NCBI GenBank assembly: GCA_030583685.1
Contig: CP129470.1
Location: 20,345 to 84,344, forward strand
DNA length: 64,000 nucleotides
Direction of reading: 5' to 3'
DNA from: Candidatus Dojkabacteria bacterium
GTDB lineage: Bacteria; Patescibacteriota; Dojkabacteria; GCA-002793355
Part shown: in pieces, positions 1 to 64,000 of the stretch
Layout of the letters: each line of letters starts with the position of its first letter
Position numbering within the stretch: the first letter of the stretch is position 1
The notes under the pieces: model-generated
The model's database searches: none
Told to the model about the DNA's origin: nothing
What the model saw: the letters and a program-made list of their open reading frames with translations, nothing else
Position numbers and translations under genes: made by a program

Positions 1-1674
<1,674 letters not shown>

Positions 1675-1678
<4 letters not shown>

Positions 1679-3312
1679 TGACGTCGTCTCACTTGCGGTG
1701 ACTGCGAAAGTAAATCACAGATAACGCGCATTTTAAGGGCGCTTAGCTCCAGCATGGAAAGAATATCTACAAGTAGGGTTCTCTGGGGGGAATTTACCCG
1801 CGAAAGATTTTGAATATATTCGGTATACGCAACAGAAATACGTTGTAAATACAACGAGAGTCCACTTTGTAGCTGAAACAATTCACTTCGAGAGTTTTTC
1901 ACCAGAGAATCTCCGACTGCATTAAGGAGTTCTTGTTGCTGTTTTATCAATAGTAAGGCAGGAGAGAGTAATTGTTTAACCTCATCTGCATGGCTTCGCT
2001 TTATTGATTTCACAATACTCTCCAGCAGGTCCTTTCCAATATCTCCAATTTGCTCAAGGGTATTAGAAATTCGAAGCAAACGAATACTCGTTCTTTCTCG
2101 TGCAATATTCTTAGAGATTTCCCCATTTTTTGATAAATACACCATAATCTGATCATCGAGGTAATCATTAAGTTCTTCGAGTAGAGACACACGATGCATG
2201 CTTTGAGTACCCCAGGGAGGTAAACAGGTAGCAAAAATTTTTCCTGCATTTCTAGCGGCTCTTCTGAGTTCTTTGCGAACACGGTGTTGTCGCTGAGCCA
2301 TTCTTCTACCAGGGTCAAGATACTGTGTGACAAGTAAAATTTGTTCTTGACTTCCAGGAACAATTCTCAGAATCAATTTTTCAAATTGAGGAAGTACAAG
2401 AAGGAAGAGTAGTGAGTTTCCAACATTAAAAATGAGATGCGCATTGGCAACCTGTTGCGCAGGACTTCCTCCGAACGAGGAAACAAAGGTTGTAAATTCT
2501 GGCATGATGGCTAGAAAAAGGAGAGATCCGGTCAGGTTAAACAAAACATTTGCAATACCAGTTCTACGTGCAAATAGGTCTAACTTTACTGATGCTAATA
2601 ATGCGGTTGTACTTGACCCAAGATTTGCACCGAGAATCATTGGAATAGCGGTGTCAAAGGGAAGTATACCGGAGGCTACGAGCACCACAATGACGCCGGT
2701 CGTTACAGAGCTCGACTGAACAAGCGTTGTAACTAGGACACTGAGGCCATATGCGGCTAACGGAGAAGATACTGAAACAAAAAGAGAAAGTAAACGAGGA
2801 TCTTGACTCACAGGAGCAAGAGAGAGAGACAAGAGTTGCAATGCGAACAAAATAAAACCAAAATAAAATATTGGTTTTGCAATGCTTCCGAGTTTCCCAC
2901 CAATAAGTCGGAGTATCGCTCCAACAATCAAAATGACTGCCCCAATAAATTGCGTATCAATCAAAGCTAATTGCGCTGTGACTGTCGTGCCAATATTGCT
3001 TCCAAACAAAATCGCAAGACTATTTCTGAAACTAATAACTCCTGCGTTCACCAACAAGAGCGTCATAATGGTGACCGCAGCGCTTGACTGTACAAGCGCA
3101 GTGACCACTGCACCGAGAGACAGCGCAAGAAATCTATGGTGAACTGCTCTGGACAAGATTTGTTTGACTCGTGCTGATGATGTGGTAACAACCTCTTTAC
3201 TCAAGTTATCTATTGCAAAGATAAAGAGAATTAACGCAGTAAGGGCACCAAGTGAGATTTGAACATATGGTGAGGCAAACCAGTCCATATCTGACTGTAC
3301 CAAAAATCGCAC
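1675..3312 (-). CDS. Na+/phosphate cotransporter family protein (NptA-like) with C-terminal PhoU-like domain
   Basis: Two internal repeats with QSSS(V/A)TT and GANLG(S/T)T signatures in a polytopic membrane N-terminal half; soluble helical C-terminal half. Confidence 0.75.
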
Positions 3313-4346
3313 TACAATGATATAAGTTTTCTTGTTCCAGGAAACTTATAGAGAAGCGCACTGAACAATATTGAAATCGTATAAACAACGACAATGAACA
3401 CCATCACGGTAGCCCCTATTGGCAAGGCGAAGAACCACTCGTAAGGCACAAGGGTGACAATGATTGTTCGTAACACCGGGTGAATAAGATAAATTCCCAT
3501 TCCATAATACGCCAAATTTGTTAAAAGAGGTGTACTTTTAAGGTGAAACGTAAGTGCAAAGGAGAAGAGAAAAATCATGTACAACGTTCTTAAAACATCT
3601 TCAAATACAGTTAATGAGCCAAAATGAAATAAGTGAGAGTACGGCATAAACAAGGAACTCAGAAGCGAAATTCCGATACCGAGAACACTTAGTTTTCGGA
3701 CAGTAATTTTTTGTGTAGTCGACATCGAGAGAATTGTCCTTCCCAACCAATACCCAAGTATCAGTAAACTCAGATAATCAACCGTTAACAACGGTATCCA
3801 AACCCTTTGATTCTGTTGTGCTCTCCATGCAAAATCAAAAAAGCGAAAAAGTAAAAGAAATATACCGAGTTTCAAGAACGACATGTCGCTTATTCGCTCA
3901 CGAATACTTACCAAGTACGGAACGACAGCTAATAAGAAAGGAAGCAGAAAGAGGTACCACAAGTGATAATAAGGTCGTCCGTCAAGAAGATTAACCAAGA
4001 AACTTTTAATTGTTTCTATTCGCTCAAACAATGAACCGCTGCTGAACTCAAGAACGAAAACAACACCATAAAATAAACTCCAAACGAACAAGGGAAGAAA
4101 AAGTGCCCTAATTTTTCTTGAAACGACCAACAAAGACTTTTGAAACTCATAGGCGAGTAAAAAATATCCCGTAATCATAACAAAAAGTCTTGTTCCGGTT
4201 GGCGCAAGGGTATGAACAACCCAAAGGAAATATTTTTCCAGTTCAGTATAGGGTTGTTCCAACAGCCAAGCGAGTACGTGAATCGTGAGAACACCAAAAC
4301 TAGCAATAATTCGAATCAGATCGAGTGTCCCTTCACGTTTTCGCAT
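3312..4346 (-). CDS. Acyltransferase family 3 (OatA/OafA-like) integral membrane acyltransferase
   Basis: About 10 predicted TM helices. N-terminal LDLIRIIASFGVLTIHV motif (acyltransferase_3 His) and conserved Arg in the first loop. Confidence 0.6.
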   Translation of the reverse strand: MRKREGTLDLIRIIASFGVLTIHVLAWLLEQPYTELEKYFLWVVHTLAPTGTRLFVMITGYFLLAYEFQKSLLVVSRKIRALFLPLFVWSLFYGVVFVLEFSSGSLFERIETIKSFLVNLLDGRPYYHLWYLFLLPFLLAVVPYLVSIRERISDMSFLKLGIFLLLFRFFDFAWRAQQNQRVWIPLLTVDYLSLLILGYWLGRTILSMSTTQKITVRKLSVLGIGISLLSSLFMPYSHLFHFGSLTVFEDVLRTLYMIFLFSFALTFHLKSTPLLTNLAYYGMGIYLIHPVLRTIIVTLVPYEWFFALPIGATVMVFIVVVYTISILFSALLYKFPGTRKLISL

Positions 4347-4394
4347 ACTAGAGGATTATACATGACCAATTATATAGATATGTTACAATGAAAC

Positions 4395-4793
4395 ATGTTA
4401 CTCAAACTCTATCTCATTGCCCTTCCCGTCTTTTTTATTATTGACATGATATGGCTTGGACTTATCGCAAAAAACTTCTATGCGCAACAGATTGGGTATC
4501 TCATGAAGACCAATATTAACTGGGTTGCAGCAATTCTATTTTATCTTATCTTTATCGGTGGTGTCGTCTTCTTCGTGTTGAATCCAGCACTTGAAAAAAA
4601 TAGTCTCACGTATGCAATAGGCGCAGGCGCTCTCTTTGGATTAATTACCTATGCGACATACGACCTAACTAATCTTGCAACAATAAAAGATTGGCCACTC
4701 CTGGTCACCGTAGTTGACCTAGTATGGGGAATGACCTTATCTGCCTCGGTGGCAAGCATTTCCTTCTTACTTGCAAAACAATTTGGTTTATAA
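4395..4793 (+). CDS. Small integral membrane protein (DUF2177-like), unknown function
   Basis: 132 aa, four hydrophobic segments; no catalytic motif recognised. Confidence 0.4.
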   Translation: MLLKLYLIALPVFFIIDMIWLGLIAKNFYAQQIGYLMKTNINWVAAILFYLIFIGGVVFFVLNPALEKNSLTYAIGAGALFGLITYATYDLTNLATIKDWPLLVTVVDLVWGMTLSASVASISFLLAKQFGL

Positions 4794-5554
4794 TGAATCC
4801 TTTCCTTTTGCTCGCCTTTATTTTATGGGGATACATGACTTGTTGGTTTATATTCTCACTTTTTCTAAAAAGAAACGATATCGCAGACATTGCATGGGGA
4901 CTTGGTTTTGTCCTTATGGCGTGGCTTTCCTTCGATTATGGAACGCAACCAAAATACGCACTTCTGATATCGCTCTTAGTAACGATTTGGGGAATTCGTT
5001 TAGCGCTTCATATCTACTTGAGAAATAGAAAGAAAACCGAAGATTATCGATACCTGGAATGGAGAAAAACATGGAGACATTTCTATATAAGAAGCTACCT
5101 TCAAGTATTTATGTTACAAGGTGTCTTCTTGTATGTTATTTCCCTTCCTTTTCTGGTAACAAATCTCGTGCCAGCACATTTTGATTCACTCTTGGTGCCG
5201 CTTGGGGTTATTCTCTGGACAGTCGGGTTCCTGTTCGAATCCGTTGGAGATTTACAGCTGTCGCGATTTATTTCTCAGCCCGAAAACAAAGGAAAACTCA
5301 TGACTTCAGGTTTATGGAAGTATTCACGCCATCCTAACTACTTTGGCGAAGTTGCTGTATGGTGGGGAATTTTCCTTCTTGCGTATGCGGTTACGGGCAA
5401 TTTACTTCTTATAATTTCGCCACTCCTGATCACTGTATTGCTTCTTGCCATTTCAGGAATACCCCTTCTTGAAAAGAAATACGAGGGGAGAGCTGATTGG
5501 GAAGAATACAAAAGAAAAACCAGCGCACTATTTCCTTTACCCCCAAGGAAATAA
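4794..5554 (+). CDS. DUF1295 / steroid-5-alpha-reductase-ICMT-like membrane protein
   Basis: C-terminal KYSRHPNYFGE motif, characteristic of the ICMT/DUF1295/5-alpha-reductase superfamily. ATG at 4794 sits directly after the upstream stop; the listed ORF start at 4724 is probably an upstream extension. Confidence 0.55.
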
Positions 5555-5559
5555 CCACA

Positions 5560-6165
5560 TCAGTTATATGAAATAACACTTTTCACCACTCCTTCTATGG
5601 TTAGGTCTTCCTCTTGTACAACTCTGATTGGCGGATATTTCGGATTAAATGAGGTAAGAATGATTCCCTCATTCGTTATGTGATATTGTTTAATGAGCAC
5701 TTTGGATTTATGAACACCAACGATAACAGATCCCGAATCAGCGCCAGGCTGCATTTTTGCGACGACTAAATCCCGCTCTCGTATTTTTGGCTCCATGGAA
5801 TCACCTTTGGCTGCAACAATAAACACCTGTTCTAAAGGAAACGTTACGAGTTTTCTTGCAAACGGAATTCGGTCAATGGGGCTTCCATCTAACAATGTCC
5901 CGTTTGGTCCACATTGAGCCATTCCATAAATATTTACATAGCCAATATCACTTTCTTTTGGATCAGAAATAATTTTGTAGTCGCGAGGGTCAGCGGGATT
6001 ACGCACGAGATACCCCTTTTTCTCTAACTGCTTGAGGTGATGCGCAACAACGCTTGTTGAAGAAATGGATAATCTTTCCTGAAGTTCACGTATTGTCAAG
6101 GGTTCGGCCTGATTTTTCAGAAGTAATTCGAGTAATTCTTGTTGTTTAATATGTAGTTTGTTCAT
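5560..6165 (-). CDS. lexA: LexA repressor (S24 peptidase, SOS regulator). Likely start is the internal Met (MNKLHIKQQ), not the ORF's first Met
   Basis: N-terminal wHTH (LTIRELQERLSISSTSVVAHHLKQLEKKGYLVR). Cleavage-site region and catalytic Ser in VAAKGDSMEP; Lys in the downstream KSKVLIKQYH region. Confidence 0.85.
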   Translation of the reverse strand: MNKLHIKQQELLELLLKNQAEPLTIRELQERLSISSTSVVAHHLKQLEKKGYLVRNPADPRDYKIISDPKESDIGYVNIYGMAQCGPNGTLLDGSPIDRIPFARKLVTFPLEQVFIVAAKGDSMEPKIRERDLVVAKMQPGADSGSVIVGVHKSKVLIKQYHITNEGIILTSFNPKYPPIRVVQEEDLTIEGVVKSVISYN

Positions 6166-6210
6166 AGAACAAAAATAGCACAGGTCAACTGTTTTTGTCA
6201 AGAACAATAT

Positions 6211-6230
6211 AATTTGTTCTAGTGTTGACA
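6211..6230. promoter_or_regulatory. Candidate SOS/LexA operator: palindrome AGAACAA-N6-TTGTTCT in the lexA/ogt divergent intergenic region; a third GAACA half-site lies at 6167-6172
   Basis: Perfect 7-bp inverted arms seen in the sequence. GAAC/GTTC half-sites are the core of several known LexA box classes, but the spacing here is non-canonical. Confidence 0.3.
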
Positions 6231-6259
6231 TCACGCAAAAGTAAAACTACACTAGTCCT

Positions 6260-6754
6260 ATGCAACGATATTTTTGCATCGTAGATACGCCAATCGGCGA
6301 ACTTTTATTGATCGCATCACACAACCACCTCCTCCAAATTGAATTTGATTCAAATAAAGAGTATCCCCGTCGTTCCAATGCAATCCTTTCTTTGGCGGTA
6401 GAACAGCTTGGAGAATATTTTATAGGAGAACGCTCTCACTTTACCATCCCTTATCGATATGTTGGCACTCCGTTTCAAGTCAAGTGCTGGAATTATCTTA
6501 TGACCATTCCGTATGGTGAAACTCGTTCATATCTACAAGAGGCGACCGCAATTTCTTCTCCACGTGCTGTCAGAGCAGTTGCACAGGCAAATAAGCGGAA
6601 TCCTTTGCCAATTCTTACGCCTTGTCATCGCGTCATTGCACATTCTGGTGAACTCTCCGGTTATGGCGGCGGTGTGTGGCGAAAGGAATGGCTCCTTACA
6701 CATGAGAGAGTTCTGAATCGATCCTCTGAAGCATCTCCTCAGCGTCCTTCATAA
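6260..6754 (+). CDS. ogt: Methylated-DNA--protein-cysteine methyltransferase (O6-alkylguanine-DNA alkyltransferase)
   Basis: Active-site PCHRV motif; wHTH DNA-binding region (TPFQVKCWNYLMTIPYGETRSY); divergent from lexA. Confidence 0.85.
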   Translation: MQRYFCIVDTPIGELLLIASHNHLLQIEFDSNKEYPRRSNAILSLAVEQLGEYFIGERSHFTIPYRYVGTPFQVKCWNYLMTIPYGETRSYLQEATAISSPRAVRAVAQANKRNPLPILTPCHRVIAHSGELSGYGGGVWRKEWLLTHERVLNRSSEASPQRPS

Positions 6755-7691
6755 TGATCAGCTCATTTCGTAATTGGGCAGAACCAGGAAAATCACGTAA
6801 ATAAATTTTAAAATACTTTTTCAGTAGTTCAAAGTTTTTTGAATTCCCCCATGTTTCTTGAAACAGGAGAATATGCTTTCGAAGAGCCTGCAATCGTTGA
6901 CCTCGAGAGAGATGAGTGGGCGATTCTGAAAAAATACTGATATCTTCAAAGATACCTCTTCCAACCATCGCACCATCAAATCCATAGGTCACTTTTGTAT
7001 CATGAATATGCTGACGTGAAGTGATGTCACCATTCGCAATAAGAACGAGATCCGGGTTTAGCGCCTCTCTCATCTGCGAATATTCCTTCGCAAGTTCCCA
7101 ATGTGCCGGAACTCTTGTCATTTCTTTTCGAGTTCTCAGGTGTAGGGTTAGCGCATCAATTGGCTGCTGCATCAGAAAGGTAACCCATTCTGGCTGAATA
7201 AGCGTAAAGCCAATTCGCGTTTTTACGCTAAAACCAAAGTGAGGATCAATTTCTTCGATCTTTTCCCGGACACGATGAATAATTTCTTTTGTTTTCTCAA
7301 AATCTCGAATAAGTCCTGAACCGGCACCATTCTTCACAACGTTAACGACGGGACATCCCATGTTAATATCGACCCCAGAAAAACCACGTTCTATAAGCTC
7401 AGGAATAATTGCGACATAAGACTCTACTTGAGTTGCCCATATTTGTGCAACAAGAGGGAGTTCCTGGTGGGTGAATTGTAGTCGATGCGCAACGTGTTCC
7501 CTTCCTTTATCGGATAACAATCCTTCACAGTTTGTGAATTCTGTCATAAAGAGATCTGGCCTTCCATACTCGCAAACAATTTGTCGGAAAACAGTGTCTG
7601 TAACATCTTCCATAGGCGCAAGAATGGTAAAGGCACGGTTTGTCGCTTGGCTTTGTTGCTTCAGTGAAGTCCAGAGAGGGGAGTCCATCAT
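6696..7691 (-). CDS. dus: tRNA-dihydrouridine synthase (DusB-like). Likely start at the internal MMDSPLW Met, so it abuts rather than overlaps the next gene
   Basis: LAPMEDVTD...FRQ N-terminal motif; FMN/active-site DINMGCPV motif with catalytic Cys; TIM-barrel length. Confidence 0.85.
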   Translation of the reverse strand: MMDSPLWTSLKQQSQATNRAFTILAPMEDVTDTVFRQIVCEYGRPDLFMTEFTNCEGLLSDKGREHVAHRLQFTHQELPLVAQIWATQVESYVAIIPELIERGFSGVDINMGCPVVNVVKNGAGSGLIRDFEKTKEIIHRVREKIEEIDPHFGFSVKTRIGFTLIQPEWVTFLMQQPIDALTLHLRTRKEMTRVPAHWELAKEYSQMREALNPDLVLIANGDITSRQHIHDTKVTYGFDGAMVGRGIFEDISIFSESPTHLSRGQRLQALRKHILLFQETWGNSKNFELLKKYFKIYLRDFPGSAQLRNELIIMKDAEEMLQRIDSELSHV

Positions 7692-7693
7692 AA

Positions 7694-8524
7694 CTATAAA
7701 ATCTTGTACGTATTTTTTCCGGAATTTTTTGCTTTCTGTAACTGTGAATCGACTCTTTGCAGGTATAGTTCCCACGCTTTTTTGGTATCCCGTTTTCGCA
7801 ACAGTGTGGTAATTTCTTCTGCTTTCATGAAATAAAGTCCGAGGGATACAGTCGTTTTCATAACTTTGTTTTCTTTGATATTTTTCAGAATTCGTTTTGC
7901 TATTTGCTCCAAAAGGTGTTTATCCGTCGAGCGCATCGGCAATATTGCTAAATATTCATCACCACCCACACGAGCCAATACATCATTTTTCCGGAGCGTC
8001 TTTTTTAAAACGGAAGCGACTTCGACAATCTGTTCATCTCCTCCTAAATAGCCATACCGTGTATTCATTTCCTTCATATTATCGACATCGACAAAGATAA
8101 TACCAATATTGTATCCAAACTGTTCTGAAGACTTAAAAAGGTCAAACAAACTTGCATAATATCCGTGCCGATTTAATGCCCCAGTCAAATTATCAACATA
8201 GGCGACTTCTCGAAACAAAGCAATATCTTCATGTAGTTGATATATCGGCTCAAGGTTTATCAGAGAAACAGTAAATTTTTCTTTACCTTTACGTACCATG
8301 ACGAGAAATCTTTGCGGAGTATTTTTCTCCAGCGAGAGAGTTAAATGGTACTGTTTGTACGAATGTTTTGGGAGCGACAATAGTCTCTCAAATAAATCTG
8401 CATCAGGTTGCACACACAGCTCAACAAACGATTTTCCTTGTAAGGATTTATCTTTTGCATCAATAACAAGGAGGGAAGAGTCTAAAATGAGAAAACTTGC
8501 CTGTATTGTTTTACTTACCGTCAC
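7694..8524 (-). CDS. GGDEF-domain diguanylate cyclase with GGDEY active-site variant and roughly 110-aa N-terminal sensory region
   Basis: RYGYLGGDEQ / LARVGGDEYLAIL motifs, FVDVDNMKEMN (metal-binding D); typical GGDEF spacing. Confidence 0.75.
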   Translation of the reverse strand: MTVSKTIQASFLILDSSLLVIDAKDKSLQGKSFVELCVQPDADLFERLLSLPKHSYKQYHLTLSLEKNTPQRFLVMVRKGKEKFTVSLINLEPIYQLHEDIALFREVAYVDNLTGALNRHGYYASLFDLFKSSEQFGYNIGIIFVDVDNMKEMNTRYGYLGGDEQIVEVASVLKKTLRKNDVLARVGGDEYLAILPMRSTDKHLLEQIAKRILKNIKENKVMKTTVSLGLYFMKAEEITTLLRKRDTKKAWELYLQRVDSQLQKAKNSGKNTYKIL

Positions 8525-8570
8525 GAGCGTATTATACCACTATTACACTAATTTAGCAACCATCTTACCA

Positions 8571-9011
8571 TTACTTTCGCTCATCAAGCGCTTGATTGAC
8601 GAGACTATCCGCTATTTTGTTTTTTTCACGAAGAATATGTTTCAGACTAAATCGAGGGATCAAAGAAAGATACTGATGAATTGAGTTCGCAAGTGTTTTC
8701 AACCGACTTTCTTTGATTTTGTATACACCGGTAAGTTGTTTAACAACCAATTCACTGTCAAGGTTCAGTTCAATCTCCTCACAATGTGGGTATTTCGTAG
8801 AAATATCACGAACTGCAGTGAGCAATGCCTGATATTCTGCTTCATTATTTGTTGCTATGCCAATATACTGATTATATCGCTCAAGCTCAGTACCTGTTTT
8901 ATCAAAGATGACATACCCAATAGCAGCATGTCCTGGATTATTTCGTGAACCACCATCGGTGTAGACAACTAATTTTTCAATATTTTCTGACATTACGATG
9001 TATGATACCAT
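8571..9011 (-). CDS. rnhA: Ribonuclease HI
   Basis: VVYTDGGSRNNPG (DEDD Asp1), TNNEAEYQAL (Glu), C-terminal D...ADSL motif; 146 aa. Confidence 0.85.
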   Translation of the reverse strand: MVSYIVMSENIEKLVVYTDGGSRNNPGHAAIGYVIFDKTGTELERYNQYIGIATNNEAEYQALLTAVRDISTKYPHCEEIELNLDSELVVKQLTGVYKIKESRLKTLANSIHQYLSLIPRFSLKHILREKNKIADSLVNQALDERK

Positions 9012-9020
9012 AGAAGAGAT

Positions 9021-10238
9021 ATGAGACGGCGAATAATTCTAACACTACTCCTGGTTGTCGCTCTTTCGACAAACACTGTCTTTGCAGAATCTCTTGATTC
9101 TACCAACTACAAACTGCTAGACCCTCAAATTGGCGCGGCCTCAGGAACTTCAGCTTCAGATAATTATGCAATTCTCGTTCAAGGAGGATCTGGCATAGGA
9201 CTTGGAGAAATATCCTCCTCCTTATACAAATTAGGTTCAGGTCAAGGGTTTACATTTATGGCAAATGTTCCGAAGGTCTCCTGCTTTGAAACCGTCACCA
9301 CTTCGATGACGACAGACTGTGTTTCTTTACCGGCAAACAACGGAATGGTCGGTGAGTGTGGAGAAGGAGGTTGTTACGATCGAGCTATGTTACAAATTGA
9401 TACTCAAGCAAATCCAACCGACACATTGTACTCAATCCAATTATCCTCCGACAATTGGGCAACCACGTACATTTTAGACGGTACAACAAGAACACTCAAG
9501 GCAGCATCAAGCAAATCGATTGCAGACTATAAAACAAAAGCGCAATGGGAGGGTGCCCCTTGGAATCGGTATAATATTCTTGGGTTACAACCAGACACAG
9601 AGTACAAAGTTCGCCTAACTGCCTTACACGGAGATTTTACAGAATCTTCACCTGGGCCTGAAGCAATTGCGACAACAGGTGTTCCGACAACAGTTTTTGA
9701 TCTCGACATAACGCCCGATATTTCTGGCACCTCCACTGCACCTTACTCAGTCAATCTTGGTGGAGTATCACCAGAATCCTATACATTTCAAACAAACGAA
9801 CGAATTAAGCTGAGTATTTCGACTAATCTGCAAGTTGGCGTATCTGTATTCCTACAAGATGAGTACTCTGGACTACGAAGTCAAAGTACAAGTTTTACGC
9901 TCGAGAGTGATGATGAAGATCTGGCAAACCCAGCGAGTGGTGACGGATTTGGGCTGCAGTTTACTGAATCCGATGAAGCTGCTGCATCGGAAGGTTATAT
10001 TGTCCCCTCAGCAGTGTATGCAGTTTCAGGAACAAATGTCGGGGCAATTTCATCAATCGCTGCAACTCGAGTACTTTGTACACTAACCTCTCCTTCAGGA
10101 ACATGTGGAGTTGATTCCCAAACCTGGGTAACTGATGGAAGAGCGCTGTTTACCCTAGGTCTTCGCGCATCAATACTTGCTCCCGCAGTTGCAGATTACG
10201 AGGACACACTAACCTTTACAATCATGGGAGGGTGGTAA
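9021..10238 (+). CDS. Secreted protein of unknown function (signal peptide, Ser/Thr/Gly-rich)
   Basis: N-terminal MRRRIILTLLLVVALSTNTVFA signal peptide; no enzymatic motif; first gene of a same-strand surface block. Confidence 0.4.
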   Translation: MRRRIILTLLLVVALSTNTVFAESLDSTNYKLLDPQIGAASGTSASDNYAILVQGGSGIGLGEISSSLYKLGSGQGFTFMANVPKVSCFETVTTSMTTDCVSLPANNGMVGECGEGGCYDRAMLQIDTQANPTDTLYSIQLSSDNWATTYILDGTTRTLKAASSKSIADYKTKAQWEGAPWNRYNILGLQPDTEYKVRLTALHGDFTESSPGPEAIATTGVPTTVFDLDITPDISGTSTAPYSVNLGGVSPESYTFQTNERIKLSISTNLQVGVSVFLQDEYSGLRSQSTSFTLESDDEDLANPASGDGFGLQFTESDEAAASEGYIVPSAVYAVSGTNVGAISSIAATRVLCTLTSPSGTCGVDSQTWVTDGRALFTLGLRASILAPAVADYEDTLTFTIMGGW

Positions 10239-10241
10239 CCA

Positions 10242-11129
10242 ATGATTAAATTTTATCCATCCTTCCTCACGTTTACTTCGGACAGACGTGAAAGAGTAGT
10301 AACCATTTCAGGTGAAGGGGTTGAATCGCTAACACTTCCGTCTATCAGACCTGTCAGAATACTCACCACACCGCATACACTTCAAACAGAAGCTTGTACT
10401 TCTATTCCAATCTCCTTGGTCGGTAAGCTTCAGAAAAACAACACAGATGCACGCTTTACCATAACGATGTCTGATTCTCTTTCTGAATTACTGCACCAGT
10501 GCAAACGATCACCAACTGAGCTTCTCGCAATTGAAGTAGCCGTACCAACGAGTTCCAAAGAGTCTGTTGGAATCCAGTCTACACTTCTTATTCCCATTTT
10601 CGATACAACGAAGCATTCATTACTCGGAGGACAAGAAGTGCTTGGTGAAATCTCAAAAAATCTCATTGTGGACACCGTCACCTGTACTCCTCAATTCCAA
10701 CTCTACAAAAAAGATTTACACTGCCAAACAACCATCACTAATGCTACTGAATACCCGGTTCTATCAACACTCGTTGTTACCAGTAGAGAGCAACTCCCCC
10801 CGGGACTCACCAAGCATGAACGCTTAGAAAGAACAAATCTTCTCTTGCTCCCACAACAAAGTTATTCTCTTAATTTCTCGATCCCTGAAACAAAATTTTC
10901 TCTTTTTCAAAATACCGTCGCCGTTACCGCATCATTTTCCGACGTATCAAATCAAGGAGGATCAATCAGAGCGAGCCAAGAATACACTTTCTGGTATCTT
11001 CCCCTTCTCCTGGTGATTGGAATCAGTAGCGCACTGCTTTCACTTTCTGCTATACTGCTTCGAAAGAATATTATTAAATTTATTACTCTGCCCACATTAT
11101 GGCTCAGCAAAAAAAGAGGTTCACCTTAA
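10242..11129 (+). CDS. Hypothetical protein with C-terminal transmembrane anchor
   Basis: C-terminal WYLPLLLVIGISSALLSLSAILL hydrophobic helix; start lies 4 nt after the upstream stop (operonic). Confidence 0.35.
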   Translation: MIKFYPSFLTFTSDRRERVVTISGEGVESLTLPSIRPVRILTTPHTLQTEACTSIPISLVGKLQKNNTDARFTITMSDSLSELLHQCKRSPTELLAIEVAVPTSSKESVGIQSTLLIPIFDTTKHSLLGGQEVLGEISKNLIVDTVTCTPQFQLYKKDLHCQTTITNATEYPVLSTLVVTSREQLPPGLTKHERLERTNLLLLPQQSYSLNFSIPETKFSLFQNTVAVTASFSDVSNQGGSIRASQEYTFWYLPLLLVIGISSALLSLSAILLRKNIIKFITLPTLWLSKKRGSP

Positions 11130-13399
11130 GAATTCCATCACTAGACACATTCGACTTCCTCGCAATACTTCTGTGGATTGCCGTTTTACTTCCCGCTATT
11201 CAATTACCTTCCTCAGCAACGTTCACATTTCTGAGAAGTGTCTTCTTTATTGCTTGGGTCGCGCTGTTTGTACTGTATGTTGCGTTCAGAATCAATGCCG
11301 AGAAAAAGATTGTTTTTTATTCGGCAACAGCGGCTAATGGTTTAATGGCAGCGATAGCTGGTTCTTTCCTACTTTCATTTATACTGTCAGCCTCACCAAT
11401 TGATTCATTATATGGGTATGATCTTTCTTTCTCCTCAAGTTTCCTTGTGTTGATTTCACTGGTCGTATTCTATTTCACGTTGAAACTTGCTGGACTCTCT
11501 CTAGAATACTCAGTATCTCGAATTTTCTCAGTTCTTCCAATAACACTTGTTGCCATAGATTTGATTGCACTCGTGAGTTACCTCCTTCCACAAGGGTTTT
11601 ACACTGCAATCTTTGGTACATATGCCCAATATTTTAGTTTTTTTGCCAATTCACCCGCAGGATTACTTGGTGGCGTATCTCAATCATTGTTTCTCCACAT
11701 CATTGCCTTAGCGGTTGCACTCTGGCAAATTGCGACAGTCTACAAAAAAGGTGAGCCACTCTCACTTGGATTGTATCGACGAGCAGTTGTCGGCGGTTTC
11801 CTTCTATTGGTAACTGCGTATCTCCTGACAGTTTCGTTTACGTTCTCGATTCTTTCTGTTGCCGTGGCATTTGGCGTATTAGCGACCATTGCGTTCCTTA
11901 TTGTGTCCACAAATAACCCGAGAGTAAAGCAATTTGGCGTATTTGCGCTTATTTCTCTGGGTGTTGTTGCCATTATTACCTTTGCAACCCTTCAGCTTGG
12001 AACCTTCGGTACTGCTTCACAAGTTACCATTCCTTCACAAACCTCATCAACAATTATTCAGAATAGTTTCAGAAATCAAGGCGTACAACTATGGCGCTAT
12101 TTCACCGGGTATGGGGTAGGTACATTCCCGTATTTGTACCTACAACATCGTCCAATCGATGCAGCTATTAGATTTGGCAACGACACGTATTTCTTTAAAC
12201 CCGCAACCTTTGTTGGAGAACTCTTTATTGAACATGGTGTCATTGGAGTCCTTGTTCTGCTAGGCTTTCTGACCGCGTTAGTATTAGCTTACAAAGGTGC
12301 AAGCTCAAGAGCGATGATGACTCCAGAAGCTGTCATATTGCTCCTTGCTGTTGGATTCTTGCTTACCTCACCATCTTCGCTCGCCGTTCTCATCGTATTC
12401 TTTGCAGCAGCAGCGGCATTGCTTGATAAAGCAGAATCACTTCCTGAGCTCCTCCCGAGTGTGAGAGCAGTCGATGTAAAAGAATCAACGTACACAAATA
12501 AAGCGGTTGCAAAAACAGGTGTAGCACTCTTGACACTTTCTGTTGCGTACACGCTTTTTGTTGTGCTTTCACTTGTTCCCCCTACAGTTACCATGGCAGG
12601 ATATGCAAAATCATTACAACGATATGCCGTTGCCAAATTACAACTTTCGCAAGGTTCAACAGAATCGTCAAAAACCTTCATGGATGCATATGCACTTGCA
12701 AGTCGATATCGTCAGTATTGCGACAAATGTGCTCAGCTTCCCTATCTCAACCTTAGTACGCTGGTCGCAAGTACAGATCTGTATGCAGGATTAACCTTGG
12801 AACAGCGTAATGCATCAGCTGAGCTACGTGATATTCGAAATATGACACTACAAGGAATTACTGACTTGCTTGGTAAGAATACCATTCGATACGATTATTG
12901 GCTCACAATTTCTCAAGCGTATCAACTTATTGCAGAAGACGAAAAGAGTGCCAGCTTATACATTCTTGCACTACAAGGCGCGAGAAATGCACTTTCAGTT
13001 AACCCTTATTCTGTCGAAGCAAACTATCTCTTCTTAGATATGCTTCTGAAAACGGGAAACACACCAGAAATCAACACTCGTGTGAAAGAGACAGTCGCCT
13101 TGCTCAAACAACTGGTTGGTACACCGTATAGGATTCAGTTTACAGACGGAATCATTGCAGCAAGAGAGCAGAAGTATGACGAAGCAATTTCTCTTTTTGA
13201 AAAGATCAAAACTGAAGCACAAAATGCAGCAAATCTAAACGAGAATGACAAAAAACTTATTGTCTCACTTGCAGAACAGAGAATTGAAGAGGTAAAGAAA
13301 TTGAAGACGGGAACTCCTCAAACTGAGCAGTATACTACGCCGAGACCAACACAAACACCACGTCCAACACCGACCGTAACGCAACAATCTGAAAACTAA
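11099..13399 (+). CDS. Large polytopic membrane protein (about 12 TM; O-antigen-ligase/oligosaccharyltransferase-like topology) with C-terminal TPR-like repeats and a Pro/Thr-rich tail
   Basis: N-terminal 450 aa almost entirely hydrophobic helices; C-terminal helical repeats (AYQLIAEDEKSASLYILALQGARNAL...) resembling TPR; ends in TPRPTQTPRPTPTVTQQ. Confidence 0.5.
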   Translation: MAQQKKRFTLRIPSLDTFDFLAILLWIAVLLPAIQLPSSATFTFLRSVFFIAWVALFVLYVAFRINAEKKIVFYSATAANGLMAAIAGSFLLSFILSASPIDSLYGYDLSFSSSFLVLISLVVFYFTLKLAGLSLEYSVSRIFSVLPITLVAIDLIALVSYLLPQGFYTAIFGTYAQYFSFFANSPAGLLGGVSQSLFLHIIALAVALWQIATVYKKGEPLSLGLYRRAVVGGFLLLVTAYLLTVSFTFSILSVAVAFGVLATIAFLIVSTNNPRVKQFGVFALISLGVVAIITFATLQLGTFGTASQVTIPSQTSSTIIQNSFRNQGVQLWRYFTGYGVGTFPYLYLQHRPIDAAIRFGNDTYFFKPATFVGELFIEHGVIGVLVLLGFLTALVLAYKGASSRAMMTPEAVILLLAVGFLLTSPSSLAVLIVFFAAAAALLDKAESLPELLPSVRAVDVKESTYTNKAVAKTGVALLTLSVAYTLFVVLSLVPPTVTMAGYAKSLQRYAVAKLQLSQGSTESSKTFMDAYALASRYRQYCDKCAQLPYLNLSTLVASTDLYAGLTLEQRNASAELRDIRNMTLQGITDLLGKNTIRYDYWLTISQAYQLIAEDEKSASLYILALQGARNALSVNPYSVEANYLFLDMLLKTGNTPEINTRVKETVALLKQLVGTPYRIQFTDGIIAAREQKYDEAISLFEKIKTEAQNAANLNENDKKLIVSLAEQRIEEVKKLKTGTPQTEQYTTPRPTQTPRPTPTVTQQSEN

Positions 13400-13755
13400 T
13401 CGTAAGAGAGAAATTGTTCGAGGCGATATACTGAATATTTCTGTGTTGTTTTACCTACTCTCAGATAGTGAAGGAGCATGCATGAATTTGGATAGTATGC
13501 GTGAGCGCCAAAAACCAGTGTTTTGAGTTTTTTCTGCGGAAACACGAGCATTATATCGCTTGCCTGGTCATCTTGAAGCGTCACCGTTCTAACTTCGTGT
13601 ATGAATATACTCTGACGTGACCTTAAAAAGCTAATGATATCAAACTCAAACCTACCTCTTCGGACGTTCGTGCCGAGTATCAGGTGACCACTTTTTTGAA
13701 GTCTCCGTTTTACATATGATTCGCCAAATTGTTGAAGGCCTCGAGTCCTATCCAC
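13396..13755 (-). CDS. yraN: YraN-like (UPF0102) predicted endonuclease
   Basis: RFEFDII and IFIHEVRT motifs resemble the GEIDII / FVEVKTR motifs of UPF0102; located directly downstream of rnhB, the conserved rplS-rnhB-yraN arrangement. Confidence 0.5.
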   Translation of the reverse strand: MDRTRGLQQFGESYVKRRLQKSGHLILGTNVRRGRFEFDIISFLRSRQSIFIHEVRTVTLQDDQASDIMLVFPQKKLKTLVFGAHAYYPNSCMLLHYLRVGKTTQKYSVYRLEQFLSYD

Positions 13756-13778
13756 AGTTCATGAGTATAAACCAACCT

Positions 13779-14381
13779 TTATGATTCAGGAATAAAGGTC
13801 TTTCGATGAAGCATCGTGTATCCATAAGTTGCAATTTCTTCAAAATGCTTACGTGTACCATACCCTTTATGAGAAGAAAATGAATACTGGGGAAACTGCG
13901 CTTCGTACGTCATCATTAGTCTATCTCGATATACTTTTGCAAGGATCGAAGCAACAGCAATAGCGTAGTGTTTCATATCTCCCTTGTTGTACTGATACGT
14001 TCTTCCGGGAAGCGGAATGGTTGCTTTCTCGCCGTCCATCAGAATTACAGCAGGTCGTGTTTGTAACTTCCAGTAGGCACGAAGCATAGCAAGATGCGTT
14101 GCACGTCTAATTCCCAGTGCATCAATTTCTGGTGCGGAAGCCTCTGCAACCGCATGGCATGGATATTGTGTGAGTATTTTTGCGTAGAACTGTTCGCGTT
14201 GTGATTCTGAGAGCAGTTTTGAATCTCTGATTCCTGTAAGACAATGAGATGAATCATTAATGAGAACAATTCCTGCAACCACTGGGCCTGCGATACAACC
14301 TCTACCAACCTCATCAATACCTGCAACTGAAACATACTTTTGCAGGAGTGTAAATTCTAAGGAAAAATGTGCAAACTGCAT
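13779..14381 (-). CDS. rnhB: Ribonuclease HII
   Basis: GIDEVGRGCIAGPVV N-terminal motif (catalytic DE), DSK, and C-terminal HKGYGT region. Confidence 0.9.
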   Translation of the reverse strand: MQFAHFSLEFTLLQKYVSVAGIDEVGRGCIAGPVVAGIVLINDSSHCLTGIRDSKLLSESQREQFYAKILTQYPCHAVAEASAPEIDALGIRRATHLAMLRAYWKLQTRPAVILMDGEKATIPLPGRTYQYNKGDMKHYAIAVASILAKVYRDRLMMTYEAQFPQYSFSSHKGYGTRKHFEEIATYGYTMLHRKTFIPES

Positions 14382-14875
14382 TATGCAGCCGGTTCAACTG
14401 ATGCGTCTTGGGGTACTGCAACAGCTTTCTTTTCGCGAACTCGAAGTGCTTTCTTACCAACTCGGTTTCGAAGATAGTACAATTTTGCACGTCGTGGTTT
14501 ACCTTGGGCAACGATTTCTAATTTTTCTAATACTGGAGAAAACAAAGGAATAATCTTCTCAACGCCAATTCCATCTGCACCAATTTTACGAACAACAAAC
14601 TTTTTATTGTTTCCATATCCTTTCATAGCAACAACAACACCACGAAATGGCTGTGATTTAAGGTTCTCCATTTCGTCAAAGACTTTACCTGCATCTTGCG
14701 CTTTTTTCATTGCTTGCTTTTCAGCTGTCGTCAACGTTTTTTGGACCTTTTTGATGACAATAATTTTTGTATGAGCGACAACGGTATCACCAACAGCAAC
14801 TGATTGGCGAGCTTCCATATCAGGGAATTCTTTAACAAATTGTGCTGAAACTTTCTTCATTACTTCACTATTCAT
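14381..14875 (-). CDS. rplS: 50S ribosomal protein L19
   Basis: GDTV..H.KI motif; C-terminal GIGVEKIIPLFSPVLEKLEIVAQGKPRRAKLYYLR, the classic L19 signature. Confidence 0.85.
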   Translation of the reverse strand: MNSEVMKKVSAQFVKEFPDMEARQSVAVGDTVVAHTKIIVIKKVQKTLTTAEKQAMKKAQDAGKVFDEMENLKSQPFRGVVVAMKGYGNNKKFVVRKIGADGIGVEKIIPLFSPVLEKLEIVAQGKPRRAKLYYLRNRVGKKALRVREKKAVAVPQDASVEPAA

Positions 14876-14934
14876 GCGGTAATAATACCATAACCGCCCC
14901 CCAAGGTCAACGCTCTTCGTGCTAGAATAGGGAT

Positions 14935-16791
14935 ATGTCAGATATCAAAAAATTATCCCAGCACGTCATTAATCAAATTGCTGCGGGAGAAGTTGTTGAA
15001 CGTCCAGCATCCGTTGTCAAAGAGCTTATTGAAAATGCGATCGACGCTGGAGCAAACAAAATTGATGTTATTGTTGTTGATGGTGGTTTATCGAAAATTG
15101 AAGTCAAAGATAACGGAAAGGGAATTTCTCGAGAAGATCTTCCCCTAACAATCGAACGCTACGCAACAAGTAAACTCAGTAAGACAGAGGATTTAGAATC
15201 ACTTCTGACCTATGGGTTTCGAGGAGAGGCTCTTGCTGCAATTAGCTCTGTCAGCACTACGACAATTGTCAGTCGGAAGGGAGAAGAAGCATATGAATTA
15301 GTCACCACCAATGGTAGTGCACCTGCCATTACGCCGAGTTCTCGGTCTCAGGGAACAACAGTAACAATAGATAATTTGTTTCAATCACTTCCTGCCCGAC
15401 AAAAGTTTCTTAAGTCTGCAGAAACAGAATATCGGTACATCCTCAAAATGTTTACAAGTTTTGCGTTATTAAACGGTAACATACACGTCACACTCACGCA
15501 CAATGGAAAGGAGATTTATAATCTTCCGATATCTTCAGAATCACTTTTTCCAAAAGAGAGAGTTGCCGCGTTATACGCAGTCGATAAAAATGATTTGCTG
15601 AAGATTACTCATCAAGAATATGGTATTTCTGTATCAGGTTACCTCCTTCATCCGCGGTCACTCAAAGCTACAAGTAAATTTTTTCAAACATATATCAACT
15701 CAAGACCAGTAGAGGATAAAGGTGTGTTTAAAGCTACCTCACAAGGTCTCAGTGGGTTTGTACCAGATTTCTATAAACCGACGGCAATTGTACACATTTC
15801 TCTCGCTCCAAATCAGGTTGACAGTAATGTACACCCCCGAAAAACCGAGGTTTCATTAATCAACCCCTTCCGCGTTTACAGTGCGGTAACTCACGCAGTT
15901 CGTGCTGCACTTCAACAAGGTGTTGTTCTTGTTGACAAATCCTATCTTCAAAAAAACGATAGTACCGTTCCTCAGGGTGCAACTTTCTCCCGCAATTCTT
16001 GGGAACAGAGGCAAGAGAATGCATTTCAACGATTGCGAGGGAATCAGCCCGAATTTCTTTTCGATAACGCACAGGCGAATCACTATGGGGAAGCTCCCGA
16101 ACCCTTGATGCAAGATGACATTAGTAACCGTACTACTAGTGAATCTGCCGACGCTATCCCTGAGTACATCGTATCTCAAGCACGCAACTCACTAAGTGAC
16201 GCTACTGTATCTCCCGTTCTCGGAAGATATATTATCGTCGGGTTCATCGATGAACTCTGGATGATTGATCAGCATGCAGCAGCTGAACGCATTCGATATG
16301 AGCAATTAAAAAAATCGTATCTGGCAGAAGTTTCACTCCCGCAACAACATGTACTGACGCCACTCTCAATTCAGATAACGGCAGAAGAACAGGTTGTTCT
16401 CAAAAAACATCACGGTCTACTGAAGAGACTTGGGTTTACCAATAAATTTGACGACAATAGATTATTGATCACCTCAGTTCCAACATTTTTACAGAAAGCC
16501 GACACTGAACAACTTATTCGTGACACACTTGCAGAGTTGCTGCTTCATGATGAAACATTTCTGAGTCCAGTTATTGAGGATTTTACTTCCTCTCGTTCCA
16601 TCAGCCATATTATTGCGACCATGGCATGCCATAGCAGTATCCGGATGAATGAAAGAATCTCCGCTCAAGAGGCTCAGTCAATTGTAAAGAATCTTCTGGA
16701 ATGTGACATTCCTTATGCTTGTCCTCACGGAAGAAGAGTAGTCTGGCGACTCAGTAAGGAAGAGATTGATCGTCAATTTATGCGGACATAG
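14935..16791 (+). CDS. mutL: DNA mismatch repair protein MutL
   Basis: GHKL ATPase N-terminus: INQIAAGEVVERPASVVKELIENAIDAGA, GFRGEAL, Bergerat-fold spacing; C-terminal dimerisation region. Confidence 0.9.
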   Translation: MSDIKKLSQHVINQIAAGEVVERPASVVKELIENAIDAGANKIDVIVVDGGLSKIEVKDNGKGISREDLPLTIERYATSKLSKTEDLESLLTYGFRGEALAAISSVSTTTIVSRKGEEAYELVTTNGSAPAITPSSRSQGTTVTIDNLFQSLPARQKFLKSAETEYRYILKMFTSFALLNGNIHVTLTHNGKEIYNLPISSESLFPKERVAALYAVDKNDLLKITHQEYGISVSGYLLHPRSLKATSKFFQTYINSRPVEDKGVFKATSQGLSGFVPDFYKPTAIVHISLAPNQVDSNVHPRKTEVSLINPFRVYSAVTHAVRAALQQGVVLVDKSYLQKNDSTVPQGATFSRNSWEQRQENAFQRLRGNQPEFLFDNAQANHYGEAPEPLMQDDISNRTTSESADAIPEYIVSQARNSLSDATVSPVLGRYIIVGFIDELWMIDQHAAAERIRYEQLKKSYLAEVSLPQQHVLTPLSIQITAEEQVVLKKHHGLLKRLGFTNKFDDNRLLITSVPTFLQKADTEQLIRDTLAELLLHDETFLSPVIEDFTSSRSISHIIATMACHSSIRMNERISAQEAQSIVKNLLECDIPYACPHGRRVVWRLSKEEIDRQFMRT

Positions 16792-16843
16792 CCCGCGACT
16801 TCACTTGTATAAGTACACTGTTTTCTAGTATAATTCTGCAAGT

Positions 16844-16926
16844 GCCGGGGTGGTGGAATGGCAGACACGCTACCTTGAGGTGGTAGTGCCCGTAAGGGTG
16901 TGGAGGTTCGACTCCTCTTCCCGGCA
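16844..16926 (+). tRNA. tRNA-Leu (anticodon GAG) with long variable arm
   Basis: Acceptor GCCGGGG/CCCGGCA pairing, anticodon loop TTGAGGT, long extra arm GCCCGTAAGGGTGT, T-loop GGTTCGACTCC. Confidence 0.85.
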
Positions 16927-16942
16927 TATCTCGATTTTCAAT

Positions 16943-17017
16943 CGGGGCGTAGTTCAGTTGGCTAGAACGCACGGTTTGGGACCGTGAGGTCGCGAGTTCG
17001 AGTCCCGCCGCCCCGAT
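16943..17017 (+). tRNA. tRNA-Pro (anticodon TGG)
   Basis: Acceptor CGGGGCG/CGCCCCG, D-arm GTTCAGTTGGCTAGAAC, anticodon stem-loop CACGG-TTTGGGA-CCGTG, T-loop TTCGAGT; 17 nt after tRNA-Leu. Confidence 0.85.
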
Positions 17018-17383
17018 TGAACAGTACGAGTTCTTCCGCAAGGTCACTAAAAGCCTTATACAATGGGCTGATTCCTAAGTTCGTAAGTTTCCCATTTTCA
17101 ATCTTTGGACAGTTCGTAAACATGTCCGCCAGTATCTCTCTACGCTGATCAATGGATTTAGTTGATTATGAGGAAGATGTTGAAGACTGGCAAATCCATT
17201 TAGTAAATTAATTTTCATAACCTTTGAGGGTTAGAAGGTAAAACCCTCAAAATTTGAGCAGTTGAAACTTACTTTCTTTATCTCTAGCCGAAATAAGAAA
17301 GTAAGCAAAGAAAGTTGGCTTTGTTTTTTACATTCTCTTTACAATAGAGTAAAATATTTCTATCTTATTTTGTTAGCACATAC

Positions 17384-17608
17384 TTGATGGATAAGAAAAG
17401 ATCCGATATCGGAAAGGCAATACAAAAAGTGAGGTTAGATAAGGGATTGACTCAAGAGGAATTATCTCGCAAGGCTGATATTCCATATACAACTCTTGCG
17501 AAAATCGAAAGCGGAATGGTTGTAAATCCTAGATTTAAAACCCTTCAAAAAATTGCAACTGCTTTGGAAGTTACAATTGATTATTTAATTAAGTTAGATG
17601 GTAAATAA
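17384..17608 (+). CDS. XRE/Cro-C1-family HTH transcriptional regulator (putative controller of the downstream R-M operon)
   Basis: LTQEELSRKADIPYTTLAKIESG HTH_3 motif; 74 aa; stop overlaps the hsdM start. Confidence 0.75.
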   Translation: MMDKKRSDIGKAIQKVRLDKGLTQEELSRKADIPYTTLAKIESGMVVNPRFKTLQKIATALEVTIDYLIKLDGK

Positions 17609-19358
17609 CATGGCAAAATCAAATCTACATTCAATTATTAGCTTTATTTGGTCTGTAGCAGATGATGTTCTGAGAGATCACTATAAAAAAGGTGAATATC
17701 CAAATGTAATTTTACCAATGACAGTAATAAGAAGAATTGACCTTTCTCTCGATGATACAAAAGCTGATGTCGTAAAGGCATACGAAGACTACAAAGACAA
17801 AATTATTAATCCTCAAGGTCTTCTTGAAAGTGCTTCAAAAAAGAAATACTACAACTACTCGAAATACACTCTTAAAACCCTTTTAAACGAACCAAAAAAC
17901 CTGAAAGAGAATACTCTTTCGTATTTAAACAGCTATTCCGATAATGTAAAAGACATCATCGAAAAGTTTGAGCTTAAGAATATTGTTGAAAAATGCAGTC
18001 GAGATGGAATACTTTTCTCATTAATTGAGAAGTTTGCAGATCCAAAAGTAGCTATTTCCCCTACCGAATTATCAAATCATGAAATGGGACATGTATTTGA
18101 AGATTTAATAAGGCGATTTAACGAAGAAAATAATGAGGAGGCAGGGGAACACTTCACTCCAAGAGAAGTTATTAAACTGATGAATCGAATTGTCTTTGAT
18201 CCTGTTAAAGACAAAATTAAGGATATCGGAACTATTCTTGTATATGATCCTGCATGTGGAACTGGTGGTATGCTTTCAGAATCCAAAGAATATCTGAAGG
18301 ACATTCTTAAATATGATGGTTTTATTCACTTATTTGGTCAAGAAGTAAATGATAAAACATATGCAACTTGTAAAGCAGACCTGCTTATTAAAGGTGAAGA
18401 TCCCGATGGTGTAGCTTTTGGTTCAACATTATCAAATGATGGTTTTCCTGATAAGAAGTTTGATTTTATGCTTACAAATCCTCCATATGGAAAAACTTGG
18501 AAAGACGATCAAAAGAAGCTATTAGTTGGCGATGGGAAGAAGAAACAAATTGTTGATAGTAGGTTTCAAATTGGTATCCCAAGAGTTTCCGATGGACAAC
18601 TATTGTTTGTCGAGCATATGCTTTCCAAAATGAAAACTGATACAGAACTAGGATCAAGAATAGCCTCTGTTCATAATGGCTCAGCTCTCTTTACTGGTGA
18701 TGCAGGACAAGGAGAAAGTGAGATTAGAAAATATTTGTTTGAAAATGATCTAATTGACGCAATTATTGCGCTCCATTCAGATATGTTTTACAACACAGGA
18801 ATACCGACTTATATCTTGTTAATAACTAACAAAAAGCATGAAAAAAGAGTAGGTAAAATTCAACTAATCAATGCTACATCAGAGGAATTTTATACAAACC
18901 TTAAAAAGACTTTAGGCCAAAAAAGAGTTGAAATTACGGATGCACAGATAAATAAAATCTATGAGATTTATACTAAATTTGAAAATTCTGAATTTTCAAA
19001 AATATTTTCTAATAAAGAGTTCGGATATACGCAAATAAAGGTGCACCAACCGAAGAAAGATGAAAAAGGAAATATTATTAGAAAGAAAATGGGAGGTGTC
19101 GAAATTGATAAAAGCTTAGAGGATATTGAAAATATCCCATTGAAAATGGATATTGATACATTCTTTAATGAAGAGGTTAAAAAATATTATCCTGATGCTT
19201 GGTATGAACCTGATGAATCAAAAATTGGATATGAAATAAACTTTAATAAATACTTTTATAAGTTTACTCCGCCTAGATCATCAGATGTAATTTTAAATGA
19301 GTTGAGAATACTTGATAAAGAAACAGACTCATTACTTAAGGAATTACTTAAAGATTAA
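17598..19358 (+). CDS. hsdM: Type I restriction-modification system N6-adenine DNA methyltransferase subunit
   Basis: Motif I (DPACGTGGML), catalytic motif IV NPPYG (MLTNPPYGKTW), N-terminal HsdM_N helical domain. Confidence 0.9.
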   Translation: MVNNMAKSNLHSIISFIWSVADDVLRDHYKKGEYPNVILPMTVIRRIDLSLDDTKADVVKAYEDYKDKIINPQGLLESASKKKYYNYSKYTLKTLLNEPKNLKENTLSYLNSYSDNVKDIIEKFELKNIVEKCSRDGILFSLIEKFADPKVAISPTELSNHEMGHVFEDLIRRFNEENNEEAGEHFTPREVIKLMNRIVFDPVKDKIKDIGTILVYDPACGTGGMLSESKEYLKDILKYDGFIHLFGQEVNDKTYATCKADLLIKGEDPDGVAFGSTLSNDGFPDKKFDFMLTNPPYGKTWKDDQKKLLVGDGKKKQIVDSRFQIGIPRVSDGQLLFVEHMLSKMKTDTELGSRIASVHNGSALFTGDAGQGESEIRKYLFENDLIDAIIALHSDMFYNTGIPTYILLITNKKHEKRVGKIQLINATSEEFYTNLKKTLGQKRVEITDAQINKIYEIYTKFENSEFSKIFSNKEFGYTQIKVHQPKKDEKGNIIRKKMGGVEIDKSLEDIENIPLKMDIDTFFNEEVKKYYPDAWYEPDESKIGYEINFNKYFYKFTPPRSSDVILNELRILDKETDSLLKELLKD

Positions 19359-20698
19359 TGAAAAAGTATAATAATTACAAGCAAACATTCGTGGATTGGA
19401 TTGGAGAGATACCAGAGCAATGGAAAGTAAAACCACTTATGGCTGTATTACAACAACGTAATGAAAAAAATGATCCTGTAAAAACAGAGCAGATTCTTTC
19501 GCTTTCAATCGCAGATGGTGTAACACTATATTCTCATATTGGTAGAGGAGGTAACAAGTCTAAAGGTGATTTGACTGCTTACAAGATAGCTCATGAGGGG
19601 GATATTGTTATGAATAGTATGAATGTTATTGTCGGAGCTGTAGGTCTCTCTAGATATTTTGGAGCAATTAGTCCAGTATATTATGCACTGTTCCCTAAAG
19701 ATGATTCGGTGGAAATTAAATTTTATGAGAATATCTTTAAAAGCAAAGCTTTTCAGAAATTTCTTATGGTATATGGCAAGGGTATACTTATCAAGAAAAG
19801 TGCCTCAGGAAAATTAAATACAATTAGAATGAAGGTCTCTTCAACCGATCTTAGGCGAACACTCCTACCAGTACCTGCGTACATAGAACAAGTAGCAATA
19901 GGACAAGCCCTTGATGAAGCCAACCGCAAGATTGATAAAGTAGTTGAAGGAAAACGTCAGTATATTAACCTCCTTAAAGAATATAAACAGTCAAAAATTA
20001 ATGAATTAGTAACAAAAGGTCTGAACCCAAATGTAAAGATGAAGGATAGTGGGATTGAGTGGTTAGGAGAAATTCCTGAACATTGGGACACCCTGAGACT
20101 CAAAACAATAATTAGTACTTCAAAAAATGGTATTTGGGGTGAAGATGTTAATCAAAATAAACACAATTATCCATGTATTAGAGTTGCAGATTTTGATTAT
20201 ACCCATTACTGTGTAAAAGATGAAATTCTAACATTACGTTCTTATGCTGACAAAGATATTGTGTATCTTATTGAAGAACCGTCTGTATTAATTGAGAAAT
20301 CTGGCGGAGGTGAAAAAATGCCTGTAGGAAGAATTGTTTATTATAACTCTTCAAAACCTTGCATGTGTTCCAATTTTATTTCAAGAATTAAAGTTAAAGA
20401 AGAAAAGGTGTTATTACAATATTTTGTATATTTTATGAGTGTTTTATATTCCAAGAGAGTAATTACAAAATCAATTAAGGCTACTACAGGCATTCAGAAC
20501 ATTGACGAGTATAGTCTTTTTGCCGAAAAAATACTTATACCTCCTGTAAATGAACAGTCTCAAATAGTTAACATAATTAAATCTGTTATTGGTAAATATG
20601 ATCAATTAGTTGAAAAAGCAGAGAAACAGATAGAATTAATTCAACAATATCGCCAATCACTAATATATGAATTAGTAACTGGTAAAAGAAAACCTTAA
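19358..20698 (+). CDS. hsdS: Type I restriction-modification system specificity subunit (two target-recognition domains)
   Basis: Two repeated TRD halves, each followed by a conserved coiled-coil spacer (LIELIQQYRQSLIYELVTGK at the C-terminus; similar central repeat). Start ATGA overlaps the hsdM stop. Confidence 0.8.
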   Translation: MKKYNNYKQTFVDWIGEIPEQWKVKPLMAVLQQRNEKNDPVKTEQILSLSIADGVTLYSHIGRGGNKSKGDLTAYKIAHEGDIVMNSMNVIVGAVGLSRYFGAISPVYYALFPKDDSVEIKFYENIFKSKAFQKFLMVYGKGILIKKSASGKLNTIRMKVSSTDLRRTLLPVPAYIEQVAIGQALDEANRKIDKVVEGKRQYINLLKEYKQSKINELVTKGLNPNVKMKDSGIEWLGEIPEHWDTLRLKTIISTSKNGIWGEDVNQNKHNYPCIRVADFDYTHYCVKDEILTLRSYADKDIVYLIEEPSVLIEKSGGGEKMPVGRIVYYNSSKPCMCSNFISRIKVKEEKVLLQYFVYFMSVLYSKRVITKSIKATTGIQNIDEYSLFAEKILIPPVNEQSQIVNIIKSVIGKYDQLVEKAEKQIELIQQYRQSLIYELVTGKRKP

Positions 20699-20715
20699 AT
20701 TATGAAATAATCAAT

Positions 20716-23697
20716 ATGAACGATCAAAACAATACATTAAATAAAAAAGAATCAGGGTTTGAAGATATTATTTTTGAATTTTTGACTCAATCACAATCTC
20801 CAAAGTATCGTGCAAGAGTAGATTCTGATTATGATAAAGCTAATTGTATTGATTTTGGTCTGCTTATTGAGTTTTTACAACAAACTCAACCTGAAAAGCT
20901 AGAAAAACTAAAGAATATTCACAAAGAACTGTTTGAACGAAATTTTTCCTATCGATTAAACCAACAGGTAAAACTTAAAGGTGTAATTGAAGTCTTAAGA
21001 AAAGGAATTGAAGATATGGGCGTACAATTTACTCTAATGTATCCTCACCCATCTTCCTCAAAGAATCCAAATTCTCAAGAACAATATGATCAAAACATAA
21101 CATCAATAATTAGGCAGGTACATTTTAGCCAACAATCAAATGAGTCTGTAGATTTAGTTCTTTTTGTTAATGGAATACCTGTATTAACTATTGAACTAAA
21201 GAACCCATTATCAGGACAGACTTATCAAGACGCCATATGGCAGTATAGAAATGATCGCTCACCAAAGGAAGAACTCTTTTCATTTACAAGATGTATGGTG
21301 CATTTTGCAATGGATAGTGAGCAGGTCTTTATGTGTACCAAATTAGATGGTGAAAAATCTGTGTTCTTGCCTTTCAATAAAGGAAATAACGAACAAGCAG
21401 GAAACCCTGATAACCCGAATGGTTATAGAACTTCATATATGTGGGAAGAAATATTCCAAAAGGATTCATTAATCAACATTATTGAAAGTTTTGCAAGTAA
21501 AGTGGTTGAGAAAGACGAGGATACAGGGAAAGAGAAAGTTAAACAAATTTTTCCAAGATATCACCAATTGAATTGTGTGAGAAATCTATTAACAGATGCT
21601 AAACAAAATGGTACTGGAAAAAGGTATTTAATTCAGCACTCAGCAGGTTCAGGAAAAAGTAATTCAATTACATGGTTAGCTCATCAATTGGTAGAGCTTC
21701 ATGATTCTACAAACGAGAACACTATTTTTGACAGCGTTATCGTTGTTACTGACAGAAAAGTCCTTGATCAACAGATTAGAAATAACATTAAACAATTTGC
21801 ACATGTAGATGGAGTTGTTGAGGCGATTACAGAAGGAAGTCAACATCTAAGAACTGCGTTAGAATCAGGTAAAAAAGTAATAATTACAACTGTTCAGAAA
21901 TTTCCTTATATTGTAAATGATATTGGGCAACTTCCTTCAAAGAAATTTGCATTGATTATTGATGAGGCTCATTCTTCTCAATCAGGGGAAACTTCAAGAA
22001 ATATTAGCATGACATTGGCTGATAAATCTTCTTTAGGGTATAACGAAGACCAACCTAAGAAAGATTTTGAAGATGAGCTTAATGAAATGGTAGTAAACAA
22101 AAAACTACTTCCAAATGCGAGTTATTTTGCCTTTACAGCAACTCCAAAAAATAAAACATTAGAACTATTTGGTGTTAAACAAACTGATGGCTCTTATAAA
22201 GCCTACCATGTGTATTCTATGCAACAAGCAATTCAAGAGAAATTTATTCTCGATGTTTTGCTTAACTATACGACATATCACACATATTACAGTTTGATTA
22301 AAAAGGTTGAAACAGATCCTGAATACGACAAAAAGGAAGCAAAAAAGATTATCTACAAATTTTTGCAATCTAACCCCGATACAATCGAAAAGAAAGCAAG
22401 AATTATGTTAGATCATTTCAGAAATAATTCTTTATACAAAATTGGAGGAAACGCTAAAGCTATGGTTGTCGCAGGTAGTCGTAAGAACGCAGTTGAATAT
22501 TATTATGCTTTCAATAAGGTATGTGAAGAATTGAATCTTCCTTTTAAGTCAATTGTAGCCTTTACAGGTGAAATAGATGGTTTAACAGAAGATAAGATTA
22601 ACGGATTTAGCATATCTTTGAGATCCGTTAAGAAGAAATTAGAAAATGAAAATACCTATAAATTCTTGATTGTTGCAGAAAAGTTTCAGACAGGATTCGA
22701 TGAACCCCTACTACACTCTATGTATGTAGATAGAATTCTTGCAGGAGTAACCGCAGTTCAAACCCTATCAAGATTGAATCGTGTTATGCCACCTCAAAAA
22801 ACAGATACTTTTGTACTAGATTTTGTTAATACTCACGAAGATATACAAACAGCATTTGAACCTTACTATAAAACAACTGTACTATCTGAAGGAACAGATC
22901 CCAATAAGCTTTTTGACCTCAAAGATGCGATTAAAGGATTCCAAATATTCACAGATGAGGAAGTTACTTCATATGTTATGAAATGTTTAGAAAAAAGATC
23001 CGTAGTTGAACTACACCCCATTATTGATAAAGCAGTTGAGAGATTTACTATTCTTGATGAAGAACATAAGTATGACTTGAAAGCGAAAGTAAAATCATTC
23101 ATTCGACTTTATGCTTATATTTCTCAAATAGCACCTTTTGAAAGTGTAGAACTAGAAAAGCTTTACATTTATCTTTCAGACCTTAATAAAAAACTTGTAA
23201 TAGATGTTAAAAAAGACCCTATTGACGATCTAATTAATGCGATAGACCTCGATTCAATCAGGGTTCAAAAAGAAACAGATGGTTCTATTGGGTTAAAGGG
23301 TGATGAACAGCTTCAACCAAACCCTTCAATAATGAGAGGGGGAAAGTTAAATGAAGAAAAAGACAGATTATCAAGGATTCTAGAGGAAATGAACGAGAGA
23401 TTCGGAGGAATTGATTTTAGCGATGGAGATAAAGTAAGAAAAACCTTTGGTGAGATTGCAGATGATGTTAGAAATGATCCTACATTTATGAAAGCAACGC
23501 TAAATGCCGATAGGCAAAATTCTTGGATAACATTTGAAAAACTCCTAAATGAAAAGTTCCAAAATATGATCAATGTGAACTTTAGTTTGTATAAAAAATA
23601 TTCTGACGATCCTGAGTTTAAAAAGTTTATGGCTGATAGATTGTTTGAGATGGTTTGGGGGCAGTCTAGCTCACAAGGGAGGGAAAGAAATAGTTAA
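20716..23697 (+). CDS. hsdR: Type I restriction enzyme R subunit (SF2 helicase/translocase plus N-terminal PD-(D/E)xK nuclease)
   Basis: Walker A HSAGSGKSNS, DEAH box LIIDEAHSSQ, helicase motifs III-VI (TATP, QTGFDEP, QTLSRLNR); N-terminal nuclease region with D...ELK pattern. Confidence 0.9.
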   Translation: MNDQNNTLNKKESGFEDIIFEFLTQSQSPKYRARVDSDYDKANCIDFGLLIEFLQQTQPEKLEKLKNIHKELFERNFSYRLNQQVKLKGVIEVLRKGIEDMGVQFTLMYPHPSSSKNPNSQEQYDQNITSIIRQVHFSQQSNESVDLVLFVNGIPVLTIELKNPLSGQTYQDAIWQYRNDRSPKEELFSFTRCMVHFAMDSEQVFMCTKLDGEKSVFLPFNKGNNEQAGNPDNPNGYRTSYMWEEIFQKDSLINIIESFASKVVEKDEDTGKEKVKQIFPRYHQLNCVRNLLTDAKQNGTGKRYLIQHSAGSGKSNSITWLAHQLVELHDSTNENTIFDSVIVVTDRKVLDQQIRNNIKQFAHVDGVVEAITEGSQHLRTALESGKKVIITTVQKFPYIVNDIGQLPSKKFALIIDEAHSSQSGETSRNISMTLADKSSLGYNEDQPKKDFEDELNEMVVNKKLLPNASYFAFTATPKNKTLELFGVKQTDGSYKAYHVYSMQQAIQEKFILDVLLNYTTYHTYYSLIKKVETDPEYDKKEAKKIIYKFLQSNPDTIEKKARIMLDHFRNNSLYKIGGNAKAMVVAGSRKNAVEYYYAFNKVCEELNLPFKSIVAFTGEIDGLTEDKINGFSISLRSVKKKLENENTYKFLIVAEKFQTGFDEPLLHSMYVDRILAGVTAVQTLSRLNRVMPPQKTDTFVLDFVNTHEDIQTAFEPYYKTTVLSEGTDPNKLFDLKDAIKGFQIFTDEEVTSYVMKCLEKRSVVELHPIIDKAVERFTILDEEHKYDLKAKVKSFIRLYAYISQIAPFESVELEKLYIYLSDLNKKLVIDVKKDPIDDLINAIDLDSIRVQKETDGSIGLKGDEQLQPNPSIMRGGKLNEEKDRLSRILEEMNERFGGIDFSDGDKVRKTFGEIADDVRNDPTFMKATLNADRQNSWITFEKLLNEKFQNMINVNFSLYKKYSDDPEFKKFMADRLFEMVWGQSSSQGRERNS

Positions 23698-23708
23698 TTA
23701 TTCTTATT

Positions 23709-26459
23709 ATGACAAAATACACAAGAGGTTCGGAATGGAGAAAGTGGGATTTACATATCCATACTCCATTCACAAAACTTAATGATCAATACAAAGTAAA
23801 TCAAGGGGAAGATGTATGGGATAAATACTGTGAGACAATAAAAAAGTCAGATGTAGAAGTCATCGGAATAACTGATTACTTTTCAATTGATAATTATTTA
23901 CTCTTTCTTGACAAATTTAAGAACAAGTACCCAAATAGTAACAAAAGATTTTTCCCTAACATTGAACTGCGATTAGAAGTTAGTGTCAATTCAACAAATG
24001 AAGAAGTAAATATCCATATAATATTCTCAAATAAGGTCAAGGAAAAAAAGATTAAAGATTTCCTAAGTAAACTTGAAACTAATAGAACAAAAAGCGGAGC
24101 CAATATTTTTTGTTCGGATCTTTCTTCGGAAGAGGATTACAAAAAGGCATGTATTGATTATAAAAAACTGAAGCCTACATTAAAAAAAGTATTTGGTAAT
24201 AATGAGTGCTACTTAATCGTTGCACCTGTAAACAATCAAGGATTACGACCAGATTCAAATTCTCCTCGTAAACTAATTACTTCAGACGAAATTGACAAGA
24301 TATGTGATTGCTTTTTTGGTAACAGTTCAAATGTCGACTACTTCTTAGATACTCAAAGATATGAGGCAGATAGTGATGGAAAGAAAGAGTTTTCCAAATC
24401 ATGTCCTGTTGTAACAGGGTCAGACGCACATTCGTTTGAGGATTTAGAGCTTAAGTTAGGCAAAAACTACCTAAAGAAAGATTCACAAGACAAAATATGT
24501 GATTCCTCAGAAATAACATGGATAAAAGCAAATCCTACATTCAATGGGTTAAAACAGATATTATATGAACCAATTGAAAGAGTAAAAATCCAAGAATTGA
24601 GACCCGATGACAAAGAAGACTACCAATTGATTGATAGTGTAAGCTTCATTGATGATAAGTTTACTAATCAATCCATATTACTTAGTAAAAACTTAACTGC
24701 AATTATTGGTGGTAAATCCACTGGTAAATCAATATTGCTTAGAAATATTGCAAAAACGATTGATCCTGATGAAGTCGCAAAGCGTTTGAATGAAGTTTCA
24801 ATGGAGGATTATGATAAACCGATTAATGACTTTAATGTTCTTTGGAATGATTCTCAAAATTTTTCTAAAGGGACAACTTCACAAACTCACAAGAAAATAA
24901 TCTACATTCCTCAATCTTACTTAAATAGATTAATTGATAAAAAAGAAGATAGATCAGCTATTGATGAAATCATTAAGAATGTATTGAATCAACAAGTGGA
25001 AGTTCAACAAGCTTTTGATGGCCTAAAAAAACGAACTAGAGAGATTGAACAATCAATATCTTCAAAAATTGAGCAGTTGTTTTTTACTATTAAAGACTTA
25101 TCAACTATAAAGGAAAAAATAAAAGAGATAGGAGATAAGAAAGGAATTGATACAGAAATTGAAAAACTGAAGATTGAAATCAATGAATTAAAAAAGGTCT
25201 CGAGCTTGTCCAAAACAGATTTGGAAGACTTTGATAAATACACAACTTCTTTAAAATCATTAAATATCAAAGCTTCTCAGATTGAGTATGATATAGATAG
25301 CTTAACGAAAGCTAAGGAAACAGTTCCTTTTGTATTTCCATTACTCGAGAATGTATCAAGCGACATTGCTGATACTTTAAGGGAAACATTTAATAACATA
25401 AAAGTTGAATTAGAACAAAAATATAATCAGGCTTTAGAAACAGAGTTAGGTAAAGCCAATAAGTCACAAGTTGCTACTAAAAAAGAAATTCTTGATATAT
25501 CTTCTAAAATTTTACCAATTCAGAAAAGGATTTCTGAATCGAAGGCTTTAGATGAAAAGATTAGAAAATTAACAGCAGAAGAAGAGAAATTAAAACTCAT
25601 TTCAGAACAAGAAATTAATTTTGAAAAAGTGAGGAAACTATTTGATAACATTATCGAAGAGTTAGTAAATACTCATCAAGATTATTATTCTGAAATCTTT
25701 AAAGCAAAGAATTTAATATTACAACAAAATATTATTAATGGAGAGCTTGAGTTTGATATAAATATTACATTTAAGAATGATAGCTTCCAAAAGCTATTTA
25801 TTGATGAGGTTTGTAATTTAAGAACTTTGACCCAATTTAACGAAGTTGAATTGAACAGTTATCAATTCAAAGATAGTGTTAAATTTAAGGATGAGGTAAA
25901 AAAGATTGTCTTAGGTTTTCTAAAAAAACATATACAATTAAAAAATAATTATACCCAAGCAGATGCAATAAGAAAGCTATTGCAGAATTGGTACATTTTT
26001 GACTTTAAGATAAAACAAAATGGTGATGATTTATCTACAATGTCGCCCGGGAAAAAGTCGTTTGTATTACTAAAACTATTAATCGAACTTGATAATAGCA
26101 AGTGTCCAATCCTATTAGACCAGCCAGAAGATGATCTAGATAATCGGTCAATATATTTTGATTTGGTTAGATTCATTAAAAGCAAGAAAAAAGAACGACA
26201 AATCATCATTGCTACGCATAATCCGAATTTAGTTGTTGGTGCTGATGCTGAGTGCGTTATTGTCGCAAATCAGGAAGGTATAGAAACTAAAAATCGCACA
26301 TATCAGTTTGAATATGTTCAAGGAAGTTTGGAATTCTCACAAAAAATTAAACCAAACCAACCAATACTATATAGTCGAGGTATTCAAGAACATGTTTGTG
26401 ATATTCTCGAAGGTGGACGAGAAGCTTTTGAGAATAGAAAAAATAAATATCATATTTAA
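23709..26459 (+). CDS. Fusion protein: N-terminal PHP-family phosphoesterase domain plus SMC/ABC-type ATPase (Walker A, long coiled-coil insert, Walker B/D-loop/H-loop). Candidate anti-phage effector
   Basis: PHP motifs WDLHIHT (HxH), IGITDY, NIELRLE, NIHIIF in the first roughly 110 aa; Walker A AIIGGKSTGKS about residue 330; roughly 350 aa of heptad-rich K/E/L sequence; C-terminal ILLDQPEDDLD (Walker B) and IIIATHNPNL (H-loop). Confidence 0.6.
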   Translation: MTKYTRGSEWRKWDLHIHTPFTKLNDQYKVNQGEDVWDKYCETIKKSDVEVIGITDYFSIDNYLLFLDKFKNKYPNSNKRFFPNIELRLEVSVNSTNEEVNIHIIFSNKVKEKKIKDFLSKLETNRTKSGANIFCSDLSSEEDYKKACIDYKKLKPTLKKVFGNNECYLIVAPVNNQGLRPDSNSPRKLITSDEIDKICDCFFGNSSNVDYFLDTQRYEADSDGKKEFSKSCPVVTGSDAHSFEDLELKLGKNYLKKDSQDKICDSSEITWIKANPTFNGLKQILYEPIERVKIQELRPDDKEDYQLIDSVSFIDDKFTNQSILLSKNLTAIIGGKSTGKSILLRNIAKTIDPDEVAKRLNEVSMEDYDKPINDFNVLWNDSQNFSKGTTSQTHKKIIYIPQSYLNRLIDKKEDRSAIDEIIKNVLNQQVEVQQAFDGLKKRTREIEQSISSKIEQLFFTIKDLSTIKEKIKEIGDKKGIDTEIEKLKIEINELKKVSSLSKTDLEDFDKYTTSLKSLNIKASQIEYDIDSLTKAKETVPFVFPLLENVSSDIADTLRETFNNIKVELEQKYNQALETELGKANKSQVATKKEILDISSKILPIQKRISESKALDEKIRKLTAEEEKLKLISEQEINFEKVRKLFDNIIEELVNTHQDYYSEIFKAKNLILQQNIINGELEFDINITFKNDSFQKLFIDEVCNLRTLTQFNEVELNSYQFKDSVKFKDEVKKIVLGFLKKHIQLKNNYTQADAIRKLLQNWYIFDFKIKQNGDDLSTMSPGKKSFVLLKLLIELDNSKCPILLDQPEDDLDNRSIYFDLVRFIKSKKKERQIIIATHNPNLVVGADAECVIVANQEGIETKNRTYQFEYVQGSLEFSQKIKPNQPILYSRGIQEHVCDILEGGREAFENRKNKYHI

Positions 26460-26471
26460 AAAGTCAATCTT

Positions 26472-27650
26472 ATGGTTAAATTCATACCAAAATTTAAAGA
26501 TCGTAGTCTATTAGACACAAACTGTAATGAGTTTATTGTTGACGCAGATGTAACAATTAAGAACAAGAATAGCTTTCAAGAGATAGCTACTCAAATCCCT
26601 AATTATGTTATAAACCCAGTTACTAGTCGATTTCCATATAGCTCAACAAAAACTAGTGAAAAATTGCCATATTTTTTTAGCAAAAATGAATTTGCTAAAA
26701 TTCTTTCGAATTCCTCAGAGAGACTTAAAAAGTTAATAATTCCTTGTGTTAAATTTTTACTAGAAACAAATTCCAAGAATGTAATACCCCCATATTTTTA
26801 TGCAGAAGACATTACATCTCAGACCTTTAATGTTAATCTTGAAAATATTGCAAATGTTATAAAGTTTAAGGAAAAAGAAAATGTTCAATTTAGTATCTAT
26901 CCAGTCATAAATGTTTCTTCAAATATTCTTACTAATGATAATTCTATTAGATATGTCGCCTCTATGTATATGTCTGATGAATATTACGAAAATATCTCTG
27001 GTTACTATATATTGATTGATGAGTTTGATGCAAATAAAGCAGATCCTTCAACATTAATTGGGTATTTAAAATTAATCAAAGCACTTTCCAAAAAGGAAGT
27101 ACACTTATTGAATATTAATTCATTCGGATACATTGGACTTTTAGCTGGTGCAACTAGCTTTTCTAGTGGATTAGCTAGTGGTGAAAGTAGCTCTGTAAAT
27201 AATTGGATTAGTGATGATAATCAAAATGCTCCAAGACAAAGACCTCCAAAGTTTATTTATGTACCCGAAATATTCTCATATATTGACGAAATAGAATTAC
27301 AGAAAGCAAATTACACTTGTAATTGCTCACATTGTAATGGGACTCTCCCAAGTACTACTATTTCAAAGAAAAAACATTTTCTTGCATGTAGACAAAGAGA
27401 TATCAAAAATAACTTCTCAGGCGAGTTTGATTCAGATTTATTAGCCTGGGAAAATGTCTTTTCGGAAGCCTTGTCGTATGCTAACAATTTATTAAGTTTG
27501 AAAAAAACAACACGATCATATAGCACATTAGTAACTCCGATTAATAAATGGAATAGTATCTTACCAGTTCTAAAAGACTTAAAAAGTTTAGAAGAAAATG
27601 AAGATCTATTAGCCCAAATTCTAAATGAAATTGATGAAACTAATGATTAG
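26472..27650 (+). CDS. Hypothetical 392-aa protein with a CxCxxC...H putative zinc site; partner of the PHP-ATPase
   Basis: Starts 12 nt after the upstream stop; motif CNCSHCNG...KKKHFLAC near residue 285; no other recognisable motif. Confidence 0.4.
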   Translation: MVKFIPKFKDRSLLDTNCNEFIVDADVTIKNKNSFQEIATQIPNYVINPVTSRFPYSSTKTSEKLPYFFSKNEFAKILSNSSERLKKLIIPCVKFLLETNSKNVIPPYFYAEDITSQTFNVNLENIANVIKFKEKENVQFSIYPVINVSSNILTNDNSIRYVASMYMSDEYYENISGYYILIDEFDANKADPSTLIGYLKLIKALSKKEVHLLNINSFGYIGLLAGATSFSSGLASGESSSVNNWISDDNQNAPRQRPPKFIYVPEIFSYIDEIELQKANYTCNCSHCNGTLPSTTISKKKHFLACRQRDIKNNFSGEFDSDLLAWENVFSEALSYANNLLSLKKTTRSYSTLVTPINKWNSILPVLKDLKSLEENEDLLAQILNEIDETND

Positions 27651-28083
27651 AATTGTCATTGATACAAATGTTGCATTATCGGGACTTCTTAGCTATACAT
27701 CTCCTGAACGCATGATAATTAATTATGCAATGCAAAAAAGAATTTCATTGATAGGTTCAAGAGAAACGTTTTCAGAATTCAAAGAAAAGGTTCTAGAAAA
27801 CAAACGATTTATCAAAGTAGCTAAGGATTTAATGTTTCCACAAAATCAGATCCTATCCCAATACAAGGCGTTAGTTAAGTTTGTTGAAATTGAGCAATCA
27901 TTAAAAGAATTACATTTTTGTGAACAAGATCCCGACGATGACATGTTTTTGCATGTAGCAATTCAATCTGGCACTAATATTCTAATAACAAACGATAATC
28001 ATCTCAGAAAATTAAAGAAAATCAATGAAATAAGAATAATTACACCAACAAAGTTCTTAGAAGTTATTAGAAAGCACTTTTAA
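27625..28083 (+). CDS. PIN-domain protein (predicted RNase/nuclease). Probable true start at the MIRIV Met around 27643, overlapping the upstream stop
   Basis: IRIVIDTNVALSGLL (Asp1), later acidic residues (E..D..ITNDNHL), length about 145 aa, typical of VapC-like PIN. Confidence 0.65.
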   Translation: MKLMKLMIRIVIDTNVALSGLLSYTSPERMIINYAMQKRISLIGSRETFSEFKEKVLENKRFIKVAKDLMFPQNQILSQYKALVKFVEIEQSLKELHFCEQDPDDDMFLHVAIQSGTNILITNDNHLRKLKKINEIRIITPTKFLEVIRKHF

Positions 28084-28734
28084 CATATCATTCCAAAAAT
28101 ACTCACATACATAGTTTTGTTTTGATGAAATGATTTCATCTTTTTGCTTTAATGGCCTGTGAATAAATTGTATTGTTCCATGTTTTAATGTTATGAGACC
28201 AGTATTTGACTTAATTAATTCATTAATAGGAACTAGATGTATTTTATTTGACGGTAAAGCTAAATATACTCTATTTGCAAAGGTTTTATAGCGAGAAGCT
28301 TGAACTAAGCCTCTTTTCCAATCAGAAAGTTTTGATTCAATAGCGATTATATTGTTAGATAGTGGTGCCCAGCCATTAACCTTTATGTAGAAATGTTTGT
28401 CGATTTCCTTTATGAAATGACCTTTAATTAACTGCTTAATTATACGACTTTTCAAATAGCCTTTTGACAATCCAACATAATTAATTATATCTTCGAATGA
28501 GGATGGTTTCTTACGATTTTCTGTTATTAATTCAAGTACCTTAAAATAATTCTCACTTTCTAATTCGTTAACCTGCATGTAATTTTCTCTTTTCCGAATT
28601 CTCTTGTAATTAATTTTTAATCCAACGATATCTGCGACACCATATCCCGAATCTACTTCTGTCTTAGTAATATACCCAGATAATGATAACTTTTCTGCAA
28701 TTGTTTTTGAAAATTCTAATTCTGTCATATCCAT
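28057..28734 (-). CDS. Hypothetical protein, possible wHTH plus PD-(D/E)xK-like nuclease fold; convergent with the PIN gene
   Basis: N-terminal helical segment, then a D-x(n)-E-S-K pattern (VADIVGL...IAIESKLSDWK). Weak, motif-level only. Confidence 0.3.
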   Translation of the reverse strand: MDMTELEFSKTIAEKLSLSGYITKTEVDSGYGVADIVGLKINYKRIRKRENYMQVNELESENYFKVLELITENRKKPSSFEDIINYVGLSKGYLKSRIIKQLIKGHFIKEIDKHFYIKVNGWAPLSNNIIAIESKLSDWKRGLVQASRYKTFANRVYLALPSNKIHLVPINELIKSNTGLITLKHGTIQFIHRPLKQKDEIISSKQNYVCEYFWNDMLKVLSNNF

Positions 28735-29010
28735 TATTATTTAGTATAGTCTTTTTTTAAAAACATGCAAAGTTTAATTTCTTGGTTTTCTCAGTAGAAG
28801 TAATAGCAAATATAGTGGAGAAAACAAAATCCACCCAATACACCCAAAACTTCCAAACCCACTATTTTTGTAGATTCTCTTTCCTTTTCCTCTTTTATAC
28901 ATCATAATAATTACAAGTTTAAATTAACATCGGAGTAATAAGCAAGGAATTTCCAACGATTTTGTAGCTCGGAAACAAACTGCAATACTTTGGAAAAAAG
29001 TTCGTAACGC

Positions 29011-29026
29011 GTCCCGCCGCCCCGAT
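29011..29026. repeat. Right-end att-like direct repeat of the tRNA-Pro 3' end (GTCCCGCCGCCCCGAT)
   Basis: Exact 16-nt match to 17002-17017; the upstream AGTTCG also echoes the tRNA T-arm. Confidence 0.6.
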
Positions 29027-29045
29027 GTGATTTAGTAACTTCAGT

Positions 29046-29369
29046 ATGTACAAACTAATAACATTTTGTCCCAAAAACGCAGTAGATTCTCTAATACAGG
29101 CTATGGGTGATGCTGGAGCAGGAATAGTCGGTAACTACTCACACTGTGCGTTTGTGACCGAAGGTCAAGGTAACTGGTTTTCAGGTGCAAATACAAACCC
29201 AACAATTGGAAAAGCTGGAACAATGAGTAAAGAACCTGAATGCAGGATAGAAATGCTTTGCAAAAAGGAAAATCTACAATTGGTCATTAAAGCAATTAAT
29301 AAGACACATCCTTACGAAGAACCAGAAATTGACATTATAAAGCTAGAAGATTTGCAAGATATCAAATAG
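29046..29369 (+). CDS. Small CutA/PII-like fold protein (NIF3-insert-domain-like)
   Basis: C-terminal HPYEEPEIDIIKLED resembles the CutA HPYEVPEI motif; 107 aa; glycine-rich GDAGAGIVGNYSHCAF segment. Confidence 0.4.
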   Translation: MYKLITFCPKNAVDSLIQAMGDAGAGIVGNYSHCAFVTEGQGNWFSGANTNPTIGKAGTMSKEPECRIEMLCKKENLQLVIKAINKTHPYEEPEIDIIKLEDLQDIK

Positions 29370-29434
29370 TATCAATAGGCGTTCACTCTGGCCCCCGTGA
29401 TATAATTCGTAAACCGTAACTTAATCATCTCAAT

Positions 29435-30247
29435 ATGGCTATTTTTGTATATGCAGCGGGCGGAGTATCAGAAAGGTTTGGAGGAAAGGTAAAGGGGCTT
29501 ACACCAGTTGGTTCAAACAATGAAACACTTCTTGAAATATCGATGACTCAAGCGATTCAAGCAGGATGCACAGAGTTTATTTTTATCGTTGGAAAAAAAT
29601 CAGCACATGAAATTCAAGCTTTTTTTGGGAATGAATATAAGCAAATCCCCATTCGATATGCAATGCAAACGTTCGACGAAAAGGAACGAGATAAACCATG
29701 GGGTACCACAGATGCTCTTATTGCTGCCAAACCGTTGATTTCATCAAACTTTGTATTTCTTAACGCAGATGATATTTATGGTACTCACGCACTACGTACC
29801 CTTGTACAAAGCTTAAACTCATCACAAAATTGTTTACTTATCGGGTATTTGCTCGAAAACGTCCTTCCAGCAGACCAAAGCACCGCAAACAGAGCTATTG
29901 TTACGGAAGAGCAGGGCCTTGTTACAGACATCCAAGAAAACTTCCAGCTTTCACTGACAAACTATAAAAATCGTGGGTTAGACCGAAACTCAATTTGTGC
30001 ATTAAATTTATTTGGAATCACAAATAAAACACTTTCCCTCTTGGAAAAAGAGTTAGAGGAATTCAAGAAGCTACATCGAGGTAACCGTACTATAGAATGC
30101 TATCTCCCAAATTCGTTACAGAACCTCATATCAAAGAAGTTAATTCACATGACCGTCATAAAGACCTCAGACAAATGGTTTGGGATAACTAGTCCATCAG
30201 ATGTTCCACTACTTCGTAAGCAAATTGCGGAGAGGGAATCAAGCTAA
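29435..30247 (+). CDS. Sugar-phosphate nucleotidyltransferase (NTP_transferase family)
   Basis: N-terminal AAGGVSERFGG...K signature glycine-rich loop of the nucleotidyltransferase Rossmann fold; EFIFIVG. Confidence 0.65.
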   Translation: MAIFVYAAGGVSERFGGKVKGLTPVGSNNETLLEISMTQAIQAGCTEFIFIVGKKSAHEIQAFFGNEYKQIPIRYAMQTFDEKERDKPWGTTDALIAAKPLISSNFVFLNADDIYGTHALRTLVQSLNSSQNCLLIGYLLENVLPADQSTANRAIVTEEQGLVTDIQENFQLSLTNYKNRGLDRNSICALNLFGITNKTLSLLEKELEEFKKLHRGNRTIECYLPNSLQNLISKKLIHMTVIKTSDKWFGITSPSDVPLLRKQIAERESS

Positions 30248-30291
30248 TTCCACCAGGCTCACCGTAAAACTTGTTACTAGTTCATGGTACA

Positions 30292-31134
30292 TTAAAACAA
30301 CTGTAACACGCCCTCAATCATTTCTTCCTGATACTTGACGTGTGTATTCTCAAAAGAATCGCAAATTTTTAGCAGAACCCAAGGTAACAGTTGCTCCATT
30401 TTATACTCACCATATCCTGCAAAAAAAGCTTCTCGAAGTTCGGTATCTTGTTGATAATCTGGATCTTGAGTGGTAAGGAGAAAACCATTTGGATATTCAA
30501 GCACAATTGTAGCGAGATCTTCGTAAGGTGACCCCGACCAAATAGTATCTGATTTATCAAATAATATTGTTTCTTTATCGCGGAGTAACACATTATTACT
30601 GTGCATATCACCATGAATGACTCCGAATTTCACTGGGCTGCAGGTTAAAACGGATTCAGTCACTTGCCTTTCTACCTGAGCATAGACATCACGAGAAAGA
30701 TAGGGACGTGCTTTTTGTAAGGCTCCTGCAATAATCTCCTTACTATATTCAGCCCAAGAGTACTGAGCAAGCGTTCCAGTATCAGTCACTTTTTCAGGAT
30801 ATGATTGTTGCTGCTGGTGAAGTTGTCTTACCGTGTTTCCCCAGATTTCTGCATGCAAGGGGCTCCTCTTTGTATCCATTGTCTCAGCATTCTGACTATA
30901 TTCGAGGAGTAATTCATCAGGCCCTACCCACGGTTGTGAATACACGTGCAAATGGGGAAGTTTTATCTGTGCAAGTAACTGCTGAAATCTTTTTTCACTC
31001 TCAACAATCCTTCGCTTTGTTTTTTTAAGTACAAACAATTTCTGCTCAAATTCAATCACTTGGGCAATATCCCTTCCAGCCTCAGAAAGTACTTGTAATC
31101 TTTTATATGGCAACATAGCCAAGTATACCACCAT
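30292..31134 (-). CDS. Aminoglycoside/choline-kinase-like phosphotransferase (APH family)
   Basis: Catalytic loop VIHGDMHSNNVLL (HGDxHxxN) and downstream D (ILFDKSD); protein-kinase-like fold length. Confidence 0.65.
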   Translation of the reverse strand: MVVYLAMLPYKRLQVLSEAGRDIAQVIEFEQKLFVLKKTKRRIVESEKRFQQLLAQIKLPHLHVYSQPWVGPDELLLEYSQNAETMDTKRSPLHAEIWGNTVRQLHQQQQSYPEKVTDTGTLAQYSWAEYSKEIIAGALQKARPYLSRDVYAQVERQVTESVLTCSPVKFGVIHGDMHSNNVLLRDKETILFDKSDTIWSGSPYEDLATIVLEYPNGFLLTTQDPDYQQDTELREAFFAGYGEYKMEQLLPWVLLKICDSFENTHVKYQEEMIEGVLQLF

Positions 31135-31171
31135 AATTGCCCAAAGTTACTAAACTTGATATAGTAACCCT

Positions 31172-32104
31172 ATGTTACTTACTGCCCAACTCGCTCTGCT
31201 TTTTGTTGCTCTCTGGGTAAGTTCCTCCGTCATCATTAAAAGTGTTACCAAGCTTTCGGTGAAGGCAAAACTTCCAACATTTCTTGTATCCTTCTTTTTG
31301 CTTGGATTTTTAACCTCAATCTCAGAAATCTCTGTTGCCATCTCGTCGTATCTTGATGGCGTTCCGCAAATATCAGCCGGCAATTTATTGGGGGGAATTA
31401 TAGTCATGTTTCTTTTGGTTCTTCCCCTTCTTGCGATACTTGGAAACGGCATTAGTGCCGAGAGCAATTACAAACCACATGAATTGTTTATCACACTCAC
31501 AGTACTTGTACTCCCTGCGCTTCTCTTCCTTGATAAACAGATAACTCCGTCTGAAGGGTATTTTTTATTGGGATCCTACCTCATACCCGTCATTATTTTA
31601 GTCGCTAAAAATAGCGATTTACCCGCGAAAAAAGGTCGAATCCCTAATGCTGTTAAGAGTACAAATATTCTGTTAGAAATTGCAAAAATTGTGCTCGGTG
31701 GTGTTGTCCTCTTGTATGCGGCTGATCATCTCGTTGATTTATTAGTCATTTCTGCGCAAGTACTCGGAATTACCCCTTTTATCCTGAGTCTTCTCACACT
31801 CTCTCTGGGTACGAACCTTCCTGAGATAATTCTGGTCATCAAAGCAGTTCTTACCGGCAATAAGGAAGTAGCGTTGGGAAATTACATCGGTTCAGCGTTA
31901 ATGAATTTGTTAATCCTTTCTTTCCTTGCCATCGCAAATGGGGGACTTTCAATTTCTGCAGATTTTACGAAGATTTTTATTTTTACCTCCATTGGGCTTG
32001 TTTTGTTTTTTTCGTTCATCACTTCTAAAAATGTTCTCACAAGAAAAGAGGGGATTCTCCTTCTCCTGCTTTATGTAGCGTTCTTATGGACAGAATTGCT
32101 ATAA
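31172..32104 (+). CDS. Ca2+/cation antiporter (CaCA/YrbG-like)
   Basis: Two alpha-repeat regions with G(N/T)xxPE-like motifs (SLGTNLPEIILVI; AISSYLDGVPQISAGNLLGG), about 10 TM. Confidence 0.7.
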   Translation: MLLTAQLALLFVALWVSSSVIIKSVTKLSVKAKLPTFLVSFFLLGFLTSISEISVAISSYLDGVPQISAGNLLGGIIVMFLLVLPLLAILGNGISAESNYKPHELFITLTVLVLPALLFLDKQITPSEGYFLLGSYLIPVIILVAKNSDLPAKKGRIPNAVKSTNILLEIAKIVLGGVVLLYAADHLVDLLVISAQVLGITPFILSLLTLSLGTNLPEIILVIKAVLTGNKEVALGNYIGSALMNLLILSFLAIANGGLSISADFTKIFIFTSIGLVLFFSFITSKNVLTRKEGILLLLLYVAFLWTELL

Positions 32105-32121
32105 AATTGGTATAATTCGCA

Positions 32122-32787
32122 ATGAAGGAACGCTTTCCAGAAGAACTCAAGGCAATTTTCTTTGATATGGATGGCGTGTTGCTTGATTCTGAGCGTGTCT
32201 GGCGAGATGAGTATGGAGATGCCTTTTGGAATGACATTGGCGTCAAGGAGCTTCCCCCTGCACTTTCCGAGCAAATATACGGAATCTCCATGCACGATGA
32301 ACATGCAATATTACAACGTGAAATTGGACTTTCCTTAACACTCGATGAATACATAGCAAAATATGATAAATATTCTGACTTAGTTTACAGTTCAGCAAAA
32401 CTTGCCGAAAATTTAGAAGAGACCTTATCGCATTGCAAAGAGACAGGATTATACATAGCGATTGTCACTTCATCTGTTGGAAATTGGGTAGAAAAAGTAT
32501 TGAGACGATTATCGAAAGACTACTTTGACTTGGTTGTTGCAGTTCCAGATCATCCCGAGCTCAAACCAAAACCACAGCCTGACCCTTACCTGTACACACT
32601 GCAACGATCTGGATTTAGAGCAAACCAAGTAATTGCCGTTGAAGATTCAAACAGAGGAATACAAGCAGCAGTTACTGCAGGTATCTACACGATTGCATCG
32701 GCAGAGTTTGTAAATGAGGAATATGAGCAGAAGGAGTACAACTTATTGCTCAAAAAACTAGCAAACCTTACAGATTTAATTAAATAA
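32122..32787 (+). CDS. HAD-superfamily hydrolase, subfamily IA (beta-phosphoglucomutase/phosphatase-like)
   Basis: Motif I FDMDGVLLDSE, motif II VTSS, motif III K...., motif IV EDSNRG. Confidence 0.8.
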   Translation: MKERFPEELKAIFFDMDGVLLDSERVWRDEYGDAFWNDIGVKELPPALSEQIYGISMHDEHAILQREIGLSLTLDEYIAKYDKYSDLVYSSAKLAENLEETLSHCKETGLYIAIVTSSVGNWVEKVLRRLSKDYFDLVVAVPDHPELKPKPQPDPYLYTLQRSGFRANQVIAVEDSNRGIQAAVTAGIYTIASAEFVNEEYEQKEYNLLLKKLANLTDLIK

Positions 32788-32794
32788 AAGCAGA

Positions 32795-33223
32795 ATGACC
32801 GCTAAAACAATTACGGTAGCTATTTTCGATGATGAACAGCTTAAAAGAGAAGCAATTGCACGCGCAATATCCGGAAGGAAATCTGGCAACTTCGTATTTG
32901 ATATTCCAGGGTGGGCTGTAGGGGCCTCTCTTGAGCAAGGCAAATTAATCATCAAGAAAGACACACTAAAGAATATTAAAATTTTCTTAGTAGACGGAAA
33001 AATGGATGGCGACAATAATGCCGGCTACGAACTGGCACAGAAAATTAGATCTGAAAGACCTGATGCACTCATTATATCTATCTCAATAAATACCGATGAA
33101 AGAGGATGGTACGATGCTCATCTTAACACTACTATCAAAAGTCAAAGATATCCAATCTTCCTTGAAAGTGAACTTAGAAAACTCAAGTCAAGAGCAATAG
33201 AAAAAAAAGACCTAATTCTCTAA
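32795..33223 (+). CDS. Stand-alone receiver (REC)-like domain protein
   Basis: Flavodoxin-like alternation, acidic pocket (FDDE), conserved Asp in FLVDGKMDG and Ser/Thr-Lys pattern; atypical. Confidence 0.4.
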   Translation: MTAKTITVAIFDDEQLKREAIARAISGRKSGNFVFDIPGWAVGASLEQGKLIIKKDTLKNIKIFLVDGKMDGDNNAGYELAQKIRSERPDALIISISINTDERGWYDAHLNTTIKSQRYPIFLESELRKLKSRAIEKKDLIL

Positions 33224-33607
33224 CTCCATGGGTGACACATCGGTCTTTACAAACTTCGTTCGAGTAACAACATTTCCGTTGTAATCGCTCGTTATCACCA
33301 TCATTTTTCTATTCGGTTCGCCATCAAGGTTACTCACAATAACTTCGCAATTCCCGTCTGAGAAAGCAATGCTTCGCGTCCCAGTGAAACTGGGATTTCT
33401 GGTCAATTGTCTCATTCCTTCTTCTATGCAACTTACTGTTCGGAGTTCTGCAAATTGCCGATTCACATACGATTTCGTACTTAGCGCAATATCCATGGCA
33501 TTCGAAAGAACTGCCATACCAGAAACAATTAACAACGCTCCCACAAGAATTACCGTAGTTAAGGAAATATTTCCCCGAATTCGTTTTTTTTGTTTATCGG
33601 AATGCAT
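33212..33607 (-). CDS. Small N-terminally anchored protein, possible pseudopilin
   Basis: Single N-terminal hydrophobic helix LTTVILVGALLIVSGMAVL; sits within the pilus minor-pilin block; lacks a canonical G/FxxxE. Confidence 0.3.
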   Translation of the reverse strand: MHSDKQKKRIRGNISLTTVILVGALLIVSGMAVLSNAMDIALSTKSYVNRQFAELRTVSCIEEGMRQLTRNPSFTGTRSIAFSDGNCEVIVSNLDGEPNRKMMVITSDYNGNVVTRTKFVKTDVSPMELEN

Positions 33608-34076
33608 AGTAACTTTCGATTGTCTTAGTTACAGATGGATACTTTTCGGCAATAAACGTTATCCGAACACGTACCCCAAGAATTTCTCCCTCATTGCGTA
33701 CAGGTTGGACACGAAATTCTGTGACCTGTACAAATGGATCAGTTAACAGGAAAGTTCCTCCATTCCTGTTGACTCGAAGTCGTTGATTTTGCACATTATA
33801 ATCGAAGTAGTCGGAATCTGTCGAGATTCGAACACTTCCTTGCCCTGTATGAAAGCTACTCTCGTCCTCGACGACAGTTCTTCCTCTTCTGAACGTATCG
33901 CTTAAGTGTTCCGTAACAAAAATTGCGTTTTTTTCGATTGCATTCCGATATTCGGCATTCCGATTACTTTGAGTGAGCGTTATCGCCCAGGTAATGACAG
34001 AAAAGAAAATTATATTGAACAACGCAAGATAGAGAATCGTTTCTACAAGCGTAAACGCAGAAATTCGATGGTTCAT
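33594..34076 (-). CDS. Type IV minor pilin / pseudopilin
   Basis: Prepilin-type N-terminus ISAFTLVETILYLALF (G/A-F-T-L-x-E), roughly 150-aa beta-rich body. Confidence 0.55.
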   Translation of the reverse strand: MNHRISAFTLVETILYLALFNIIFFSVITWAITLTQSNRNAEYRNAIEKNAIFVTEHLSDTFRRGRTVVEDESSFHTGQGSVRISTDSDYFDYNVQNQRLRVNRNGGTFLLTDPFVQVTEFRVQPVRNEGEILGVRVRITFIAEKYPSVTKTIESYYAFR

Positions 34077-36010
34077 TTTTGGTACGTGATTTCAATTTGG
34101 TCAAAGACTCCGGATGCAATGTTATCTGCGGAGTCAAACAATACTCTGTATTGAAGATAGCGTTTATTTGAGAGCGATTGAGGTAATTGCATGACTCCTG
34201 GTGATGAGAAATAGCTTCCGCTTGTTCCATCAGGTCCAACCCAATTAATCCCTGAGAATGTGTTCATTTCGCTTGTCCTTACTTGTACACGTACCATTGC
34301 GTTATTTGGCACAGTTCCTTGCCAATCAAGCGTAAAGTATTGAGTTGTCTCTGATTCAGTATCAATAACTGATGAGATATAACTTGCCTGAGATGCAACT
34401 CCTTGACCGTTTCCACCACCACCCCCCGGGCCACCTTTCAATACGCGTAATTCCGCAGAGGGATTATTGGTCACCAGATGTGAGTACACATTCCCATTAC
34501 TTTCTGTAACTGCAGCAACCCCATTAACACCATTCACAATCGCCAATCCGCCGCAATACTGTGGATTAGATTCATTATTTAAGGTTGCAACTTGATATTG
34601 CTCAGTGCCATTTTTCCCTCCAATTAATAATCTCTGAGAACCCTCCGGTACGACTAAATCGGTAACCGACATACCATTCGTTTCATAACTACTGAAAGGA
34701 GTTTTATTACCAGTTTTCGTCGTGACATCAATCACAAAGACTTCACGTTGTGAACTTGACGAATTTGCACCTAAGTACGCTCTTGTTTCGTCTTCTGCAA
34801 CATATACTGCAGTAAGTGAGGTATTCGGTGTTGTTATAGTGCCAACAATTGCTGGTGCAGAAGGATTACTTATAGAAATAATGTGAGCTTGCACTGCGCC
34901 CGAAGTGTACGTAACATAGGCGAAATTACCACGAACGAATAAATCTGAAATATTATTTTGCAGAACTACATTTCCTAATGCTGGTCGTGCACCTGTTTTA
35001 GAAGTAACATCAAAAGTGTACAAACGAGAGGAGGTCACCATGACTCCAACATTGCCTGTAGCAAATACACCCCGTCCGGAGTTATTTCCCGGTGCATCAA
35101 AATAGCCTATTTGTGAAAAAGGGGTCGTTGCCGTATTGATGATAACAATTTCTCGGCTGTTGGTATCAGTTCCGATATAGCCATACTGCCCATCGCCAAA
35201 TACAGCATTTGTCTTATATCCATCAAAAGTTCCTGTCGCTGATACAACGGGCGGCTCTGAAGCGGTAAAATTCATTTTTGCGAAGGAAACACCTGAAGCA
35301 TTTCCCCCTGTCCCCATAAAAATACTTCCTGGATGTGCAACAATTGATTGTGCGACACCCTGTCCAGGTAAATCATGCGAACTTTGAGTCAATGATGGCT
35401 TACACCAATCAGCAAATATTATTGTTTCCATGGTGACTTCGCCATCATCCTCGTTAGTAATAACGGTCATGTCTCGAGTTCCAGTGTTAAACTCCGCTTG
35501 GGTCGTTTCCATTACTCGTAAGGTATTCCAATCACTCACATAAACCGTTGATTCCAATGAATTCGACATCCCCAGAAAATCAATCCACGTGACCTGAATA
35601 ACAATTGCTCGAGTATGAAAATCGACAACACCAGCAGTAGTAACAATTTCACCTGCTTGGTTTCGTTGCACTTCATTAATCTGAAGTGTAAGTGAAATAC
35701 CATCTGAAGTAGGTCCGCTTCCGTCTTCAAATCCGTATGTTTCAGCCTCAGCATCATAAACCATGTGCTTAACACCGTCACCTGTATGTTCTACCATAAG
35801 CGACCATAAAGAATCTTTATTCATCAGTACAGCATTCGTAGTCTCCTGAATTGCCTGCATTGCGTGTACCTTTACGCCAGAGTTTCTAATGGCCCTCATC
35901 GCATCTAAAGAAAATGTTGCTACGGAAGTAATAAGTAATGCGAATAGTCCCATGCCAAGCAGTAGTTCTGCCAAACTGAACGCGGGAAGTCTTCGATTAG
36001 TCAAGCGCAT
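34073..36010 (-). CDS. Large (645 aa) pilin-like protein: prepilin N-terminus fused to a big beta-rich, Gly/Thr/Asn-rich domain; candidate pilus tip adhesin
   Basis: N-terminal RRLPAFSLAELLLGMGLFALLI prepilin signature, then repeated GT/NG/SG beta-strand-like segments; ATGA overlap with flanking pilin genes. Confidence 0.55.
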   Translation of the reverse strand: MRLTNRRLPAFSLAELLLGMGLFALLITSVATFSLDAMRAIRNSGVKVHAMQAIQETTNAVLMNKDSLWSLMVEHTGDGVKHMVYDAEAETYGFEDGSGPTSDGISLTLQINEVQRNQAGEIVTTAGVVDFHTRAIVIQVTWIDFLGMSNSLESTVYVSDWNTLRVMETTQAEFNTGTRDMTVITNEDDGEVTMETIIFADWCKPSLTQSSHDLPGQGVAQSIVAHPGSIFMGTGGNASGVSFAKMNFTASEPPVVSATGTFDGYKTNAVFGDGQYGYIGTDTNSREIVIINTATTPFSQIGYFDAPGNNSGRGVFATGNVGVMVTSSRLYTFDVTSKTGARPALGNVVLQNNISDLFVRGNFAYVTYTSGAVQAHIISISNPSAPAIVGTITTPNTSLTAVYVAEDETRAYLGANSSSSQREVFVIDVTTKTGNKTPFSSYETNGMSVTDLVVPEGSQRLLIGGKNGTEQYQVATLNNESNPQYCGGLAIVNGVNGVAAVTESNGNVYSHLVTNNPSAELRVLKGGPGGGGGNGQGVASQASYISSVIDTESETTQYFTLDWQGTVPNNAMVRVQVRTSEMNTFSGINWVGPDGTSGSYFSSPGVMQLPQSLSNKRYLQYRVLFDSADNIASGVFDQIEITYQK

Positions 36011-36443
36011 AGTACGATATCATTCCTTCTGAATTAATCTCTAAACGATAGGTGCTTCGTGAATCTGAGATAGTAATATGTCCAAACGCACCAGCGCGAA
36101 ATTCGCCAACGGGGAAAGTTATTTCATTACCGACAGAAAGTTGAATCGAGGAGATTCTGATAGGTTGTGTAAAGTAATAGGTATCTTGATATGTTGCATC
36201 GCTTAGACGTTCTCCTGTAAATACAGTGTACCGATCCGAGAAAAATGCAATTCCATATGAGTCCTGCTGTAGACCTGCATATGCATCTTGCTGTTGACGA
36301 AAAAGCATGTACGCTATCGTTTTAGCCTCTGCATCGGCACGAGAGCGATTGATTAACTGCATAGAAAAAGGAAATGTAAGCACTACCATCATAGAAAATA
36401 TTCCCATAACCACGAGTGTCTCGAACAAACTAGCAGCCTTCAT
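35997..36443 (-). CDS. Type IV minor pilin / pseudopilin
   Basis: N-terminal ASLFETLVVMGIFSMMVV (prepilin F-E-T-L motif), 148 aa. Confidence 0.55.
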   Translation of the reverse strand: MKAASLFETLVVMGIFSMMVVLTFPFSMQLINRSRADAEAKTIAYMLFRQQQDAYAGLQQDSYGIAFFSDRYTVFTGERLSDATYQDTYYFTQPIRISSIQLSVGNEITFPVGEFRAGAFGHITISDSRSTYRLEINSEGMISYYALD

Positions 36444-37555
36444 TAGTTGATTGCTGAAGTTAATGAATAAATTGGCCCAACAATGACAATTGCCAGCATT
36501 CCAATCATTGCACCAATCAAAATCAGAAGGAGTGGTTCAATTAACGATGCCATATTACTGGTTAGTTCCTGCAAATCTTCAGAGTAAAATCCATAGAGAT
36601 ATCGGAGGTTTTCTTCAAGCGTTCCGCTTGACTCACCAAGTTCGATCAATTTCAAGAACGTTTCAGGGAAATACTGCTTATATTCACTCAATGCCTGCGC
36701 AAGCGATGTCCCATTTTCCACTTCGTTGGCAACTTTTGCTAAAATTTCGCTATACACTGTATTTGTTGTTGTTTCTGAGGTTATTCGAATTGCTCGCACT
36801 AAAGGTATTCCGTTGGACATTAACACACCAATTGTTCGTGCAATAGAGGTAAGAATCTGTAATCGAACAACTTGATTAAAAATTGGGAACTTCAACATGA
36901 TTTTACTCATTGTTCGCTGTCCGTTCTTCGTTTTGAAGTAGAAGTACAGTGCAAGGCCAATGACGAAAACTACGCCAAGCAGATAATACCAATTTAACCT
37001 AATAAAACGCGTTACCTGCATGATAACTATGGTATATTGAGGAATATTTTTAAAGGTAAGAAAAAGTGTTTCAAGTTTAGGTAATACGAAAAAGATAACC
37101 CCAGCCATTTCAACGGTCGTCAAAAACAAGACAATCATCGGGTAGAGGAGAGCACCGTTGATTTTTTTCTGTAAATCATGCTTTTTTTTCAAAAAATCTG
37201 ACAAGAATAATAGGTTTTGATCCAGCCCACCTCCTTGCTCACCAACTTCAATAATTGAAATAATAATTGAGGAAAAAACCTTCGGATACCGCTTCATTGA
37301 CTCTGCAAGGGAAACTCCCTTTTGAATGGTTCCATAAATTGCAGAAAAGACTTTTCGTAATACTGGATTTTCTGACTGCTCCGACATAATATTGACGGAA
37401 TTCGCCAAACTAATCCCAGAACGAAGCATAACAGACATATGGCGAATAGCCATTGCAATATTTAACTCTGAAACTCGATCAAAAAAACCTGGTTGATAAT
37501 CTTCAGCTCGAACAGGTTTGACATCAGCTTTAGGCGATTTCTTTGAGGCAGCCAT
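36443..37555 (-). CDS. pilC: Type IV pilus assembly platform protein PilC (GspF family)
   Basis: Two GspF repeats with SGISL..S and LGE.GG motifs, three TM segments, roughly 370 aa; downstream of pilB. Confidence 0.85.
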   Translation of the reverse strand: MAASKKSPKADVKPVRAEDYQPGFFDRVSELNIAMAIRHMSVMLRSGISLANSVNIMSEQSENPVLRKVFSAIYGTIQKGVSLAESMKRYPKVFSSIIISIIEVGEQGGGLDQNLLFLSDFLKKKHDLQKKINGALLYPMIVLFLTTVEMAGVIFFVLPKLETLFLTFKNIPQYTIVIMQVTRFIRLNWYYLLGVVFVIGLALYFYFKTKNGQRTMSKIMLKFPIFNQVVRLQILTSIARTIGVLMSNGIPLVRAIRITSETTTNTVYSEILAKVANEVENGTSLAQALSEYKQYFPETFLKLIELGESSGTLEENLRYLYGFYSEDLQELTSNMASLIEPLLLILIGAMIGMLAIVIVGPIYSLTSAIN

Positions 37556-37602
37556 AACACCTACATCGTACTGTTTTTTCCTGAATTTTGCAATCTTATG
37601 TG

Positions 37603-38871
37603 TTATTCTCGCATCGTCGTAACGCGCATGAGTTCATCAAAATCGATTAAACCGGTTTTAATTTTTTCGATACCGCTTTCTACAATCAACTCAAGACCCA
37701 TTTTTCGAGCAAGTACAAACAAATCGTCGACGGTCGCTTTTTCTGAGATTGCACGTCTCAAGGATTCTGTTAATTCAAGCACTTCGTACAAACCGACACG
37801 TCCCTTATACCCAGAGTTACTACAGACTTCGCAGCCGTTTTTTTTGTATAATGCGTCCCCCTCTTTGAATTTTGCACCAATGTCGGGACGCATCTTTTTT
37901 ACATGAGCCAGTTCAGTGGCCGTGAGCTTATATTTTTGCTTACATTTTTCACATAATCGACGAGTTAGTCGCTGGGCAACAATAACATTGACCGTTGAGG
38001 CAACAAGGTATGGTTCAATTCCCATATCAACAAGTCGAGGAATTGTTGTTACAGAATCATTCGTGTGCAGCGTGGAAAGAACTAAGTGACCCGTCATTGC
38101 AGCATTGATTGCAATACGTGCTGTTTCGGTATCTCGAATTTCACCAACCATGACAATATCTGGATCTTGACGAAGAATCGAGCGCAGTCCCGACGCAAAG
38201 GTCATGTTCGCCTTAGTATTTACTTGAATATGGTTCACGCCATCAATATCATACTCAACCGGGTCTTCAATCGTGGTGATATTCCGCTCTCGAGAGTTAA
38301 GATTTTTAAGAATCGTATAGAGTGTTGTGGTTTTTCCTGACCCAGTTGGACCGACAGCAAGAATCATTCCATAGGGTTTCTGATAGCTTTTTGTCACTTT
38401 TTCCAAATCTGCACCAACAATTCCGAGCTGCTCAAGACTCAGATCACTCCCTTGTTGTGCTAACAATCGAATGACAACTTTTTCACCCTTTGTTGTCGGA
38501 ATTATTGAAATACGTGCATCAATCTTTGTATCTTTAATAAGAAACCGAATTTTTCCATCTTGCGGTGCAAAGTGTTCATCAGTTCTAATTTGCGCCTCAA
38601 CCTTAATCTTAAAGAGCAGTGCCTCTTCAAGTGCTTTATCGAAATAAAATGCTTCTCTGAGCAATCCATCGATACGATATCTAATTACCAAATGTTTTCC
38701 CGTTGGCTCAATATGAATATCCGAAGATTTTGCTTCAAAGGCCTTCTCAATCAACGAAACCAATAACGCACCAATATCTTGAGTATTCACCCTCGTTACT
38801 GATACATTGCTTGTCTCTTCTGGCGTCACTTCACCTGAGATATTCGGGTTTTCTTTATTTTTTTCAGACAT
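37603..38871 (-). CDS. pilB: Type IV pilus assembly ATPase PilB (GspE family)
   Basis: Walker A VGPTGSGKTTTLY, Asp box, Walker B IVMVGEIRD, His box TLHTN, tetracysteine CEKC...CEVC zinc motif. Confidence 0.9.
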   Translation of the reverse strand: MSEKNKENPNISGEVTPEETSNVSVTRVNTQDIGALLVSLIEKAFEAKSSDIHIEPTGKHLVIRYRIDGLLREAFYFDKALEEALLFKIKVEAQIRTDEHFAPQDGKIRFLIKDTKIDARISIIPTTKGEKVVIRLLAQQGSDLSLEQLGIVGADLEKVTKSYQKPYGMILAVGPTGSGKTTTLYTILKNLNSRERNITTIEDPVEYDIDGVNHIQVNTKANMTFASGLRSILRQDPDIVMVGEIRDTETARIAINAAMTGHLVLSTLHTNDSVTTIPRLVDMGIEPYLVASTVNVIVAQRLTRRLCEKCKQKYKLTATELAHVKKMRPDIGAKFKEGDALYKKNGCEVCSNSGYKGRVGLYEVLELTESLRRAISEKATVDDLFVLARKMGLELIVESGIEKIKTGLIDFDELMRVTTMRE

Positions 38872-38893
38872 GGTCTAGACATTATAGCATCAT

Positions 38894-38922
38894 AAAAAAA
38901 GGACGGGAGTCACCTCCCGTCC
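38894..38922 (-). terminator. Rho-independent terminator (9-bp GC stem plus T-run on the minus strand) between the major pilin and pilB
   Basis: Plus strand: AAAAAAA GGACGGGAG TCAC CTCCCGTCC. On the minus strand this is a hairpin followed by TTTTTTT, right after the pilin stop. Confidence 0.5.
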
Positions 38923-38944
38923 TTCTACGAATAAGGAGAGAAAA

Positions 38945-39406
38945 TTATTTTCTCACTTTAATTTCCTTACCGTTTTCTGCACCAGGTGCTGCGACTTCAA
39001 CTCGCTGACCTGAAGTTTGACAGATTGTATAGCCTGTGTTTGCTTCAGTTCCACCATTTGGGTCCATCGGAATGGCTGCAATATACTCATCAACTAGGAG
39101 GGTATACAGGTTAATTGTTCCTGCGGGTGGTGTTCCCGTGGTAACTGCACTAATTGGTGCTGGAGTTGCATCACACAGGGGGATTGTTCCGAATGCTGCA
39201 AGTGTATTTCCTGGCTCAGAAGTGTATTGCACAACAGCATTGAGAATTTGTTGAACATCAGCACTTCGCTGAGTATTTCTGGTATCAGCAAAGTTCTTTG
39301 CTGGGTTAATCGCGACGATTGTGATTGCAGCTAAAATGGCAATCAAACCGACGACGACTAAAATTTCAATAAGGGTAAACCCCTTAAGTGTCGCCTTTTT
39401 TTGCAT
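38945..39406 (-). CDS. pilA: Type IV major pilin (type IVa-like prepilin)
   Basis: MQKKATLKGFTLIEILVVVGLIAILAAI: leader ending in G, F+1, E+5, hydrophobic alpha1; 153 aa; own terminator. Confidence 0.85.
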   Translation of the reverse strand: MQKKATLKGFTLIEILVVVGLIAILAAITIVAINPAKNFADTRNTQRSADVQQILNAVVQYTSEPGNTLAAFGTIPLCDATPAPISAVTTGTPPAGTINLYTLLVDEYIAAIPMDPNGGTEANTGYTICQTSGQRVEVAAPGAENGKEIKVRK

Positions 39407-39574
39407 GGGACAGGTTTATTTAACTTATACCTATAGGTAGTATAGAGCAGATTGAAGTGAAAATGCAAGTCATTCACCGGTACACGCCTTACTCATGCAA
39501 TACTTAATACTGTCTTCTTGCAGTGGGACAACAAATGCTATAGAAAAGTGAACTCTTTGGCTATATAATGTATT

Positions 39575-41245
39575 ATGCATACAGAACAAATACTGAAAGA
39601 GACATTGGGGTTAACCGATTATCAAACTCTCGTTTATCTCTCGCTTATTGAGAAATCCGCTACCGCAGGACAGCTGTTTCGACGGTTGAATATTAATCGT
39701 GCAACACTTTATCGAATTCTTGAAGAATTAGTCACGCTGAGCTTAGCAATACGAAAACAAATCAAATCGCGAATGTACTTTGAGGCGCTTCATCCAGACG
39801 CATTAATGGATTTGTACGAGAAACGAAGAATCTCATACGAAGAAAAGGGAAGACTGCTTGAGCGAACAGTTCATGAGCTACTTCACAAAGCGCAGTCACA
39901 ACCACTCGATGCGTCAATCACCATTGAGAAAGGAATCTCTGCACATTACAAAAAAATGAGACTGAAAATGTCCTGTAAAGAAAAAATTATTAGGATGAAA
40001 GTAAATAATGATTCAAATATTTACGATTACACTGAATACCCCGAAGGAAAAGATTATCTGTCTTTTTTATCAAAATTCACCAAACACTGCGCTGAAAATG
40101 ATATTTTCACGAAACTCCTAGTTCACACCAATCTTTCGACATCAATGCGAGATGTTAATATCTCAAATCCATTTGAACTAAAAGAATCACGAATTTTACC
40201 AGCTGAAATACTTCCTACCGTAAGTTTTGAAGTATTTGATGACTACACAATCTTCACCGTACGAAACGATAAACCTGAAGAAATGGTCGTTATTACAATT
40301 CGGAACCAAATTACCGCAGATCTCATGAAATCTCTTTATGACTTTATTTTTGAAAGAAGCATTCAAACCTATAAAGATAGCCCCGTTCCCACCTTTAAAA
40401 CCAACGGAAATGCCAATCTACCGTTGATTGGCATTGGTACCTCAGGAATTGGAGGCTACTGGTACGGTGCGAACCCCTATGTTGATGACACCAGTGATGT
40501 TGATAAACTTCGTCACGCTATGAGTAAAGGTATACGCTATATTGATGCCTGTTTGATGTATGCTGACGGGCACGCGGTAGAATTGATTGCCAAAGCGATT
40601 AAGAATATCGCAAGGAGCGATCTTTTTATTAATGGAAAACTGACACGTGTTGGAGGTATCCCACTCAAAAACGCACGAGAAATAGCGGAACAGTGCGATC
40701 AGTACCTGAAAAAACTTGGAATTGATTACCTTGACCAGTTTCAAATTCACAGCTTGCGAACATTAGGAGATGTCCCTCAGGAAGAGGCAATTGAGCAAAT
40801 TGGAAACCTCATTACTGCGGGAAAAGTACGGTACTGGGGCGTGAGTAACTATGACATGGAAAATCTGAAAATTGCGATGTCTGTTATTAAAGAACCAATT
40901 CATTCAAACGAAATTCCTTTTGGTGTATTCGCCAGAGAGTATGAAAAGAATGGAACACTCGACTTTATGAGAACGCATGGAATTACCACAATTGCTTACT
41001 TCACTGTAAAAAAAGGTGGAATGCTTGTTGATACCTTTTTTAATTCAGATGAAGATTCTATTCTCCAGCAATTAGCTAAAAAGTACCAAAAAACTCCGAC
41101 ACAAATTGCTATTAATTGGGTCACTCACCATCCACGTACTATGGCGGTTATAAAAGCGACCAACGGAACACACATCAACGAAAATGTTGCTGCAGTGGGG
41201 TGGAAAATGGAGGAAGCGGACTATCGAGCAATAGGGGAAACGTGA
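39575..41245 (+). CDS. Fusion of TrmB-like wHTH transcriptional regulator (N-terminus) with aldo/keto reductase (C-terminus)
   Basis: N-terminal LTDYQTLVYLSLIEKSATAGQLFRRLNINRATLYRILEEL (TrmB-type HTH). C-terminal AKR motifs IGIGTSGIGG, YIDACLMYADGH (catalytic Y/D region), K, WGVSNY. Confidence 0.7.
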   Translation: MHTEQILKETLGLTDYQTLVYLSLIEKSATAGQLFRRLNINRATLYRILEELVTLSLAIRKQIKSRMYFEALHPDALMDLYEKRRISYEEKGRLLERTVHELLHKAQSQPLDASITIEKGISAHYKKMRLKMSCKEKIIRMKVNNDSNIYDYTEYPEGKDYLSFLSKFTKHCAENDIFTKLLVHTNLSTSMRDVNISNPFELKESRILPAEILPTVSFEVFDDYTIFTVRNDKPEEMVVITIRNQITADLMKSLYDFIFERSIQTYKDSPVPTFKTNGNANLPLIGIGTSGIGGYWYGANPYVDDTSDVDKLRHAMSKGIRYIDACLMYADGHAVELIAKAIKNIARSDLFINGKLTRVGGIPLKNAREIAEQCDQYLKKLGIDYLDQFQIHSLRTLGDVPQEEAIEQIGNLITAGKVRYWGVSNYDMENLKIAMSVIKEPIHSNEIPFGVFAREYEKNGTLDFMRTHGITTIAYFTVKKGGMLVDTFFNSDEDSILQQLAKKYQKTPTQIAINWVTHHPRTMAVIKATNGTHINENVAAVGWKMEEADYRAIGET

Positions 41246-41257
41246 TTTACATAGAAA

Positions 41258-41965
41258 TTATGTTCGAAACATGTCTTTTATATACTGTGGTTGAAGAGCC
41301 AACAAGACAGGTACTCTATTTGTAGATTGCTGTATATTACTTGCCTTTTTCCGAATTTTCCCATGTGGATTTTCGTTTTGTATAATCTCCCATTTTACAA
41401 AACACTCCTGTAAGAAAGCACTTATTGCCTCAGAATTGGGAAACGAACTATAAAAACTCATAGTTTTATTCTCGAATTTCCTCGGAAGTGTTGTGCAGGA
41501 AAACGGTATAACGGCTCCATCAGTAAATTCAATCTGAAAATCAACCATGCTCTCTGACCGGTCAGCTGCGCTGCCTATTTGAATTTCTTTAACTGCACTA
41601 AGATTTGAGAAGTTCAAAATGACATAGGCTTGGCATGCCATTTTTTCTAGGAGGTTTCGAAATGGAACAATTTTCTCTTTAGGTGCTTTAGCTCTATTAA
41701 ATTCGATGATTTTAGCTCTAAAATACCTTCTTTCCTCTCGTCCCGATATCATTTTGTGTAAAATTGTCAGTTCAATGGTTCGTAATTCAGTCTGTCGTAA
41801 AACAACTTCCAAAGCAGGTATCTGCAAATATCGCTTATATAGTTTATCAATATCTTGTTGGTAAGGTTCAAACGAAAATTTGATTTTTTCTTTTTTTCCT
41901 GTCAAATATAACTCTCTTTCTCCCATATTACCGCGTATTATACCAAATTTGACCATTCTTTGCAC
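41258..41965 (-). CDS. Hypothetical protein
   Basis: 235-aa ORF, no motif recognised; good coding periodicity. Confidence 0.3.
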   Translation of the reverse strand: MQRMVKFGIIRGNMGERELYLTGKKEKIKFSFEPYQQDIDKLYKRYLQIPALEVVLRQTELRTIELTILHKMISGREERRYFRAKIIEFNRAKAPKEKIVPFRNLLEKMACQAYVILNFSNLSAVKEIQIGSAADRSESMVDFQIEFTDGAVIPFSCTTLPRKFENKTMSFYSSFPNSEAISAFLQECFVKWEIIQNENPHGKIRKKASNIQQSTNRVPVLLALQPQYIKDMFRT

Positions 41966-42007
41966 GTCTTATATACTTGTAAGACATAAACTGATTGCCC
42001 CGAACTC

Positions 42008-43495
42008 ATGCAAGAACAATATCTTTATCTTGGAAACGAAGAAGTATACAACGGCCAATATATGCTTACGGTCTTTAAATTGGTCCCCTATGGTGACATT
42101 AGTCTAGAAGATGTTGCTTCTGAAATCGCAGCAGAATCCTCGACTGGCTCAAACCTCAAGGTCGGAACAATGACACCATATTCCCAAGGAATTGACGCGA
42201 GAGTCTATAAAATTGATAAGGAGAAAAATCTTGCGTATATTGCATACCCCTGGAGCATGTTCGACCGAGTCGGAAATGTTCAGAATATTCTCACATTTAT
42301 CGCTGGAAATGTATTTGGTGTTTCAGAAGTTAAAGAATGCAAACTCCTTGATGTGTGGTTTCCTCCGCAAATGCTTTCTCAATACGATGGGCCATCAGTA
42401 ACCCTTGATGATATGCGTGATTACTTGCAGAATTATGATAGACCTGTTCTTGGAACAATCATCAAACCAAAGATTGGGTTAACGTCAACTGAGTACGCAG
42501 AAGTTTGTTACGATTATTGGGTTGGAGGGGGAGATTTCGTGAAAAACGATGAACCTCAAGCCGATCAAGTCTTTTCTCCATACGAAAAAATGGTAGTGTC
42601 GGTTCGTGAAGCAATGGATAGAGCAGAGGATGTCACTGGCCATACGAAAGTACACTCCTTCAACGTTTCCGCTGCAGACTTTGACACAATGCTGAAACGC
42701 GCAGAATATGTTGCATCTGTAATGAAACCGGGAAGTTATGCCTTCCTCGTTGATGGCATTACTGCAGGCTGGACTGCGGTACAAACGATTCGCCGTCACT
42801 TTCCGAATGTATTCCTCCATTTTCACCGCGCAGGACATGGGGCATTCACTCGACGAGAGAATCCAATTGGTTATTCAGTTCTTGTACTTTCCAAGTTCGC
42901 TCGTTTAGCTGGCGCTTCAGGAATCCACACAGGAACTGCAGGAATCGGTAAAATGGCAGGAGATGCAGTAGAGGACATCACTGCGGCACAAAATATTCTC
43001 AGACTGCGCGCAAAAGGAATCGCTTTTGACCAAACATGGAGTGAAATTCCAGAAACAGATTTAGACATCCAAGCAGCAATCAAGAAAGAGGAAGAATTGT
43101 GGTCACAGGGAGCGCAAGGGATTATGAAATCTCGCAGCGACGGACTCGATACCGTTCTTGAGAGAAAAACTTCATGGAGATTAATCAACAAAACTGCACC
43201 AATCATCTCAGGAGGGCTCAACCCTGTCTTGTTACCGCAATTTATTGATACGATTGGAACGATTGACTTTATTACCACCATGGGCGGAGGAGTTCATTCT
43301 CATCCAGACGGAACGACCAAAGGAACAATGGCGGTTGTACAAGCATTTGAAGCCTGGAAAAATGAAATTCCACTCGCAGAATATGCAAAAGATCACCCAG
43401 AGCTTGCAAAGGCAATTGAATACTACGACAAACACGGCACACAAGCACATCGAGCAGAAAACAAAGCTGTGTACAACAACGAAGAAGCAGTATAA
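42008..43495 (+). CDS. rbcL: Ribulose-1,5-bisphosphate carboxylase/oxygenase large subunit, form II/III (archaeal/CPR-type), catalytic residues intact
   Basis: GTIIKPKIGL (K175 region), GGGDFVKNDEPQ (carbamylated Lys plus D/E metal ligands), HFHRAGHG (H294/R295), GIHTGTAGIGKMAG (H327/K334), C-terminal GGGVHSHP. No small subunit in the window. Confidence 0.85.
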   Translation: MQEQYLYLGNEEVYNGQYMLTVFKLVPYGDISLEDVASEIAAESSTGSNLKVGTMTPYSQGIDARVYKIDKEKNLAYIAYPWSMFDRVGNVQNILTFIAGNVFGVSEVKECKLLDVWFPPQMLSQYDGPSVTLDDMRDYLQNYDRPVLGTIIKPKIGLTSTEYAEVCYDYWVGGGDFVKNDEPQADQVFSPYEKMVVSVREAMDRAEDVTGHTKVHSFNVSAADFDTMLKRAEYVASVMKPGSYAFLVDGITAGWTAVQTIRRHFPNVFLHFHRAGHGAFTRRENPIGYSVLVLSKFARLAGASGIHTGTAGIGKMAGDAVEDITAAQNILRLRAKGIAFDQTWSEIPETDLDIQAAIKKEEELWSQGAQGIMKSRSDGLDTVLERKTSWRLINKTAPIISGGLNPVLLPQFIDTIGTIDFITTMGGGVHSHPDGTTKGTMAVVQAFEAWKNEIPLAEYAKDHPELAKAIEYYDKHGTQAHRAENKAVYNNEEAV

Positions 43496-43501
43496 TAGTA
43501 G

Positions 43502-44689
43502 ATGCAACAGCCACTCGCCTCGCGAATGAGGCCAACTTCTTTGGTTGGTTTTGTCGGGCAACAAGAGATTATTGGGGAAAACGCACCACTCACAAAACTT
43601 ATTACACATAACAAAGTCCCCAGTATGGTCTTTTGGGGTCCTCCAGGCACGGGAAAAACAACCTTGGCAGAAATTATTGCACACGAAGTTTCTGCAGACT
43701 TTCAACGACTTTCTGCAGTGACAGAAGGCAAAGACGCACTCAAAAAGATTATTTCAACAGCGCAAAAAAACAAAGAACAAGAACGACAAACTATTCTTTT
43801 CATCGATGAAATTCACAGGTGGAATAAAGCACAGCAAGATGCACTGCTGCCCTATGTTGAGAATGGCACAATCATACTCATTGGGGCAACAACCGAAAAC
43901 CCAAGTTTTAGTATTATAGCTCCGTTATTATCTCGAACCCGAGTCTTCATATTTAAAGAACATACACCAGAAGCTATCCAAACAAAACTACGTGAAGCAG
44001 CTGAACACCTTAACGTAAAACTTTCGTCCGATGTATCTACCTATATCAGCGATCTAGCCCATGGAGACCTACGTTTTGCGCTCAACTCGTTTGAAATTGC
44101 GATACAAATTGCTGGAAAAAAAACTCTCACAAAAGAAATAGTAGAGGTCGCCATGCAACGATATCTTCGCTATGATAAAAACGGTGAAGAACACTACAAC
44201 ATTATTTCCGCAGTTCATAAAAGTTTGCGCTCGAGTAACGCCACAGCAGCTGTATACTGGATAGTTCGAATGCTTGAAGCAGGAGAAGACCCACTGTATA
44301 TCGCTCGTCGCTTAGTTCGTTTTGCTTCAGAAGATATTGGGAATGCGCAGACAAATGCACTACTACTCGCGAATCAGGTCTTTCAAACGTGTAAAAATAT
44401 TGGCATGCCTGAATGTGGAGTAGCCTTAGTGCAACTCGCTGAATACCTCGCAAAAGCTCCAAAGAATAATGCCGCATACAACGCATATCAACAAGCAGTC
44501 TCCGATGTAAAGAAGTATGGTGCGCTCGGTGTTCCTCTCCATTTACGCAATGCACCAACCGCTTTCATGAAAGACATCGGGTACGGAAGAGGATACGAAT
44601 ATGATCACGACTTAACATCAAAAAAATCAGAGCAAGAATGTCTTCCCGATGAACTGAAAGGGAGGAATTACTTTACGGACTCGGAGTAA
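43502..44689 (+). CDS. rarA: Replication-associated recombination protein A (AAA+ ATPase RarA/MgsA)
   Basis: MRP.SL..FVGQ N-terminus, Walker A GPPGTGKTTLA, Walker B ILFIDEIHR, sensor and C-terminal MgsA helical domain. Confidence 0.9.
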   Translation: MQQPLASRMRPTSLVGFVGQQEIIGENAPLTKLITHNKVPSMVFWGPPGTGKTTLAEIIAHEVSADFQRLSAVTEGKDALKKIISTAQKNKEQERQTILFIDEIHRWNKAQQDALLPYVENGTIILIGATTENPSFSIIAPLLSRTRVFIFKEHTPEAIQTKLREAAEHLNVKLSSDVSTYISDLAHGDLRFALNSFEIAIQIAGKKTLTKEIVEVAMQRYLRYDKNGEEHYNIISAVHKSLRSSNATAAVYWIVRMLEAGEDPLYIARRLVRFASEDIGNAQTNALLLANQVFQTCKNIGMPECGVALVQLAEYLAKAPKNNAAYNAYQQAVSDVKKYGALGVPLHLRNAPTAFMKDIGYGRGYEYDHDLTSKKSEQECLPDELKGRNYFTDSE

Positions 44690-45554
44690 CTATGTTTTCC
44701 TCAACTTCAGCAGGAAAAAACCATTCATATATTTCGTTCATATATTCAGTATCAACATCCCAATGCGTCTTTCCCTTCAGTGTCACCAATTCAAGCGGCA
44801 CAGAGTGCTTTTTGAAATACGTTGCTAATTCCTCAGCTACCCAATAGGGAACATTCACGTCAGCCGTTCCATGCCAAACCTTCAATCTGACTTGGCTGAA
44901 TTGTTTGATTTGCGCTGCGGAGTATGTTTCAATTTGCTGTGCAGGCGCAAGGAGTGCAATTTTTTTCACTTCTTTTGGATATGTCACCACATGACGCATC
45001 GCAGGCATTCCACCCATGCTAAAGCCTAGAATATACACGTTTCCTGAGGTCGGATAGCGATCCTGTACCCATTTAATGAGCGCTCTTGAATCTTCGACTG
45101 CAACGATTCGACCAAAATTATCCCCATGCTGGTTTGAAGCCAGAAAAGCAACATTTCTTTCTGTAAAGAAAGAACCGTATTCACGCATATTTTTCATAAC
45201 TTGCTCAGAAAAATTCGTAGTAATTCTTTGCGTTGAACCGTGATAGTACATAACTATTGCTGGTGGCTTATCCTCCTGTATTTTCATTGGATAGGCTACA
45301 TATCCCTGTTCTCCACCGAGCTTTGGCGTTTTCTCAAAAAAATGCTCAGCGCCAGGTGCTGCTTTTTCCTCGAACATGATGGTAACAGGAGTGGGTTCAG
45401 GAGTTGTCGGCAGAGGGGTTGGCGTGATGGTCTCTGGATTATCTTGTTGTTGCTCATCTCTGTTAACGGATAATTGTCCCGAAAAGTAAAGCATTGCGAA
45501 CACAATAAGTGAGAAGAGGGTCAACAGGAGTGAAGCGTGAAGTAATCCTTTCAT
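44673..45554 (-). CDS. Secreted/anchored alpha/beta-hydrolase (esterase/S9-like) with Pro/Thr-rich linker
   Basis: N-terminal hydrophobic anchor, TPTPLPTTPEPTPVT linker, nucleophile elbow ILGFSMGG (GxSxG), downstream Asp and His (HWD). Confidence 0.65.
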   Translation of the reverse strand: MKGLLHASLLLTLFSLIVFAMLYFSGQLSVNRDEQQQDNPETITPTPLPTTPEPTPVTIMFEEKAAPGAEHFFEKTPKLGGEQGYVAYPMKIQEDKPPAIVMYYHGSTQRITTNFSEQVMKNMREYGSFFTERNVAFLASNQHGDNFGRIVAVEDSRALIKWVQDRYPTSGNVYILGFSMGGMPAMRHVVTYPKEVKKIALLAPAQQIETYSAAQIKQFSQVRLKVWHGTADVNVPYWVAEELATYFKKHSVPLELVTLKGKTHWDVDTEYMNEIYEWFFPAEVEENIVTPSP

Positions 45555-46321
45555 TTTTGATTATACGCTACCATTGCAGAGAGAGCTATAAACCATTAGA
45601 ATGTGCTATGCCCGATCAATTTATTTCCTCCATGACTCACCATCTCAATCAAGAAATCACCTTGGTTTTATCGAAAAAAACATCACGTGCGTTTGAGCAA
45701 ATTGAAGCAACATACCCAGTGTATTTAAAAAAAGTCACAAAACATGACACGAGCATCGAAATAAGTTGTGTTCCCGTTGGCAGTTCCGTCAAGCAAGCCT
45801 TCTTGACTGTAAGAATTCCAATAACTGCTCACTTTATTCAAAAACAGGACAATTCCTGGAGAATACACTATGAAGAAGATTCGTTTACACGTATCGTTAC
45901 GCTTGTATTCCCAAAACCTCAGTATCAGCCATCACGAGATATCACTTCAAGTAAACCAAGTAAACCACTCATTAAAGAATTCAAAAATGCCCACGGCAAG
46001 GTTGAGAGAATATATGTTGAGACCCATGCACCGGAAGTTACGCTGTCCTATTTGAAAAAAGTGCAGGAATTATTGGAAAAACTTCTCCGCCACTGGTATA
46101 GCGTCACAATCACCTCCAATAACACTGAACTTTCTCGGCTTTCGATATTCAAAAAAATGGAGTTACTCCTTATCCCGGGTAACCCCCTCTTTGAGGCCAC
46201 TTTTCTCTCTGATGAAGAGGAATTTATTACAGAGATCCCGGCTTCCTTCAAAATTGATTTGGTTAAAAATGAGATTTCTTTCACTGTCGATCGTGATTCT
46301 ATAACTATTCGGAAAAAATAA
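45509..46321 (+). CDS. Hypothetical protein (probable true start at the internal MPDQFISS Met)
   Basis: ORF only; no motif recognised. Confidence 0.3.
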   Translation: MRRGSTGVKREVILSFLIIRYHCRESYKPLECAMPDQFISSMTHHLNQEITLVLSKKTSRAFEQIEATYPVYLKKVTKHDTSIEISCVPVGSSVKQAFLTVRIPITAHFIQKQDNSWRIHYEEDSFTRIVTLVFPKPQYQPSRDITSSKPSKPLIKEFKNAHGKVERIYVETHAPEVTLSYLKKVQELLEKLLRHWYSVTITSNNTELSRLSIFKKMELLLIPGNPLFEATFLSDEEEFITEIPASFKIDLVKNEISFTVDRDSITIRKK

Positions 46322-46322
46322 C

Positions 46323-47309
46323 ATGCAACTGCCTAGATTACCTTTCTTTCTTTCGTATTTTGTCTTCGGAGTAACAATCATTGCATTGCTTGGGTATTCC
46401 GGATTTTTTTCTGAGAATCTTCCCTGGTTCTATCTCATCAACACCCCAGGACAGCTCCTTGTTATTCCTTTACTCCTTCACGCTTTCTATACTTACTTTG
46501 CAAAACAGAACAAATTATTTTTGGTCTCAGCCTGCTGTGTCGTAATTATCTTTTTGCTCGTCTCTTATCTCCCGGGAAGGGAATTCCCCGTAAAAGCACC
46601 TGCAACTGATACGGTAACTTCAAGAATTTGTTCTCTCAATACAGGATATTTTTTCGAAACATACGAAGAAGAGGCCTTTAAAAAGCTGCAACCACGCGCC
46701 TGTGATGTACTCATACTTCAGGAAGTCTGGGCTTCAAGCACCTATGTACCGATACTACGCGAACTTCGAGAACGATATTATCCAGACCATTATGTCGTCA
46801 ATTATGGTGAATATGTAGTTTTTTACCCAAAGGCATGGACCGTAACACTCTCACCAAGTAGTGAAGGAGGGTTTCTTGCCCTACAGGTTCGAGGAAACAA
46901 GCATTTTACCTTACTCAATGTTCATTTATGGAATCCGATTACTCACAAGCCTAAAATTGACCCTAACGATGTAATTACCGCTATTCCCGCGCATCTCGCA
47001 AGAAAACTGCAAGAAACAGAACTACAAGAAAAAATCGACTCACTTCTCAAGAAAAATGAACCAATGCTTATCATAGGAGATTTCAATGCCTTATCAAATG
47101 CAGCAATCATACAAAATCTTGCAAAAAATACTCGCGAGATAAAGGTAGCTCTTTTACAGAATAAAAACACCTATCCGTCAAGACATCCTTTTATCAAAAT
47201 TGATTATGCATTTACGACAGTTCCAAGATATTCTTCAGAAAAACAGACAATTATTTGTGACTACGTGCTCTCTGACCACTGTTTGCTGATCTTAGATATC
47301 GTGTTATAA
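46323..47309 (+). CDS. Membrane-anchored endonuclease/exonuclease/phosphatase (EEP) family protein
   Basis: Three N-terminal TM helices, then EEP motifs: CDVLILQEVW (Glu), IIGDFNA (Asp-x-Asn), SDHCLLILD (catalytic His). Confidence 0.65.
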   Translation: MQLPRLPFFLSYFVFGVTIIALLGYSGFFSENLPWFYLINTPGQLLVIPLLLHAFYTYFAKQNKLFLVSACCVVIIFLLVSYLPGREFPVKAPATDTVTSRICSLNTGYFFETYEEEAFKKLQPRACDVLILQEVWASSTYVPILRELRERYYPDHYVVNYGEYVVFYPKAWTVTLSPSSEGGFLALQVRGNKHFTLLNVHLWNPITHKPKIDPNDVITAIPAHLARKLQETELQEKIDSLLKKNEPMLIIGDFNALSNAAIIQNLAKNTREIKVALLQNKNTYPSRHPFIKIDYAFTTVPRYSSEKQTIICDYVLSDHCLLILDIVL

Positions 47310-47325
47310 TTATCCACTATTGACC

Positions 47326-47402
47326 GGGCAGCTAGCTCAGCTGGTTAGAGCACTTCATTGACATTGAAGAGGTCACAAGTTCGAATCTTGTGCTGCCCAC
47401 CA
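47326..47402 (+). tRNA. tRNA-Val (anticodon GAC) with encoded CCA
   Basis: Acceptor GGGCAGC/GCTGCCC, D-arm TAGCTCAGCTGGTTAGAGCA, anticodon loop TTGACAT, T-loop GGTTCGAATCC, 3' ACCA. Confidence 0.85.
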
Positions 47403-47431
47403 CGACAAATCATTACAGGATACTATTAAAA

Positions 47432-47460
47432 TTGTCCCTCTCTTGACATTGGTGTATAAT
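47432..47460 (+). promoter_or_regulatory. Predicted sigma70-type promoter of surface-protein gene 1 (-35 TTGTCC, 17-nt spacer, -10 TATAAT within the GGTGTATAATTG motif)
   Basis: Hexamers read directly from the sequence; the same GGTGTATAATTG motif recurs upstream of the paralog at 49031-49042. Confidence 0.35.
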
Positions 47461-47492
47461 TGTTAACCTTAATTTATTTATATAAGGTCACT

Positions 47493-48950
47493 ATGCTTAG
47501 ATTTCAACAGCTTATAGCGAAAACACTTTCCGTTGTTTTACTCTTTTCTTTATATGTAGCGGCACCACTCTTTTCCTTTGCTGCAAACAATCCAACTAGC
47601 GCATATAATGACAAAAAGGACAATTCAAAGGTAGAAATTTGTCATAGAACAAGTTCCAAGAATAATCCATACGTGTATGTAAAAATCTCTAAGAATGCAC
47701 AGCACACACACGAAGATCATCATCAAGATTTTGCTTACAAGGGACCAAAAAATCCCTCTCAGAAGACTGGAGATAACTGGTGTAATGATAATGCACCAGA
47801 AAACAACCATGAGGATGAAGATGAGGATGAAGATGAAGACAAAAAGGATAAGAAGGACAAGAAAGTCAACATTTGTCATGCGACAGGAAGCAACAGTAAC
47901 CCTTATGTCGCAATTTCAGTTGAAAAGAGCTCACTGACTGCACACCTTTCTCATGGAGACTTTCTCTATTTTGGTCCACTAAAACACGGCAAGATTGACG
48001 ATAAAAAGGGCGATAAATGGTGCCGCGACAACGCTCCTGAGCCAACAGGAACGCCAACCGATACACCGACCGATACACCAACCGATACACCAACTGATAC
48101 ACCAACTGATACACCAACCGACACACCAACCGACACACCAACTGACACGCCAACTGATACTCCAACCGATACACCGACCGACACACCAACTGATACGCCA
48201 ACTGATACTCCAACTGACACTCCAACCGATACACCGACTGACACGCCAACTGATACTCCAACCGATACACCGACCGACACACCAACTGATACGCCAACTG
48301 ACACTCCAACCGATACACCGACTGACACGCCAACTGACAAGCCAACTGATACTCCTGTGGAAACAACACTTCCTCCCGTAACCACAACCACTGTACCAAC
48401 CACTCCTCCAGGTGGTGGAGGAAACCCTCCAGTCATTGTCAATTTGCCCCCAGTTACTACTCCAACCCCAGACGTTCAGGGAGAAACAACTGATCCTGAG
48501 CCTGAGGTGTTAGGAGCACTCAGCTGTGCAAACCCAGTCAAACTCGTCGGTATTACCTATGTAGACGAAAATAAGAACGGTGCCTATGACTTCGGTGAGG
48601 ATTTATTATCCAATATCACGGGTAAAGTGACATACACCGAAAACGATGTTGAATACTTTGTTGGCTACTTCATCAGTGATAATGAAGGTCGCTGGGAACT
48701 TCCCGTTTGTCCTCGAGAATACGATGTAACCATCAATAGAGGCTCAATTCCACAAGGAATTATGGATAGTGAAGAAGTTCACAAGGTAACAGTACTTGCG
48801 ACTCAACCAGAGACACTACTCTTTATGGCGTTGCTCATAACAACGTCCTGGACCTGGTCTTGGTGGTGGCTCCTCCTTGCGTTATTCATTCTCGCAGTCA
48901 TCTATTACCTTTATAGAAGAAGAAGGCAATATATCGCAGATAACACCTAA
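47493..48950 (+). CDS. Cell-surface protein: signal peptide, two ICH-x-T-S-x3-NPYV repeat modules, acidic DEDEDEDEDKKDKKDKK stretch, about 25 TPTD tandem repeats, SdrD-B-like Ca-binding domain (YVDENKNGAYDFGED), C-terminal W-rich TM anchor
   Basis: All elements seen directly in the translation. ATG at 47493 preferred over the upstream TTG at 47460 because of promoter placement. Confidence 0.6.
   Translation: MLRFQQLIAKTLSVVLLFSLYVAAPLFSFAANNPTSAYNDKKDNSKVEICHRTSSKNNPYVYVKISKNAQHTHEDHHQDFAYKGPKNPSQKTGDNWCNDNAPENNHEDEDEDEDEDKKDKKDKKVNICHATGSNSNPYVAISVEKSSLTAHLSHGDFLYFGPLKHGKIDDKKGDKWCRDNAPEPTGTPTDTPTDTPTDTPTDTPTDTPTDTPTDTPTDTPTDTPTDTPTDTPTDTPTDTPTDTPTDTPTDTPTDTPTDTPTDTPTDTPTDTPTDTPTDTPTDKPTDTPVETTLPPVTTTTVPTTPPGGGGNPPVIVNLPPVTTPTPDVQGETTDPEPEVLGALSCANPVKLVGITYVDENKNGAYDFGEDLLSNITGKVTYTENDVEYFVGYFISDNEGRWELPVCPREYDVTINRGSIPQGIMDSEEVHKVTVLATQPETLLFMALLITTSWTWSWWWLLLALFILAVIYYLYRRRRQYIADNT
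48051..48353 (+). repeat. Perfect in-frame 12-nt tandem repeat (ACNGAYACNCCR)n encoding (TPTD)n, about 25 units
   Basis: Visible periodicity gataca-cca/ccg-ac(c/t); synonymous-site variation only; generates spurious ORFs on the opposite strand. Confidence 0.9.
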
Positions 48951-49012
48951 AGAAAACGAGGGCGGGTTATCTAACCAATAAGAGATCATTGCGTTGTACA
49001 AATTTAACTGTC

Positions 49013-49039
49013 TTGACAAATCATATTTGGGTGTATAAT
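49013..49039 (+). promoter_or_regulatory. Predicted sigma70-type promoter of surface-protein gene 2 (-35 TTGACA, 15-nt spacer, -10 TATAAT inside GGTGTATAATTG)
   Basis: Hexamers read from the sequence; the -10 context is identical to the paralog promoter; ATG 34 nt downstream. Confidence 0.4.
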
Positions 49040-49072
49040 TGAGTAACACAAGCTTAATTATATAGGCCAGTT

Positions 49073-52000
49073 ATGAAAATCCCAAGACTAGGAAAAATAT
49101 TCACAAATACCACCGCAATTATGATTGCGCTCTGGTTGTATGTTGTCTCGCCATTATCAACAATATATTTCCTTGGAGGAATTCCAAGGGTCAGTGCAAA
49201 TAATGGAAACAATGTCGCAATATGTCATGTCAACGACAAGATTGTGGAAGCAAGCAAAAATTCTGCAAATGGAACAACAAAGATACTTGTCCCTGAAAAC
49301 ATCGTTGCACTTGGGCTGGACCAGATGACTCTATGGTGCAAAGCTGGAGCTCCTACAGAGTGGCCACCTGTAACTCCCTCGCCCACGTCCACACCCACAC
49401 CTTCACCTACTGTTACAGATACACCCACACCTTCCCCAACTAGTGAGGAACCGGTCATTACCTCCCTCGATGCTCCCACTAACCTTCGCTTCTCCTCACC
49501 AACCCTTGCGTGTGGTGCAATTACCAATGCTACGCCAGTCACAGTTGAGTGGAATGCAGTTGAAAACGCAGTTTCTTATGACTATGAAATTGACTATCCA
49601 TTACCTGCAGGCGGTCGATCCCCATGGTCTACGGTTAAATATATGACCTCACATTCTGGCCCAATCAATGAAGGAACCTCTTATATCAGAGTTCGCGCAG
49701 TCGCAGCAAACGGAGTAAAATCCGACTGGAGTGAACCATGTGCAATCACAAGTGACATCACAGCACCAGCAAAACCAACCGGGTTACAATGGCTTAACCT
49801 TTATCGTTCGCAGACCTATGCCTGCGGAGCAACAGCACCAAGAGCTCCATACATTCCGGACTGGAATGATATTTCTGATGACCCAACATTTTCTCACTAT
49901 GAATATACTTCTTTTTGGCCAAACGGAGACAAAGGACTCATTGAGATGTCACTCACTACCTCAGAATTTGACAACGATTGGCCACCACCATACGACGGAT
50001 TTTATGGGTTTGCAGTTCGCTCTGTAGATTTCGCAGGCAATAAATCAGCATGGGCACTTTCAGATGACACCCTTACTGGCAGCTGCAAAATCGAACTGCT
50101 TGCAGATGAAGAAGCACCAGAGTTACACCTTCCCGAAGATTTTACTGAAGAAGCTCAACAACAATTTGGCGCAGTCGTATCCTATATTGCGTCAGCAACG
50201 GATGATGTCACATCACCTATCGAAGTTTCATGTACACCAGCGTCTGGAACTCTTTTCCCCATGGGACCGACGACGGTAAATTGTTCTGCAACTGATGATT
50301 CAGGGAAAACAACCACGGGGAGTTTTACCGTAACCGTAGAAGATACTATTGCACCACAAAAGCCAACTGGTCTTCACCGAGATAACCAAGCACGAACAAA
50401 ATCGTATGTATGTGGCGATGTGGTTACGCTACAAACTCTCATACCCGATTGGGACGATATCACTGATGACCCAACATTTTCGCACTTTGAATATACCTCT
50501 TTCAACCCGGGCGGACAAGTTGGAATTAACGAGCAGGTAGTTTTCGTTTCCGAATACCTCCATACCTGGATACCAACAGTTGAAGATACACACGGCTTTG
50601 CAGTTCGCTCCGTAGATTATTCGGGGAACAAATCAGAATGGGCACTAACTGCCAAAACACTTGAGGGTAGTTGTCAAATCACCTATGATTCGACGGCACC
50701 AGCTGTTGAAATCACCCATCCTACTGATATCTATTTAAGCGGAGAAGTACCCATCAGAGGAACCGTACAAGATGATAATCTTCTTCGCTACTGGACTGTC
50801 GTTCATAAAAAAGGAACGACATCGCCAACAATTGCTGGTCTAGGAACGGTCAACACTACCGTTACCTTTACAGATAAACTCCTTTTCACCTGGGATACAA
50901 CTGAAACACCAGATGGAGAATATACCATCAAGCTTGAGGCAAGAGATCAAGCAGACAACAAAAACAGCAGTTCTGTTCACTGGAAAGATGTCATTGTCGA
51001 TAATACGGCACCAACCGTCGATCTTGTGTTTCCAGTTATCGGAACCACGGCAACCTATTTTCAAGCAGTTTTTAGTGAAAATGTTCGACAAGAAGATGCT
51101 GAAAACCCTGAAAATTACTTTTTAAACAATTGGCCAGGAGCAGGTGGATCTGGAAACCTTCTTGGTGATGCAACAATTGAGTACGACGAAACCACGTTTA
51201 CCGCAACAATTACTTTTACCAATCCTGGGTGGTATGTTTCGCCAGAACAACAATGGGGTGTATCAAATGTTCGTGATCTTGCAGGCAACCCTCTTTCAGT
51301 TTCACCCTACATAGAATATTCAACACCGATGATTGCACCAGTGACAACTAACGACTCACCATCAGGCTGGCAGAATTCAGACATTACCGTAACCCTAACC
51401 TGTGATGACGGAACACTTCTCGTCGATGCAAGTGGCTGTAAAACTACCTATTATCGTGTCAATGGTGGCTCTTGGCAAACAGGGAACACTGTTGTTCTCA
51501 CAGAGGAAGGAGAACACACACTAGAATATTATTCCACGGATAATGCAGGAAACAGTGAAACAGAAAAGACTGCGACCAATGTCATTAAAATCGACAAGAC
51601 CTTACCCTTCGTCTTTGTCCCGGAAAATCAAACCTTTGACGAGGACGAAACAGGAACATACTTTTACACATTCGAGCCCACTGCTTCGGAAAATGAATTT
51701 GAAACACTCGCGGAACTAACTGACACACTCCCAGTGAATTGTAATTATGACCCGACCGGATACGCGTACCCAGCAGGAGTAACCACAGTGACCTGTTCAG
51801 CAACTGACCGAGCAGGTAATGTGAAATCAGAAAGCTTTACGATCACCGTCAATAATCTTGTTCCTAGTGTCACCATTGCGGCTGAACTTCTAGGGTCAGG
51901 AGCATATACGTTTACTGCCGCAGTTCTTGGTGGAAACACACCATACACATACGCTTGGAGTGGCAGTTGCTCAGGGACAACCGCACAGACGACAACCGCA

Positions 52001-52627
52001 ACAACCCCAGGGACATACAACTGTTCTCTCCTCGTCACTGATGCTGATGGTGATACAGACACCGAAAGTATCTCTCGAACGATTCCTGCACCAGTAATTG
52101 CAACAGCAATCATTCCTGCAGTGCAAGGAGTAACAACCGAGGACGAGGAAGATGAAGAGACAGAGGAGACCGAAGAAGAACAAGGAGAAGTACTTGGTGA
52201 AAGAATTTGTAGTGATAAAACGGCATTTACCGCGATATTTTATGTCGATAAGAACAATAATGGGCAATTCGATGAAGGAGAGGCGTATGAGGGAACAGTC
52301 GAGGGTTCAATCACCTATGAGGTTGATGGAATCACCTATACGGCAGACACCTTCAAAGCCGAATTTAACGGACTCTTTGTTGGATCAGTTTGTCCTGGCG
52401 ACTATACAATAAAGGTTACACCAACGTCACTTCCGAATACTGTTGACGTTGCGGGTGTCTATACGATAACCGTTTCGGAAACTGGGCCAAATAATGTTTT
52501 CTTTGCACTTCTCCAGAAAGAAGCAACCCAAAAATCACTCTGGTGGTTGTGGTGGCTGATCGCTACAATCGTTGCCTTTATGGTGTTCATTGGATTGCGT
52601 TACAGAAAGAACCAGTACAGTTCTTAA
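49073..52627 (+). CDS. Giant (1184 aa) cell-surface adhesin-like protein: signal/anchor, one ICH module, PT-rich linker, two copies of a roughly 190-aa repeat, two HYR-like Ig-fold domains, further Ig/FN3-like beta domains, acidic EDEEDEETEETEEEQ stretch, SdrD-B-like domain, C-terminal W-rich TM anchor
   Basis: Repeat pair P(A/Q)KPTGL...IPDW(N/D)DI(S/T)DDPTFSH(Y/F)EYTSF...GFAVRSVD(F/Y)(A/S)GNKS(A/E)WAL. HYR-like signatures ...CSATDDSGKTTTGSFTVTV and ...VTCSATDRAGNVKSESFTITV. C-terminal architecture shared with the upstream paralog. Confidence 0.6.
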   Translation: MKIPRLGKIFTNTTAIMIALWLYVVSPLSTIYFLGGIPRVSANNGNNVAICHVNDKIVEASKNSANGTTKILVPENIVALGLDQMTLWCKAGAPTEWPPVTPSPTSTPTPSPTVTDTPTPSPTSEEPVITSLDAPTNLRFSSPTLACGAITNATPVTVEWNAVENAVSYDYEIDYPLPAGGRSPWSTVKYMTSHSGPINEGTSYIRVRAVAANGVKSDWSEPCAITSDITAPAKPTGLQWLNLYRSQTYACGATAPRAPYIPDWNDISDDPTFSHYEYTSFWPNGDKGLIEMSLTTSEFDNDWPPPYDGFYGFAVRSVDFAGNKSAWALSDDTLTGSCKIELLADEEAPELHLPEDFTEEAQQQFGAVVSYIASATDDVTSPIEVSCTPASGTLFPMGPTTVNCSATDDSGKTTTGSFTVTVEDTIAPQKPTGLHRDNQARTKSYVCGDVVTLQTLIPDWDDITDDPTFSHFEYTSFNPGGQVGINEQVVFVSEYLHTWIPTVEDTHGFAVRSVDYSGNKSEWALTAKTLEGSCQITYDSTAPAVEITHPTDIYLSGEVPIRGTVQDDNLLRYWTVVHKKGTTSPTIAGLGTVNTTVTFTDKLLFTWDTTETPDGEYTIKLEARDQADNKNSSSVHWKDVIVDNTAPTVDLVFPVIGTTATYFQAVFSENVRQEDAENPENYFLNNWPGAGGSGNLLGDATIEYDETTFTATITFTNPGWYVSPEQQWGVSNVRDLAGNPLSVSPYIEYSTPMIAPVTTNDSPSGWQNSDITVTLTCDDGTLLVDASGCKTTYYRVNGGSWQTGNTVVLTEEGEHTLEYYSTDNAGNSETEKTATNVIKIDKTLPFVFVPENQTFDEDETGTYFYTFEPTASENEFETLAELTDTLPVNCNYDPTGYAYPAGVTTVTCSATDRAGNVKSESFTITVNNLVPSVTIAAELLGSGAYTFTAAVLGGNTPYTYAWSGSCSGTTAQTTTATTPGTYNCSLLVTDADGDTDTESISRTIPAPVIATAIIPAVQGVTTEDEEDEETEETEEEQGEVLGERICSDKTAFTAIFYVDKNNNGQFDEGEAYEGTVEGSITYEVDGITYTADTFKAEFNGLFVGSVCPGDYTIKVTPTSLPNTVDVAGVYTITVSETGPNNVFFALLQKEATQKSLWWLWWLIATIVAFMVFIGLRYRKNQYSS

Positions 52628-52649
52628 ACACAACGTTGTTGAGTACTTT

Positions 52650-53339
52650 CTATACTGACGTAAATATCAGCCTTTTAACGGCGTGAACGGCACTTTCAAA
52701 CCCACTTTTTCCATATTCAACAGGATTACTGGGATTCTTCACCAAATAATGAGCAACCTGAGGCGACTGCTCAATTTTCTCACGAGATTCAATCAAACGA
52801 GTCGTTGGGTTATTTCGTGATCCATGAGTGATTCGTTTTTCCATATCTTCTAAAGAGTCTGGAACAATGAATATAATCATGACATCGTAGAGTTCAGAAA
52901 GCGTTTTTTCCAAAAAAAGTGCACCTTTATTCTCTGAACAATATAAAGGAATTTTTTTAGAGGTAATCGCGTTTTTAAGCGAATCAAGCGGAGTTCCATA
53001 CATATTGCCGTAATGATAGTTGTATTCAAACAAGTCATACTGCCTAATCAGGCTACGTAAATACGGCTTCTCTGGCTCGTTTTCATAGCGGGAACGCATC
53101 CAAATATACTCTCGGGGATTTTCATTTTCGCGCATTTGACGATTTGTAGCAGTTCGAATATGATGAAACTTTCCCGTATGCAGCAATCTTTCTTTAATAG
53201 CATCTTTTCCTGCACCTGAAGGCCCAATTAAGGCAACAAACAAAGGTTTCTTGGAGTTACGTACAAATCGTCTCCCCGAATAAATGAGGGGAATTTCGGT
53301 TTCTCTCTCTGTTGTAAAGATTTGGGACAGCAAATCCAT
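52650..53339 (-). CDS. P-loop nucleoside/nucleotide kinase, guanylate-kinase-like
   Basis: Walker A ALIGPSGAGKD (cf. the gmk GPSGVGK) and RTATNRQMRENE..P.EY (cf. TTRxPRxGE..G.DY); otherwise divergent. Confidence 0.4.
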   Translation of the reverse strand: MDLLSQIFTTERETEIPLIYSGRRFVRNSKKPLFVALIGPSGAGKDAIKERLLHTGKFHHIRTATNRQMRENENPREYIWMRSRYENEPEKPYLRSLIRQYDLFEYNYHYGNMYGTPLDSLKNAITSKKIPLYCSENKGALFLEKTLSELYDVMIIFIVPDSLEDMEKRITHGSRNNPTTRLIESREKIEQSPQVAHYLVKNPSNPVEYGKSGFESAVHAVKRLIFTSV

Positions 53340-53374
53340 GTGTCAGTATAGCAAAGAATATTTGGAATAGCCAC

Positions 53375-55249
53375 TTATGCGTTATCGTTCAGGTTTCGTT
53401 CCTTTCGTTTTTGTATATCTCTGGCAGTTTTCGTGAGATGAATTTTTCGAAGTCGTAAGTTGAGAGGAGTGATCTCCAACATTTCATCTTTTGCAAGAAA
53501 TGCAAGAGCAAATTCAATGCTGAGTTGCACCGGTGGTTTCAGTTTAATGCCTGCATCTGCAGTCGCTGAGCGAATATTCGTTGCGTGTTTTGCACGAACG
53601 GCATTCACTTCGATATCCTCTTGGAATTTATTAATACCCACAATCATTCCTTCATACACTTTGTCGCCGGGTTGCACAAACAATTCGCCTCGTTCTTGTG
53701 ACATATTGAGTGCATAGCCAGTAGCATCACCCGTTTCCGTTGCAATAAGGACACCTTTTCTAAAAAGTTCTGCTTGTTTTGTATAAGGAACATATTCAGA
53801 TAAATAGTTTGCCATAATGACATTTCCTTTTGTCGAAGTCAGCAAGACTGTTCGAATACCTAATAAGTTTCGCGTCAGAATCTTATAAACAAATTTTGTT
53901 TGCCCATTTTCTGTTTCCATACTTACTAACTCACCTTTTCTTTTGCTCACAATTTGGGTGATTTCTCCTGCGTATTCTTCAGGAACATCAATATATAATT
54001 CCTCGACTGGTTCAGAAGTAACTCCGTCAATTTCTTGTAAAACGACTTCTGGCCTACGAACCTGAAATTCATAACCTTCACGTCTCAGTGTTTCAATCAA
54101 AATCGACAATTGTAATTCGCCACGTCCTGCAACAGAGCAGCGCCCTTCATCAAGTTTTTTAATGGTTAACCCAACGTTCGTTTCTTTTTCGTAATCCAAG
54201 CGTTGCTGTAACAATTTCATTGTCACAAATTTTCCTTCTTTACCAGCATAGGGAGAGGTATTTGCTTCAAAGGTAATCTGAACCGACGGGTTAGAAATTT
54301 TTATTGCGGGGAGTATAACCTCTTTTTCAGGTGAACAAATGGTACCACCAATTGCGCTTACATCAATTCCCGAAATGGAAATGATTTCGCCTACCCCTGC
54401 TGATTCGACATCAGTAAAAACGAGACCCTCACGAACTTGCAATCGATCGATTCTACCCTTGTGTTTTTCAACTTCTCCTTTTGAGTTTTCCTGTAAGAGG
54501 ATAATTGGATCTCCCTTCTTTGCGATGCCATTTTGTATTCTTCCAATAAGTGAACGTCCCACATGTGAGTCATAATCCATCGACGCAACCTGCATAAGCA
54601 AAGGCTCCGCAATATCACCTTTTGGTTCAGGAATATGCTCTACAATAGTTTCCAAAATTGGCGTAATATCACCAGGAAGAACAGCCCACGACGTTGGATT
54701 TCCATCCGGAATACTCTTCCATACTTTTCCTTCACGACCAATGGCATAGAGAGTAGGGAATTCAAGATCTTCGTCTCTTTTTGCGAGCATTAAAAATAAA
54801 TCAGTTGCCTTGTCGAGTGCGTGTGCAGGATCTGCATGCGATTTATCAATTTTATTAATGATTAAGATAGGCTTCAACTGCAGCTCGAGAGCTCGCTTCA
54901 GAACAAAACGAGTCTGAGGCATTGGGCCTTCCTGAGCATCAATGAGGAGAATGACACCGTCAGCCATGGTTAACGTTCTTTCAACCTCACCTCCAAAATC
55001 TGCGTGCCCAGGAGTATCAATTATATTGATTTTGTATTCTTTAAAACGAATCGAAATATTTTTTGCCTGAATGGTAATTCCTTTTTCTCGTTCAAGTTCG
55101 TTAAAATCGAGAATAAAATTCTCGTTCATTTCTTTTTGATTGTCTCGAAACAGGTGTGACTGCTTCATAAGCGCATCGACTAGGGAAGTCTTTCCGTGGT
55201 CAACGTGGGCAATGATTGCAACGTTCCGAATTAACGATTTATCCGTCAT
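53375..55249 (-). CDS. typA: Translational GTPase TypA/BipA (start at the MTDKSLIRN Met)
   Basis: IRNVAIIAHVDHGKTSLVDALM G1 motif matches the BipA signature; DTPGHADF G3, NKID G4; EF-G-like domains III/V and C-terminal BipA-specific domain; about 625 aa. Confidence 0.85.
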   Translation of the reverse strand: MTDKSLIRNVAIIAHVDHGKTSLVDALMKQSHLFRDNQKEMNENFILDFNELEREKGITIQAKNISIRFKEYKINIIDTPGHADFGGEVERTLTMADGVILLIDAQEGPMPQTRFVLKRALELQLKPILIINKIDKSHADPAHALDKATDLFLMLAKRDEDLEFPTLYAIGREGKVWKSIPDGNPTSWAVLPGDITPILETIVEHIPEPKGDIAEPLLMQVASMDYDSHVGRSLIGRIQNGIAKKGDPIILLQENSKGEVEKHKGRIDRLQVREGLVFTDVESAGVGEIISISGIDVSAIGGTICSPEKEVILPAIKISNPSVQITFEANTSPYAGKEGKFVTMKLLQQRLDYEKETNVGLTIKKLDEGRCSVAGRGELQLSILIETLRREGYEFQVRRPEVVLQEIDGVTSEPVEELYIDVPEEYAGEITQIVSKRKGELVSMETENGQTKFVYKILTRNLLGIRTVLLTSTKGNVIMANYLSEYVPYTKQAELFRKGVLIATETGDATGYALNMSQERGELFVQPGDKVYEGMIVGINKFQEDIEVNAVRAKHATNIRSATADAGIKLKPPVQLSIEFALAFLAKDEMLEITPLNLRLRKIHLTKTARDIQKRKERNLNDNA

Positions 55250-55357
55250 AACTTGCGAATTATACCACAAAAATTGTCGTTATCCAAACATTCGTCCTGC
55301 AGTAGCGGTTGCACATAATAATATTGACATTAGTTTCAAAAACATCTAGAGTAGTGT

Positions 55358-56467
55358 ATGAGAGAACTCCGTTTAAAAGGACAAGCATTGGCACTCGTGC
55401 TGATTGTTATTGTCGTTGCCATCGTTGTTGCGTTTGCGATTACAAACCGTGTTGTTGAAGATATTCGTCAGCAAGGAGAGGAACGTGCATCAACAAGAGC
55501 AGAAACTATTGCTGAAGGTGCAATTGAGCAGCTCACCATGCAAATTCAAAGTCAAATGGAGAACGTCATGCCCGCCACGGGCGAGCAGTTCAAAATTTTC
55601 GCCATTAGCAATGAGGCACCAGACGGCAGCGCTTACGAAACGCTTGACCTATGCAAACCTGACTCAGAAGCAGATGTGAGTGAACAATGTGATAAAAATA
55701 GTCTTGCCCAAATCAATTACTACAAACAGATTATTCAGTTTAAACTCTTTTCAAATGAGAGTATTGAGGCATTTATGGAAAACACAAACGAATCAACAGG
55801 GTCTCTCAACCCTATTATCATTCACCTAAAAAATAATGATTCTTTTCAGAAAACTGGTTCACATCTCTTAGTAAAAGGATTTGTTCGAAAGGTTCCGGTG
55901 TCAGGTAGAGAAGGTGGAGGTTCAAATAGTGCACCAATTTTACAGGTTGTCGGAGACTGCATTATTCAGCTCAATGCTGGAGATACTGCCTCTGCTGCTT
56001 GCCTCCCGAATACGACATTAGAATTGAATCGCGTTACTTGCCCGACAGATGTCCCTGTAATCCCCAATCCAGCAGAACCAGCTTCACAAGTAAAAACATC
56101 CCTTGCTGGAGAAGATGGAATTTGTTTCAAAGTTAGTCCAAAAACTCCCGTTTCGACGTACCGAATCAAACCCATGCTTGCAGCTCGTGCACAAGATACG
56201 GAAGTACCTTATGTTGATGTGAGCGTTACCGGAGCGTCAGCAGAATCTTCATATTTACTTCCTGTCAATCAAATGGCAATGATTACGGCAGGAGTATTTG
56301 CAGGTGCAACAGGAAGTGATCAACAGGTTTACCAACAATCAACACGATTACTCCTGATAAACAAAACTGTACCTGAAATTGCTGATTACGTTTTGTACAA
56401 CGGTTCAGACAAACCTATTACAAAATGTAAGACCAGCACAGCAGATGCAACGTGTGGGAACGATTAG
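55358..56467 (+). CDS. N-terminally anchored extracytoplasmic protein of unknown function
   Basis: Single N-terminal TM (ALALVLIVIVVAIVVAFAI); Cys-containing, Thr/Ser-rich body; no enzymatic motif. Confidence 0.3.
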   Translation: MRELRLKGQALALVLIVIVVAIVVAFAITNRVVEDIRQQGEERASTRAETIAEGAIEQLTMQIQSQMENVMPATGEQFKIFAISNEAPDGSAYETLDLCKPDSEADVSEQCDKNSLAQINYYKQIIQFKLFSNESIEAFMENTNESTGSLNPIIIHLKNNDSFQKTGSHLLVKGFVRKVPVSGREGGGSNSAPILQVVGDCIIQLNAGDTASAACLPNTTLELNRVTCPTDVPVIPNPAEPASQVKTSLAGEDGICFKVSPKTPVSTYRIKPMLAARAQDTEVPYVDVSVTGASAESSYLLPVNQMAMITAGVFAGATGSDQQVYQQSTRLLLINKTVPEIADYVLYNGSDKPITKCKTSTADATCGND

Positions 56468-56468
56468 T

Positions 56469-56933
56469 ATGGATCTCAAGCAGATTATTTTTGATTATTT
56501 GGGTACCCAACGTCTCATGTCTGTAGCAACATTTGCTAACGATGTACCTTGGATTGCAAATGTCTATTTTGTTCATGACAATGATCTTAATCTGTATTTT
56601 CTCAGTAAGAAAGCTCGTGAGCATTGCGTGGCACTTGAAACAAACAACAAGGTGGCAGTTGCAATTGCCGATTCACACCAACCTTTAAGACCTCCACAAT
56701 TAGGCATTCAACTTCACGGAACAGCACAGCGAGTCAATGTTCTCAATCAGGTAAAATGGATGTTTGCCATGTGGAACAAACTTATAGCTCCCAATGCTGA
56801 TGAGTTTCTTGAAGATCCAAAACAGTTTCTGCAAGCTGGAAGTTCTTCAATTTACAAAATAACGCCAAAGCGAATCAAGTTCTTTAATACGGGCTTGTGG
56901 CCGGAAGAGCAGTGTCAGGTGTTGGAGTTGTAA
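56469..56933 (+). CDS. Pyridoxamine-5'-phosphate-oxidase-like FMN-binding split-barrel protein (general stress protein 26-like); start at the MDLKQ ATG
   Basis: MSVATFANDVPWIANVYFVHDNDLNLYFLS matches the PNPOx-like split-barrel N-terminal pattern; 154 aa. Confidence 0.6.
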   Translation: MDLKQIIFDYLGTQRLMSVATFANDVPWIANVYFVHDNDLNLYFLSKKAREHCVALETNNKVAVAIADSHQPLRPPQLGIQLHGTAQRVNVLNQVKWMFAMWNKLIAPNADEFLEDPKQFLQAGSSSIYKITPKRIKFFNTGLWPEEQCQVLEL

Positions 56934-56940
56934 AGACACG

Positions 56941-57918
56941 TTACTCGAAAGAAAGGACTTCTGGTAGATTTTCTTGTATCGATAAGACATGTTGATGATT
57001 CGTTACGTCAAGGTGTAAGTCATCCATCATATATGCAATATCATTTACAGCAATAAGAACATTCGTAATAAGTAATTTTTCTCGAACGAATCTCTCGTGC
57101 GGTATGAACTTATGATACAAAGAAATCACAAATTCACGATCACTGTTTTGAAGATATGAATATAAATACGCAAAATCATAGAATATTGAAGAGCAACGAA
57201 ACTCGTCAAGGTCAATGACCCCAGTAAATTTTCCATTTTCAACCATAATGTGTTTATCAGAGAGATCTCCATGACAGAATACTGACACATCTTGCTTCAA
57301 GTAGCGCTTATAGATTGAAAGTTTGTCTAGAATTTTTATAATATCATTTGAAGCATGCATCTGTGAACAAATCTTATGCATATGTAACTCAAAATTTGAT
57401 AATAAAAAATCATAATTAGTTGCATATGGAGCAACGGGCCCGAATTCCCCAAGTGACTTCTTATTGCCATGACCAAAACCCTTACACGTGTACTTCCAAA
57501 AAGCCTTCATCGTTTCGAAAAGTTCAGAAAGGATTTCTTCACGTTGTTTTCTTGTCATTTCACCGAGATAACTTCTGAAAGGACGACCCATAATCTCGGC
57601 AACAATCATCCAGTCCATTGGAAACAATGTGCTGCGTGAACCGTTTGTATAGACTTTCGGGATTTTTGCACCTAACTGTAGAAGTTCAGAGTGAATTGAT
57701 GACAATACTTCGAATGATTTTTCTCTTGAATTTGATGCTCGAAAATAGTAAACTTTCCCAGTGTCCAGAACAATTTTATACACAAGGGTCATATGACCTT
57801 GTTGCACTTCATGAATAGTAAATGTATTAGTAGGAAATACTTTAGCAATTATTCTGTGGATTACACCATCCACCTTAGCTCCTAATGTACTCTGAACTCG
57901 TAGATTTTTCATATCCAA
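56941..57918 (-). CDS. Protein-kinase-like phosphotransferase (APH/choline-kinase family), second copy in the window
   Basis: Catalytic loop VFCHGDLSDKHIMV (HGDxxxxN-like) and IDLDEF (DxD metal site); Lys-containing N-lobe. Confidence 0.6.
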   Translation of the reverse strand: MDMKNLRVQSTLGAKVDGVIHRIIAKVFPTNTFTIHEVQQGHMTLVYKIVLDTGKVYYFRASNSREKSFEVLSSIHSELLQLGAKIPKVYTNGSRSTLFPMDWMIVAEIMGRPFRSYLGEMTRKQREEILSELFETMKAFWKYTCKGFGHGNKKSLGEFGPVAPYATNYDFLLSNFELHMHKICSQMHASNDIIKILDKLSIYKRYLKQDVSVFCHGDLSDKHIMVENGKFTGVIDLDEFRCSSIFYDFAYLYSYLQNSDREFVISLYHKFIPHERFVREKLLITNVLIAVNDIAYMMDDLHLDVTNHQHVLSIQENLPEVLSFE

Positions 57919-58525
57919 CTATACTTTTTGCAAGTTCTTCAACAAGTGGCAACCTTGAATACTTACCGCCAAGATGATGTCCATCCACGACAGGAATAAC
58001 GGTACTATCAAGTAACTGAGCAAATTTCAATGATGAAGTACTTGGAACATAAGGGTCATTAGTAGAGTAGAGCACATAACTAAAAGGGATGCAGTCTCTG
58101 AGTGAATCTGCGTTAAACTCCGTTGAATAGAACGTGCTATTTGCGAGTCCAAATTGCCAAGAAGTACCGGGTAAAGCATCAAGAAAAGGCGCTAAGAATA
58201 TTGCTCCCTTGATCTTTATCGGGAATTTTTCCATGGCATGTAAGGTAAAAACTGGACCAAGTGAATGCGCGATAAAAATAGTTTGTTCGTCACAATAAGG
58301 TAAAACTTCCTTTTCATAGTGGTCTAACCAGCTAGTTAGTGATTGTTTACGATTTTGTAATTCTTTTGCATTGGCTTCACCTAATGCTGTAATTTCATCG
58401 AACGAGTCAATTGGAAATTGAGGACGAATGACTTCATGCCCAACTGCAGTTAATTCAGCATCAAATGTGTCATACCAATTAGTATTTTTGCTTGTGTATG
58501 TTCCATGAAAAATGACAAATTTCAT
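57875..58525 (-). CDS. RBBP9/YdeN-like serine hydrolase (alpha/beta fold)
   Basis: N-terminal FVIFHGTYTSK...W pattern, nucleophile motif IAHSLGP (GxSxG variant), C-terminal DGHH region; about 200 aa. Confidence 0.6.
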   Translation of the reverse strand: MKFVIFHGTYTSKNTNWYDTFDAELTAVGHEVIRPQFPIDSFDEITALGEANAKELQNRKQSLTSWLDHYEKEVLPYCDEQTIFIAHSLGPVFTLHAMEKFPIKIKGAIFLAPFLDALPGTSWQFGLANSTFYSTEFNADSLRDCIPFSYVLYSTNDPYVPSTSSLKFAQLLDSTVIPVVDGHHLGGKYSRLPLVEELAKSIVGYEKSTSSEYIRS

Positions 58526-58541
58526 AACTTATTGTACACCA

Positions 58542-59228
58542 TCAAGTTCGTTCTCGCAAAATTATCACTTCGCCATCGCGTAACGCTCGATATGTAATCT
58601 CCTGCTTCTTGTAATATTCAACCACCTGTTCAATCATTTCACTTTCTTGGTGAGCTGAACGATAATGAGGAGCAAATGCAAAATCGATTATTCCCAATCC
58701 CTCATAAAGTGCGGGTTGCTGGTATGCAACCTGTGTCTCCTCAGGGTAATCGACTAGTTCTAAGCCTTTCAGTGAAGGCGCAAGAACACAAACGCCGGCG
58801 CTAAATCCACCATAGACAAAATCCTTTCTCGTATGATGCATTTCTTGCATAATAAGATCGAAACCACTGAGTTTATACGCCAATCGCAATACAAATGCAT
58901 TTCCTCCACGAACCCAGACACCACCAAACTCTTGCATTTTCTTATCCAACTCGTTTTGTTTGCCAAAATAATTGCGTAGATCAATACTTTCCGGAAAAAG
59001 CCCGAGGTCTGTCAATGACGATAATTGCTCTTCTTCACTTAACTTTCGCCTGGTGATATCAGAAAATGAATCAAGCGCATTAGAAATAAGGGCAACCCTC
59101 CTATTGGTTCCATACATATTCGAAAACTGTTCAGGGTTATCGCCAAACCGATATGAAGAAAGATAGAGATGCATGTACGTACGATAATACCACGATACGT
59201 AAATTCCAAAAAATACGCTTACCTCCAC
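58542..59228 (-). CDS. Peptidase family S51 (dipeptidase E / cyanophycinase-like)
   Basis: Nucleophile elbow YGGFSAGVCV (GxSAG), class I glutamine-amidotransferase-like fold length, conserved His near the C-terminus (FAPHY). Confidence 0.55.
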   Translation of the reverse strand: MEVSVFFGIYVSWYYRTYMHLYLSSYRFGDNPEQFSNMYGTNRRVALISNALDSFSDITRRKLSEEEQLSSLTDLGLFPESIDLRNYFGKQNELDKKMQEFGGVWVRGGNAFVLRLAYKLSGFDLIMQEMHHTRKDFVYGGFSAGVCVLAPSLKGLELVDYPEETQVAYQQPALYEGLGIIDFAFAPHYRSAHQESEMIEQVVEYYKKQEITYRALRDGEVIILRERT

Positions 59229-60205
59229 GAAGGAATACCATCAATGCTTTTCGCCTGCATGATACTATTGTTGATTGCGTTAACTACCGCCTCTTGAGCG
59301 CCAATACCAATAAAATCTACCAGCGTTAATGGATTCATCTTGGGGAATACTTTTCGTTCACAAGATCTGGATGATAAGGCAAAAACAACATCACCATCCA
59401 TATTTGTGTGAATAGGATGAATTGCTCGTGCATAGCCATCGTGAGTGAATTCTGCCACTTTCATGAGCTGATTTTTGGTCATCGAAACATTAGTTGCAAT
59501 AACAGTAAGAGTCGTATTACCGGATAAATTCATCGTTGCGGTTAGATGTTCTAATGAATCTCCAAATTCCGAATGAATAGCAGTATACTTTCCACTTTCC
59601 GAATAGAACTCGCCTGTAATCGGGTTTATAATATCGCCAAGCGCATTTGTTACTGTGAATGCTGCAACAATAATGTCGTGAGGGAGGAAAGATACTCCAA
59701 TACCAAATCCCCCTTTCATAAGCTTCCCTTTAAACCATTTACCGACAACAGCACCTGTCCCCACACCTACATTTCCTTGCTCAGGTAGCTCATCAGATAT
59801 ATTTCTTACTGCCTGCCGTCCTTCCTCGAGTGCAGGATGAGTATTAGTTCCGACAGCGATATCATAAATTACTGCACCTGTAGTTGCAGGAATAATTCCC
59901 GCTCGGGTTTGGTTACCAATTCCTTTTTCTACTAATTCTTCCATGACTCCGACAGCGGACGCCAAACCGAATGTACTTCCTCCTGTAAGAACCACTGCAT
60001 GAGTTGATTGATTTGCAGCTTTCGGATCAAAGGCTGGAGTATTAAAAGTTCCTGTATTTGAGCCCCGAATATCAATCCCAATATCTGCGGATTGCTCAGC
60101 AATGAACGCAGTTACACCTGTAATATTTTTCAAATCGGTATAGTGACCTATCCTGAGTCCTATTCGCTTGAGTAAATCGTGCGGTAATTGTTGGATCCTT
60201 TCCAT
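59219..60205 (-). CDS. DmpA/OAT-like (peptidase S58 / P1 family) protein; start at MERIQQ to avoid overlapping tRNA-Gly
   Basis: Gly-rich beta-strand motifs ITGVTAFIAE...IGIDIRGSNTGTFN and LTGGSTFGLASA typical of DmpA/ArgJ Ntn-fold enzymes. Motif-level only. Confidence 0.45.
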   Translation of the reverse strand: MERIQQLPHDLLKRIGLRIGHYTDLKNITGVTAFIAEQSADIGIDIRGSNTGTFNTPAFDPKAANQSTHAVVLTGGSTFGLASAVGVMEELVEKGIGNQTRAGIIPATTGAVIYDIAVGTNTHPALEEGRQAVRNISDELPEQGNVGVGTGAVVGKWFKGKLMKGGFGIGVSFLPHDIIVAAFTVTNALGDIINPITGEFYSESGKYTAIHSEFGDSLEHLTATMNLSGNTTLTVIATNVSMTKNQLMKVAEFTHDGYARAIHPIHTNMDGDVVFALSSRSCERKVFPKMNPLTLVDFIGIGAQEAVVNAINNSIMQAKSIDGIPSWR

Positions 60206-60277
60206 ACGTACTATTTTATCAGATACAAGACAAAATAATGGGATACTACCCACCTTTCGGGTGAACACTATCCCATT

Positions 60278-60351
60278 AGCGGGAAACGGGACTCGAACCC
60301 GCAACCCTCAGTTTGGAAAACTGATGCTCTAACCAATTGAGCTATTCCCGC
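60278..60351 (-). tRNA. tRNA-Gly (anticodon TCC)
   Basis: Minus-strand sequence GCGGGAATAGCTCAATTGGTTAGAGCATCAGTTTTCCAAACTGAGGGTTGCGGGTTCGAGTCCCGTTTCCCGCT: 7-bp acceptor, anticodon loop TTTCCAA, T-loop TTCGAGT, discriminator U. Confidence 0.85.
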
Positions 60352-60462
60352 AGCGTTATACACGAAGCTGCCCCGCGAGGGAATACAAAGTATTCCTGCA
60401 GAGTACCACCTGCCAGTTTCGTTACGAGGAAATACGACCTATTCCCTCATTTCTCACTTATT

Positions 60463-61137
60463 TTACTCGTTAATTCGACTTTTTTCAAGGTACTGATCCA
60501 TTGCACCCATGTAGAAAATAACCGCCCTCGCCCAACTACTGCCACTTGCAGCGCAAGGAGGACAATATGCAGGTTCAATCTGGTACGGCGTCAAATGAGT
60601 TCCATAGCCCAAGGCCAATCGCGAAGTTAAAACCTTAACGCCGACACCATAATCTTCAAATTTTTGCCATGTCCCTCCTGGTCCACCTTTCCACCCCCAA
60701 CAATTATTCGTATCTACCGGGGTAATTCGGCAAAAACGCGATTCAATACCAGAGATTGCAGGAACGAGTCGCCAATCCAGTTTATAAATATCGGCCTCCC
60801 GAACAATTAACTCTGCATAAGGAGTTAAGGGTGACCCTTGGTCACGCAAAAAATTCCGGAGTGCCGCAGCTCGACCATCAAGGGTCGCAATGTCTGAACC
60901 AATTCCATATTCCTTGTCATAGCCACCGCTCAAAAATACATCACTTCGCGCAAGAAATCGAGTTTTATCGATTGCCTCTAATTCATATACTTTTCCTGGA
61001 GAAGCTGCTGATTTAAAAGAGTGGAGAAGATTACTGGTAACAAAGTTCGTTAAGGGAGCATAGAAATACAATGCCAATAACACCCACGATGAGATGAGGG
61101 CAAAAATTCCGGCCTGTGGGGTGATATTGAGTTTCAT
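60463..61137 (-). CDS. N-terminally anchored secreted protein of unknown function (possible cell-wall hydrolase)
   Basis: Signal-anchor IFALISSWVLLALYFYA; body has NNCWGWKGG and conserved Cys pairs; no confident family assignment. Confidence 0.3.
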   Translation of the reverse strand: MKLNITPQAGIFALISSWVLLALYFYAPLTNFVTSNLLHSFKSAASPGKVYELEAIDKTRFLARSDVFLSGGYDKEYGIGSDIATLDGRAAALRNFLRDQGSPLTPYAELIVREADIYKLDWRLVPAISGIESRFCRITPVDTNNCWGWKGGPGGTWQKFEDYGVGVKVLTSRLALGYGTHLTPYQIEPAYCPPCAASGSSWARAVIFYMGAMDQYLEKSRINE

Positions 61138-61203
61138 ACCATACTAGTCTATAATATCGGAGCTTAAGAGTAAAGAAGCGTTCATAATATCATTACGGTC
61201 GAC

Positions 61204-61371
61204 ATGAAAAAAGGTAAGACACAATATGTCAGATTGAAGTGCAGTGTTTGTAGCGAAATTAACTACACAACCGTACGCGGAACAAAAGCTGGTGCTGAGA
61301 AATTAGCGCTCAAAAAGTTCTGTAACCGATGTAAACTTCACACTGACCACAACGAAACAAAGATTAAATAA
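61204..61371 (+). CDS. rpmG: 50S ribosomal protein L33 (55 aa; below the ORF-track length cutoff)
   Basis: Hand translation gives MKKGKTQYVRLKCSVCSEINYTTVRGTKAGAEKLALKKFCNRCKLHTDHNETKIK: CxxC...CxxC zinc ribbon and L33 consensus; directly upstream of tRNA-Trp-secE-nusG. Confidence 0.7.
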   Translation: MKKGKTQYVRLKCSVCSEINYTTVRGTKAGAEKLALKKFCNRCKLHTDHNETKIK

Positions 61372-61377
61372 AGCACT

Positions 61378-61448
61378 GGGGGTATAGTTTAATGGTAAAA
61401 TGACGGTCTCCAAAACCGTTGTTCTCCGTTCGAGTCGGAGTACCCCTG
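61378..61448 (+). tRNA. tRNA-Trp (anticodon CCA)
   Basis: Acceptor GGGGGTA/TACCCCT, anticodon stem-loop ACGGT-CTCCAAA-ACCGT, T-arm CTCCG-TTCGAGT-CGGAG; conserved position before secE. Confidence 0.85.
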
Positions 61449-61484
61449 TACTTTGTCTCTGCAATTAATTTGGTACAATAACAC

Positions 61485-61691
61485 ATGAAGAAGCTCACAC
61501 TCCCCAAAACAGTCCGAATTCCCTGGTTGGGAGATATCGTTACGACTTTTAAAGCGATTCTCTGGCCGACACCCAAAGTGCTTGCCGTCAGTTTAGTTGC
61601 AGTTTTGATTATTTCTGCTATAATTGGCGGGTACTTATGGGCTCTCGATAGTGGCTTTGAGTACCTCAGAAACTTGATTTTATTTAATTAG
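61485..61691 (+). CDS. secE: Preprotein translocase subunit SecE
   Basis: 68 aa, single C-terminal TM (VAVSLVAVLIISAIIGGYLWAL) preceded by a basic region; conserved location between tRNA-Trp and nusG. Confidence 0.7.
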   Translation: MKKLTLPKTVRIPWLGDIVTTFKAILWPTPKVLAVSLVAVLIISAIIGGYLWALDSGFEYLRNLILFN

Positions 61692-61698
61692 CGACAAA

Positions 61699-62235
61699 AT
61701 GCAGGAACACAAATGGTACGTGCTCAACGTTCACTCCGGAAAAGAAGATTTTGTCGCCGACAAAATCAAGACGATGATTGACGCACAGAATGCAAAAGAT
61801 GTCATCTCTGAAATCAATATCCCCAAACAATCAAAAATCGTCATCAAAGAGGGAAAGAAAGAAATTAAAAAACAGCGACTACTTCCGGGTTATATTTTAG
61901 TCAAAATGCGTTACGATCAGCAGACAGCTTCCTTGTTAACAAACATCGAAGAAGTCCGTGGATTTGTTCGTATTGGAACAGAAGTATACCCATTAACCGA
62001 CGAAGAAGTCGTTCGAATGATGGAGCAGAAGACCGATGATACCAAAAAGACGAAATCATACGCAGTGTCGGTGCGAATTAATGATGCCGTCAAAATTGTC
62101 GATGGTCCATTTAAGGAATTTATTGGCAAAGTATCAGAAGTTGATGAAGCAAAAGGCAAAGTCAAAGTTCTCATTACCATGTTCGGTCGTGAGACTCCGT
62201 TTGACCTCGACCTAACACAAATTATTAAGCTTTAG
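61699..62235 (+). CDS. nusG: Transcription termination/antitermination factor NusG
   Basis: NGN domain KWYVLNVHSGKE, KOW motif VKIVDGPFKEFIGKVSEVD; 178 aa. Confidence 0.9.
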   Translation: MQEHKWYVLNVHSGKEDFVADKIKTMIDAQNAKDVISEINIPKQSKIVIKEGKKEIKKQRLLPGYILVKMRYDQQTASLLTNIEEVRGFVRIGTEVYPLTDEEVVRMMEQKTDDTKKTKSYAVSVRINDAVKIVDGPFKEFIGKVSEVDEAKGKVKVLITMFGRETPFDLDLTQIIKL

Positions 62236-62255
62236 TTGAGAGGGAGGAGTATAGT

Positions 62256-62681
62256 ATGGCAAAAAAGATTAAAAGCCAGTTTAAGGTCATTATCCCTGCG
62301 GGGAAGGCCGTACCAGCGCCACCACTTGGGCCTGCATTATCTGCAAAGCAAGTGAACATTAAAGAATTTTGTGACAAATTCAACGAGGCAACACGCCAAA
62401 TGGGAGATGTCAAAATTCCAGCAATTGTAACAACCTACGACGATCGTACGTTTTCAATTGAATTGCGGACCCCACCGGTTTCTGACTTGATTAAGAAGAA
62501 AGCAAAGATTGGGAAAGGTTCTGCAAAACCAAACTTACAACAGGTTGCAACCTTGACCAAAGATCAAGTGCGAGAAATTGCTCAAGAAAAGATGCAAGAT
62601 CTCAATACCACCAATGTTGACAGTGCTATGAAAACCGTTGCCGGAACAGCACGCCAAATGGGAGTTAAAATTGTCGAGTAA
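62256..62681 (+). CDS. rplK: 50S ribosomal protein L11
   Basis: IPAGKAVPAPPLGPALS, N-terminal NIKEFCDKFN, C-terminal GSAKP; 141 aa. Confidence 0.9.
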   Translation: MAKKIKSQFKVIIPAGKAVPAPPLGPALSAKQVNIKEFCDKFNEATRQMGDVKIPAIVTTYDDRTFSIELRTPPVSDLIKKKAKIGKGSAKPNLQQVATLTKDQVREIAQEKMQDLNTTNVDSAMKTVAGTARQMGVKIVE

Positions 62682-62685
62682 TACT

Positions 62686-63375
62686 ATGAAACGAGGAAAA
62701 AAATACCAAAAAACAGCGGAAAAGAAGCTCGACATGGTAGTTTCTTTAAAAAATGCAATTGAAAACGTCAAGAAACTTTCATACAGCAAATTTGATGGAA
62801 CCATCGAACTTCATATTGCTACGATTTTGCCAAAAGAAAAGGATCCAAAGTCAATCAAAGGAAGTGTGAGTTTGCCTCACATGGAAAGCAAGGCCTCAAG
62901 AATTGCCGTTGCCGTGCCAGAACACCTTGAAAAACAAGCAAAAGAAGCTGGAGCAGACATTTATACCTTTTCTGAGTTAATGGAGGGAATTAAGGGCGGT
63001 AAAATCGATTTTGATATTCTGCTTGCAACTCCAGATATGATGGTGCAATTAGCCGTTCATGGAAAAGCACTTGGTCCAAAAGGTTTAATGCCAAACCCAA
63101 AAAATGGTACCGTTGTAGTTCCAGAAAAATTATCCGACGTCATCGGTGAATTTAAACGAGGTAAGCTTGTTTTCAAAGCAGATGCTGCCGGCGGGATTCA
63201 TGTTGCCGTTGGAAAGGTTTCCTACGCAAATGACAAAATAGAAGCAAATGTCAAAGAAATGATTGATGCAGTTGTTTCGCTTCTTGGAAAAAGTAGAGAA
63301 TATGTGATTAAAAAGGCATTTTTGGCCCCAACCATGGGACCATCAGTCGCGTTTGATGTTAAGTTGATGGATTAA
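62686..63375 (+). CDS. rplA: 50S ribosomal protein L1 (start at the MKRGKKYQ ATG)
   Basis: MKRGKKYQKTAEK N-terminus, PHMESKASRIAV, GKALGPKGLMPNPK; conserved L1 signatures. Confidence 0.9.
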   Translation: MKRGKKYQKTAEKKLDMVVSLKNAIENVKKLSYSKFDGTIELHIATILPKEKDPKSIKGSVSLPHMESKASRIAVAVPEHLEKQAKEAGADIYTFSELMEGIKGGKIDFDILLATPDMMVQLAVHGKALGPKGLMPNPKNGTVVVPEKLSDVIGEFKRGKLVFKADAAGGIHVAVGKVSYANDKIEANVKEMIDAVVSLLGKSREYVIKKAFLAPTMGPSVAFDVKLMD

Positions 63376-63379
63376 GAAT

Positions 63380-63640
63380 ATGGCAAGACGATGTGATGTA
63401 TGTGATAAAAAAACAGCCCACGGTGATTCACACATTCACCGACACTCTGCATGGCGCTATAAGGCACCTCGCACAAAAAGAACTTGGGTTCCCAATTTGC
63501 GACCAGTAAAGGTTACTGCAAAAGAAAGAACTCAGGAGATTACGATGTGTATGGCGTGTTATAAGCGATATACTAAGGACGGATCATCTTTCCTCACAAA
63601 GAAACAAGTGAAAGAACTGAAAGGATTGACGTTAGTGTAG
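63380..63640 (+). CDS. rpmB: Probable ribosomal protein L28-family protein
   Basis: MARRCDVCDKKTAHGDSHIHRH...KRTWVPNLRPVKV matches the L28 pattern C.V.GK...G...SH....R.W.PNL..V.V; has a C-terminal extension with a CxxC. Confidence 0.5.
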   Translation: MARRCDVCDKKTAHGDSHIHRHSAWRYKAPRTKRTWVPNLRPVKVTAKERTQEITMCMACYKRYTKDGSSFLTKKQVKELKGLTLV

Positions 63641-63660
63641 ACTCCTAACGGCGCTTTTGA

Positions 63661-63942
63661 TTATCCTTTAAGACGTGGTGAATATTCGTGTTCAGATTGA
63701 CACCTAGAATCGTTTGTTACTGTTCGACCATTATACCCAACACAGTTTGTGGTTCTTCTCTCTACTGCCAAATCAGCTTGTAAATCAGCATAAACCTGCA
63801 TTGCCTCATCGAATGGTAGTGACTCAGCGAATTCATCAACTACCGCAGCTCTCTCAACGAGGTTTAGAAGAACATTAAAATTTGTAAATGGCTTGCAATG
63901 CGTACAATTGAAGCAAAGAAGTATTCGATTAGCCCCATTCAT
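63661..63942 (-). CDS. Hypothetical protein
   Basis: ORF only. Confidence 0.2.
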   Translation of the reverse strand: MNGANRILLCFNCTHCKPFTNFNVLLNLVERAAVVDEFAESLPFDEAMQVYADLQADLAVERRTTNCVGYNGRTVTNDSRCQSEHEYSPRLKG

Positions 63943-64000
63943 GCTATAGATCTATACCACAAACCCCCTCGTTATTCACTCAACCCATTCCCCTGTAATC

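What the first reader, a model, noticed from the sequence alone, without database searches (positions are those of the whole stretch)
17002..29026. About 12-kb AT-rich defence island inserted at tRNA-Pro, bounded by a 16-bp direct repeat of the tRNA 3' end, with no detectable integrase
The last 16 nt of tRNA-Pro (GTCCCGCCGCCCCGAT, 17002-17017) recur exactly at 29011-29026. The 6 nt before the right copy (AGTTCG) also echo the tRNA T-arm. Everything between the copies is visibly more AT-rich than the flanks. That interval holds the XRE regulator, hsdMSR, the PHP-ATPase, the 392-aa unknown, PIN and a PD-(D/E)xK-like gene, and all of it is classic accessory cargo. Outside the repeats the gene content returns to housekeeping (mutL and tRNAs on the left, CutA-like and nucleotidyltransferase on the right). 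The lack of a tyrosine or serine recombinase suggests a decayed or satellite island. The 365-bp segment after the tRNA (17020-17383) contains two hairpins (TTGAGGGTT/AACCCTCAA at about 17226-17250; CTTACTTTCTT/AAGAAAGTAAG at about 17267-17305) that could be the residue of the recombination machinery.
Basis: partly seen in the sequence, partly recalled or inferred. Interest (0 to 1): 0.75.

Follow-up and report, generated by a model that had tools for sequence, protein, structure and literature searches.

The report
Integrase-less defence island at tRNA-Pro
A 12-kb block of anti-phage genes sits exactly at the end of a proline tRNA gene in an uncultured Dojkabacteria (CPR) bacterium, is missing cleanly from a 99%-identical sister strain, and carries no recombinase of its own, so it is a real but fairly ordinary non-autonomous genomic island.

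Summary
The 16-mer GTCCCGCCGCCCCGAT occurs only at 17002-17017 (the 3' end of tRNA-Pro(TGG)) and at 29011-29026. GC falls from 0.41 to 0.31 between the two copies. Other strains carry a 179-nt mini-insert, the island plus the mini-insert, or a different island at the same junction.

No ORF in the island, in the rest of the window, or in related contigs carrying the same end sequences is a recombinase.

The island is a mosaic:
- a 135-nt left-end module (17018-17152)
- an XRE-hsdMSR cassette that is 88-95% identical to one found beside conjugation genes elsewhere
- a TrlF PHP-ATPase
- a rare three-gene cassette (TGT-like fold, PIN, PD-(D/E)xK with a winged helix)
- a 276-nt right-end module

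The 9-mer AGTTCGTAA occurs three times in 64 kb, always beside an island end.

Best reading: a CIME-like element that was integrated site-specifically and now depends on a recombinase supplied in trans, or is immobile. It is a new member of a known kind.

The parts
16943..17016 (+). tRNA-Pro(TGG), the integration target. It is intact after insertion.
   Evidence: ARAGORN places it at 16942-17017. Rfam tRNA scores 64.5 bits at 16943-17016. The same tRNA is present in empty-site strain L141.
17002..17017 (+). Left copy of the 16-nt direct repeat (attL core). It is the last 15 nt of the tRNA plus 1 nt.
   Evidence: Exact match, no matches in shuffles. It extends to 19 nt with 1 mismatch.
17018..17152 (+). 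Left-end module: a conserved non-coding block with two AGTTCGTAA copies (17078-17086 and 17111-17119, 33 nt apart). Proposed attP-derived arm.
   Evidence: About 90-92% nt identity to JGI contigs L105-L113, which share nothing else with the window. Homology starts at CCCCGAT (17011) and stops at 17152. Nucleotide identity (90%) exceeds the amino-acid identity (81%) of the only ORF across it. GC is 0.405 against 0.30 for the next 213 nt. No Rfam hit.
17151..17383 (+). Upstream region of the R-M cassette. It holds the truncated 3' end of a 66-aa ORF, hairpin 1 (17226-17250), hairpin 2 (17267-17305) and a promoter-like site (17327-17355).
   Evidence: It aligns almost base for base with L153, L157 and L160, upstream of an identical XRE gene. 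Hairpin 2 is deleted in L161. Promoter-like TTTACA-17-TAAAAT.
17387..17608 (+). XRE/HTH_3 regulator. It overlaps the hsdM start and is probably a controller-type regulator of the R-M operon.
   Evidence: Pfam HTH_3, 4.5e-16. PADLOC control-protein and HTH hits. The 73-aa product is 100% identical in 53 blocks of the assembly collection.
17598..19358 (+). Type I R-M methyltransferase HsdM.
   Evidence: Pfam N6_Mtase 2.3e-58 and HsdM_N. PADLOC MTase_I 1.6e-229.
19358..20698 (+). Type I R-M specificity subunit HsdS. Its target-recognition domains differ from those in related cassettes.
   Evidence: Pfam Methylase_S. PADLOC Specificity_I 1.7e-98. Only the central 19951-20086 segment aligns to L153-L161.
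20716..23697 (+). Type I R-M restriction subunit HsdR.
   Evidence: Pfam HSDR_N, SWI2_SNF2, ResIII and T1R_D3-like. 94.9% nt identity to L153-L160, ending at 23698.
23709..26459 (+). TrlF-family PHP/ABC-type ATPase, distantly related to the anti-phage protein Ppl.
   Evidence: NCBIfam NF045780 TrlF scores 544.9 bits against a cut-off of 350. Ppl scores 68.7 bits against a cut-off of 1000. PADLOC Ppl 5.2e-15. N-terminal WDLHIHT motif.
26472..27650 (+). 392-aa protein with a TGT/DpdA-like fold and a CxCxxC...H zinc motif. First gene of a three-gene cassette.
27625..28083 (+). PIN_3-domain nuclease. It overlaps both neighbouring genes.
   Evidence: Pfam PIN_3 5.1e-15. TIGR00305 60 bits.
28057..28734 (-). 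225-aa PD-(D/E)xK nuclease with an inserted winged helix-turn-helix.
   Evidence: Invariant D35 ... E133-x-K135 in 12 homologues. AF2 pLDDT 92. Foldseek 3dnx E 4.7e-6, plus wHTH regulators.
28735..29010 (+). Right-end non-coding module with AGTTCGTAA at 28999-29007, arranged as GTTCGTA-N11-CGCCCCGAT. Proposed attP-derived arm.
   Evidence: No ORF or family hit. 73% similar over 92 nt to the right end of the alternative island in L020, with the same GTTCGTA-N11-CGCCCCGAT spacing. That L020 end is 92% identical over 238 nt to L106/L108, beside different cargo.
29011..29026 (+). Right copy of the 16-nt direct repeat (attR core).
   Evidence: Exact match. Identity of alternative alleles with the window begins inside it, at CGCCCCGAT in L020/L019 and at CCGAT in L147/L140/L143.
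29046..29369 (+). CutA-like gene, the host flank on the right (context only).
   Evidence: Pfam CutA1 7.4e-05. It directly follows tRNA-Pro in L141.

Best explanation
Window 17018-29026 is a horizontally acquired, mosaic defence island.

Shown:
- It is an insertion polymorphism sitting exactly at the 3' end of tRNA-Pro(TGG).
- It is flanked by a 16-nt duplication of the tRNA end.
- It has conserved non-coding ends.
- It has no recombinase gene.

Inferred:
- It entered by site-specific recombination between an element-borne attP (right-end module, GTCCCGCCGCCCCGAT, left-end module) and the tRNA end. This restored the tRNA at attL and left the second core copy at attR.
- The enzyme was most likely a tyrosine integrase, because that class typically targets tRNA 3' ends.
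- Strand exchange fell within about the last 5-9 nt (CGCCCCGAT), because alternative alleles at the same junction share only those bases.
- The AGTTCGTAA copies in both arms are candidate recombinase or accessory-protein binding sites.

Today the element is non-autonomous. It is either a deletion derivative of a larger integrative or conjugative element (CIME-like), or a cassette moved by a recombinase encoded elsewhere.

Its cargo protects the cell from foreign DNA. It comprises an XRE-controlled Type I R-M system, a TrlF PHP-ATPase, and a cassette of a TGT-like protein, a PIN nuclease and a PD-(D/E)xK nuclease.
For: Repeat and tRNA.

Empty site: L141 has 99.06% identity over 10,362 nt of the right flank and joins 17020 to 29008.

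At least five allelic states occur at the same junction in strains of about 99% identity:
- empty (L141)
- a 179-nt mini-insert with an 18-nt repeat (L139, L142, L144-L146)
- this island (window, L021 plus L102/L138)
- the island's right end plus the mini-insert (L147)
- a different island (L020)

Several independent assemblies also break exactly at the core (L019, L140, L143, L152).

Composition steps at both cores.

Conserved ends beside unrelated cargo:
- The left module is 90-92% identical in L105-L113.
- The right module of L020 is 92% identical over 238 nt to L106/L108, next to three different genes.

AGTTCGTAA occurs 3 times in 64 kb. All three are on the + strand and within about 100 nt of an island end. 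Both left copies are conserved in L105-L113, and a GTTCGTA/TTCGTA core sits at nearly the same distance from CCGAT in the other right ends.

No recombinase was found in island ORFs, in the rest of the window (and the gene tables), or in the contigs carrying the end modules.

Mosaic origin: 17151-19348 (88%) and 20601-23698 (95%) match an XRE-hsdMSR cassette that lies downstream of relaxase and TraG/VirB4-like genes in L153-L161. The homology begins exactly where the left module ends and truncates a 66-aa ORF.

The CIME concept is taken from PMC5704250.
Against: - No integrase has been identified anywhere, so the enzyme class is an inference from the target type.
- Only 64 kb of an 888,748-bp contig could be inspected.
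- No circular or attP junction was observed.
- The conjugation-gene contigs L153-L161 show no left or right module within the 20 kb that could be read, so the 'decayed ICE' origin of the whole island is not demonstrated.
- The presence/absence polymorphism could be spread among strains by homologous recombination in the 99%-identical flanks, without any site-specific activity today.
- The AGTTCGTAA count alone is weak evidence (4 of 100 shuffles reach 3 copies). Its significance rests on position and conservation.
- In L105-L113 the left module is not next to a tRNA. It is separated from a right-type end by 53 nt and a second CCCCGAT, which the simple attP model does not explain.
Confidence: 0.72

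Rival explanations
1. The island belongs to a family of intrinsically integrase-less cassettes. Conserved ends of about 140 and 240 nt frame exchangeable defence cargo. A recombinase encoded elsewhere actively moves them in trans, either from the chromosome or from a helper conjugative element. This would be analogous to CIMEs/IMEs or, more loosely, to integron cassettes.
For: The same end modules occur with at least five different neighbouring cargo genes, in two host backgrounds, and none of the seven observed end contexts has an adjacent recombinase. The end modules stay 92-96% identical while the adjacent sequence is unrelated. There are many alleles at one site within a population of about 99% identity. 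The R-M cassette is shared with conjugation-gene contigs.
Against: No candidate recombinase and no excised form were seen. The contigs with end modules are short (1-6.7 kb), so a distal integrase cannot be excluded. High identity of the ends may simply reflect recent common ancestry.
Confidence: 0.25
2. The island is a dead remnant. It integrated once through an integrase it later lost, and it is now gained and lost among strains only by homologous recombination across the conserved MutL/tRNA and CutA flanks.
For: No recombinase in 64 kb. A truncated ORF sits at the 17151 junction, and the module structure is mosaic, which indicates deletions and illegitimate joins. Flanks are 99% identical between strains.
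Against: Precise absence that leaves exactly one core copy is what site-specific excision or integration would give. Several different elements and a tandem arrangement use the same core. The ends are conserved across different cargo.
Confidence: 0.4
3. The repeat and the AT-rich block are an assembly or binning artefact: foreign low-GC DNA joined to a Dojkabacteria contig at a repeated 16-mer.
For: Logan assemblies break at 17293/17294 and at the cores.
Against: Both junctions are reproduced in independent assemblies. L021 covers MutL, the tRNA and 277 nt of the island. L102/L138 cover the island from 17293 through CutA and 10 kb beyond, at 100% identity. L103 and L104 cover the right junction in other runs. 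The 17293 point is bridged in L153-L160.
Confidence: 0.02
4. The island is a phage satellite or a degraded prophage.
For: tRNA integration and an XRE repressor-like gene. A related cassette in L148 lies near a large serine recombinase, a ParB-methyltransferase and a terminase fragment.
Against: The island has no capsid, terminase, primase or replication genes and no integrase. PHROGs hits are only to the regulator and PIN. Pattern and protein scans of IMG/VR gave only chance-level matches or none.
Confidence: 0.05

Closest known systems
CIMEs (cis-mobilizable elements) and decayed ICE/IME remnants at tRNA genes, as described for streptococci (PMC5704250)
   Same: The island is flanked by attL and attR derived from the 3' end of a tRNA gene. 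It has lost, or never had, integration and transfer genes. It sits at a site where other elements accrete in tandem (L147). Part of its cargo is shared with contigs carrying relaxase and coupling-protein genes.
   Different: Derivation from a specific ICE is not shown. No helper ICE or integrase is identified. The host is a CPR bacterium (Dojkabacteria). The ends carry a conserved 135-nt and a roughly 240-276-nt module with an AGTTCGTAA motif that has not been described for CIMEs.
Classical tRNA-integrated genomic islands and defence islands with P4-like or other tyrosine integrases
   Same: Insertion at a tRNA 3' end, a direct repeat of the tRNA end, deviant GC, accessory defence cargo (Type I R-M, PIN, ATPase), and strain-variable presence.
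   Different: The defining integrase gene next to one att site is absent.
Mobile R-M units reported by Furuta, Abe and Kobayashi 2010 (PMC2853133)
   Same: An R-M gene complex found as an insertion relative to an empty-site genome, bounded by direct repeats, with allelic alternatives at the same locus. That paper also reports an R-M plus integrase unit in a tRNA gene.
   Different: Here the repeat is a 16-nt tRNA-derived core rather than a long target duplication. The unit carries further defence genes and has no integrase.
Ppl / TrlF PHP-ATPase proteins (the TrlF family is also annotated on Lactococcus and Staphylococcus plasmids, for example pNP40)
   Same: The 916-aa protein passes the NCBIfam TrlF cut-off. 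It has the N-terminal PHP-type HxH motif and a split ABC/SMC-like ATPase.
   Different: It scores far below the Ppl cut-off. On pNP40 TrlF follows a DUF2130 gene, whereas here it follows hsdR and has no DUF2130 partner. No experimental function for TrlF was found in the paper library.

Membership tests
tRNA-integrated genomic island (integrase type) | Insertion at the 3' end of a tRNA gene, with the tRNA left intact | tested here: met
   tRNA-Pro scores 64.5 bits and is full length. The island starts at 17018.
tRNA-integrated genomic island (integrase type) | Direct repeat of the tRNA 3' end at the distal boundary | tested here: met
   16 nt exact, 19 nt with 1 mismatch, no matches in shuffles.
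tRNA-integrated genomic island (integrase type) | Empty site in close relatives | tested here: met
   L141 has tRNA-Pro directly followed by the CutA-like gene, with flanks 99% identical.
tRNA-integrated genomic island (integrase type) | Composition different from the host | tested here: met
   GC 0.310 against 0.413 +/- 0.015. Tetranucleotide distance 0.43 against 0.19.
tRNA-integrated genomic island (integrase type) | Integrase (tyrosine or serine recombinase) gene inside the element | tested here: not met
   No recombinase domain in 8 ORFs with four HMM libraries. The two unknowns fold as TGT-like and PD-(D/E)xK. Intergenic ORFs give nothing.
CIME (cis-mobilizable element) | Retains attL and attR | tested here: met
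   Both core copies are present, with conserved arms on each side.
CIME (cis-mobilizable element) | Lacks integration and transfer genes | tested here: met
CIME (cis-mobilizable element) | Derived from an ICE or IME by deletion | tested here: inconclusive
   The R-M cassette is 88-95% identical to one beside relaxase and TraG-like genes, and a truncated ORF lies at the 17151 join. However, no end module or integrase was seen in the 20 kb of those contigs that could be read.
CIME (cis-mobilizable element) | Excised or mobilised by a co-resident element's integrase | not testable with these tools
   This needs read-level junction searches or experiments.
Type I restriction-modification system | hsdM, hsdS and hsdR genes together | tested here: met
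   Pfam and PADLOC hits for all three, adjacent and co-oriented.
TrlF family AAA-like ATPase (NCBIfam NF045780) | Full-length score above the curated cut-off | tested here: met
   544.9 bits against 350, covering 6-915 of 916 aa.
Ppl anti-phage protein (NF042955) | Score above the curated cut-off | tested here: not met
   68.7 bits against 1000. It is related but not a member.
Phage satellite / prophage | Integrase plus replication, packaging or structural genes; relatives among viral contigs | tested here: not met
   No such domains. IMG/VR scans gave only chance-level matches or none.
Integron cassette array | IntI integrase with attI, and attC sites bounding cassettes | tested here: not met
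   No IntI or other tyrosine recombinase in the window. The end modules are 135-276 nt and tRNA-linked. No dedicated attC model was run.
TGT/DpdA transglycosylase superfamily (392-aa protein) | TIM-barrel TGT fold with a CxCxxC...H zinc site; sequence-family membership (Pfam TGT) | tested here: inconclusive

The most novel reading that the evidence does not exclude
The tRNA-Pro site of this Dojkabacteria population is a cassette-exchange hotspot. It is served by a family of integrase-less elements whose conserved ends frame interchangeable defence cargo. Those ends are a 135-nt left arm with two AGTTCGTAA sites, and a right arm of about 240-276 nt with the motif a fixed distance from a CCGAT crossover. 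The elements would be moved by a recombinase, not yet identified, encoded in trans. That would be a CPR analogue of CIME/IME or integron-like cassette traffic. The island would also carry a previously undescribed three-gene defence module: a TGT/DpdA-like protein, a PIN nuclease and a PD-(D/E)xK-wHTH nuclease.
Probability: 0.25. Interest if true: 0.65.

Novelty: new member of a known kind. Interest (0 to 1): 0.4.

Why it matters
CPR bacteria have tiny genomes, and little is known about how they exchange DNA. This locus gives a clean case resolved at population level. One tRNA-Pro site has an empty allele, a mini-insert, two different islands and a tandem arrangement, all with exact junctions, so integration and loss can be followed in public read sets.

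The island also shows defence cargo being shuffled as modules. A Type I R-M cassette is shared with conjugation-gene contigs. A rare cassette (TGT-like, PIN, PD-(D/E)xK) recurs next to other R-M systems and next to conjugation genes.

If the conserved ends prove to be substrates of a trans-acting recombinase, they would define a mobilisation system for CPR bacteria and a candidate site-specific integration tool. If not, the locus is a textbook decayed island.

Tried and rejected
1. Genome-contig scan with MutL. The best relative is 56% identical (Candidatus Dojkabacteria) and its contig ends just after mutL. This identified the clade but gave no synteny.
2. Metagenome-contig scan with the CutA-like protein. 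All 80 loci are at most 52% identical, and none has tRNA-Pro next to the gene. A dead end for the empty site.
3. Exact look-up of the 107-aa CutA call found only short contigs. The 88-aa call, as gene callers made it, found the empty site.
4. Integrase-remnant idea for the minus-strand ORF at 17018-17170. Rejected: the only homologue among 5.8 billion proteins is a 68-aa ORF over the same DNA block, nucleotide identity exceeds amino-acid identity, and there is no PHROG hit.
5. IMG/VR scans with left- and right-module patterns. The numbers of hits were as expected by chance, and no homology extended beyond the pattern.
6. Rfam at permissive thresholds on the island, the mini-insert and the end-module contigs. 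Only the tRNAs were found. RNA folding of 17011-17383 is unremarkable (z = -1.7).
7. PLSDB searches found only generic Type I R-M and TrlF similarity.
8. TrlF versus the variable ATPases that follow hsdR in L153-L155: unrelated.
9. A literature search for 'TrlF' returned only spectroscopy papers. I had recalled that pNP40's TrlF/DUF2130 pair was the 'Aristaios' system; that was wrong, because Aristaios is a DUF2971 protein.
10. Exact look-up of the 74-aa TTG-start XRE found nothing. The 73-aa ATG-start version found 53 blocks.

Full report
**1. The observation**

ARAGORN finds tRNA-Leu(gag) at 16843-16927 and tRNA-Pro(tgg) at 16942-17017. Rfam places the tRNA-Pro at 16943-17016 with 64.5 bits.

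GTCCCGCCGCCCCGAT matches the window only at 17002-17017 and 29011-29026, even with two mismatches allowed, and never in 100 shuffles. The repeat extends to 19 nt with one mismatch. Across 163 fetched loci it occurs only at tRNA-Pro ends and att copies of the same species.

Composition changes between the two copies:
- GC is 0.310 (max 0.329) in 3-kb windows, against 0.413 +/- 0.015 outside.
- Tetranucleotide distance to background is 0.43 inside and 0.19 outside.
- GC3 is 0.21-0.27 inside and 0.25-0.39 outside.

This is the only such block in the 64 kb.

**2. Gene content**

The interval holds these genes:
- an HTH_3/XRE regulator that overlaps hsdM
- hsdM, hsdS and hsdR
- a 916-aa protein that passes the NCBIfam TrlF cut-off (545 against 350 bits) and is only distantly related to Ppl
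- a 392-aa ORF with no family hit
- a PIN_3 protein
- a convergent 225-aa ORF with no family hit

The flanks are MutL on the left, and a CutA-like gene and an NTP-transferase on the right.

MutL is 56% identical to a Candidatus Dojkabacteria MAG. The island proteins carry NCBI names from 'Candidatus Dojkabacteria bacterium', tags QY312_00275 and QY312_00285, on an 888,748-bp contig.

**3. Is it an insertion?**

Distant relatives were uninformative. Exact-protein look-ups in public assemblies gave the answer.

- L141 (SRR32675152) reads ...GAGTCCCGCCGCCCCGAT|GTGATTTAGTAACTTCAG... straight into the CutA-like gene.
- L141 is 99.06% identical to the window over 10,362 nt of right flank and joins window 17020 to 29008. 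This is the empty site.
- L139, L142 and L144-L146 have tRNA-Pro, a 179-nt insert, a second GAGTCCCGCCGCCCCGAT, and then CutA.
- L147 has an island right end (TTCGTAACGCGTCCTGTCGCTCCGAT), followed by that mini-insert and then the core.
- L020 has an identical CutA gene but a different upstream sequence. Its identity with the window starts at CGCCCCGAT.
- L021, L102/L138, L103 and L104 reproduce the window's two junctions in independent assemblies.
- Several assemblies break exactly at the core, as expected where a population is polymorphic.

The island is therefore a genuine strain-variable insertion, and the site is a hotspot.

**4. Recombinase**

None of the eight ORFs has a recombinase domain in Pfam, PHROGs, NCBIfam or PADLOC.

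The 225-aa protein has invariant D35...E133-x-K135. Its confident model (pLDDT 92) matches 3dnx and winged-helix regulators. It is a PD-(D/E)xK nuclease with an inserted wHTH.

Neither protein is a recombinase.

The rest of the window has no integrase either (and the gene tables).

**5. The ends**

*Left end.* Window 17011-17152 is 90-92% identical to nine JGI contigs (L105-L113, GC 0.31-0.35) that share nothing else with the window and have no tRNA. The only ORF across the block is 81% identical at the protein level against 90% at the DNA level, and it has no full-length homologue. I read the block as non-coding.

*The 9-mer.* AGTTCGTAA occurs three times in 64 kb: at 17078, at 17111 and at 28999. 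The two left copies are conserved in L105-L113.

*Right end.* The arrangement is GTTCGTA-N11-CGCCCCGAT in both the window and L020. L020's right end is 92% identical over 238 nt to L106/L108, where it abuts different cargo.

Across all right junctions only CCGAT is invariant. This places the likely crossover in the last few bases of the core (inference).

None of the contigs with these modules has a recombinase near them, apart from unrelated IS1595 copies.

**6. The hairpins**

From 17151 onward the window matches contigs L153-L161, at 88% through hsdM and 95% through hsdR. These contigs carry an XRE protein 100% identical to the window's, downstream of relaxase, TraG/VirB4-like and M23 peptidase genes.

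The homology starts exactly where the left module ends and includes only the last codons of a 66-aa ORF. Both hairpins lie in this shared region, and hairpin 2 is deleted in L161.

A promoter-like site at 17327-17355 follows hairpin 2.

The hairpins therefore belong to the R-M operon's upstream region and are not recombination residue.

**7. Mosaic cargo**

- The hsdS recognition domains differ from those in L153-L161.
- After hsdR, the related contigs carry unrelated ATPases.
- L162 continues into a TrlF gene as the window does.
- The cassette of the 392-aa, PIN_3 and 225-aa genes recurs after another Type I system in L148. It also recurs beside VirD4/relaxase genes in L149.
- The cassette is rare: 5 and 12 clusters at 90% identity for the 392-aa and 225-aa proteins, and 158 representatives for the 392-aa family in a full HMMER search.

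**8. Interpretation**

The anatomy is that of an element integrated by site-specific recombination at a tRNA 3' end. It now lacks its own recombinase. It was assembled from modules, and one of them came from a conjugative-element-like context. This fits the definition of a CIME in PMC5704250, although derivation from an ICE is not proven.

Whether it still moves cannot be decided with these tools. It could move with a recombinase supplied in trans, or it could be exchanged only by homologous recombination of the flanks.

Known parallels include R-M units found as insertions with empty-site alleles (PMC2853133).

**9. Verdict**

The observation and the core interpretation are correct, and the hairpin sub-claim is not. 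The feature is a new member of a known kind. It is of moderate interest because of the CPR host, the multi-allelic hotspot, the conserved end modules and the uncharacterised three-gene cassette.

Noticed in passing
window 26472-28734: A conserved three-gene cassette: a 392-aa protein with a TGT/DpdA/Cap10-like fold and a CxCxxC...H zinc motif, a PIN_3 nuclease, and a convergent PD-(D/E)xK nuclease with an inserted winged helix. It recurs after another Type I R-M system (L148) and beside conjugation genes (L149/L150). It has no Pfam, PADLOC or PHROG family, and some distant relatives of the 392-aa protein are fused to a Ser/Thr kinase. It is a candidate undescribed defence module.
   Followed up: partly
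L139:9746-9924 (also L142, L144-L146, L140, L143, L147): A 179-nt mini-insert lies between tRNA-Pro and CutA in several strains. It is bounded by GAGTCCCGCCGCCCCGAT, and the repeat reaches 30 nt with one mismatch if GTGATTT(G/A)GTA is included. It contains an 11-bp hairpin and a T-loop-like GAGTTCGAAACTC. It has no Rfam hit and no similarity to the left or right modules. Its origin is unexplained.
   Followed up: partly
L105:2827-3050, L106:374-600, L108: In JGI digester contigs, a right-type end (GTTCGTA...CACCCCGAT or ATTCGTA...CTCCGAT) is followed by 53 nt, a second CCCCGAT and then the left module. The sequence upstream of the first CCGAT varies between contigs. This could be tandem elements or an attP-like region, and it is unresolved.
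   Followed up: partly
L020:2-244: The alternative island at the same CutA junction ends with a gene whose C-terminus carries a SEC-C-type motif (CICGSNRKGKKCH). A SEC-C-motif protein ('Rugutis') is reported as an antiphage system on lactococcal plasmids (PMC11381338). Only 80 residues are on the contig, and Pfam gave no hit.
   Followed up: partly
window 17293-17294 (hairpin 2); L021 end, L158 and L162 starts: Two independent Logan assemblies break at the same point inside the CTTACTTTCTT/AAGAAAGTAAG inverted repeat. This is probably an assembler effect at the hairpin, but microheterogeneity there was not excluded.
   Followed up: no
window 17387-17608; L153-L162: The 73-aa XRE protein is 100% identical in 53 blocks of the assembly collection, while the adjacent hsdM is only 88% identical at the DNA level and the hsdS recognition domains are swapped. 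The regulator is unusually conserved relative to its operon.
   Followed up: partly
L163 (L. lactis pNP40, NC_010901.1 11074-14944): On the phage-resistance plasmid pNP40, a TrlF-family ATPase directly follows a DUF2130 gene. In L153-L160 a DUF2130 gene follows the variable ATPase downstream of hsdR. The window's TrlF has no DUF2130 partner.
   Followed up: no
window 29435-30247 vs L139:10560-11144: The gene after CutA is called as a 270-aa NTP-transferase in the window and in L141, but as 194 aa in the mini-insert strains. The right flank there is only 95.6% identical, against 99% elsewhere, which suggests a second variable or recombined segment next to the hotspot.
   Followed up: no
window 42008-43495 and 47460-50000: A RuBisCO large-subunit homologue (Pfam 2e-94) is present. 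The stretch after tRNA-Val (47326-47402) is the most GC-rich in the window (0.46) and starts with a 496-aa ORF without any Pfam hit.
   Followed up: no

Follow-up and report, generated by a model that had tools for sequence, protein, structure and literature searches.

A TrlF-family, Ppl-like gene combining a predicted PHP nuclease with an SMC-like ATPase next to a type I restriction-modification operon on a tRNA-Pro island of Candidatus Dojkabacteria

Introduction

What is the role of a large protein encoded immediately behind a type I restriction-modification (R-M) operon, on a low-GC island of a bacterium from the CPR? The question is raised by WKZ24034.1, a 916-aa product of Candidatus Dojkabacteria (host assembly ~0.89 Mb), whose label in GenBank, according to an exact-sequence look-up, is 'hypothetical protein'. 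The initial annotation of the window (the whole 64,000-nucleotide stretch of DNA analysed here, to which all coordinates refer) had described it as a PHP phosphoesterase fused to an SMC/ABC-type ATPase and as a candidate novel anti-phage effector. In this report, we correct the GenBank label to a TrlF-family, Ppl-like putative nuclease-ATPase, by which a TrlF/Ppl-like defence-type protein is extended to a CPR bacterium with a genome assembly of this size, and we consider how its function may be related to the adjoining R-M operon.

Family assignment and domain architecture

The open reading frame, for which the ORF list bears out the initially annotated coordinates exactly, begins with ATG and has the following features, all on the forward strand:

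23709..26459, +: TrlF-family (Ppl-like) putative PHP nuclease-SMC-like ATPase, 916 aa (NCBIfam NF045780; WKZ24034.1)
23736..24593, +: PHP domain, aa 10-295, with HxH (H16, H18), D56, E86, H103 and D239-x-H241
24708..24731, +: Walker A/P-loop GGKSTGKS, aa 334-341, invariant or at least 90% conserved
24996..25721, +: insertion forming an antiparallel coiled coil, aa 430-671, Cys-free (AF2 secondary structure)
26040..26060, +: ABC signature-like motif MSPGKKS, aa 778-784 (M778 and S779 invariant, P780-S784 at least 90% conserved)
26109..26141, +: Walker B plus D-loop ILLDQPEDDLD, aa 801-811 (D804, Q805, P806, E807 and D808 invariant)
26208..26225, +: H-loop IATHNP, aa 834-839 (H837 and N838 invariant)

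The protein matches the NCBIfam model NF045780 (TrlF family AAA-like ATPase) with an E-value of 5.9e-163 and 544.9 bits, aligning residues 6-915 to profile positions 1-944 of 944 and thereby passing the curated equivalog cut-off of 350 bits at full length; the PGAP name TrlF has also been assigned to its plasmid homologues. For comparison with Ppl, the models NCBIfam NF042955 and PADLOC PDLC02208 and the Ppl protein of an E. coli plasmid (WP_000233113) were used. The PADLOC model aligns with residues 411-910 only (E 5e-15), and NF042955 with the C-terminal half (2.6e-19), where its 68.7 bits fall far short of the 1000 set for equivalogs; this places WKZ24034.1 outside Ppl proper. In BLASTP comparisons with WP_000233113, local identity reaches 32% over the C-terminal head (E 4e-18) and 20% over the N-terminal part with the PHP domain and Walker A (E 3e-8), where the motifs are in register. 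On the evidence of these profiles and alignments, WKZ24034.1 is assigned to the TrlF family, and this family is placed as the sister of the anti-phage protein Ppl. The earlier view that the fusion was novel and could not be placed is therefore abandoned, since the NF045780 cut-off is passed and distant homology to Ppl is recognizable at both ends; together, the TrlF and Ppl matches essentially identify the protein with a system that already bears a name.

A Pfam scan of the protein returned no PHP match, and its ABC_tran and AAA_21 matches fell under the cut-offs. A PDB sequence search gave a best E-value of 0.05 and, when repeated with a 42-sequence profile, nothing at E<=0.01. Because the Pfam match is absent, the PHP assignment rests on structure prediction, in the form of an AlphaFold model of the full-length protein (pLDDT 86), and on motif conservation. 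The same model, its fold matches and the alignment with Ppl uphold the proposal that a PHP phosphoesterase and an SMC/Rad50-class ABC ATPase are combined in one chain. Sequence models alone would not have revealed the N-terminal domain.

All motifs quoted in the initial annotation are present, and those of the PHP domain lie at aa 13-19 (WDLHIHT), 52-57 (IGITDY), 84-90 (NIELRLE) and 101-106 (NIHIIF). A fifth, GSDAHS at 237-242, had been overlooked; the fold and motifs thus hold, while the domain reaches to about aa 295 instead of ending at ~110 aa, and it closes with a family-specific element, TWIKA.PTF.GLKQI.YEP..RV (aa 270-292). In an alignment of 42 sequences with 39-76% identity to WKZ24034.1, no substitution occurs at D56, E86 or D239, and conservation is 90% or higher at D14, H16, H18, H103 and H241. 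The motifs are thus no coincidence, and seven metal-ligand positions (H16, H18, D56, E86, H103, D239 and H241) are retained. The canonical set is nevertheless incomplete in the WKZ24034.1 clade, in which two of its nine ligands are missing: the His of motif II is replaced by Tyr57 in 40 of the 42 sequences, and the 'AH' His expected near aa 172 is lacking, whereas Ppl keeps both within a full His set (ASH, SDH, AHID). This clade may thus deviate from Ppl in its metal site and perhaps also in its chemistry. As modelled, the PHP fold belongs to the nuclease-type subgroup, which includes EndoQ, Pol III alpha/PolC and RNase AM.

The remainder of the chain is predicted to form an intact nucleotide-binding head of the SMC/Rad50 class with a short coiled coil. 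In the PDB, its fold is matched best by the heads of SMC, MukB, JetC and Rad50 (E 4e-11 to 1e-6), together with those of RecN and RecF, and AriA also occurs among the matches. The Q-loop residue Q402 is invariant or at least 90% conserved, Gln805 occupies the usual position of the catalytic Glu of ABC ATPases, and DQPEDDLD is common to WKZ24034.1, Ppl and a P. syringae TrlF. Between Walker A and Walker B, the coiled coil that had been proposed is present, at ~240 aa by the AlphaFold model rather than ~350 aa, and consists of helices at 430-474, 477-497, 502-537, 551-609 and 612-671. No Cys occurs between aa 265 and 701, a range that spans the predicted coiled-coil apex (~aa 538-550), and the coil therefore contains no CxxC zinc hook.

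Genomic context and linkage to restriction-modification

The gene is carried by a 12-kb low-GC island at the 3' end of tRNA-Pro, the other features of which are as follows:

16942..17017, +: tRNA-Pro(TGG) (ARAGORN, Rfam)
17002-17017, +: left direct repeat (attL-like), the last 16 nt of tRNA-Pro, GTCCCGCCGCCCCGAT (repeat positions)
17387..17602, +: small putative XRE/HTH_3-type regulator ORF, 71 aa, at the operon head and overlapping the hsdM start (translation; equivalents in relatives)
17598..19358, +: hsdM, type I R-M methyltransferase (Pfam N6_Mtase 2e-58, HsdM_N; PADLOC MTase_I 1.6e-229)
19358..20698, +: hsdS, type I specificity subunit (Pfam Methylase_S; PADLOC Specificity_I 1.7e-98)
20716..23697, +: hsdR, type I restriction subunit (Pfam HSDR_N, ResIII, SWI2_SNF2, T1R_D3-like)
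26472..27650, +: orf392, an orphan and island cargo outside the TrlF unit (no Pfam, NCBIfam or PADLOC match)
27625..28083, +: PIN_3 domain protein, 152 aa, partner of orf392 (Pfam PIN_3 5e-15; TIGR00305 2.5e-16)
28057..28734, -: orf225, convergent, third member of the trio (no Pfam, NCBIfam or PADLOC family; copy in L101)
29011..29026, +: right 16-nt copy of the direct repeat, GTCCCGCCGCCCCGAT (attR-like; synteny and sequence)

Synteny with a sister strain (L096) stops exactly at 17017 and restarts at 29008; the island is missing from that strain, although MutL is 99.7% identical between the two. The GC content is 27-34% within the island and 40-45% in its flanks. The synteny break, the low GC content, the direct repeats and the Pfam matches thus confirm that a horizontally acquired tRNA island carries hsdMSR and that the gene lies immediately 3' of hsdR within it, as had been read from the sequence. 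A scan of the island for promoters and terminators found such sites no more commonly than in shuffled sequence, and the Rfam scan returned five tRNAs and nothing else.

Only 11 nt separate the end of hsdR from the TrlF gene, and from this tight packing it is probably co-transcribed with the HTH gene, hsdM, hsdS and hsdR. The corresponding spacing in two relatives is a 1-nt gap in one and a 4-nt overlap in the other, and in L081, L086 and L087 hsdM is likewise preceded by an HTH_3 gene. In each of the nine nearest relatives analysed (48-97% identity), an R-M operon of type I, type III or a type II-like kind adjoins or contains the TrlF gene, which lies between mod and res of a type III system in L089, between hsdS and hsdR in L091, and between hsdM and hsdR in L092. 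This recurrence beside R-M operons of different types suggests a functional coupling, of which no description was found in the searchable literature. Adjacent HsdR proteins are ~22-26% identical to each other, whereas their TrlF neighbours share ~50%, indicating that the pairing arose anew with unrelated R-M systems; this comparison is the main lead of the analysis and hints that restriction cleavage and the PHP exonuclease cooperate.

Across a sample of the wider family, which has ~2,900 representatives at E<=1e-30 and whose genes are spread patchily over phyla and plasmids, R-M linkage is frequent and not universal: R-M genes occur within 6 kb at no fewer than 21 of 77 more distant loci, and many members have none within that distance. 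The immediate neighbours of the homologues are mainly R-M parts and recombinases. Family members are commonly carried by conjugative plasmids of Klebsiella and E. coli and by lactococcal plasmids, where their contexts include a Gabija-like pair with an Abi gene, an Eco57I-type R-M system with AbiQ nearby, and a type I R-M system. This neighbourhood analysis of genome loci and plasmids bears out the expectation that homologues occur in defence and mobile-element settings rather than housekeeping ones. In an all-against-all BLAST comparison, no neighbour cluster was found at more than 8 of 80 genome loci, and TrlF therefore has no obligate partner.

Proposed mechanism and alternative explanations

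The system name ppl reportedly stems from work by Gao et al. in 2020. Ppl is encoded by a single gene, combines an ATPase with a PHP domain, and restricts T7 and Bas63 (PMC11482910). It is reported to be an ssDNA 3'-5' exonuclease that is freed when NTPs run low and set off by 3'-OH ends (PMC12904381; Xu et al., Mol Cell 2026, as cited by others), and NTP-sensing regulation is described for both Gabija and Ppl. By homology, the PHP domain of TrlF would be a metal-dependent DNA (3'-5' exo)nuclease, held off by the nucleotide-bound ATPase head and released, as NTP pools fall, on invader DNA with free 3'-OH ends. In the WKZ24034.1 clade, the recurrent embedding in R-M operons raises the prospect that the neighbouring restriction enzyme would provide these ends and that TrlF would make the restriction break irreversible by degradation. 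Such coupling to restriction is suggested solely by gene order, and the searchable literature reports no anti-phage activity for any TrlF-family member. Taken as one, the best explanation, which we consider likely, is that a TrlF-family, Ppl-like gene has arrived as cargo of a tRNA-Pro island and encodes a putative NTP-gated nuclease, which in this clade may act on breaks made by the R-M system.

More tentatively, the R-M-linked TrlF clade as a whole may be a restriction accessory, either a break-processing PHP exonuclease or a sensor of blocked R-M, rather than a free-standing Ppl-like system. If so, an end-processing exonuclease could be especially useful in reduced genomes that possibly lack RecBCD-type nucleases, and the repeated capture beside unrelated R-M systems would represent an undescribed general defence architecture of 'restriction plus processor'.

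A rather unlikely alternative follows the logic of PrrC and PARIS and regards TrlF as a guardian of the R-M system, whose ATPase and coiled coil would sense R-M inhibition or an anti-restriction protein and only then release the PHP nuclease, either as a back-up defence or in an abortive response. The placement of TrlF inside the R-M operons of close relatives (L089, L091 and L092) recalls that of prrC within the prr locus, and the renewed pairing with unrelated systems also favours such a role; in PARIS, coiled-coil ABC ATPases sense phage proteins, and AriA is among the fold matches of WKZ24034.1. However, many family members lack R-M genes within 6 kb or lie beside other systems, and Ppl acts as a lone gene (PMC11482910).

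The family owes its name to the temperature-restriction locus (TRL) of Photorhabdus, an operon of trlR, trlF and trlG that stops growth at 36 deg C; the study describing it (PMC7554251) is the sole relevant paper on TrlF in the searchable literature, and a review of lactococcal Abi systems and a paper on S. thermophilus defence loci do not mention a TrlF-type protein. This phenotype, the small HTH regulator that heads the operon here as well, and the frequent occurrence of the family beside toxin-antitoxin genes on conjugative plasmids would fit a growth-arrest or addiction module that stabilizes the island or answers stress instead of acting against phages. We judge this improbable: the TRL arrest was mapped to TrlG, and no mutations turned up in TrlF (PMC7554251); in the Pfam and NCBIfam scans, a gene for TrlG (AlbA_2 plus HATPase_c_4) is absent from the island, and neither domain occurs in orf392, the PIN protein or orf225. 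TrlG-type partners were seen only beside distant TrlF proteins, and the TrlG-linked TrlF of a P. syringae plasmid, which is followed by an 'RNA-binding domain-containing protein' and lacks the final His of DxH, is only 21% identical to WKZ24034.1.

It is very unlikely that TrlF, orf392 and the PIN protein work together as the three-gene module initially proposed. The three genes are packed on one strand, with a 12-nt gap followed by a 26-nt overlap, and orf392 also lies downstream of TrlF in a 97%-identical relative; yet neither orf392 nor PIN follows the 76%-identical TrlF of L082 or occurs at any of the 80 TrlF genome loci, and orf392, PIN_3 and orf225 recur together without TrlF in L101, beside another type I R-M system and with 55-58% identity (58% each for PIN and orf225, the latter in the same position). 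As their distributions are independent of TrlF, all three were dropped as partners. In a collection of 5.8 billion sequences, orf392 has only five cluster representatives, its own protein and four relatives.

Equally hard to sustain is a housekeeping role in double-strand-break repair, as a single-chain SbcCD/Mre11-Rad50 substitute for a reduced CPR genome: a Rad50/SMC-like head with a coiled coil is indeed fused to a predicted nuclease, and the Ppl N-lobe resembles Rad50 in sequence (E 1e-6; among PDB sequences, E. coli Ppl matched Rad50/SMC heads only and no Ppl entry), but this reading is effectively refuted by the absence of the gene from the near-identical sister strain, and the low-GC island, the patchy distribution over phyla and plasmids, the missing zinc hook, and the defence and mobility genes in the neighbourhood likewise oppose it.

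Comparison with known systems

SbcCD/Mre11-Rad50 and WKZ24034.1 both have an SMC/Rad50-class ABC head that is interrupted by an antiparallel coiled coil, and both combine it with a metal-dependent phosphoesterase whose substrate is DNA, a role that is a predicted one in WKZ24034.1. The nuclease of SbcCD/Mre11-Rad50 is calcineurin-like, whereas that of WKZ24034.1 would be a PHP domain fused in cis, and a Pfam scan of the neighbouring genes found no SbcD-type (calcineurin-like) domain. Furthermore, SbcCD has a zinc hook and a housekeeping role, while WKZ24034.1 has a ~240-aa Cys-free coil and is mobile and strain-variable; 'single-chain SbcCD' survives only as a loose analogy, given the short arm and the lack of zinc-hook Cys residues. 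In Gabija GajA/OLD and PARIS AriA, too, a nuclease accompanies a nucleotide-binding module of the ABC type. These systems use TOPRIM instead of an N-terminal PHP domain, and TOPRIM, GajA and AriA/AriB families are absent from the Pfam, NCBIfam and PADLOC tables for WKZ24034.1.

PrrC and RloC attack tRNA as anticodon nucleases. Like TrlF, they are accessory effectors encoded within or right after hsd operons, a recurrent placement that is also found here, but the TrlF effector is a PHP domain without ACNase homology in Pfam, NCBIfam or PADLOC. The PHP domains of EndoQ and Pol III alpha/PolC and that of RNase AM are 11-18% identical to that of WKZ24034.1 and, unlike it, are not fused to an ABC ATPase.

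The TrlF of Photorhabdus laumondii belongs to the same NF045780 family and shares the architecture as well as a small transcription-factor gene heading the operon; it is paired with TrlG and lies outside any R-M operon, whereas the opposite holds for WKZ24034.1 on both counts. Ppl is likewise a single chain of ~890 aa, which begins with a PHP domain and continues with the Walker A lobe of the head, a helical insertion and the C-terminal lobe of the head; it has HxH, E, H, GSDAH, W.K...F.GL, G.GKS, SPG.K and LLDQPEDDLD in common with WKZ24034.1, and also occurs on plasmids and in defence islands. Whereas Ppl is encoded by a lone gene, the gene for WKZ24034.1 sits in a tightly packed type I R-M operon.

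Family assignment and conserved motifs

The open reading frame at 23709-26459 (+) begins with ATG and encodes 916 aa (GenBank WKZ24034.1, deposited as 'hypothetical protein'), as the initial annotation had placed it. All the motifs quoted there were found in the protein, along with a fifth PHP motif that had been overlooked:

aa 13-19, WDLHIHT
aa 52-57, IGITDY
aa 84-90, NIELRLE
aa 101-106, NIHIIF
aa 237-242, GSDAHS (the fifth PHP motif)
aa 334-341, GGKSTGKS
aa 801-811, ILLDQPEDDLD
aa 834-839, IATHNP

In an alignment of 42 sequences, the window protein plus 41 full-length homologues at 39-76% identity to it, the PHP positions D56, E86, and D239 never vary, and D14, H16, H18, H103, and H241 are conserved in at least 90%. 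The ATPase motifs are conserved to the same degree, namely the P-loop, Q402 (Q-loop), S779-P-G-K-K (signature), D804-Q-P-E-D-D-L-D (Walker B and D-loop), and H837 (H-loop). Judged from sequence, neither the PHP nor the ATPase motifs are chance matches. A PHP domain is indeed present; its proposed confinement to the first ~110 residues did not hold, because the fifth motif extends it to approximately aa 10-295.

The NCBIfam profile NF045780, 'TrlF family AAA-like ATPase', scored 544.9 bits, above its curated cut-off of 350 (E 5.9e-163), and matched over the full length (residues 6-915, profile positions 1-944 of 944); by this threshold the protein is assigned to the TrlF family, a sister of Ppl. 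NCBIfam also gave weaker matches to Spaf_1101 (103 bits) and, at 68.7 bits where the cut-off is 1000, to 'anti-phage protein Ppl', and the sole meaningful PADLOC match was Ppl, in the C-terminal half (5e-15). Compared with Ppl WP_000233113 from an E. coli IncF plasmid, the N-terminal 350 aa show 20% identity (E 3e-8), with HxH, D, E, H, GSDAH, a W.K..P.F.GL element, and the P-loop in register, and the last 160 aa show 32% identity (E 4e-18), with SPG.K and LLDQPEDDLD common to both. Since both ends align with their motifs in register, the protein can be regarded as a genuine but distant Ppl homologue of the same architecture. The two nevertheless differ in their PHP ligands: the motif II His of Ppl is replaced by Tyr57 in the window clade (40 of 42 sequences; 23877-23879), and the 'AH' His (about aa 170-175), kept in Ppl and Pseudomonas syringae TrlF, is missing from it. 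This clade keeps seven of the nine canonical ligand positions, and its metal site may bind fewer ions than the usual three.

The name TrlF comes from the temperature-restriction locus trlR-trlF-trlG of Photorhabdus laumondii, where the protein is annotated as a histidinol phosphatase and growth arrest was mapped to TrlG, not TrlF (PMC7554251). Ppl is a single-gene system of Gao et al. 2020, described as 'an ATPase domain and a PHP domain', and restricts T7 and Bas63 (PMC11482910). Because this architecture has already been described under the names TrlF (NCBIfam) and Ppl (since 2020), the initial proposal of a candidate novel effector fails by its own yardstick of a match to a named system. 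What may be new is a CPR member of the TrlF family, the reduced PHP ligand set of its clade, and the recurrent embedding of TrlF in restriction-modification (R-M) operons. The searchable literature yielded no description of such embedding and no phage-challenge test of any TrlF-family protein.

Predicted structure

Pfam sequence models detected no PHP domain in the window protein, its ABC_tran and AAA_21 matches fell below the cut-offs, and no solved TrlF or Ppl structure was found in the PDB. The full-length AlphaFold2 model, built from the 42-sequence alignment, is confident (mean pLDDT 86); its N-terminal domain is of alpha/beta type, and aa ~305-429 and ~672-916 together make up an ABC head. 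The inserted coiled coil was borne out, though as five long helices at aa 430-671, approximately 240 aa rather than the ~350 aa first estimated. It contains no cysteine (none between aa 265 and 701), so the zinc hook of Rad50/SbcC is absent. Foldseek searches of the PDB with this model returned the heads of SMC, MukB, Wadjet JetC, Rad50, cohesin, Lamassu, RecN, and RecF (E 4e-11 to 1e-5), which places the predicted ATPase in the SMC/Rad50 class; TM-scores on the query were low (0.14-0.24), as expected with a multidomain query and a flexible arm. For a separate model of aa 1-300 (pLDDT 91.7, pTM 0.91), the top 28 PDB matches from Foldseek were all PHP-domain proteins, and on this evidence the modelled domain falls within the nuclease-type branch of the PHP fold.

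The genomic island

The source assembly of Candidatus Dojkabacteria (CPR) is a single contig of 888,748 bp. An island-free sister strain (L096; MutL 99.7% identical) is collinear with the window up to 17017, the last base of tRNA-Pro, and again from 29008. The 12-kb island between has a GC content of 27-34%, against 40-45% in the flanks, and contains the following features:

17002-17017 and 29011-29026, 16-nt direct repeat GTCCCGCCGCCCCGAT, the tRNA-Pro 3' end, bounding the island
17387-17602, +, small XRE-type HTH gene
after the HTH gene, +, hsdM, hsdS, hsdR, the TrlF-like gene, orf392, and a PIN_3 gene
orf225, -

The + strand genes are spaced 11-12 nt apart or overlap. The sister-strain break at tRNA-Pro, the 16-nt repeats, and the position of hsdR before the TrlF-like gene confirm the earlier description of a tRNA island with this gene downstream of hsdR. 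Despite the clean att-like repeats, a Pfam scan of ORFs of at least 80 aa, except two short ones nested in trlF on the opposite strand, found no integrase or recombinase in the island (17018-29007), which may be immobilised or mobilised in trans. In island-free L096, the tRNA-Pro-end repeat persists in two copies about 160 bp apart (L096 12065-12273), perhaps left over from an earlier insertion or excision. The L096 homologue of the nucleotidyltransferase gene at 29435-30247 appears disrupted (194 aa vs 270 aa).

The orf392 product had no family or domain match in Pfam, NCBIfam, or PADLOC and only four relatives in a collection of 5.8 billion sequences. One of these, 55% identical, is encoded on a 36-kb contig (L101) directly after a different type I R-M system. 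Behind its gene come a PIN_3 gene (58%) and, in convergent orientation, an orf225 homologue (58%; L101 8001-10251); no TrlF accompanies them. Neither orf392 nor the PIN gene is present downstream of a 76%-identical TrlF, or at any of 80 TrlF genome loci (0/80). As the trio occurs without TrlF, and TrlF without orf392 and PIN, orf392/PIN_3/orf225 (26472-28734) is a separate cargo module outside the TrlF unit, which contradicts the three-gene module (TrlF, orf392, and PIN) initially envisaged. The trio may represent a defence or TA module that is built around a PIN toxin and associated with R-M systems.

Distribution and gene neighbourhoods

The TrlF family is a large one. A word-indexed search recovered 3,652 proteins at E<=1e-5 among 8,000 candidates scored, and an exhaustive profile search 2,887 50%-identity representatives at E<=1e-30, the best 150 of which are 718-992 aa long and nearly all full-length matches. 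Species-representative genomes gave 588 matches, of which 80 loci were kept, from Patescibacteria, Bacteroidota, Bacillota, Planctomycetota, Pseudomonadota, Chloroflexota, and others. Among plasmids, 1,114 records matched at all, mostly conjugative, and 172 carry a full-length copy with the PGAP name TrlF family.

All-against-all neighbour comparison revealed no conserved partner gene in the 80 loci and no cluster in more than eight; the TrlF gene thus behaves as a self-contained unit. The company it keeps is consistent all the same: the commonest Pfam families among 131 immediate neighbours were R-M components (ResIII, Methylase_S, Eco57I, N6_Mtase, N6_N4_Mtase, C-5 and D12 methylases, EcoO109I and CfrBI nucleases, and MmeI) and recombinases of the serine and tyrosine types. 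R-M genes (type I, type III, or beta-class methylase-type) lie within 6 kb of TrlF in at least 21 of 77 loci, a seed-based lower bound. The closest relatives placed on contigs (P-numbers; 48-97% identity) all lie beside or inside an R-M operon (9/9):

M-S-R-TrlF: P0001, P0002, P0004, P0012
M-S-TrlF-Fic-R: P0019
M-TrlF-...-R: P0021
type III mod-TrlF-res: P0016
mod-res-DUF2779-TrlF: P0018
TrlF-methylase-unknown: P0003

At the P0004 locus the stop of hsdR and the start of TrlF are separated by 1 nt, and at that of P0012 they overlap by 4 nt. HsdR at the P0001 and P0002 loci is 98% and 92% identical to window HsdR, whereas other adjoining HsdR proteins are only 22-26% identical although their TrlF proteins are ~50% identical, so this adjacency has been built repeatedly with unrelated R-M systems and not passed down as a single operon. 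Plasmid copies of TrlF occur in three settings: in Klebsiella IncFII, flanked by a Gabija-like ATPase/UvrD pair and an Abi gene; in Lactococcus, downstream of an Eco57I-type R-M gene and immediately behind a DUF2130 gene, close to an AbiQ/ToxN gene; and in Companilactobacillus, adjoining a divergent type I R-M system. These surroundings resemble no housekeeping context.

Several individual loci are also of note. The Klebsiella arrangement (L094 3253-10969, pKP29105-2), found on many Klebsiella plasmids, comprises an ATP-binding protein and UvrD helicase as the Gabija-like pair and an Abi-family gene, with ccdAB near. In a SAR324 MAG, the best genome-collection match, TrlF is directly preceded by a BREX BrxA gene (L001 619-1323). 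DUF2779 genes adjoin TrlF in two independent R-M-linked loci (L087 12756-14156, -; L090 6501-7991, +), and RhuM or RhuM-Fic genes stand beside it within type III and type I R-M operons (L089 7808-7984; L091 10776-11771). Directly upstream of a 55%-identical TrlF, an HsdR (L086 6214-9999) has a C-terminal SLFN/AlbA_2 domain, also found in TrlG, the partner of archetypal TrlF.

Possible mechanism and comparison with known systems

The primary reference for the Ppl mechanism is reportedly Xu et al., Mol Cell 2026. According to a 2026 review, Ppl is an ssDNA 3'-5' exonuclease whose activity requires 3'-OH ends and the lifting of NTP inhibition in the PHP as well as the NTPase domain (PMC12904381). 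The window protein combines a PHP fold of predicted nuclease type, whose acidic and His ligands are conserved, with an SMC/Rad50-class nucleotide-binding head, and its gene lies in mobile, defence-rich surroundings. By homology to Ppl, its PHP domain would be a DNA exonuclease held off by bound NTPs and released once NTP pools fall and 3'-OH ends appear; in the R-M-linked clade, gene order suggests that the restriction enzyme could supply the DNA ends.

The chief alternative is a guardian of the PrrC/PARIS type, triggered once restriction is blocked, and gene order fits this and the supply of ends by restriction alike. A TRL-like growth-arrest role, in keeping with the locus that gave TrlF its name, is unlikely because the island lacks TrlG. 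A housekeeping SbcCD-like role, which the Rad50-like head might recall, is excluded by the sister-strain comparison.

The Walker B motif reads D-Q-P-E (aa 804-807; 26118-26129), with an invariant Gln common to TrlF, Ppl, and P. syringae TrlF (homologue loci L099 and L100), and this suggests a nucleotide sensor rather than a motor with fast hydrolysis. Where ABC ATPases have the catalytic Glu of Walker B, TrlF and Ppl thus carry Gln, a natural 'EQ-like' state.

Follow-up and report, generated by a model that had tools for sequence, protein, structure and literature searches.

A divergent TGT-fold protein paired with a predicted PD-(D/E)xK nuclease in a modular gene cassette of a Candidatus Dojkabacteria bacterium

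Downstream of a PHP-ATPase gene on contig CP129470.1 (assembly GCA_030583685.1) of a Candidatus Dojkabacteria bacterium lies an open reading frame for a 392-aa protein (gene A; 26472..27650, + strand; NCBI locus QY312_00275), which is followed by a PIN-domain gene (gene B) and a convergent open reading frame (gene C). Which of these genes belong together, and what kind of protein does gene A encode? The first-pass annotation had proposed a multi-gene defence module that included the ATPase, and had offered a TGT-like zinc site or, equally, a simple zinc ribbon for the 392-aa protein. All coordinates given here are positions in the window, that is, the whole 64,000-nt stretch of DNA that was analysed; L001, L002 and so forth label the other loci that were compared with the window locus.

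A low-GC island at a tRNA-Pro gene

The three genes are part of a low-GC island of 12 kb, located at tRNA-Pro (16942-17017), which holds the A/B/C cassette together with a type I restriction-modification (R-M) system and a TrlF-family ATPase. The GC content is 0.29-0.34 at 18-30 kb and ~0.40-0.43 in the flanks (2-kb bins), and the island is bounded by two copies of a 19-nt direct repeat, which are identical at 18 of the 19 positions. The left copy corresponds to the 3' end of tRNA-Pro (16999..17017, + strand), and the right copy is located at 29008..29026 (+ strand). The cassette is horizontally acquired.

Within the island, a co-directional array begins with an XRE/HTH_3 regulator of 73 aa (17387..17608, + strand; PF01381, E = 4e-16). 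It continues with the type I R-M system (17598..23697, + strand; Pfam and NCBIfam matches), consisting of HsdM (17598-19358), HsdS (19358-20698), and HsdR (20716-23697), and with the TrlF-family PHP-AAA ATPase (23709..26459, + strand; NF045780). Successive genes of the array are spaced by 11-17 nt or overlap, and the 12-nt gap between the ATPase and gene A (26460-26471) is present as annotated earlier. Gene B encodes 146 aa from its MIRIV start (27643..28083, + strand, the last position being the stop); this start is supported by homologues, while the frame is also open from an ATG further upstream, at 27625. The MIRIV start yields the anticipated overlap of a few codons with gene A, namely 8 nt in which the stop of A and the start of B are read from the sequence (ATGATTAG; 27643..27650, + strand). 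An 8-nt overlap recurs in L001, and L002 and L003 have overlaps of at least 14 nt. Gene C faces the array from the other strand (28057..28734, - strand), and by the coordinates of the open reading frames the convergent 3' ends of B and C overlap by 27 nt (28057..28083, unstranded); L001, L002, and L010 show similar convergent overlaps (21-32 nt). The open reading frame of gene C comprises 225 aa, and NCBI and the homologues place its start two codons later, resulting in a protein of 223 aa. A promoter and terminator scan returned 56 sites, against 58 expected from shuffled sequence, and hence no excess.

The proteins of the cassette

The product of gene A is a TIM barrel of the TGT superfamily with a zinc subdomain, and it represents a divergent, unnamed and new family. 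The TGT-type (beta/alpha)8 barrel, the conserved pocket, and the CxCxxC...H zinc site in the C-terminal subdomain that characterizes TGT and DpdA proteins are all retained. The zinc motif, C283-x-C285-xx-C288-x13-H302 (codons at 27318..27377, + strand), is located 72% along the chain; the cluster noted about two-thirds along is thus present, but with a spacer of 13 rather than 14 residues. Its ligands are invariant in the five closest homologues and 88-99% conserved across 125 family members. They align with C279/C281/C284/H307 of the archaeosine TGT 1iq8 (ArcTGT zinc motif, E = 0.0017), and the cysteines align with C302/C304/C307 of E. coli Tgt in a profile comparison by hhalign. The same program compared the family with a bacterial Tgt profile of six sequences at a probability of 76% (E = 2.3e-5) and with the single E. 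coli Tgt sequence at a non-significant probability of 0.5%. E238 falls at the position of the nucleophile D264 and Q96 at that of Q131, correspondences that derive from the 76%-probability profile alignment and not from a structural superposition. The simple zinc ribbon was rejected as an account of the cluster, given that the protein folds as a complete TGT barrel.

TGT and DpdA proteins carry three invariant active-site aspartates, which serve as general acid/base, in base recognition, and as the nucleophile (PMC10164549). Here, family A departs from DpdA as well as from bacterial and archaeal TGTs. None of the three aspartates is invariant among the 125 sequences: D48 is conserved in 85% of the family and replaced by asparagine in the window protein, the base-recognition segment (FDEC) is gapped in the hhalign alignment, and the nucleophile position is occupied by Glu in the window protein and by Glu or Asp in 75-96% of the members (position 238). 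Since the aspartate trio is not kept, catalysis by the gene A product is uncertain and its designation as a DNA-modifying, DpdA-like enzyme should not be assumed. The likeness to the TGT family suggested by the first-pass annotation therefore holds for the barrel and the zinc ligands, but not for the catalytic signature. The pattern is opposite to that of Cap10, a TGT-family protein of type IV CBASS that acts on deazaguanylated protein and has lost the zinc site while keeping the nucleobase-reading and catalytic aspartates; moreover, the locus contains neither a CD-NTase nor a QueC-like Cap9.

The Pfam TGT model PF01702 does not match the window protein and matches one of 88 relatives (E = 2e-4), scans of Pfam, NCBIfam, PADLOC (PADLOC-DB 2.0), and PHROG produced no match for gene A, and a PDB sequence search with a five-sequence profile found nothing. 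A viral fold search in BFVD returned weak viral TGT matches only (TM about 0.4). Given that gene A has no NCBIfam match, nothing identifies it as TrlG, and this assignment is unsupported. The protein is acidic (pI 5.5) and ends in an acidic C-terminal tail. Such acidity is unexpected for a nucleic-acid binder.

Gene B belongs to the PIN_3 family, with scores above the cutoffs of PF13470 (E = 5e-15, 56.7 bits; cutoff 27) and TIGR00305 (60 bits; cutoff 29.15). The acidic residues expected of a PIN domain are invariant (D7, E22, E45, D96, D98-D100, and D118, in MIRIV numbering), and the protein is basic (pI 9.2). PADLOC gives a weak HEC-03A match only, and a PDB sequence search found nothing. With its acidic active-site residues kept, gene B resembles the VapC-like toxins of PIN_3 and TIGR00305. 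However, its upstream overlapping partner is the 392-aa TGT-fold protein and not the small DNA-binding antitoxin found directly upstream of the toxin in VapBC-like, type II toxin-antitoxin (TA) pairs, and the PIN protein is one of several interchangeable third components.

Gene C encodes a predicted PD-(D/E)xK nuclease that keeps the full E-D-ExK-Q signature and contains a winged-helix insertion. The restriction-endonuclease-like fold with its D...(D/E)xK motif, proposed earlier from a D...ESK pattern, is borne out, as E26, D35, E133-S-K135, and Q145 do not vary across the wider gene C family. The core fold and the E...D...ExK...Q arrangement are shared with PD-(D/E)xK proteins that carry fused DNA-binding modules, such as NucS, AF1548, type II/IIS restriction endonucleases, and Can2. 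In contrast to these proteins, the winged helix of gene C sits inside the catalytic core, inserted ~98 residues into it, between the D strand and the ExK strand. Scans of Pfam, NCBIfam, PADLOC-DB 2.0, and PHROG gave no match for gene C, and a PDB sequence search found nothing. The gene C product could act as a regulator through its winged helix-turn-helix instead of being an effector.

A core pair with an exchangeable third component

Genes A, B, and C each have homologues at 45-58% identity that are arranged alike elsewhere, and the three open reading frames are therefore not a chance pattern. Related loci were recovered by a scan with an alignment of gene C, and a gene C homologue lies beside the gene A relative in every locus with a readable flank, covering about ten phyla. 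Likewise, the sizes of the contigs carrying A matches coincide with those carrying C matches. Genes A and C constitute the invariant core across phyla. The convergent arrangement of the pair is shared by the window, L001, L002, L008, L009, and L010. In L005-7, gene C is located upstream of gene A and overlaps it, and the order is also rearranged in L018, L019, L021-L023, and L025-L027. The pairing extends to A relatives that lack the zinc site (L020, L024, and L028).

The third component is swappable by lineage, being a PIN_3 protein, a Ser/Thr kinase, an FRG (ART-like) protein, or a 778-aa unknown protein. The PIN gene is present in the window, L001, L002, L003, L008, L009, and L010/L011, and gene B is a lineage-specific third component rather than part of the conserved core. 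The Ser/Thr kinase is fused to A in 16 of 88 relatives and encoded by a separate gene in others. The FRG domain has been treated as a candidate immune effector (PMC9503650). The A family as a whole is sporadic, comprising 158 clusters among 1.8 billion representatives, and a search of the GTDB species representatives with close-clade A patterns found none. A second, word-indexed homologue search contributed few extra sequences.

The upstream ATPase belongs to a family that takes its name from the trlR-trlF-trlG locus of Photorhabdus (PMC7554251). At 544.9 bits against the equivalog model NF045780 (cutoff 350), it is a bona fide TrlF, with additional weak PADLOC matches to Ppl. It is absent from all other A/C loci examined, and hence is a separate neighbour that was rejected as a component of the A/B/C module, in contrast to the co-conserved genes themselves. 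TrlF matches are found in 820 plasmid records; the two plasmid loci examined show it alone or next to type I R-M genes, and neither has A, B, or C in the vicinity. Both the ATPase and the type I R-M system share the 12-kb island with the cassette but are independent of it. The proposal of a multi-gene module thus survives for A, PIN, and C, which co-occur elsewhere in defence-island and mobile settings, but not for the PHP-ATPase. Nor is there a conserved ATPase-A-PIN unit, given that the core is gene A with the convergent gene C and that the PIN gene is replaced elsewhere by a kinase or FRG gene.

Possible functions of the cassette

The A/C module is located in islands, next to or within R-M operons, and on mobile elements. 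A type I R-M system adjoins the module in the window, L001, and L024, the A-C pair of L025 has type III Mod on one side and Res on the other, and an HpaII R-M system lies near the module in L009. Further defence-type neighbours across the loci include AbiEi, HicA, RelB, and RhuM, mobile-element neighbours include serine recombinases, terminase, Rep_trans, and relaxase/TraG, and housekeeping genes also occur in the flanks. Literature searches found no description of the A-C gene pair. Judging from this context, we favour, with an even chance of its being correct, the reading that genes A, B, and C form a mobile, modular conflict cassette directed against phages or plasmids.

In the mechanism proposed for this cassette, the gene A product would bind nucleic acid through its zinc/KKxH region and take a flipped-out base into the TGT-type pocket, so that an unusual base in the DNA or RNA of an invader is either sensed or excised. 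This event would release or license the nucleases, with C cutting DNA and the PIN protein cutting RNA as a back-up by abortive infection. The gene A product, acidic and translationally coupled to the basic PIN protein, may also keep the latter inactive until a trigger arrives. A more specific version, which we put forward tentatively and consider rather improbable, is that the gene A product has been catalytically repurposed as a TGT-fold base reader or glycosylase that recognises hypermodified or other foreign bases of invading nucleic acid, licensing a dedicated nuclease (gene C) and an exchangeable abortive-infection effector (PIN, kinase, or FRG). One example of such foreign bases would be the 7-deazaguanines introduced by phages through DpdA.

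Alternatively, the pair could operate as a Dpd-like R-M system, in which A is an active DNA transglycosylase that marks the host DNA as self by base exchange, C is the cognate restriction endonuclease for unmarked DNA, and PIN, kinase, and FRG are add-ons. The retained zinc site, the carboxylate at the nucleophile position, the convergent A/C layout resembling many type II R-M pairs, and the location of the pair within or beside R-M operons would all fit. We nevertheless regard this arrangement as unlikely, considering that the aspartates invariant in TGT and DpdA (PMC10164549) are not invariant in family A, with N48 in the window protein and the FDEC segment gapped, and that some relatives without the zinc site still keep C. 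Furthermore, neither DpdB and DpdC nor preQ0 synthesis genes such as queC/D/E occur in the annotated flanks of the window, L001, and L005-L010; both the nuclease partner and the exchangeable third gene differ from the Dpd system, with kinase, FRG, and PIN partners being typical of abortive infection and not of R-M; and some of the hosts are CPR bacteria, whose metabolism is minimal. A variant type II TA system, with the PIN_3 protein as toxin, A as a large antitoxin, and C unrelated, is improbable to a greater degree. TIGR00305 does name the PIN protein as a TA toxin, TA pairs typically overlap as A and B do here by 8 nt, and the acidic A protein with its acidic tail is matched by a basic PIN. 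Yet a PIN partner is lacking in most members of the A family, whereas C always accompanies them and is co-conserved (45-58% identity) in every locus with a PIN gene, and a conserved 392-aa TIM barrel with a zinc site is not a short DNA-binding antitoxin.

The close spacing of the array (gaps of 11-17 nt or overlaps) and the repeated placement of A and TrlF, each beside type I R-M systems, might also suggest one integrated system of type I R-M, TrlF, A, and PIN, with the PHP-ATPase driving A in the way that DpdB drives DpdA. We consider this very unlikely, as TrlF is missing at every other A+C locus, as its plasmid occurrences are without the cassette, and as gene A of L001 directly follows HsdS with no ATPase in between. 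Least credible, to the point of being barely tenable, is that A is a divergent housekeeping TGT modifying tRNA and that the nucleases are chance neighbours. The TGT fold and zinc site would agree with such a role, but gene A resides in the low-GC island with tRNA-derived repeats at its borders, its distribution is sporadic, its linkage to C is strict in differing gene orders, and the catalytic trio is not kept.

The TGT fold has been reused beyond tRNA modification, namely in DpdA (DNA marking), Cap10 (protein-linked deazaguanine), and the BRC systems. Family A would add a fourth, unnamed branch that keeps the zinc site and not the canonical catalytic trio, and that is strictly paired with a new winged-helix-inserted predicted nuclease and accompanied by PIN, kinase, or FRG as third component. 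Provided that the cassette does serve in defence, its two or three genes make a compact system for testing and may include a sensor of modified nucleic acid. It would also exemplify the defence genes of CPR/Patescibacteria, a group with a poorly known immune repertoire. Should gene A indeed encode a base reader, the cassette would represent a new class of modification-sensing immunity, built on a fold that phages use against restriction. For the locus itself, the gene grouping is corrected, with the adjacent TrlF ATPase as a separate unit.

A conserved gene pair: gene A and a convergent predicted nuclease

The 392-aa protein of the window (gene A, 26472-27650) is followed by a PIN gene (gene B, 27643-28083) and by a convergent gene (gene C, 223/225 aa, 28057-28734). 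The PIN gene exceeds the Pfam and NCBIfam cutoffs, and its acidic residues D7, E22/E45, D96-D100 and D118 are kept in all homologues, which agrees with the domain assigned in the first-pass annotation. Using the MIRIV start, it overlaps gene A by 8 nt (ATGATTAG), as this annotation had anticipated, and its 3' end overlaps that of gene C by 27 nt, both read directly from the sequence. Gene C (223 aa) matched no family, and neither gene A nor gene C is matched by a model in Pfam, NCBIfam, PADLOC or PHROG. In the AF2 model of gene C (pLDDT 93.9), a winged helix separates the D33 strand from the E131-x-K133 strand. Residues E24, D33, E131, K133 and Q143 do not vary across 27 sequences, and the D...ESK pattern noted earlier is retained as E...D...E-x-K...Q.

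The co-occurrence of the three genes in other genomes was borne out: the A-PIN-C order, with C convergent, recurs at comparison loci L001, L002, L008, L009 and L010/L011, and L003 carries A-PIN before its contig ends. At L005-L007, gene C (hhalign 99.5%) lies directly upstream of, and overlaps, a relative of A (24% identity), and there is no PIN gene at this pair. Searching GTDB species representatives with the gene C alignment gave 11 loci, from Nitrospirae, Saccharibacteria (two), Terriglobales, Salibacterium aidingense DSM 18341, Desulfocapsa, Phycisphaeraceae, Aminicenantes, Patescibacteria, Desulfuromonadaceae and Planctomycetota. An A-family gene adjoins C in eight of them, and a zinc-less distant A relative of 410-424 aa (hhalign 87.6%, E = 3.5e-6) is present in the remaining three. 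Gene C therefore adjoins an A-type gene at every locus where the flank was readable. Contigs with independent A matches and those with independent C matches also coincide in size. In the public annotation of L008 (8001-9675), the A homologue P0007 reads two TGA codons as Trp, so that gene A is lengthened and a PIN_3 ORF (9202-9675) is masked; translation with table 11 gives a normal A-PIN-C triad.

Gene A in the TGT superfamily

A word-indexed search returned only four homologues of gene A (47-55% identity). When the profile was run exhaustively against 1.84 billion representatives, it matched 158 clusters, of which 45 scored below 1e-30. Nearly all full-length members have the CxCxxC...H motif, which in the window reads C283-x-C285-xx-C288-x13-H302; the cluster described in the first-pass annotation is thus real, but its spacer has 13 residues rather than 14. 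The family profile matches archaeosine TGT across this motif (E = 0.0017) and aligns with a six-sequence bacterial Tgt profile in hhalign (probability 76%, E = 2.3e-5, 178 columns). The suspected TGT likeness therefore proved right, and a simple zinc ribbon was rejected.

In the hhalign alignment, the three zinc-motif cysteines pair with Tgt C302, C304 and C307, Q96 with Tgt Q131, and E238 (D/E in 75-96% of members) with the nucleophile D264; the FDEC segment, in which the base-recognition Asp lies, falls in a gap. No acidic residue is better conserved than D48 (85%, motif I-D-P-x-T), which we infer to be the counterpart of the general acid/base Asp because of its placement ahead of the Q96 helix, in a region outside the alignment. 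D48 and Q96 are present in 85-90% of the family; gene A of the window and its homologue P0003 have Asn and Leu instead. As both residues are substituted in the same two proteins, the paired change suggests that positions 48 and 96 may cooperate in the pocket. The DpdA structure paper reports three active-site aspartates that do not vary in either TGT or DpdA (PMC10164549), whereas the gene A family has no invariant Asp; Cap10 has lost the zinc site and kept its Asp residues, which is the reverse of what we see here. The family is thus a distinct branch of the TGT superfamily, neither canonical TGT nor DpdA, with a conserved putative pocket (D/N48, T51, Y67, R84, Q96, P107-Y108, Y166, E238 and Y263).

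An interchangeable third component and its genomic context

The partner of the A-C core varies with lineage. PIN_3 is the third component in the clade of the window. Gene A carries an N-terminally fused Ser/Thr kinase in 16 of 88 distant members and also in L018, L019, L021, L023, L025 and L027, and L022 has a separate Ser/Thr kinase gene adjoined by a PP2C phosphatase gene, suggesting a phosphorylation switch in this variant; both precede a zinc-less A relative (6602-9549). An FRG-domain gene takes this place in L020, L024 and L028, and FRG has been proposed to be an immune effector of the ART superfamily (PMC9503650). The A relatives at these loci (about 6600-8750) do not have the CxCxxC...H ligands and keep their C partner. 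A 778-aa protein downstream of the C-A pair in L005-L007 (9273-11609 in L005), with no Pfam or PHROG match, may be a further third component.

The window, L001 and L024 have type I restriction-modification (R-M) genes next to the module, and L009 has HpaII R-M genes together with a PLD-family gene. In an Aminicenantes MAG (L025, 2005-9212), kinase-fused A and C are located between the Mod methylase and Res subunit of a type III system, all four genes on one strand with overlapping ends. Other flanks contain defence-type genes (AbiEi, HicA, RelB, RhuM, GmrSD) and mobile-element genes (serine recombinases, small terminase, Rep_trans, relaxase/TraG). Housekeeping genes occur there as well, so the module is often a small insertion. 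Taken together, the conserved pair of proteins, the exchangeable third component, the location within R-M operons and the carriage on mobile elements are what one usually sees in prokaryotic defence or conflict systems, as read from genomic context. Through its TGT pocket, gene A might receive a base flipped out of foreign nucleic acid and either sense or excise it, and it could govern the nucleases, with C acting on DNA and PIN on RNA.

Gene A is acidic (pI 5.5) and the PIN protein basic (pI 9.2); translationally coupled to PIN, gene A may hold it inactive until a trigger arrives. A plain toxin-antitoxin pair would share this feature, yet we regard it as improbable beside a core that also occurs with other partners. 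Somewhat less doubtful, though still unlikely, is a Dpd-like R-M system. A housekeeping TGT is barely credible. TGT homologues are documented in Dpd, type IV CBASS and BRC systems (PMC12839542), but in contrast to the A-C module these have other partners and retain their catalytic residues. The first-pass annotation had joined the upstream PHP-AAA ATPase (916 aa, 23709-26459) to A and PIN as one coupled unit. The 12-nt gap between ATPase and gene A is as described, but this TrlF-family AAA-like ATPase (NF045780, 545 bits versus a cutoff of 350; weak similarity to Ppl) is absent from all other examined loci bearing the downstream genes. The coupled unit is thus not upheld, and a single integrated system including TrlF is highly unlikely; the close TrlF-A-PIN spacing comes from packing within an island rather than from a conserved operon of three genes. 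We found no description of the A-C gene pair in the open-access literature searched, and rate the finding as a candidate defence-island system made of known folds.

TrlF and the tRNA-Pro island

TrlF is named after the trlR-trlF-trlG temperature-restriction locus of Photorhabdus (PMC7554251). TrlF-family ATPases matched 820 plasmid records (tblastn), the majority of them conjugative plasmids from Enterobacterales and lactic acid bacteria. Of two such loci examined (L029, L030), one adjoins a type I R-M system and the other stands alone; genes A, B and C were not found beside TrlF at either. On pLDW-11 the TrlF gene is divergent and adjoins type I R-M genes, echoing the arrangement in the window.

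The window derives from a Candidatus Dojkabacteria (CPR) MAG, and its gene A product is identical to QY312_00275 (889-kb contig). GC content is 0.29-0.34 between 18 and 30 kb (2-kb bins), compared to about 0.40-0.43 in the flanking bins. Upstream are tRNA-Leu and tRNA-Pro (16843-17017); the 3'-terminal 19 nt of tRNA-Pro (16999-17017) are found again at 29008-29026, matching at 18 of 19 positions. Together with the low GC content, this repeat therefore indicates an island of roughly 12 kb inserted at tRNA-Pro, within which no integrase gene was seen. Its first gene encodes a 73-aa XRE/HTH_3 protein (17387-17608), which could control the whole co-directional array in the manner of a C protein or of TrlR. 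This gene and the first ATG of hsdM overlap by 11 nt. HsdM, HsdS and HsdR follow (17598-23697), and after them come TrlF and genes A, B and C. The interior of hsdS contains a 40-nt imperfect direct repeat (19974-20013 and 20640-20679; 75% identity, 666 nt apart), probably the conserved region whose duplication commonly flanks the second target-recognition domain.
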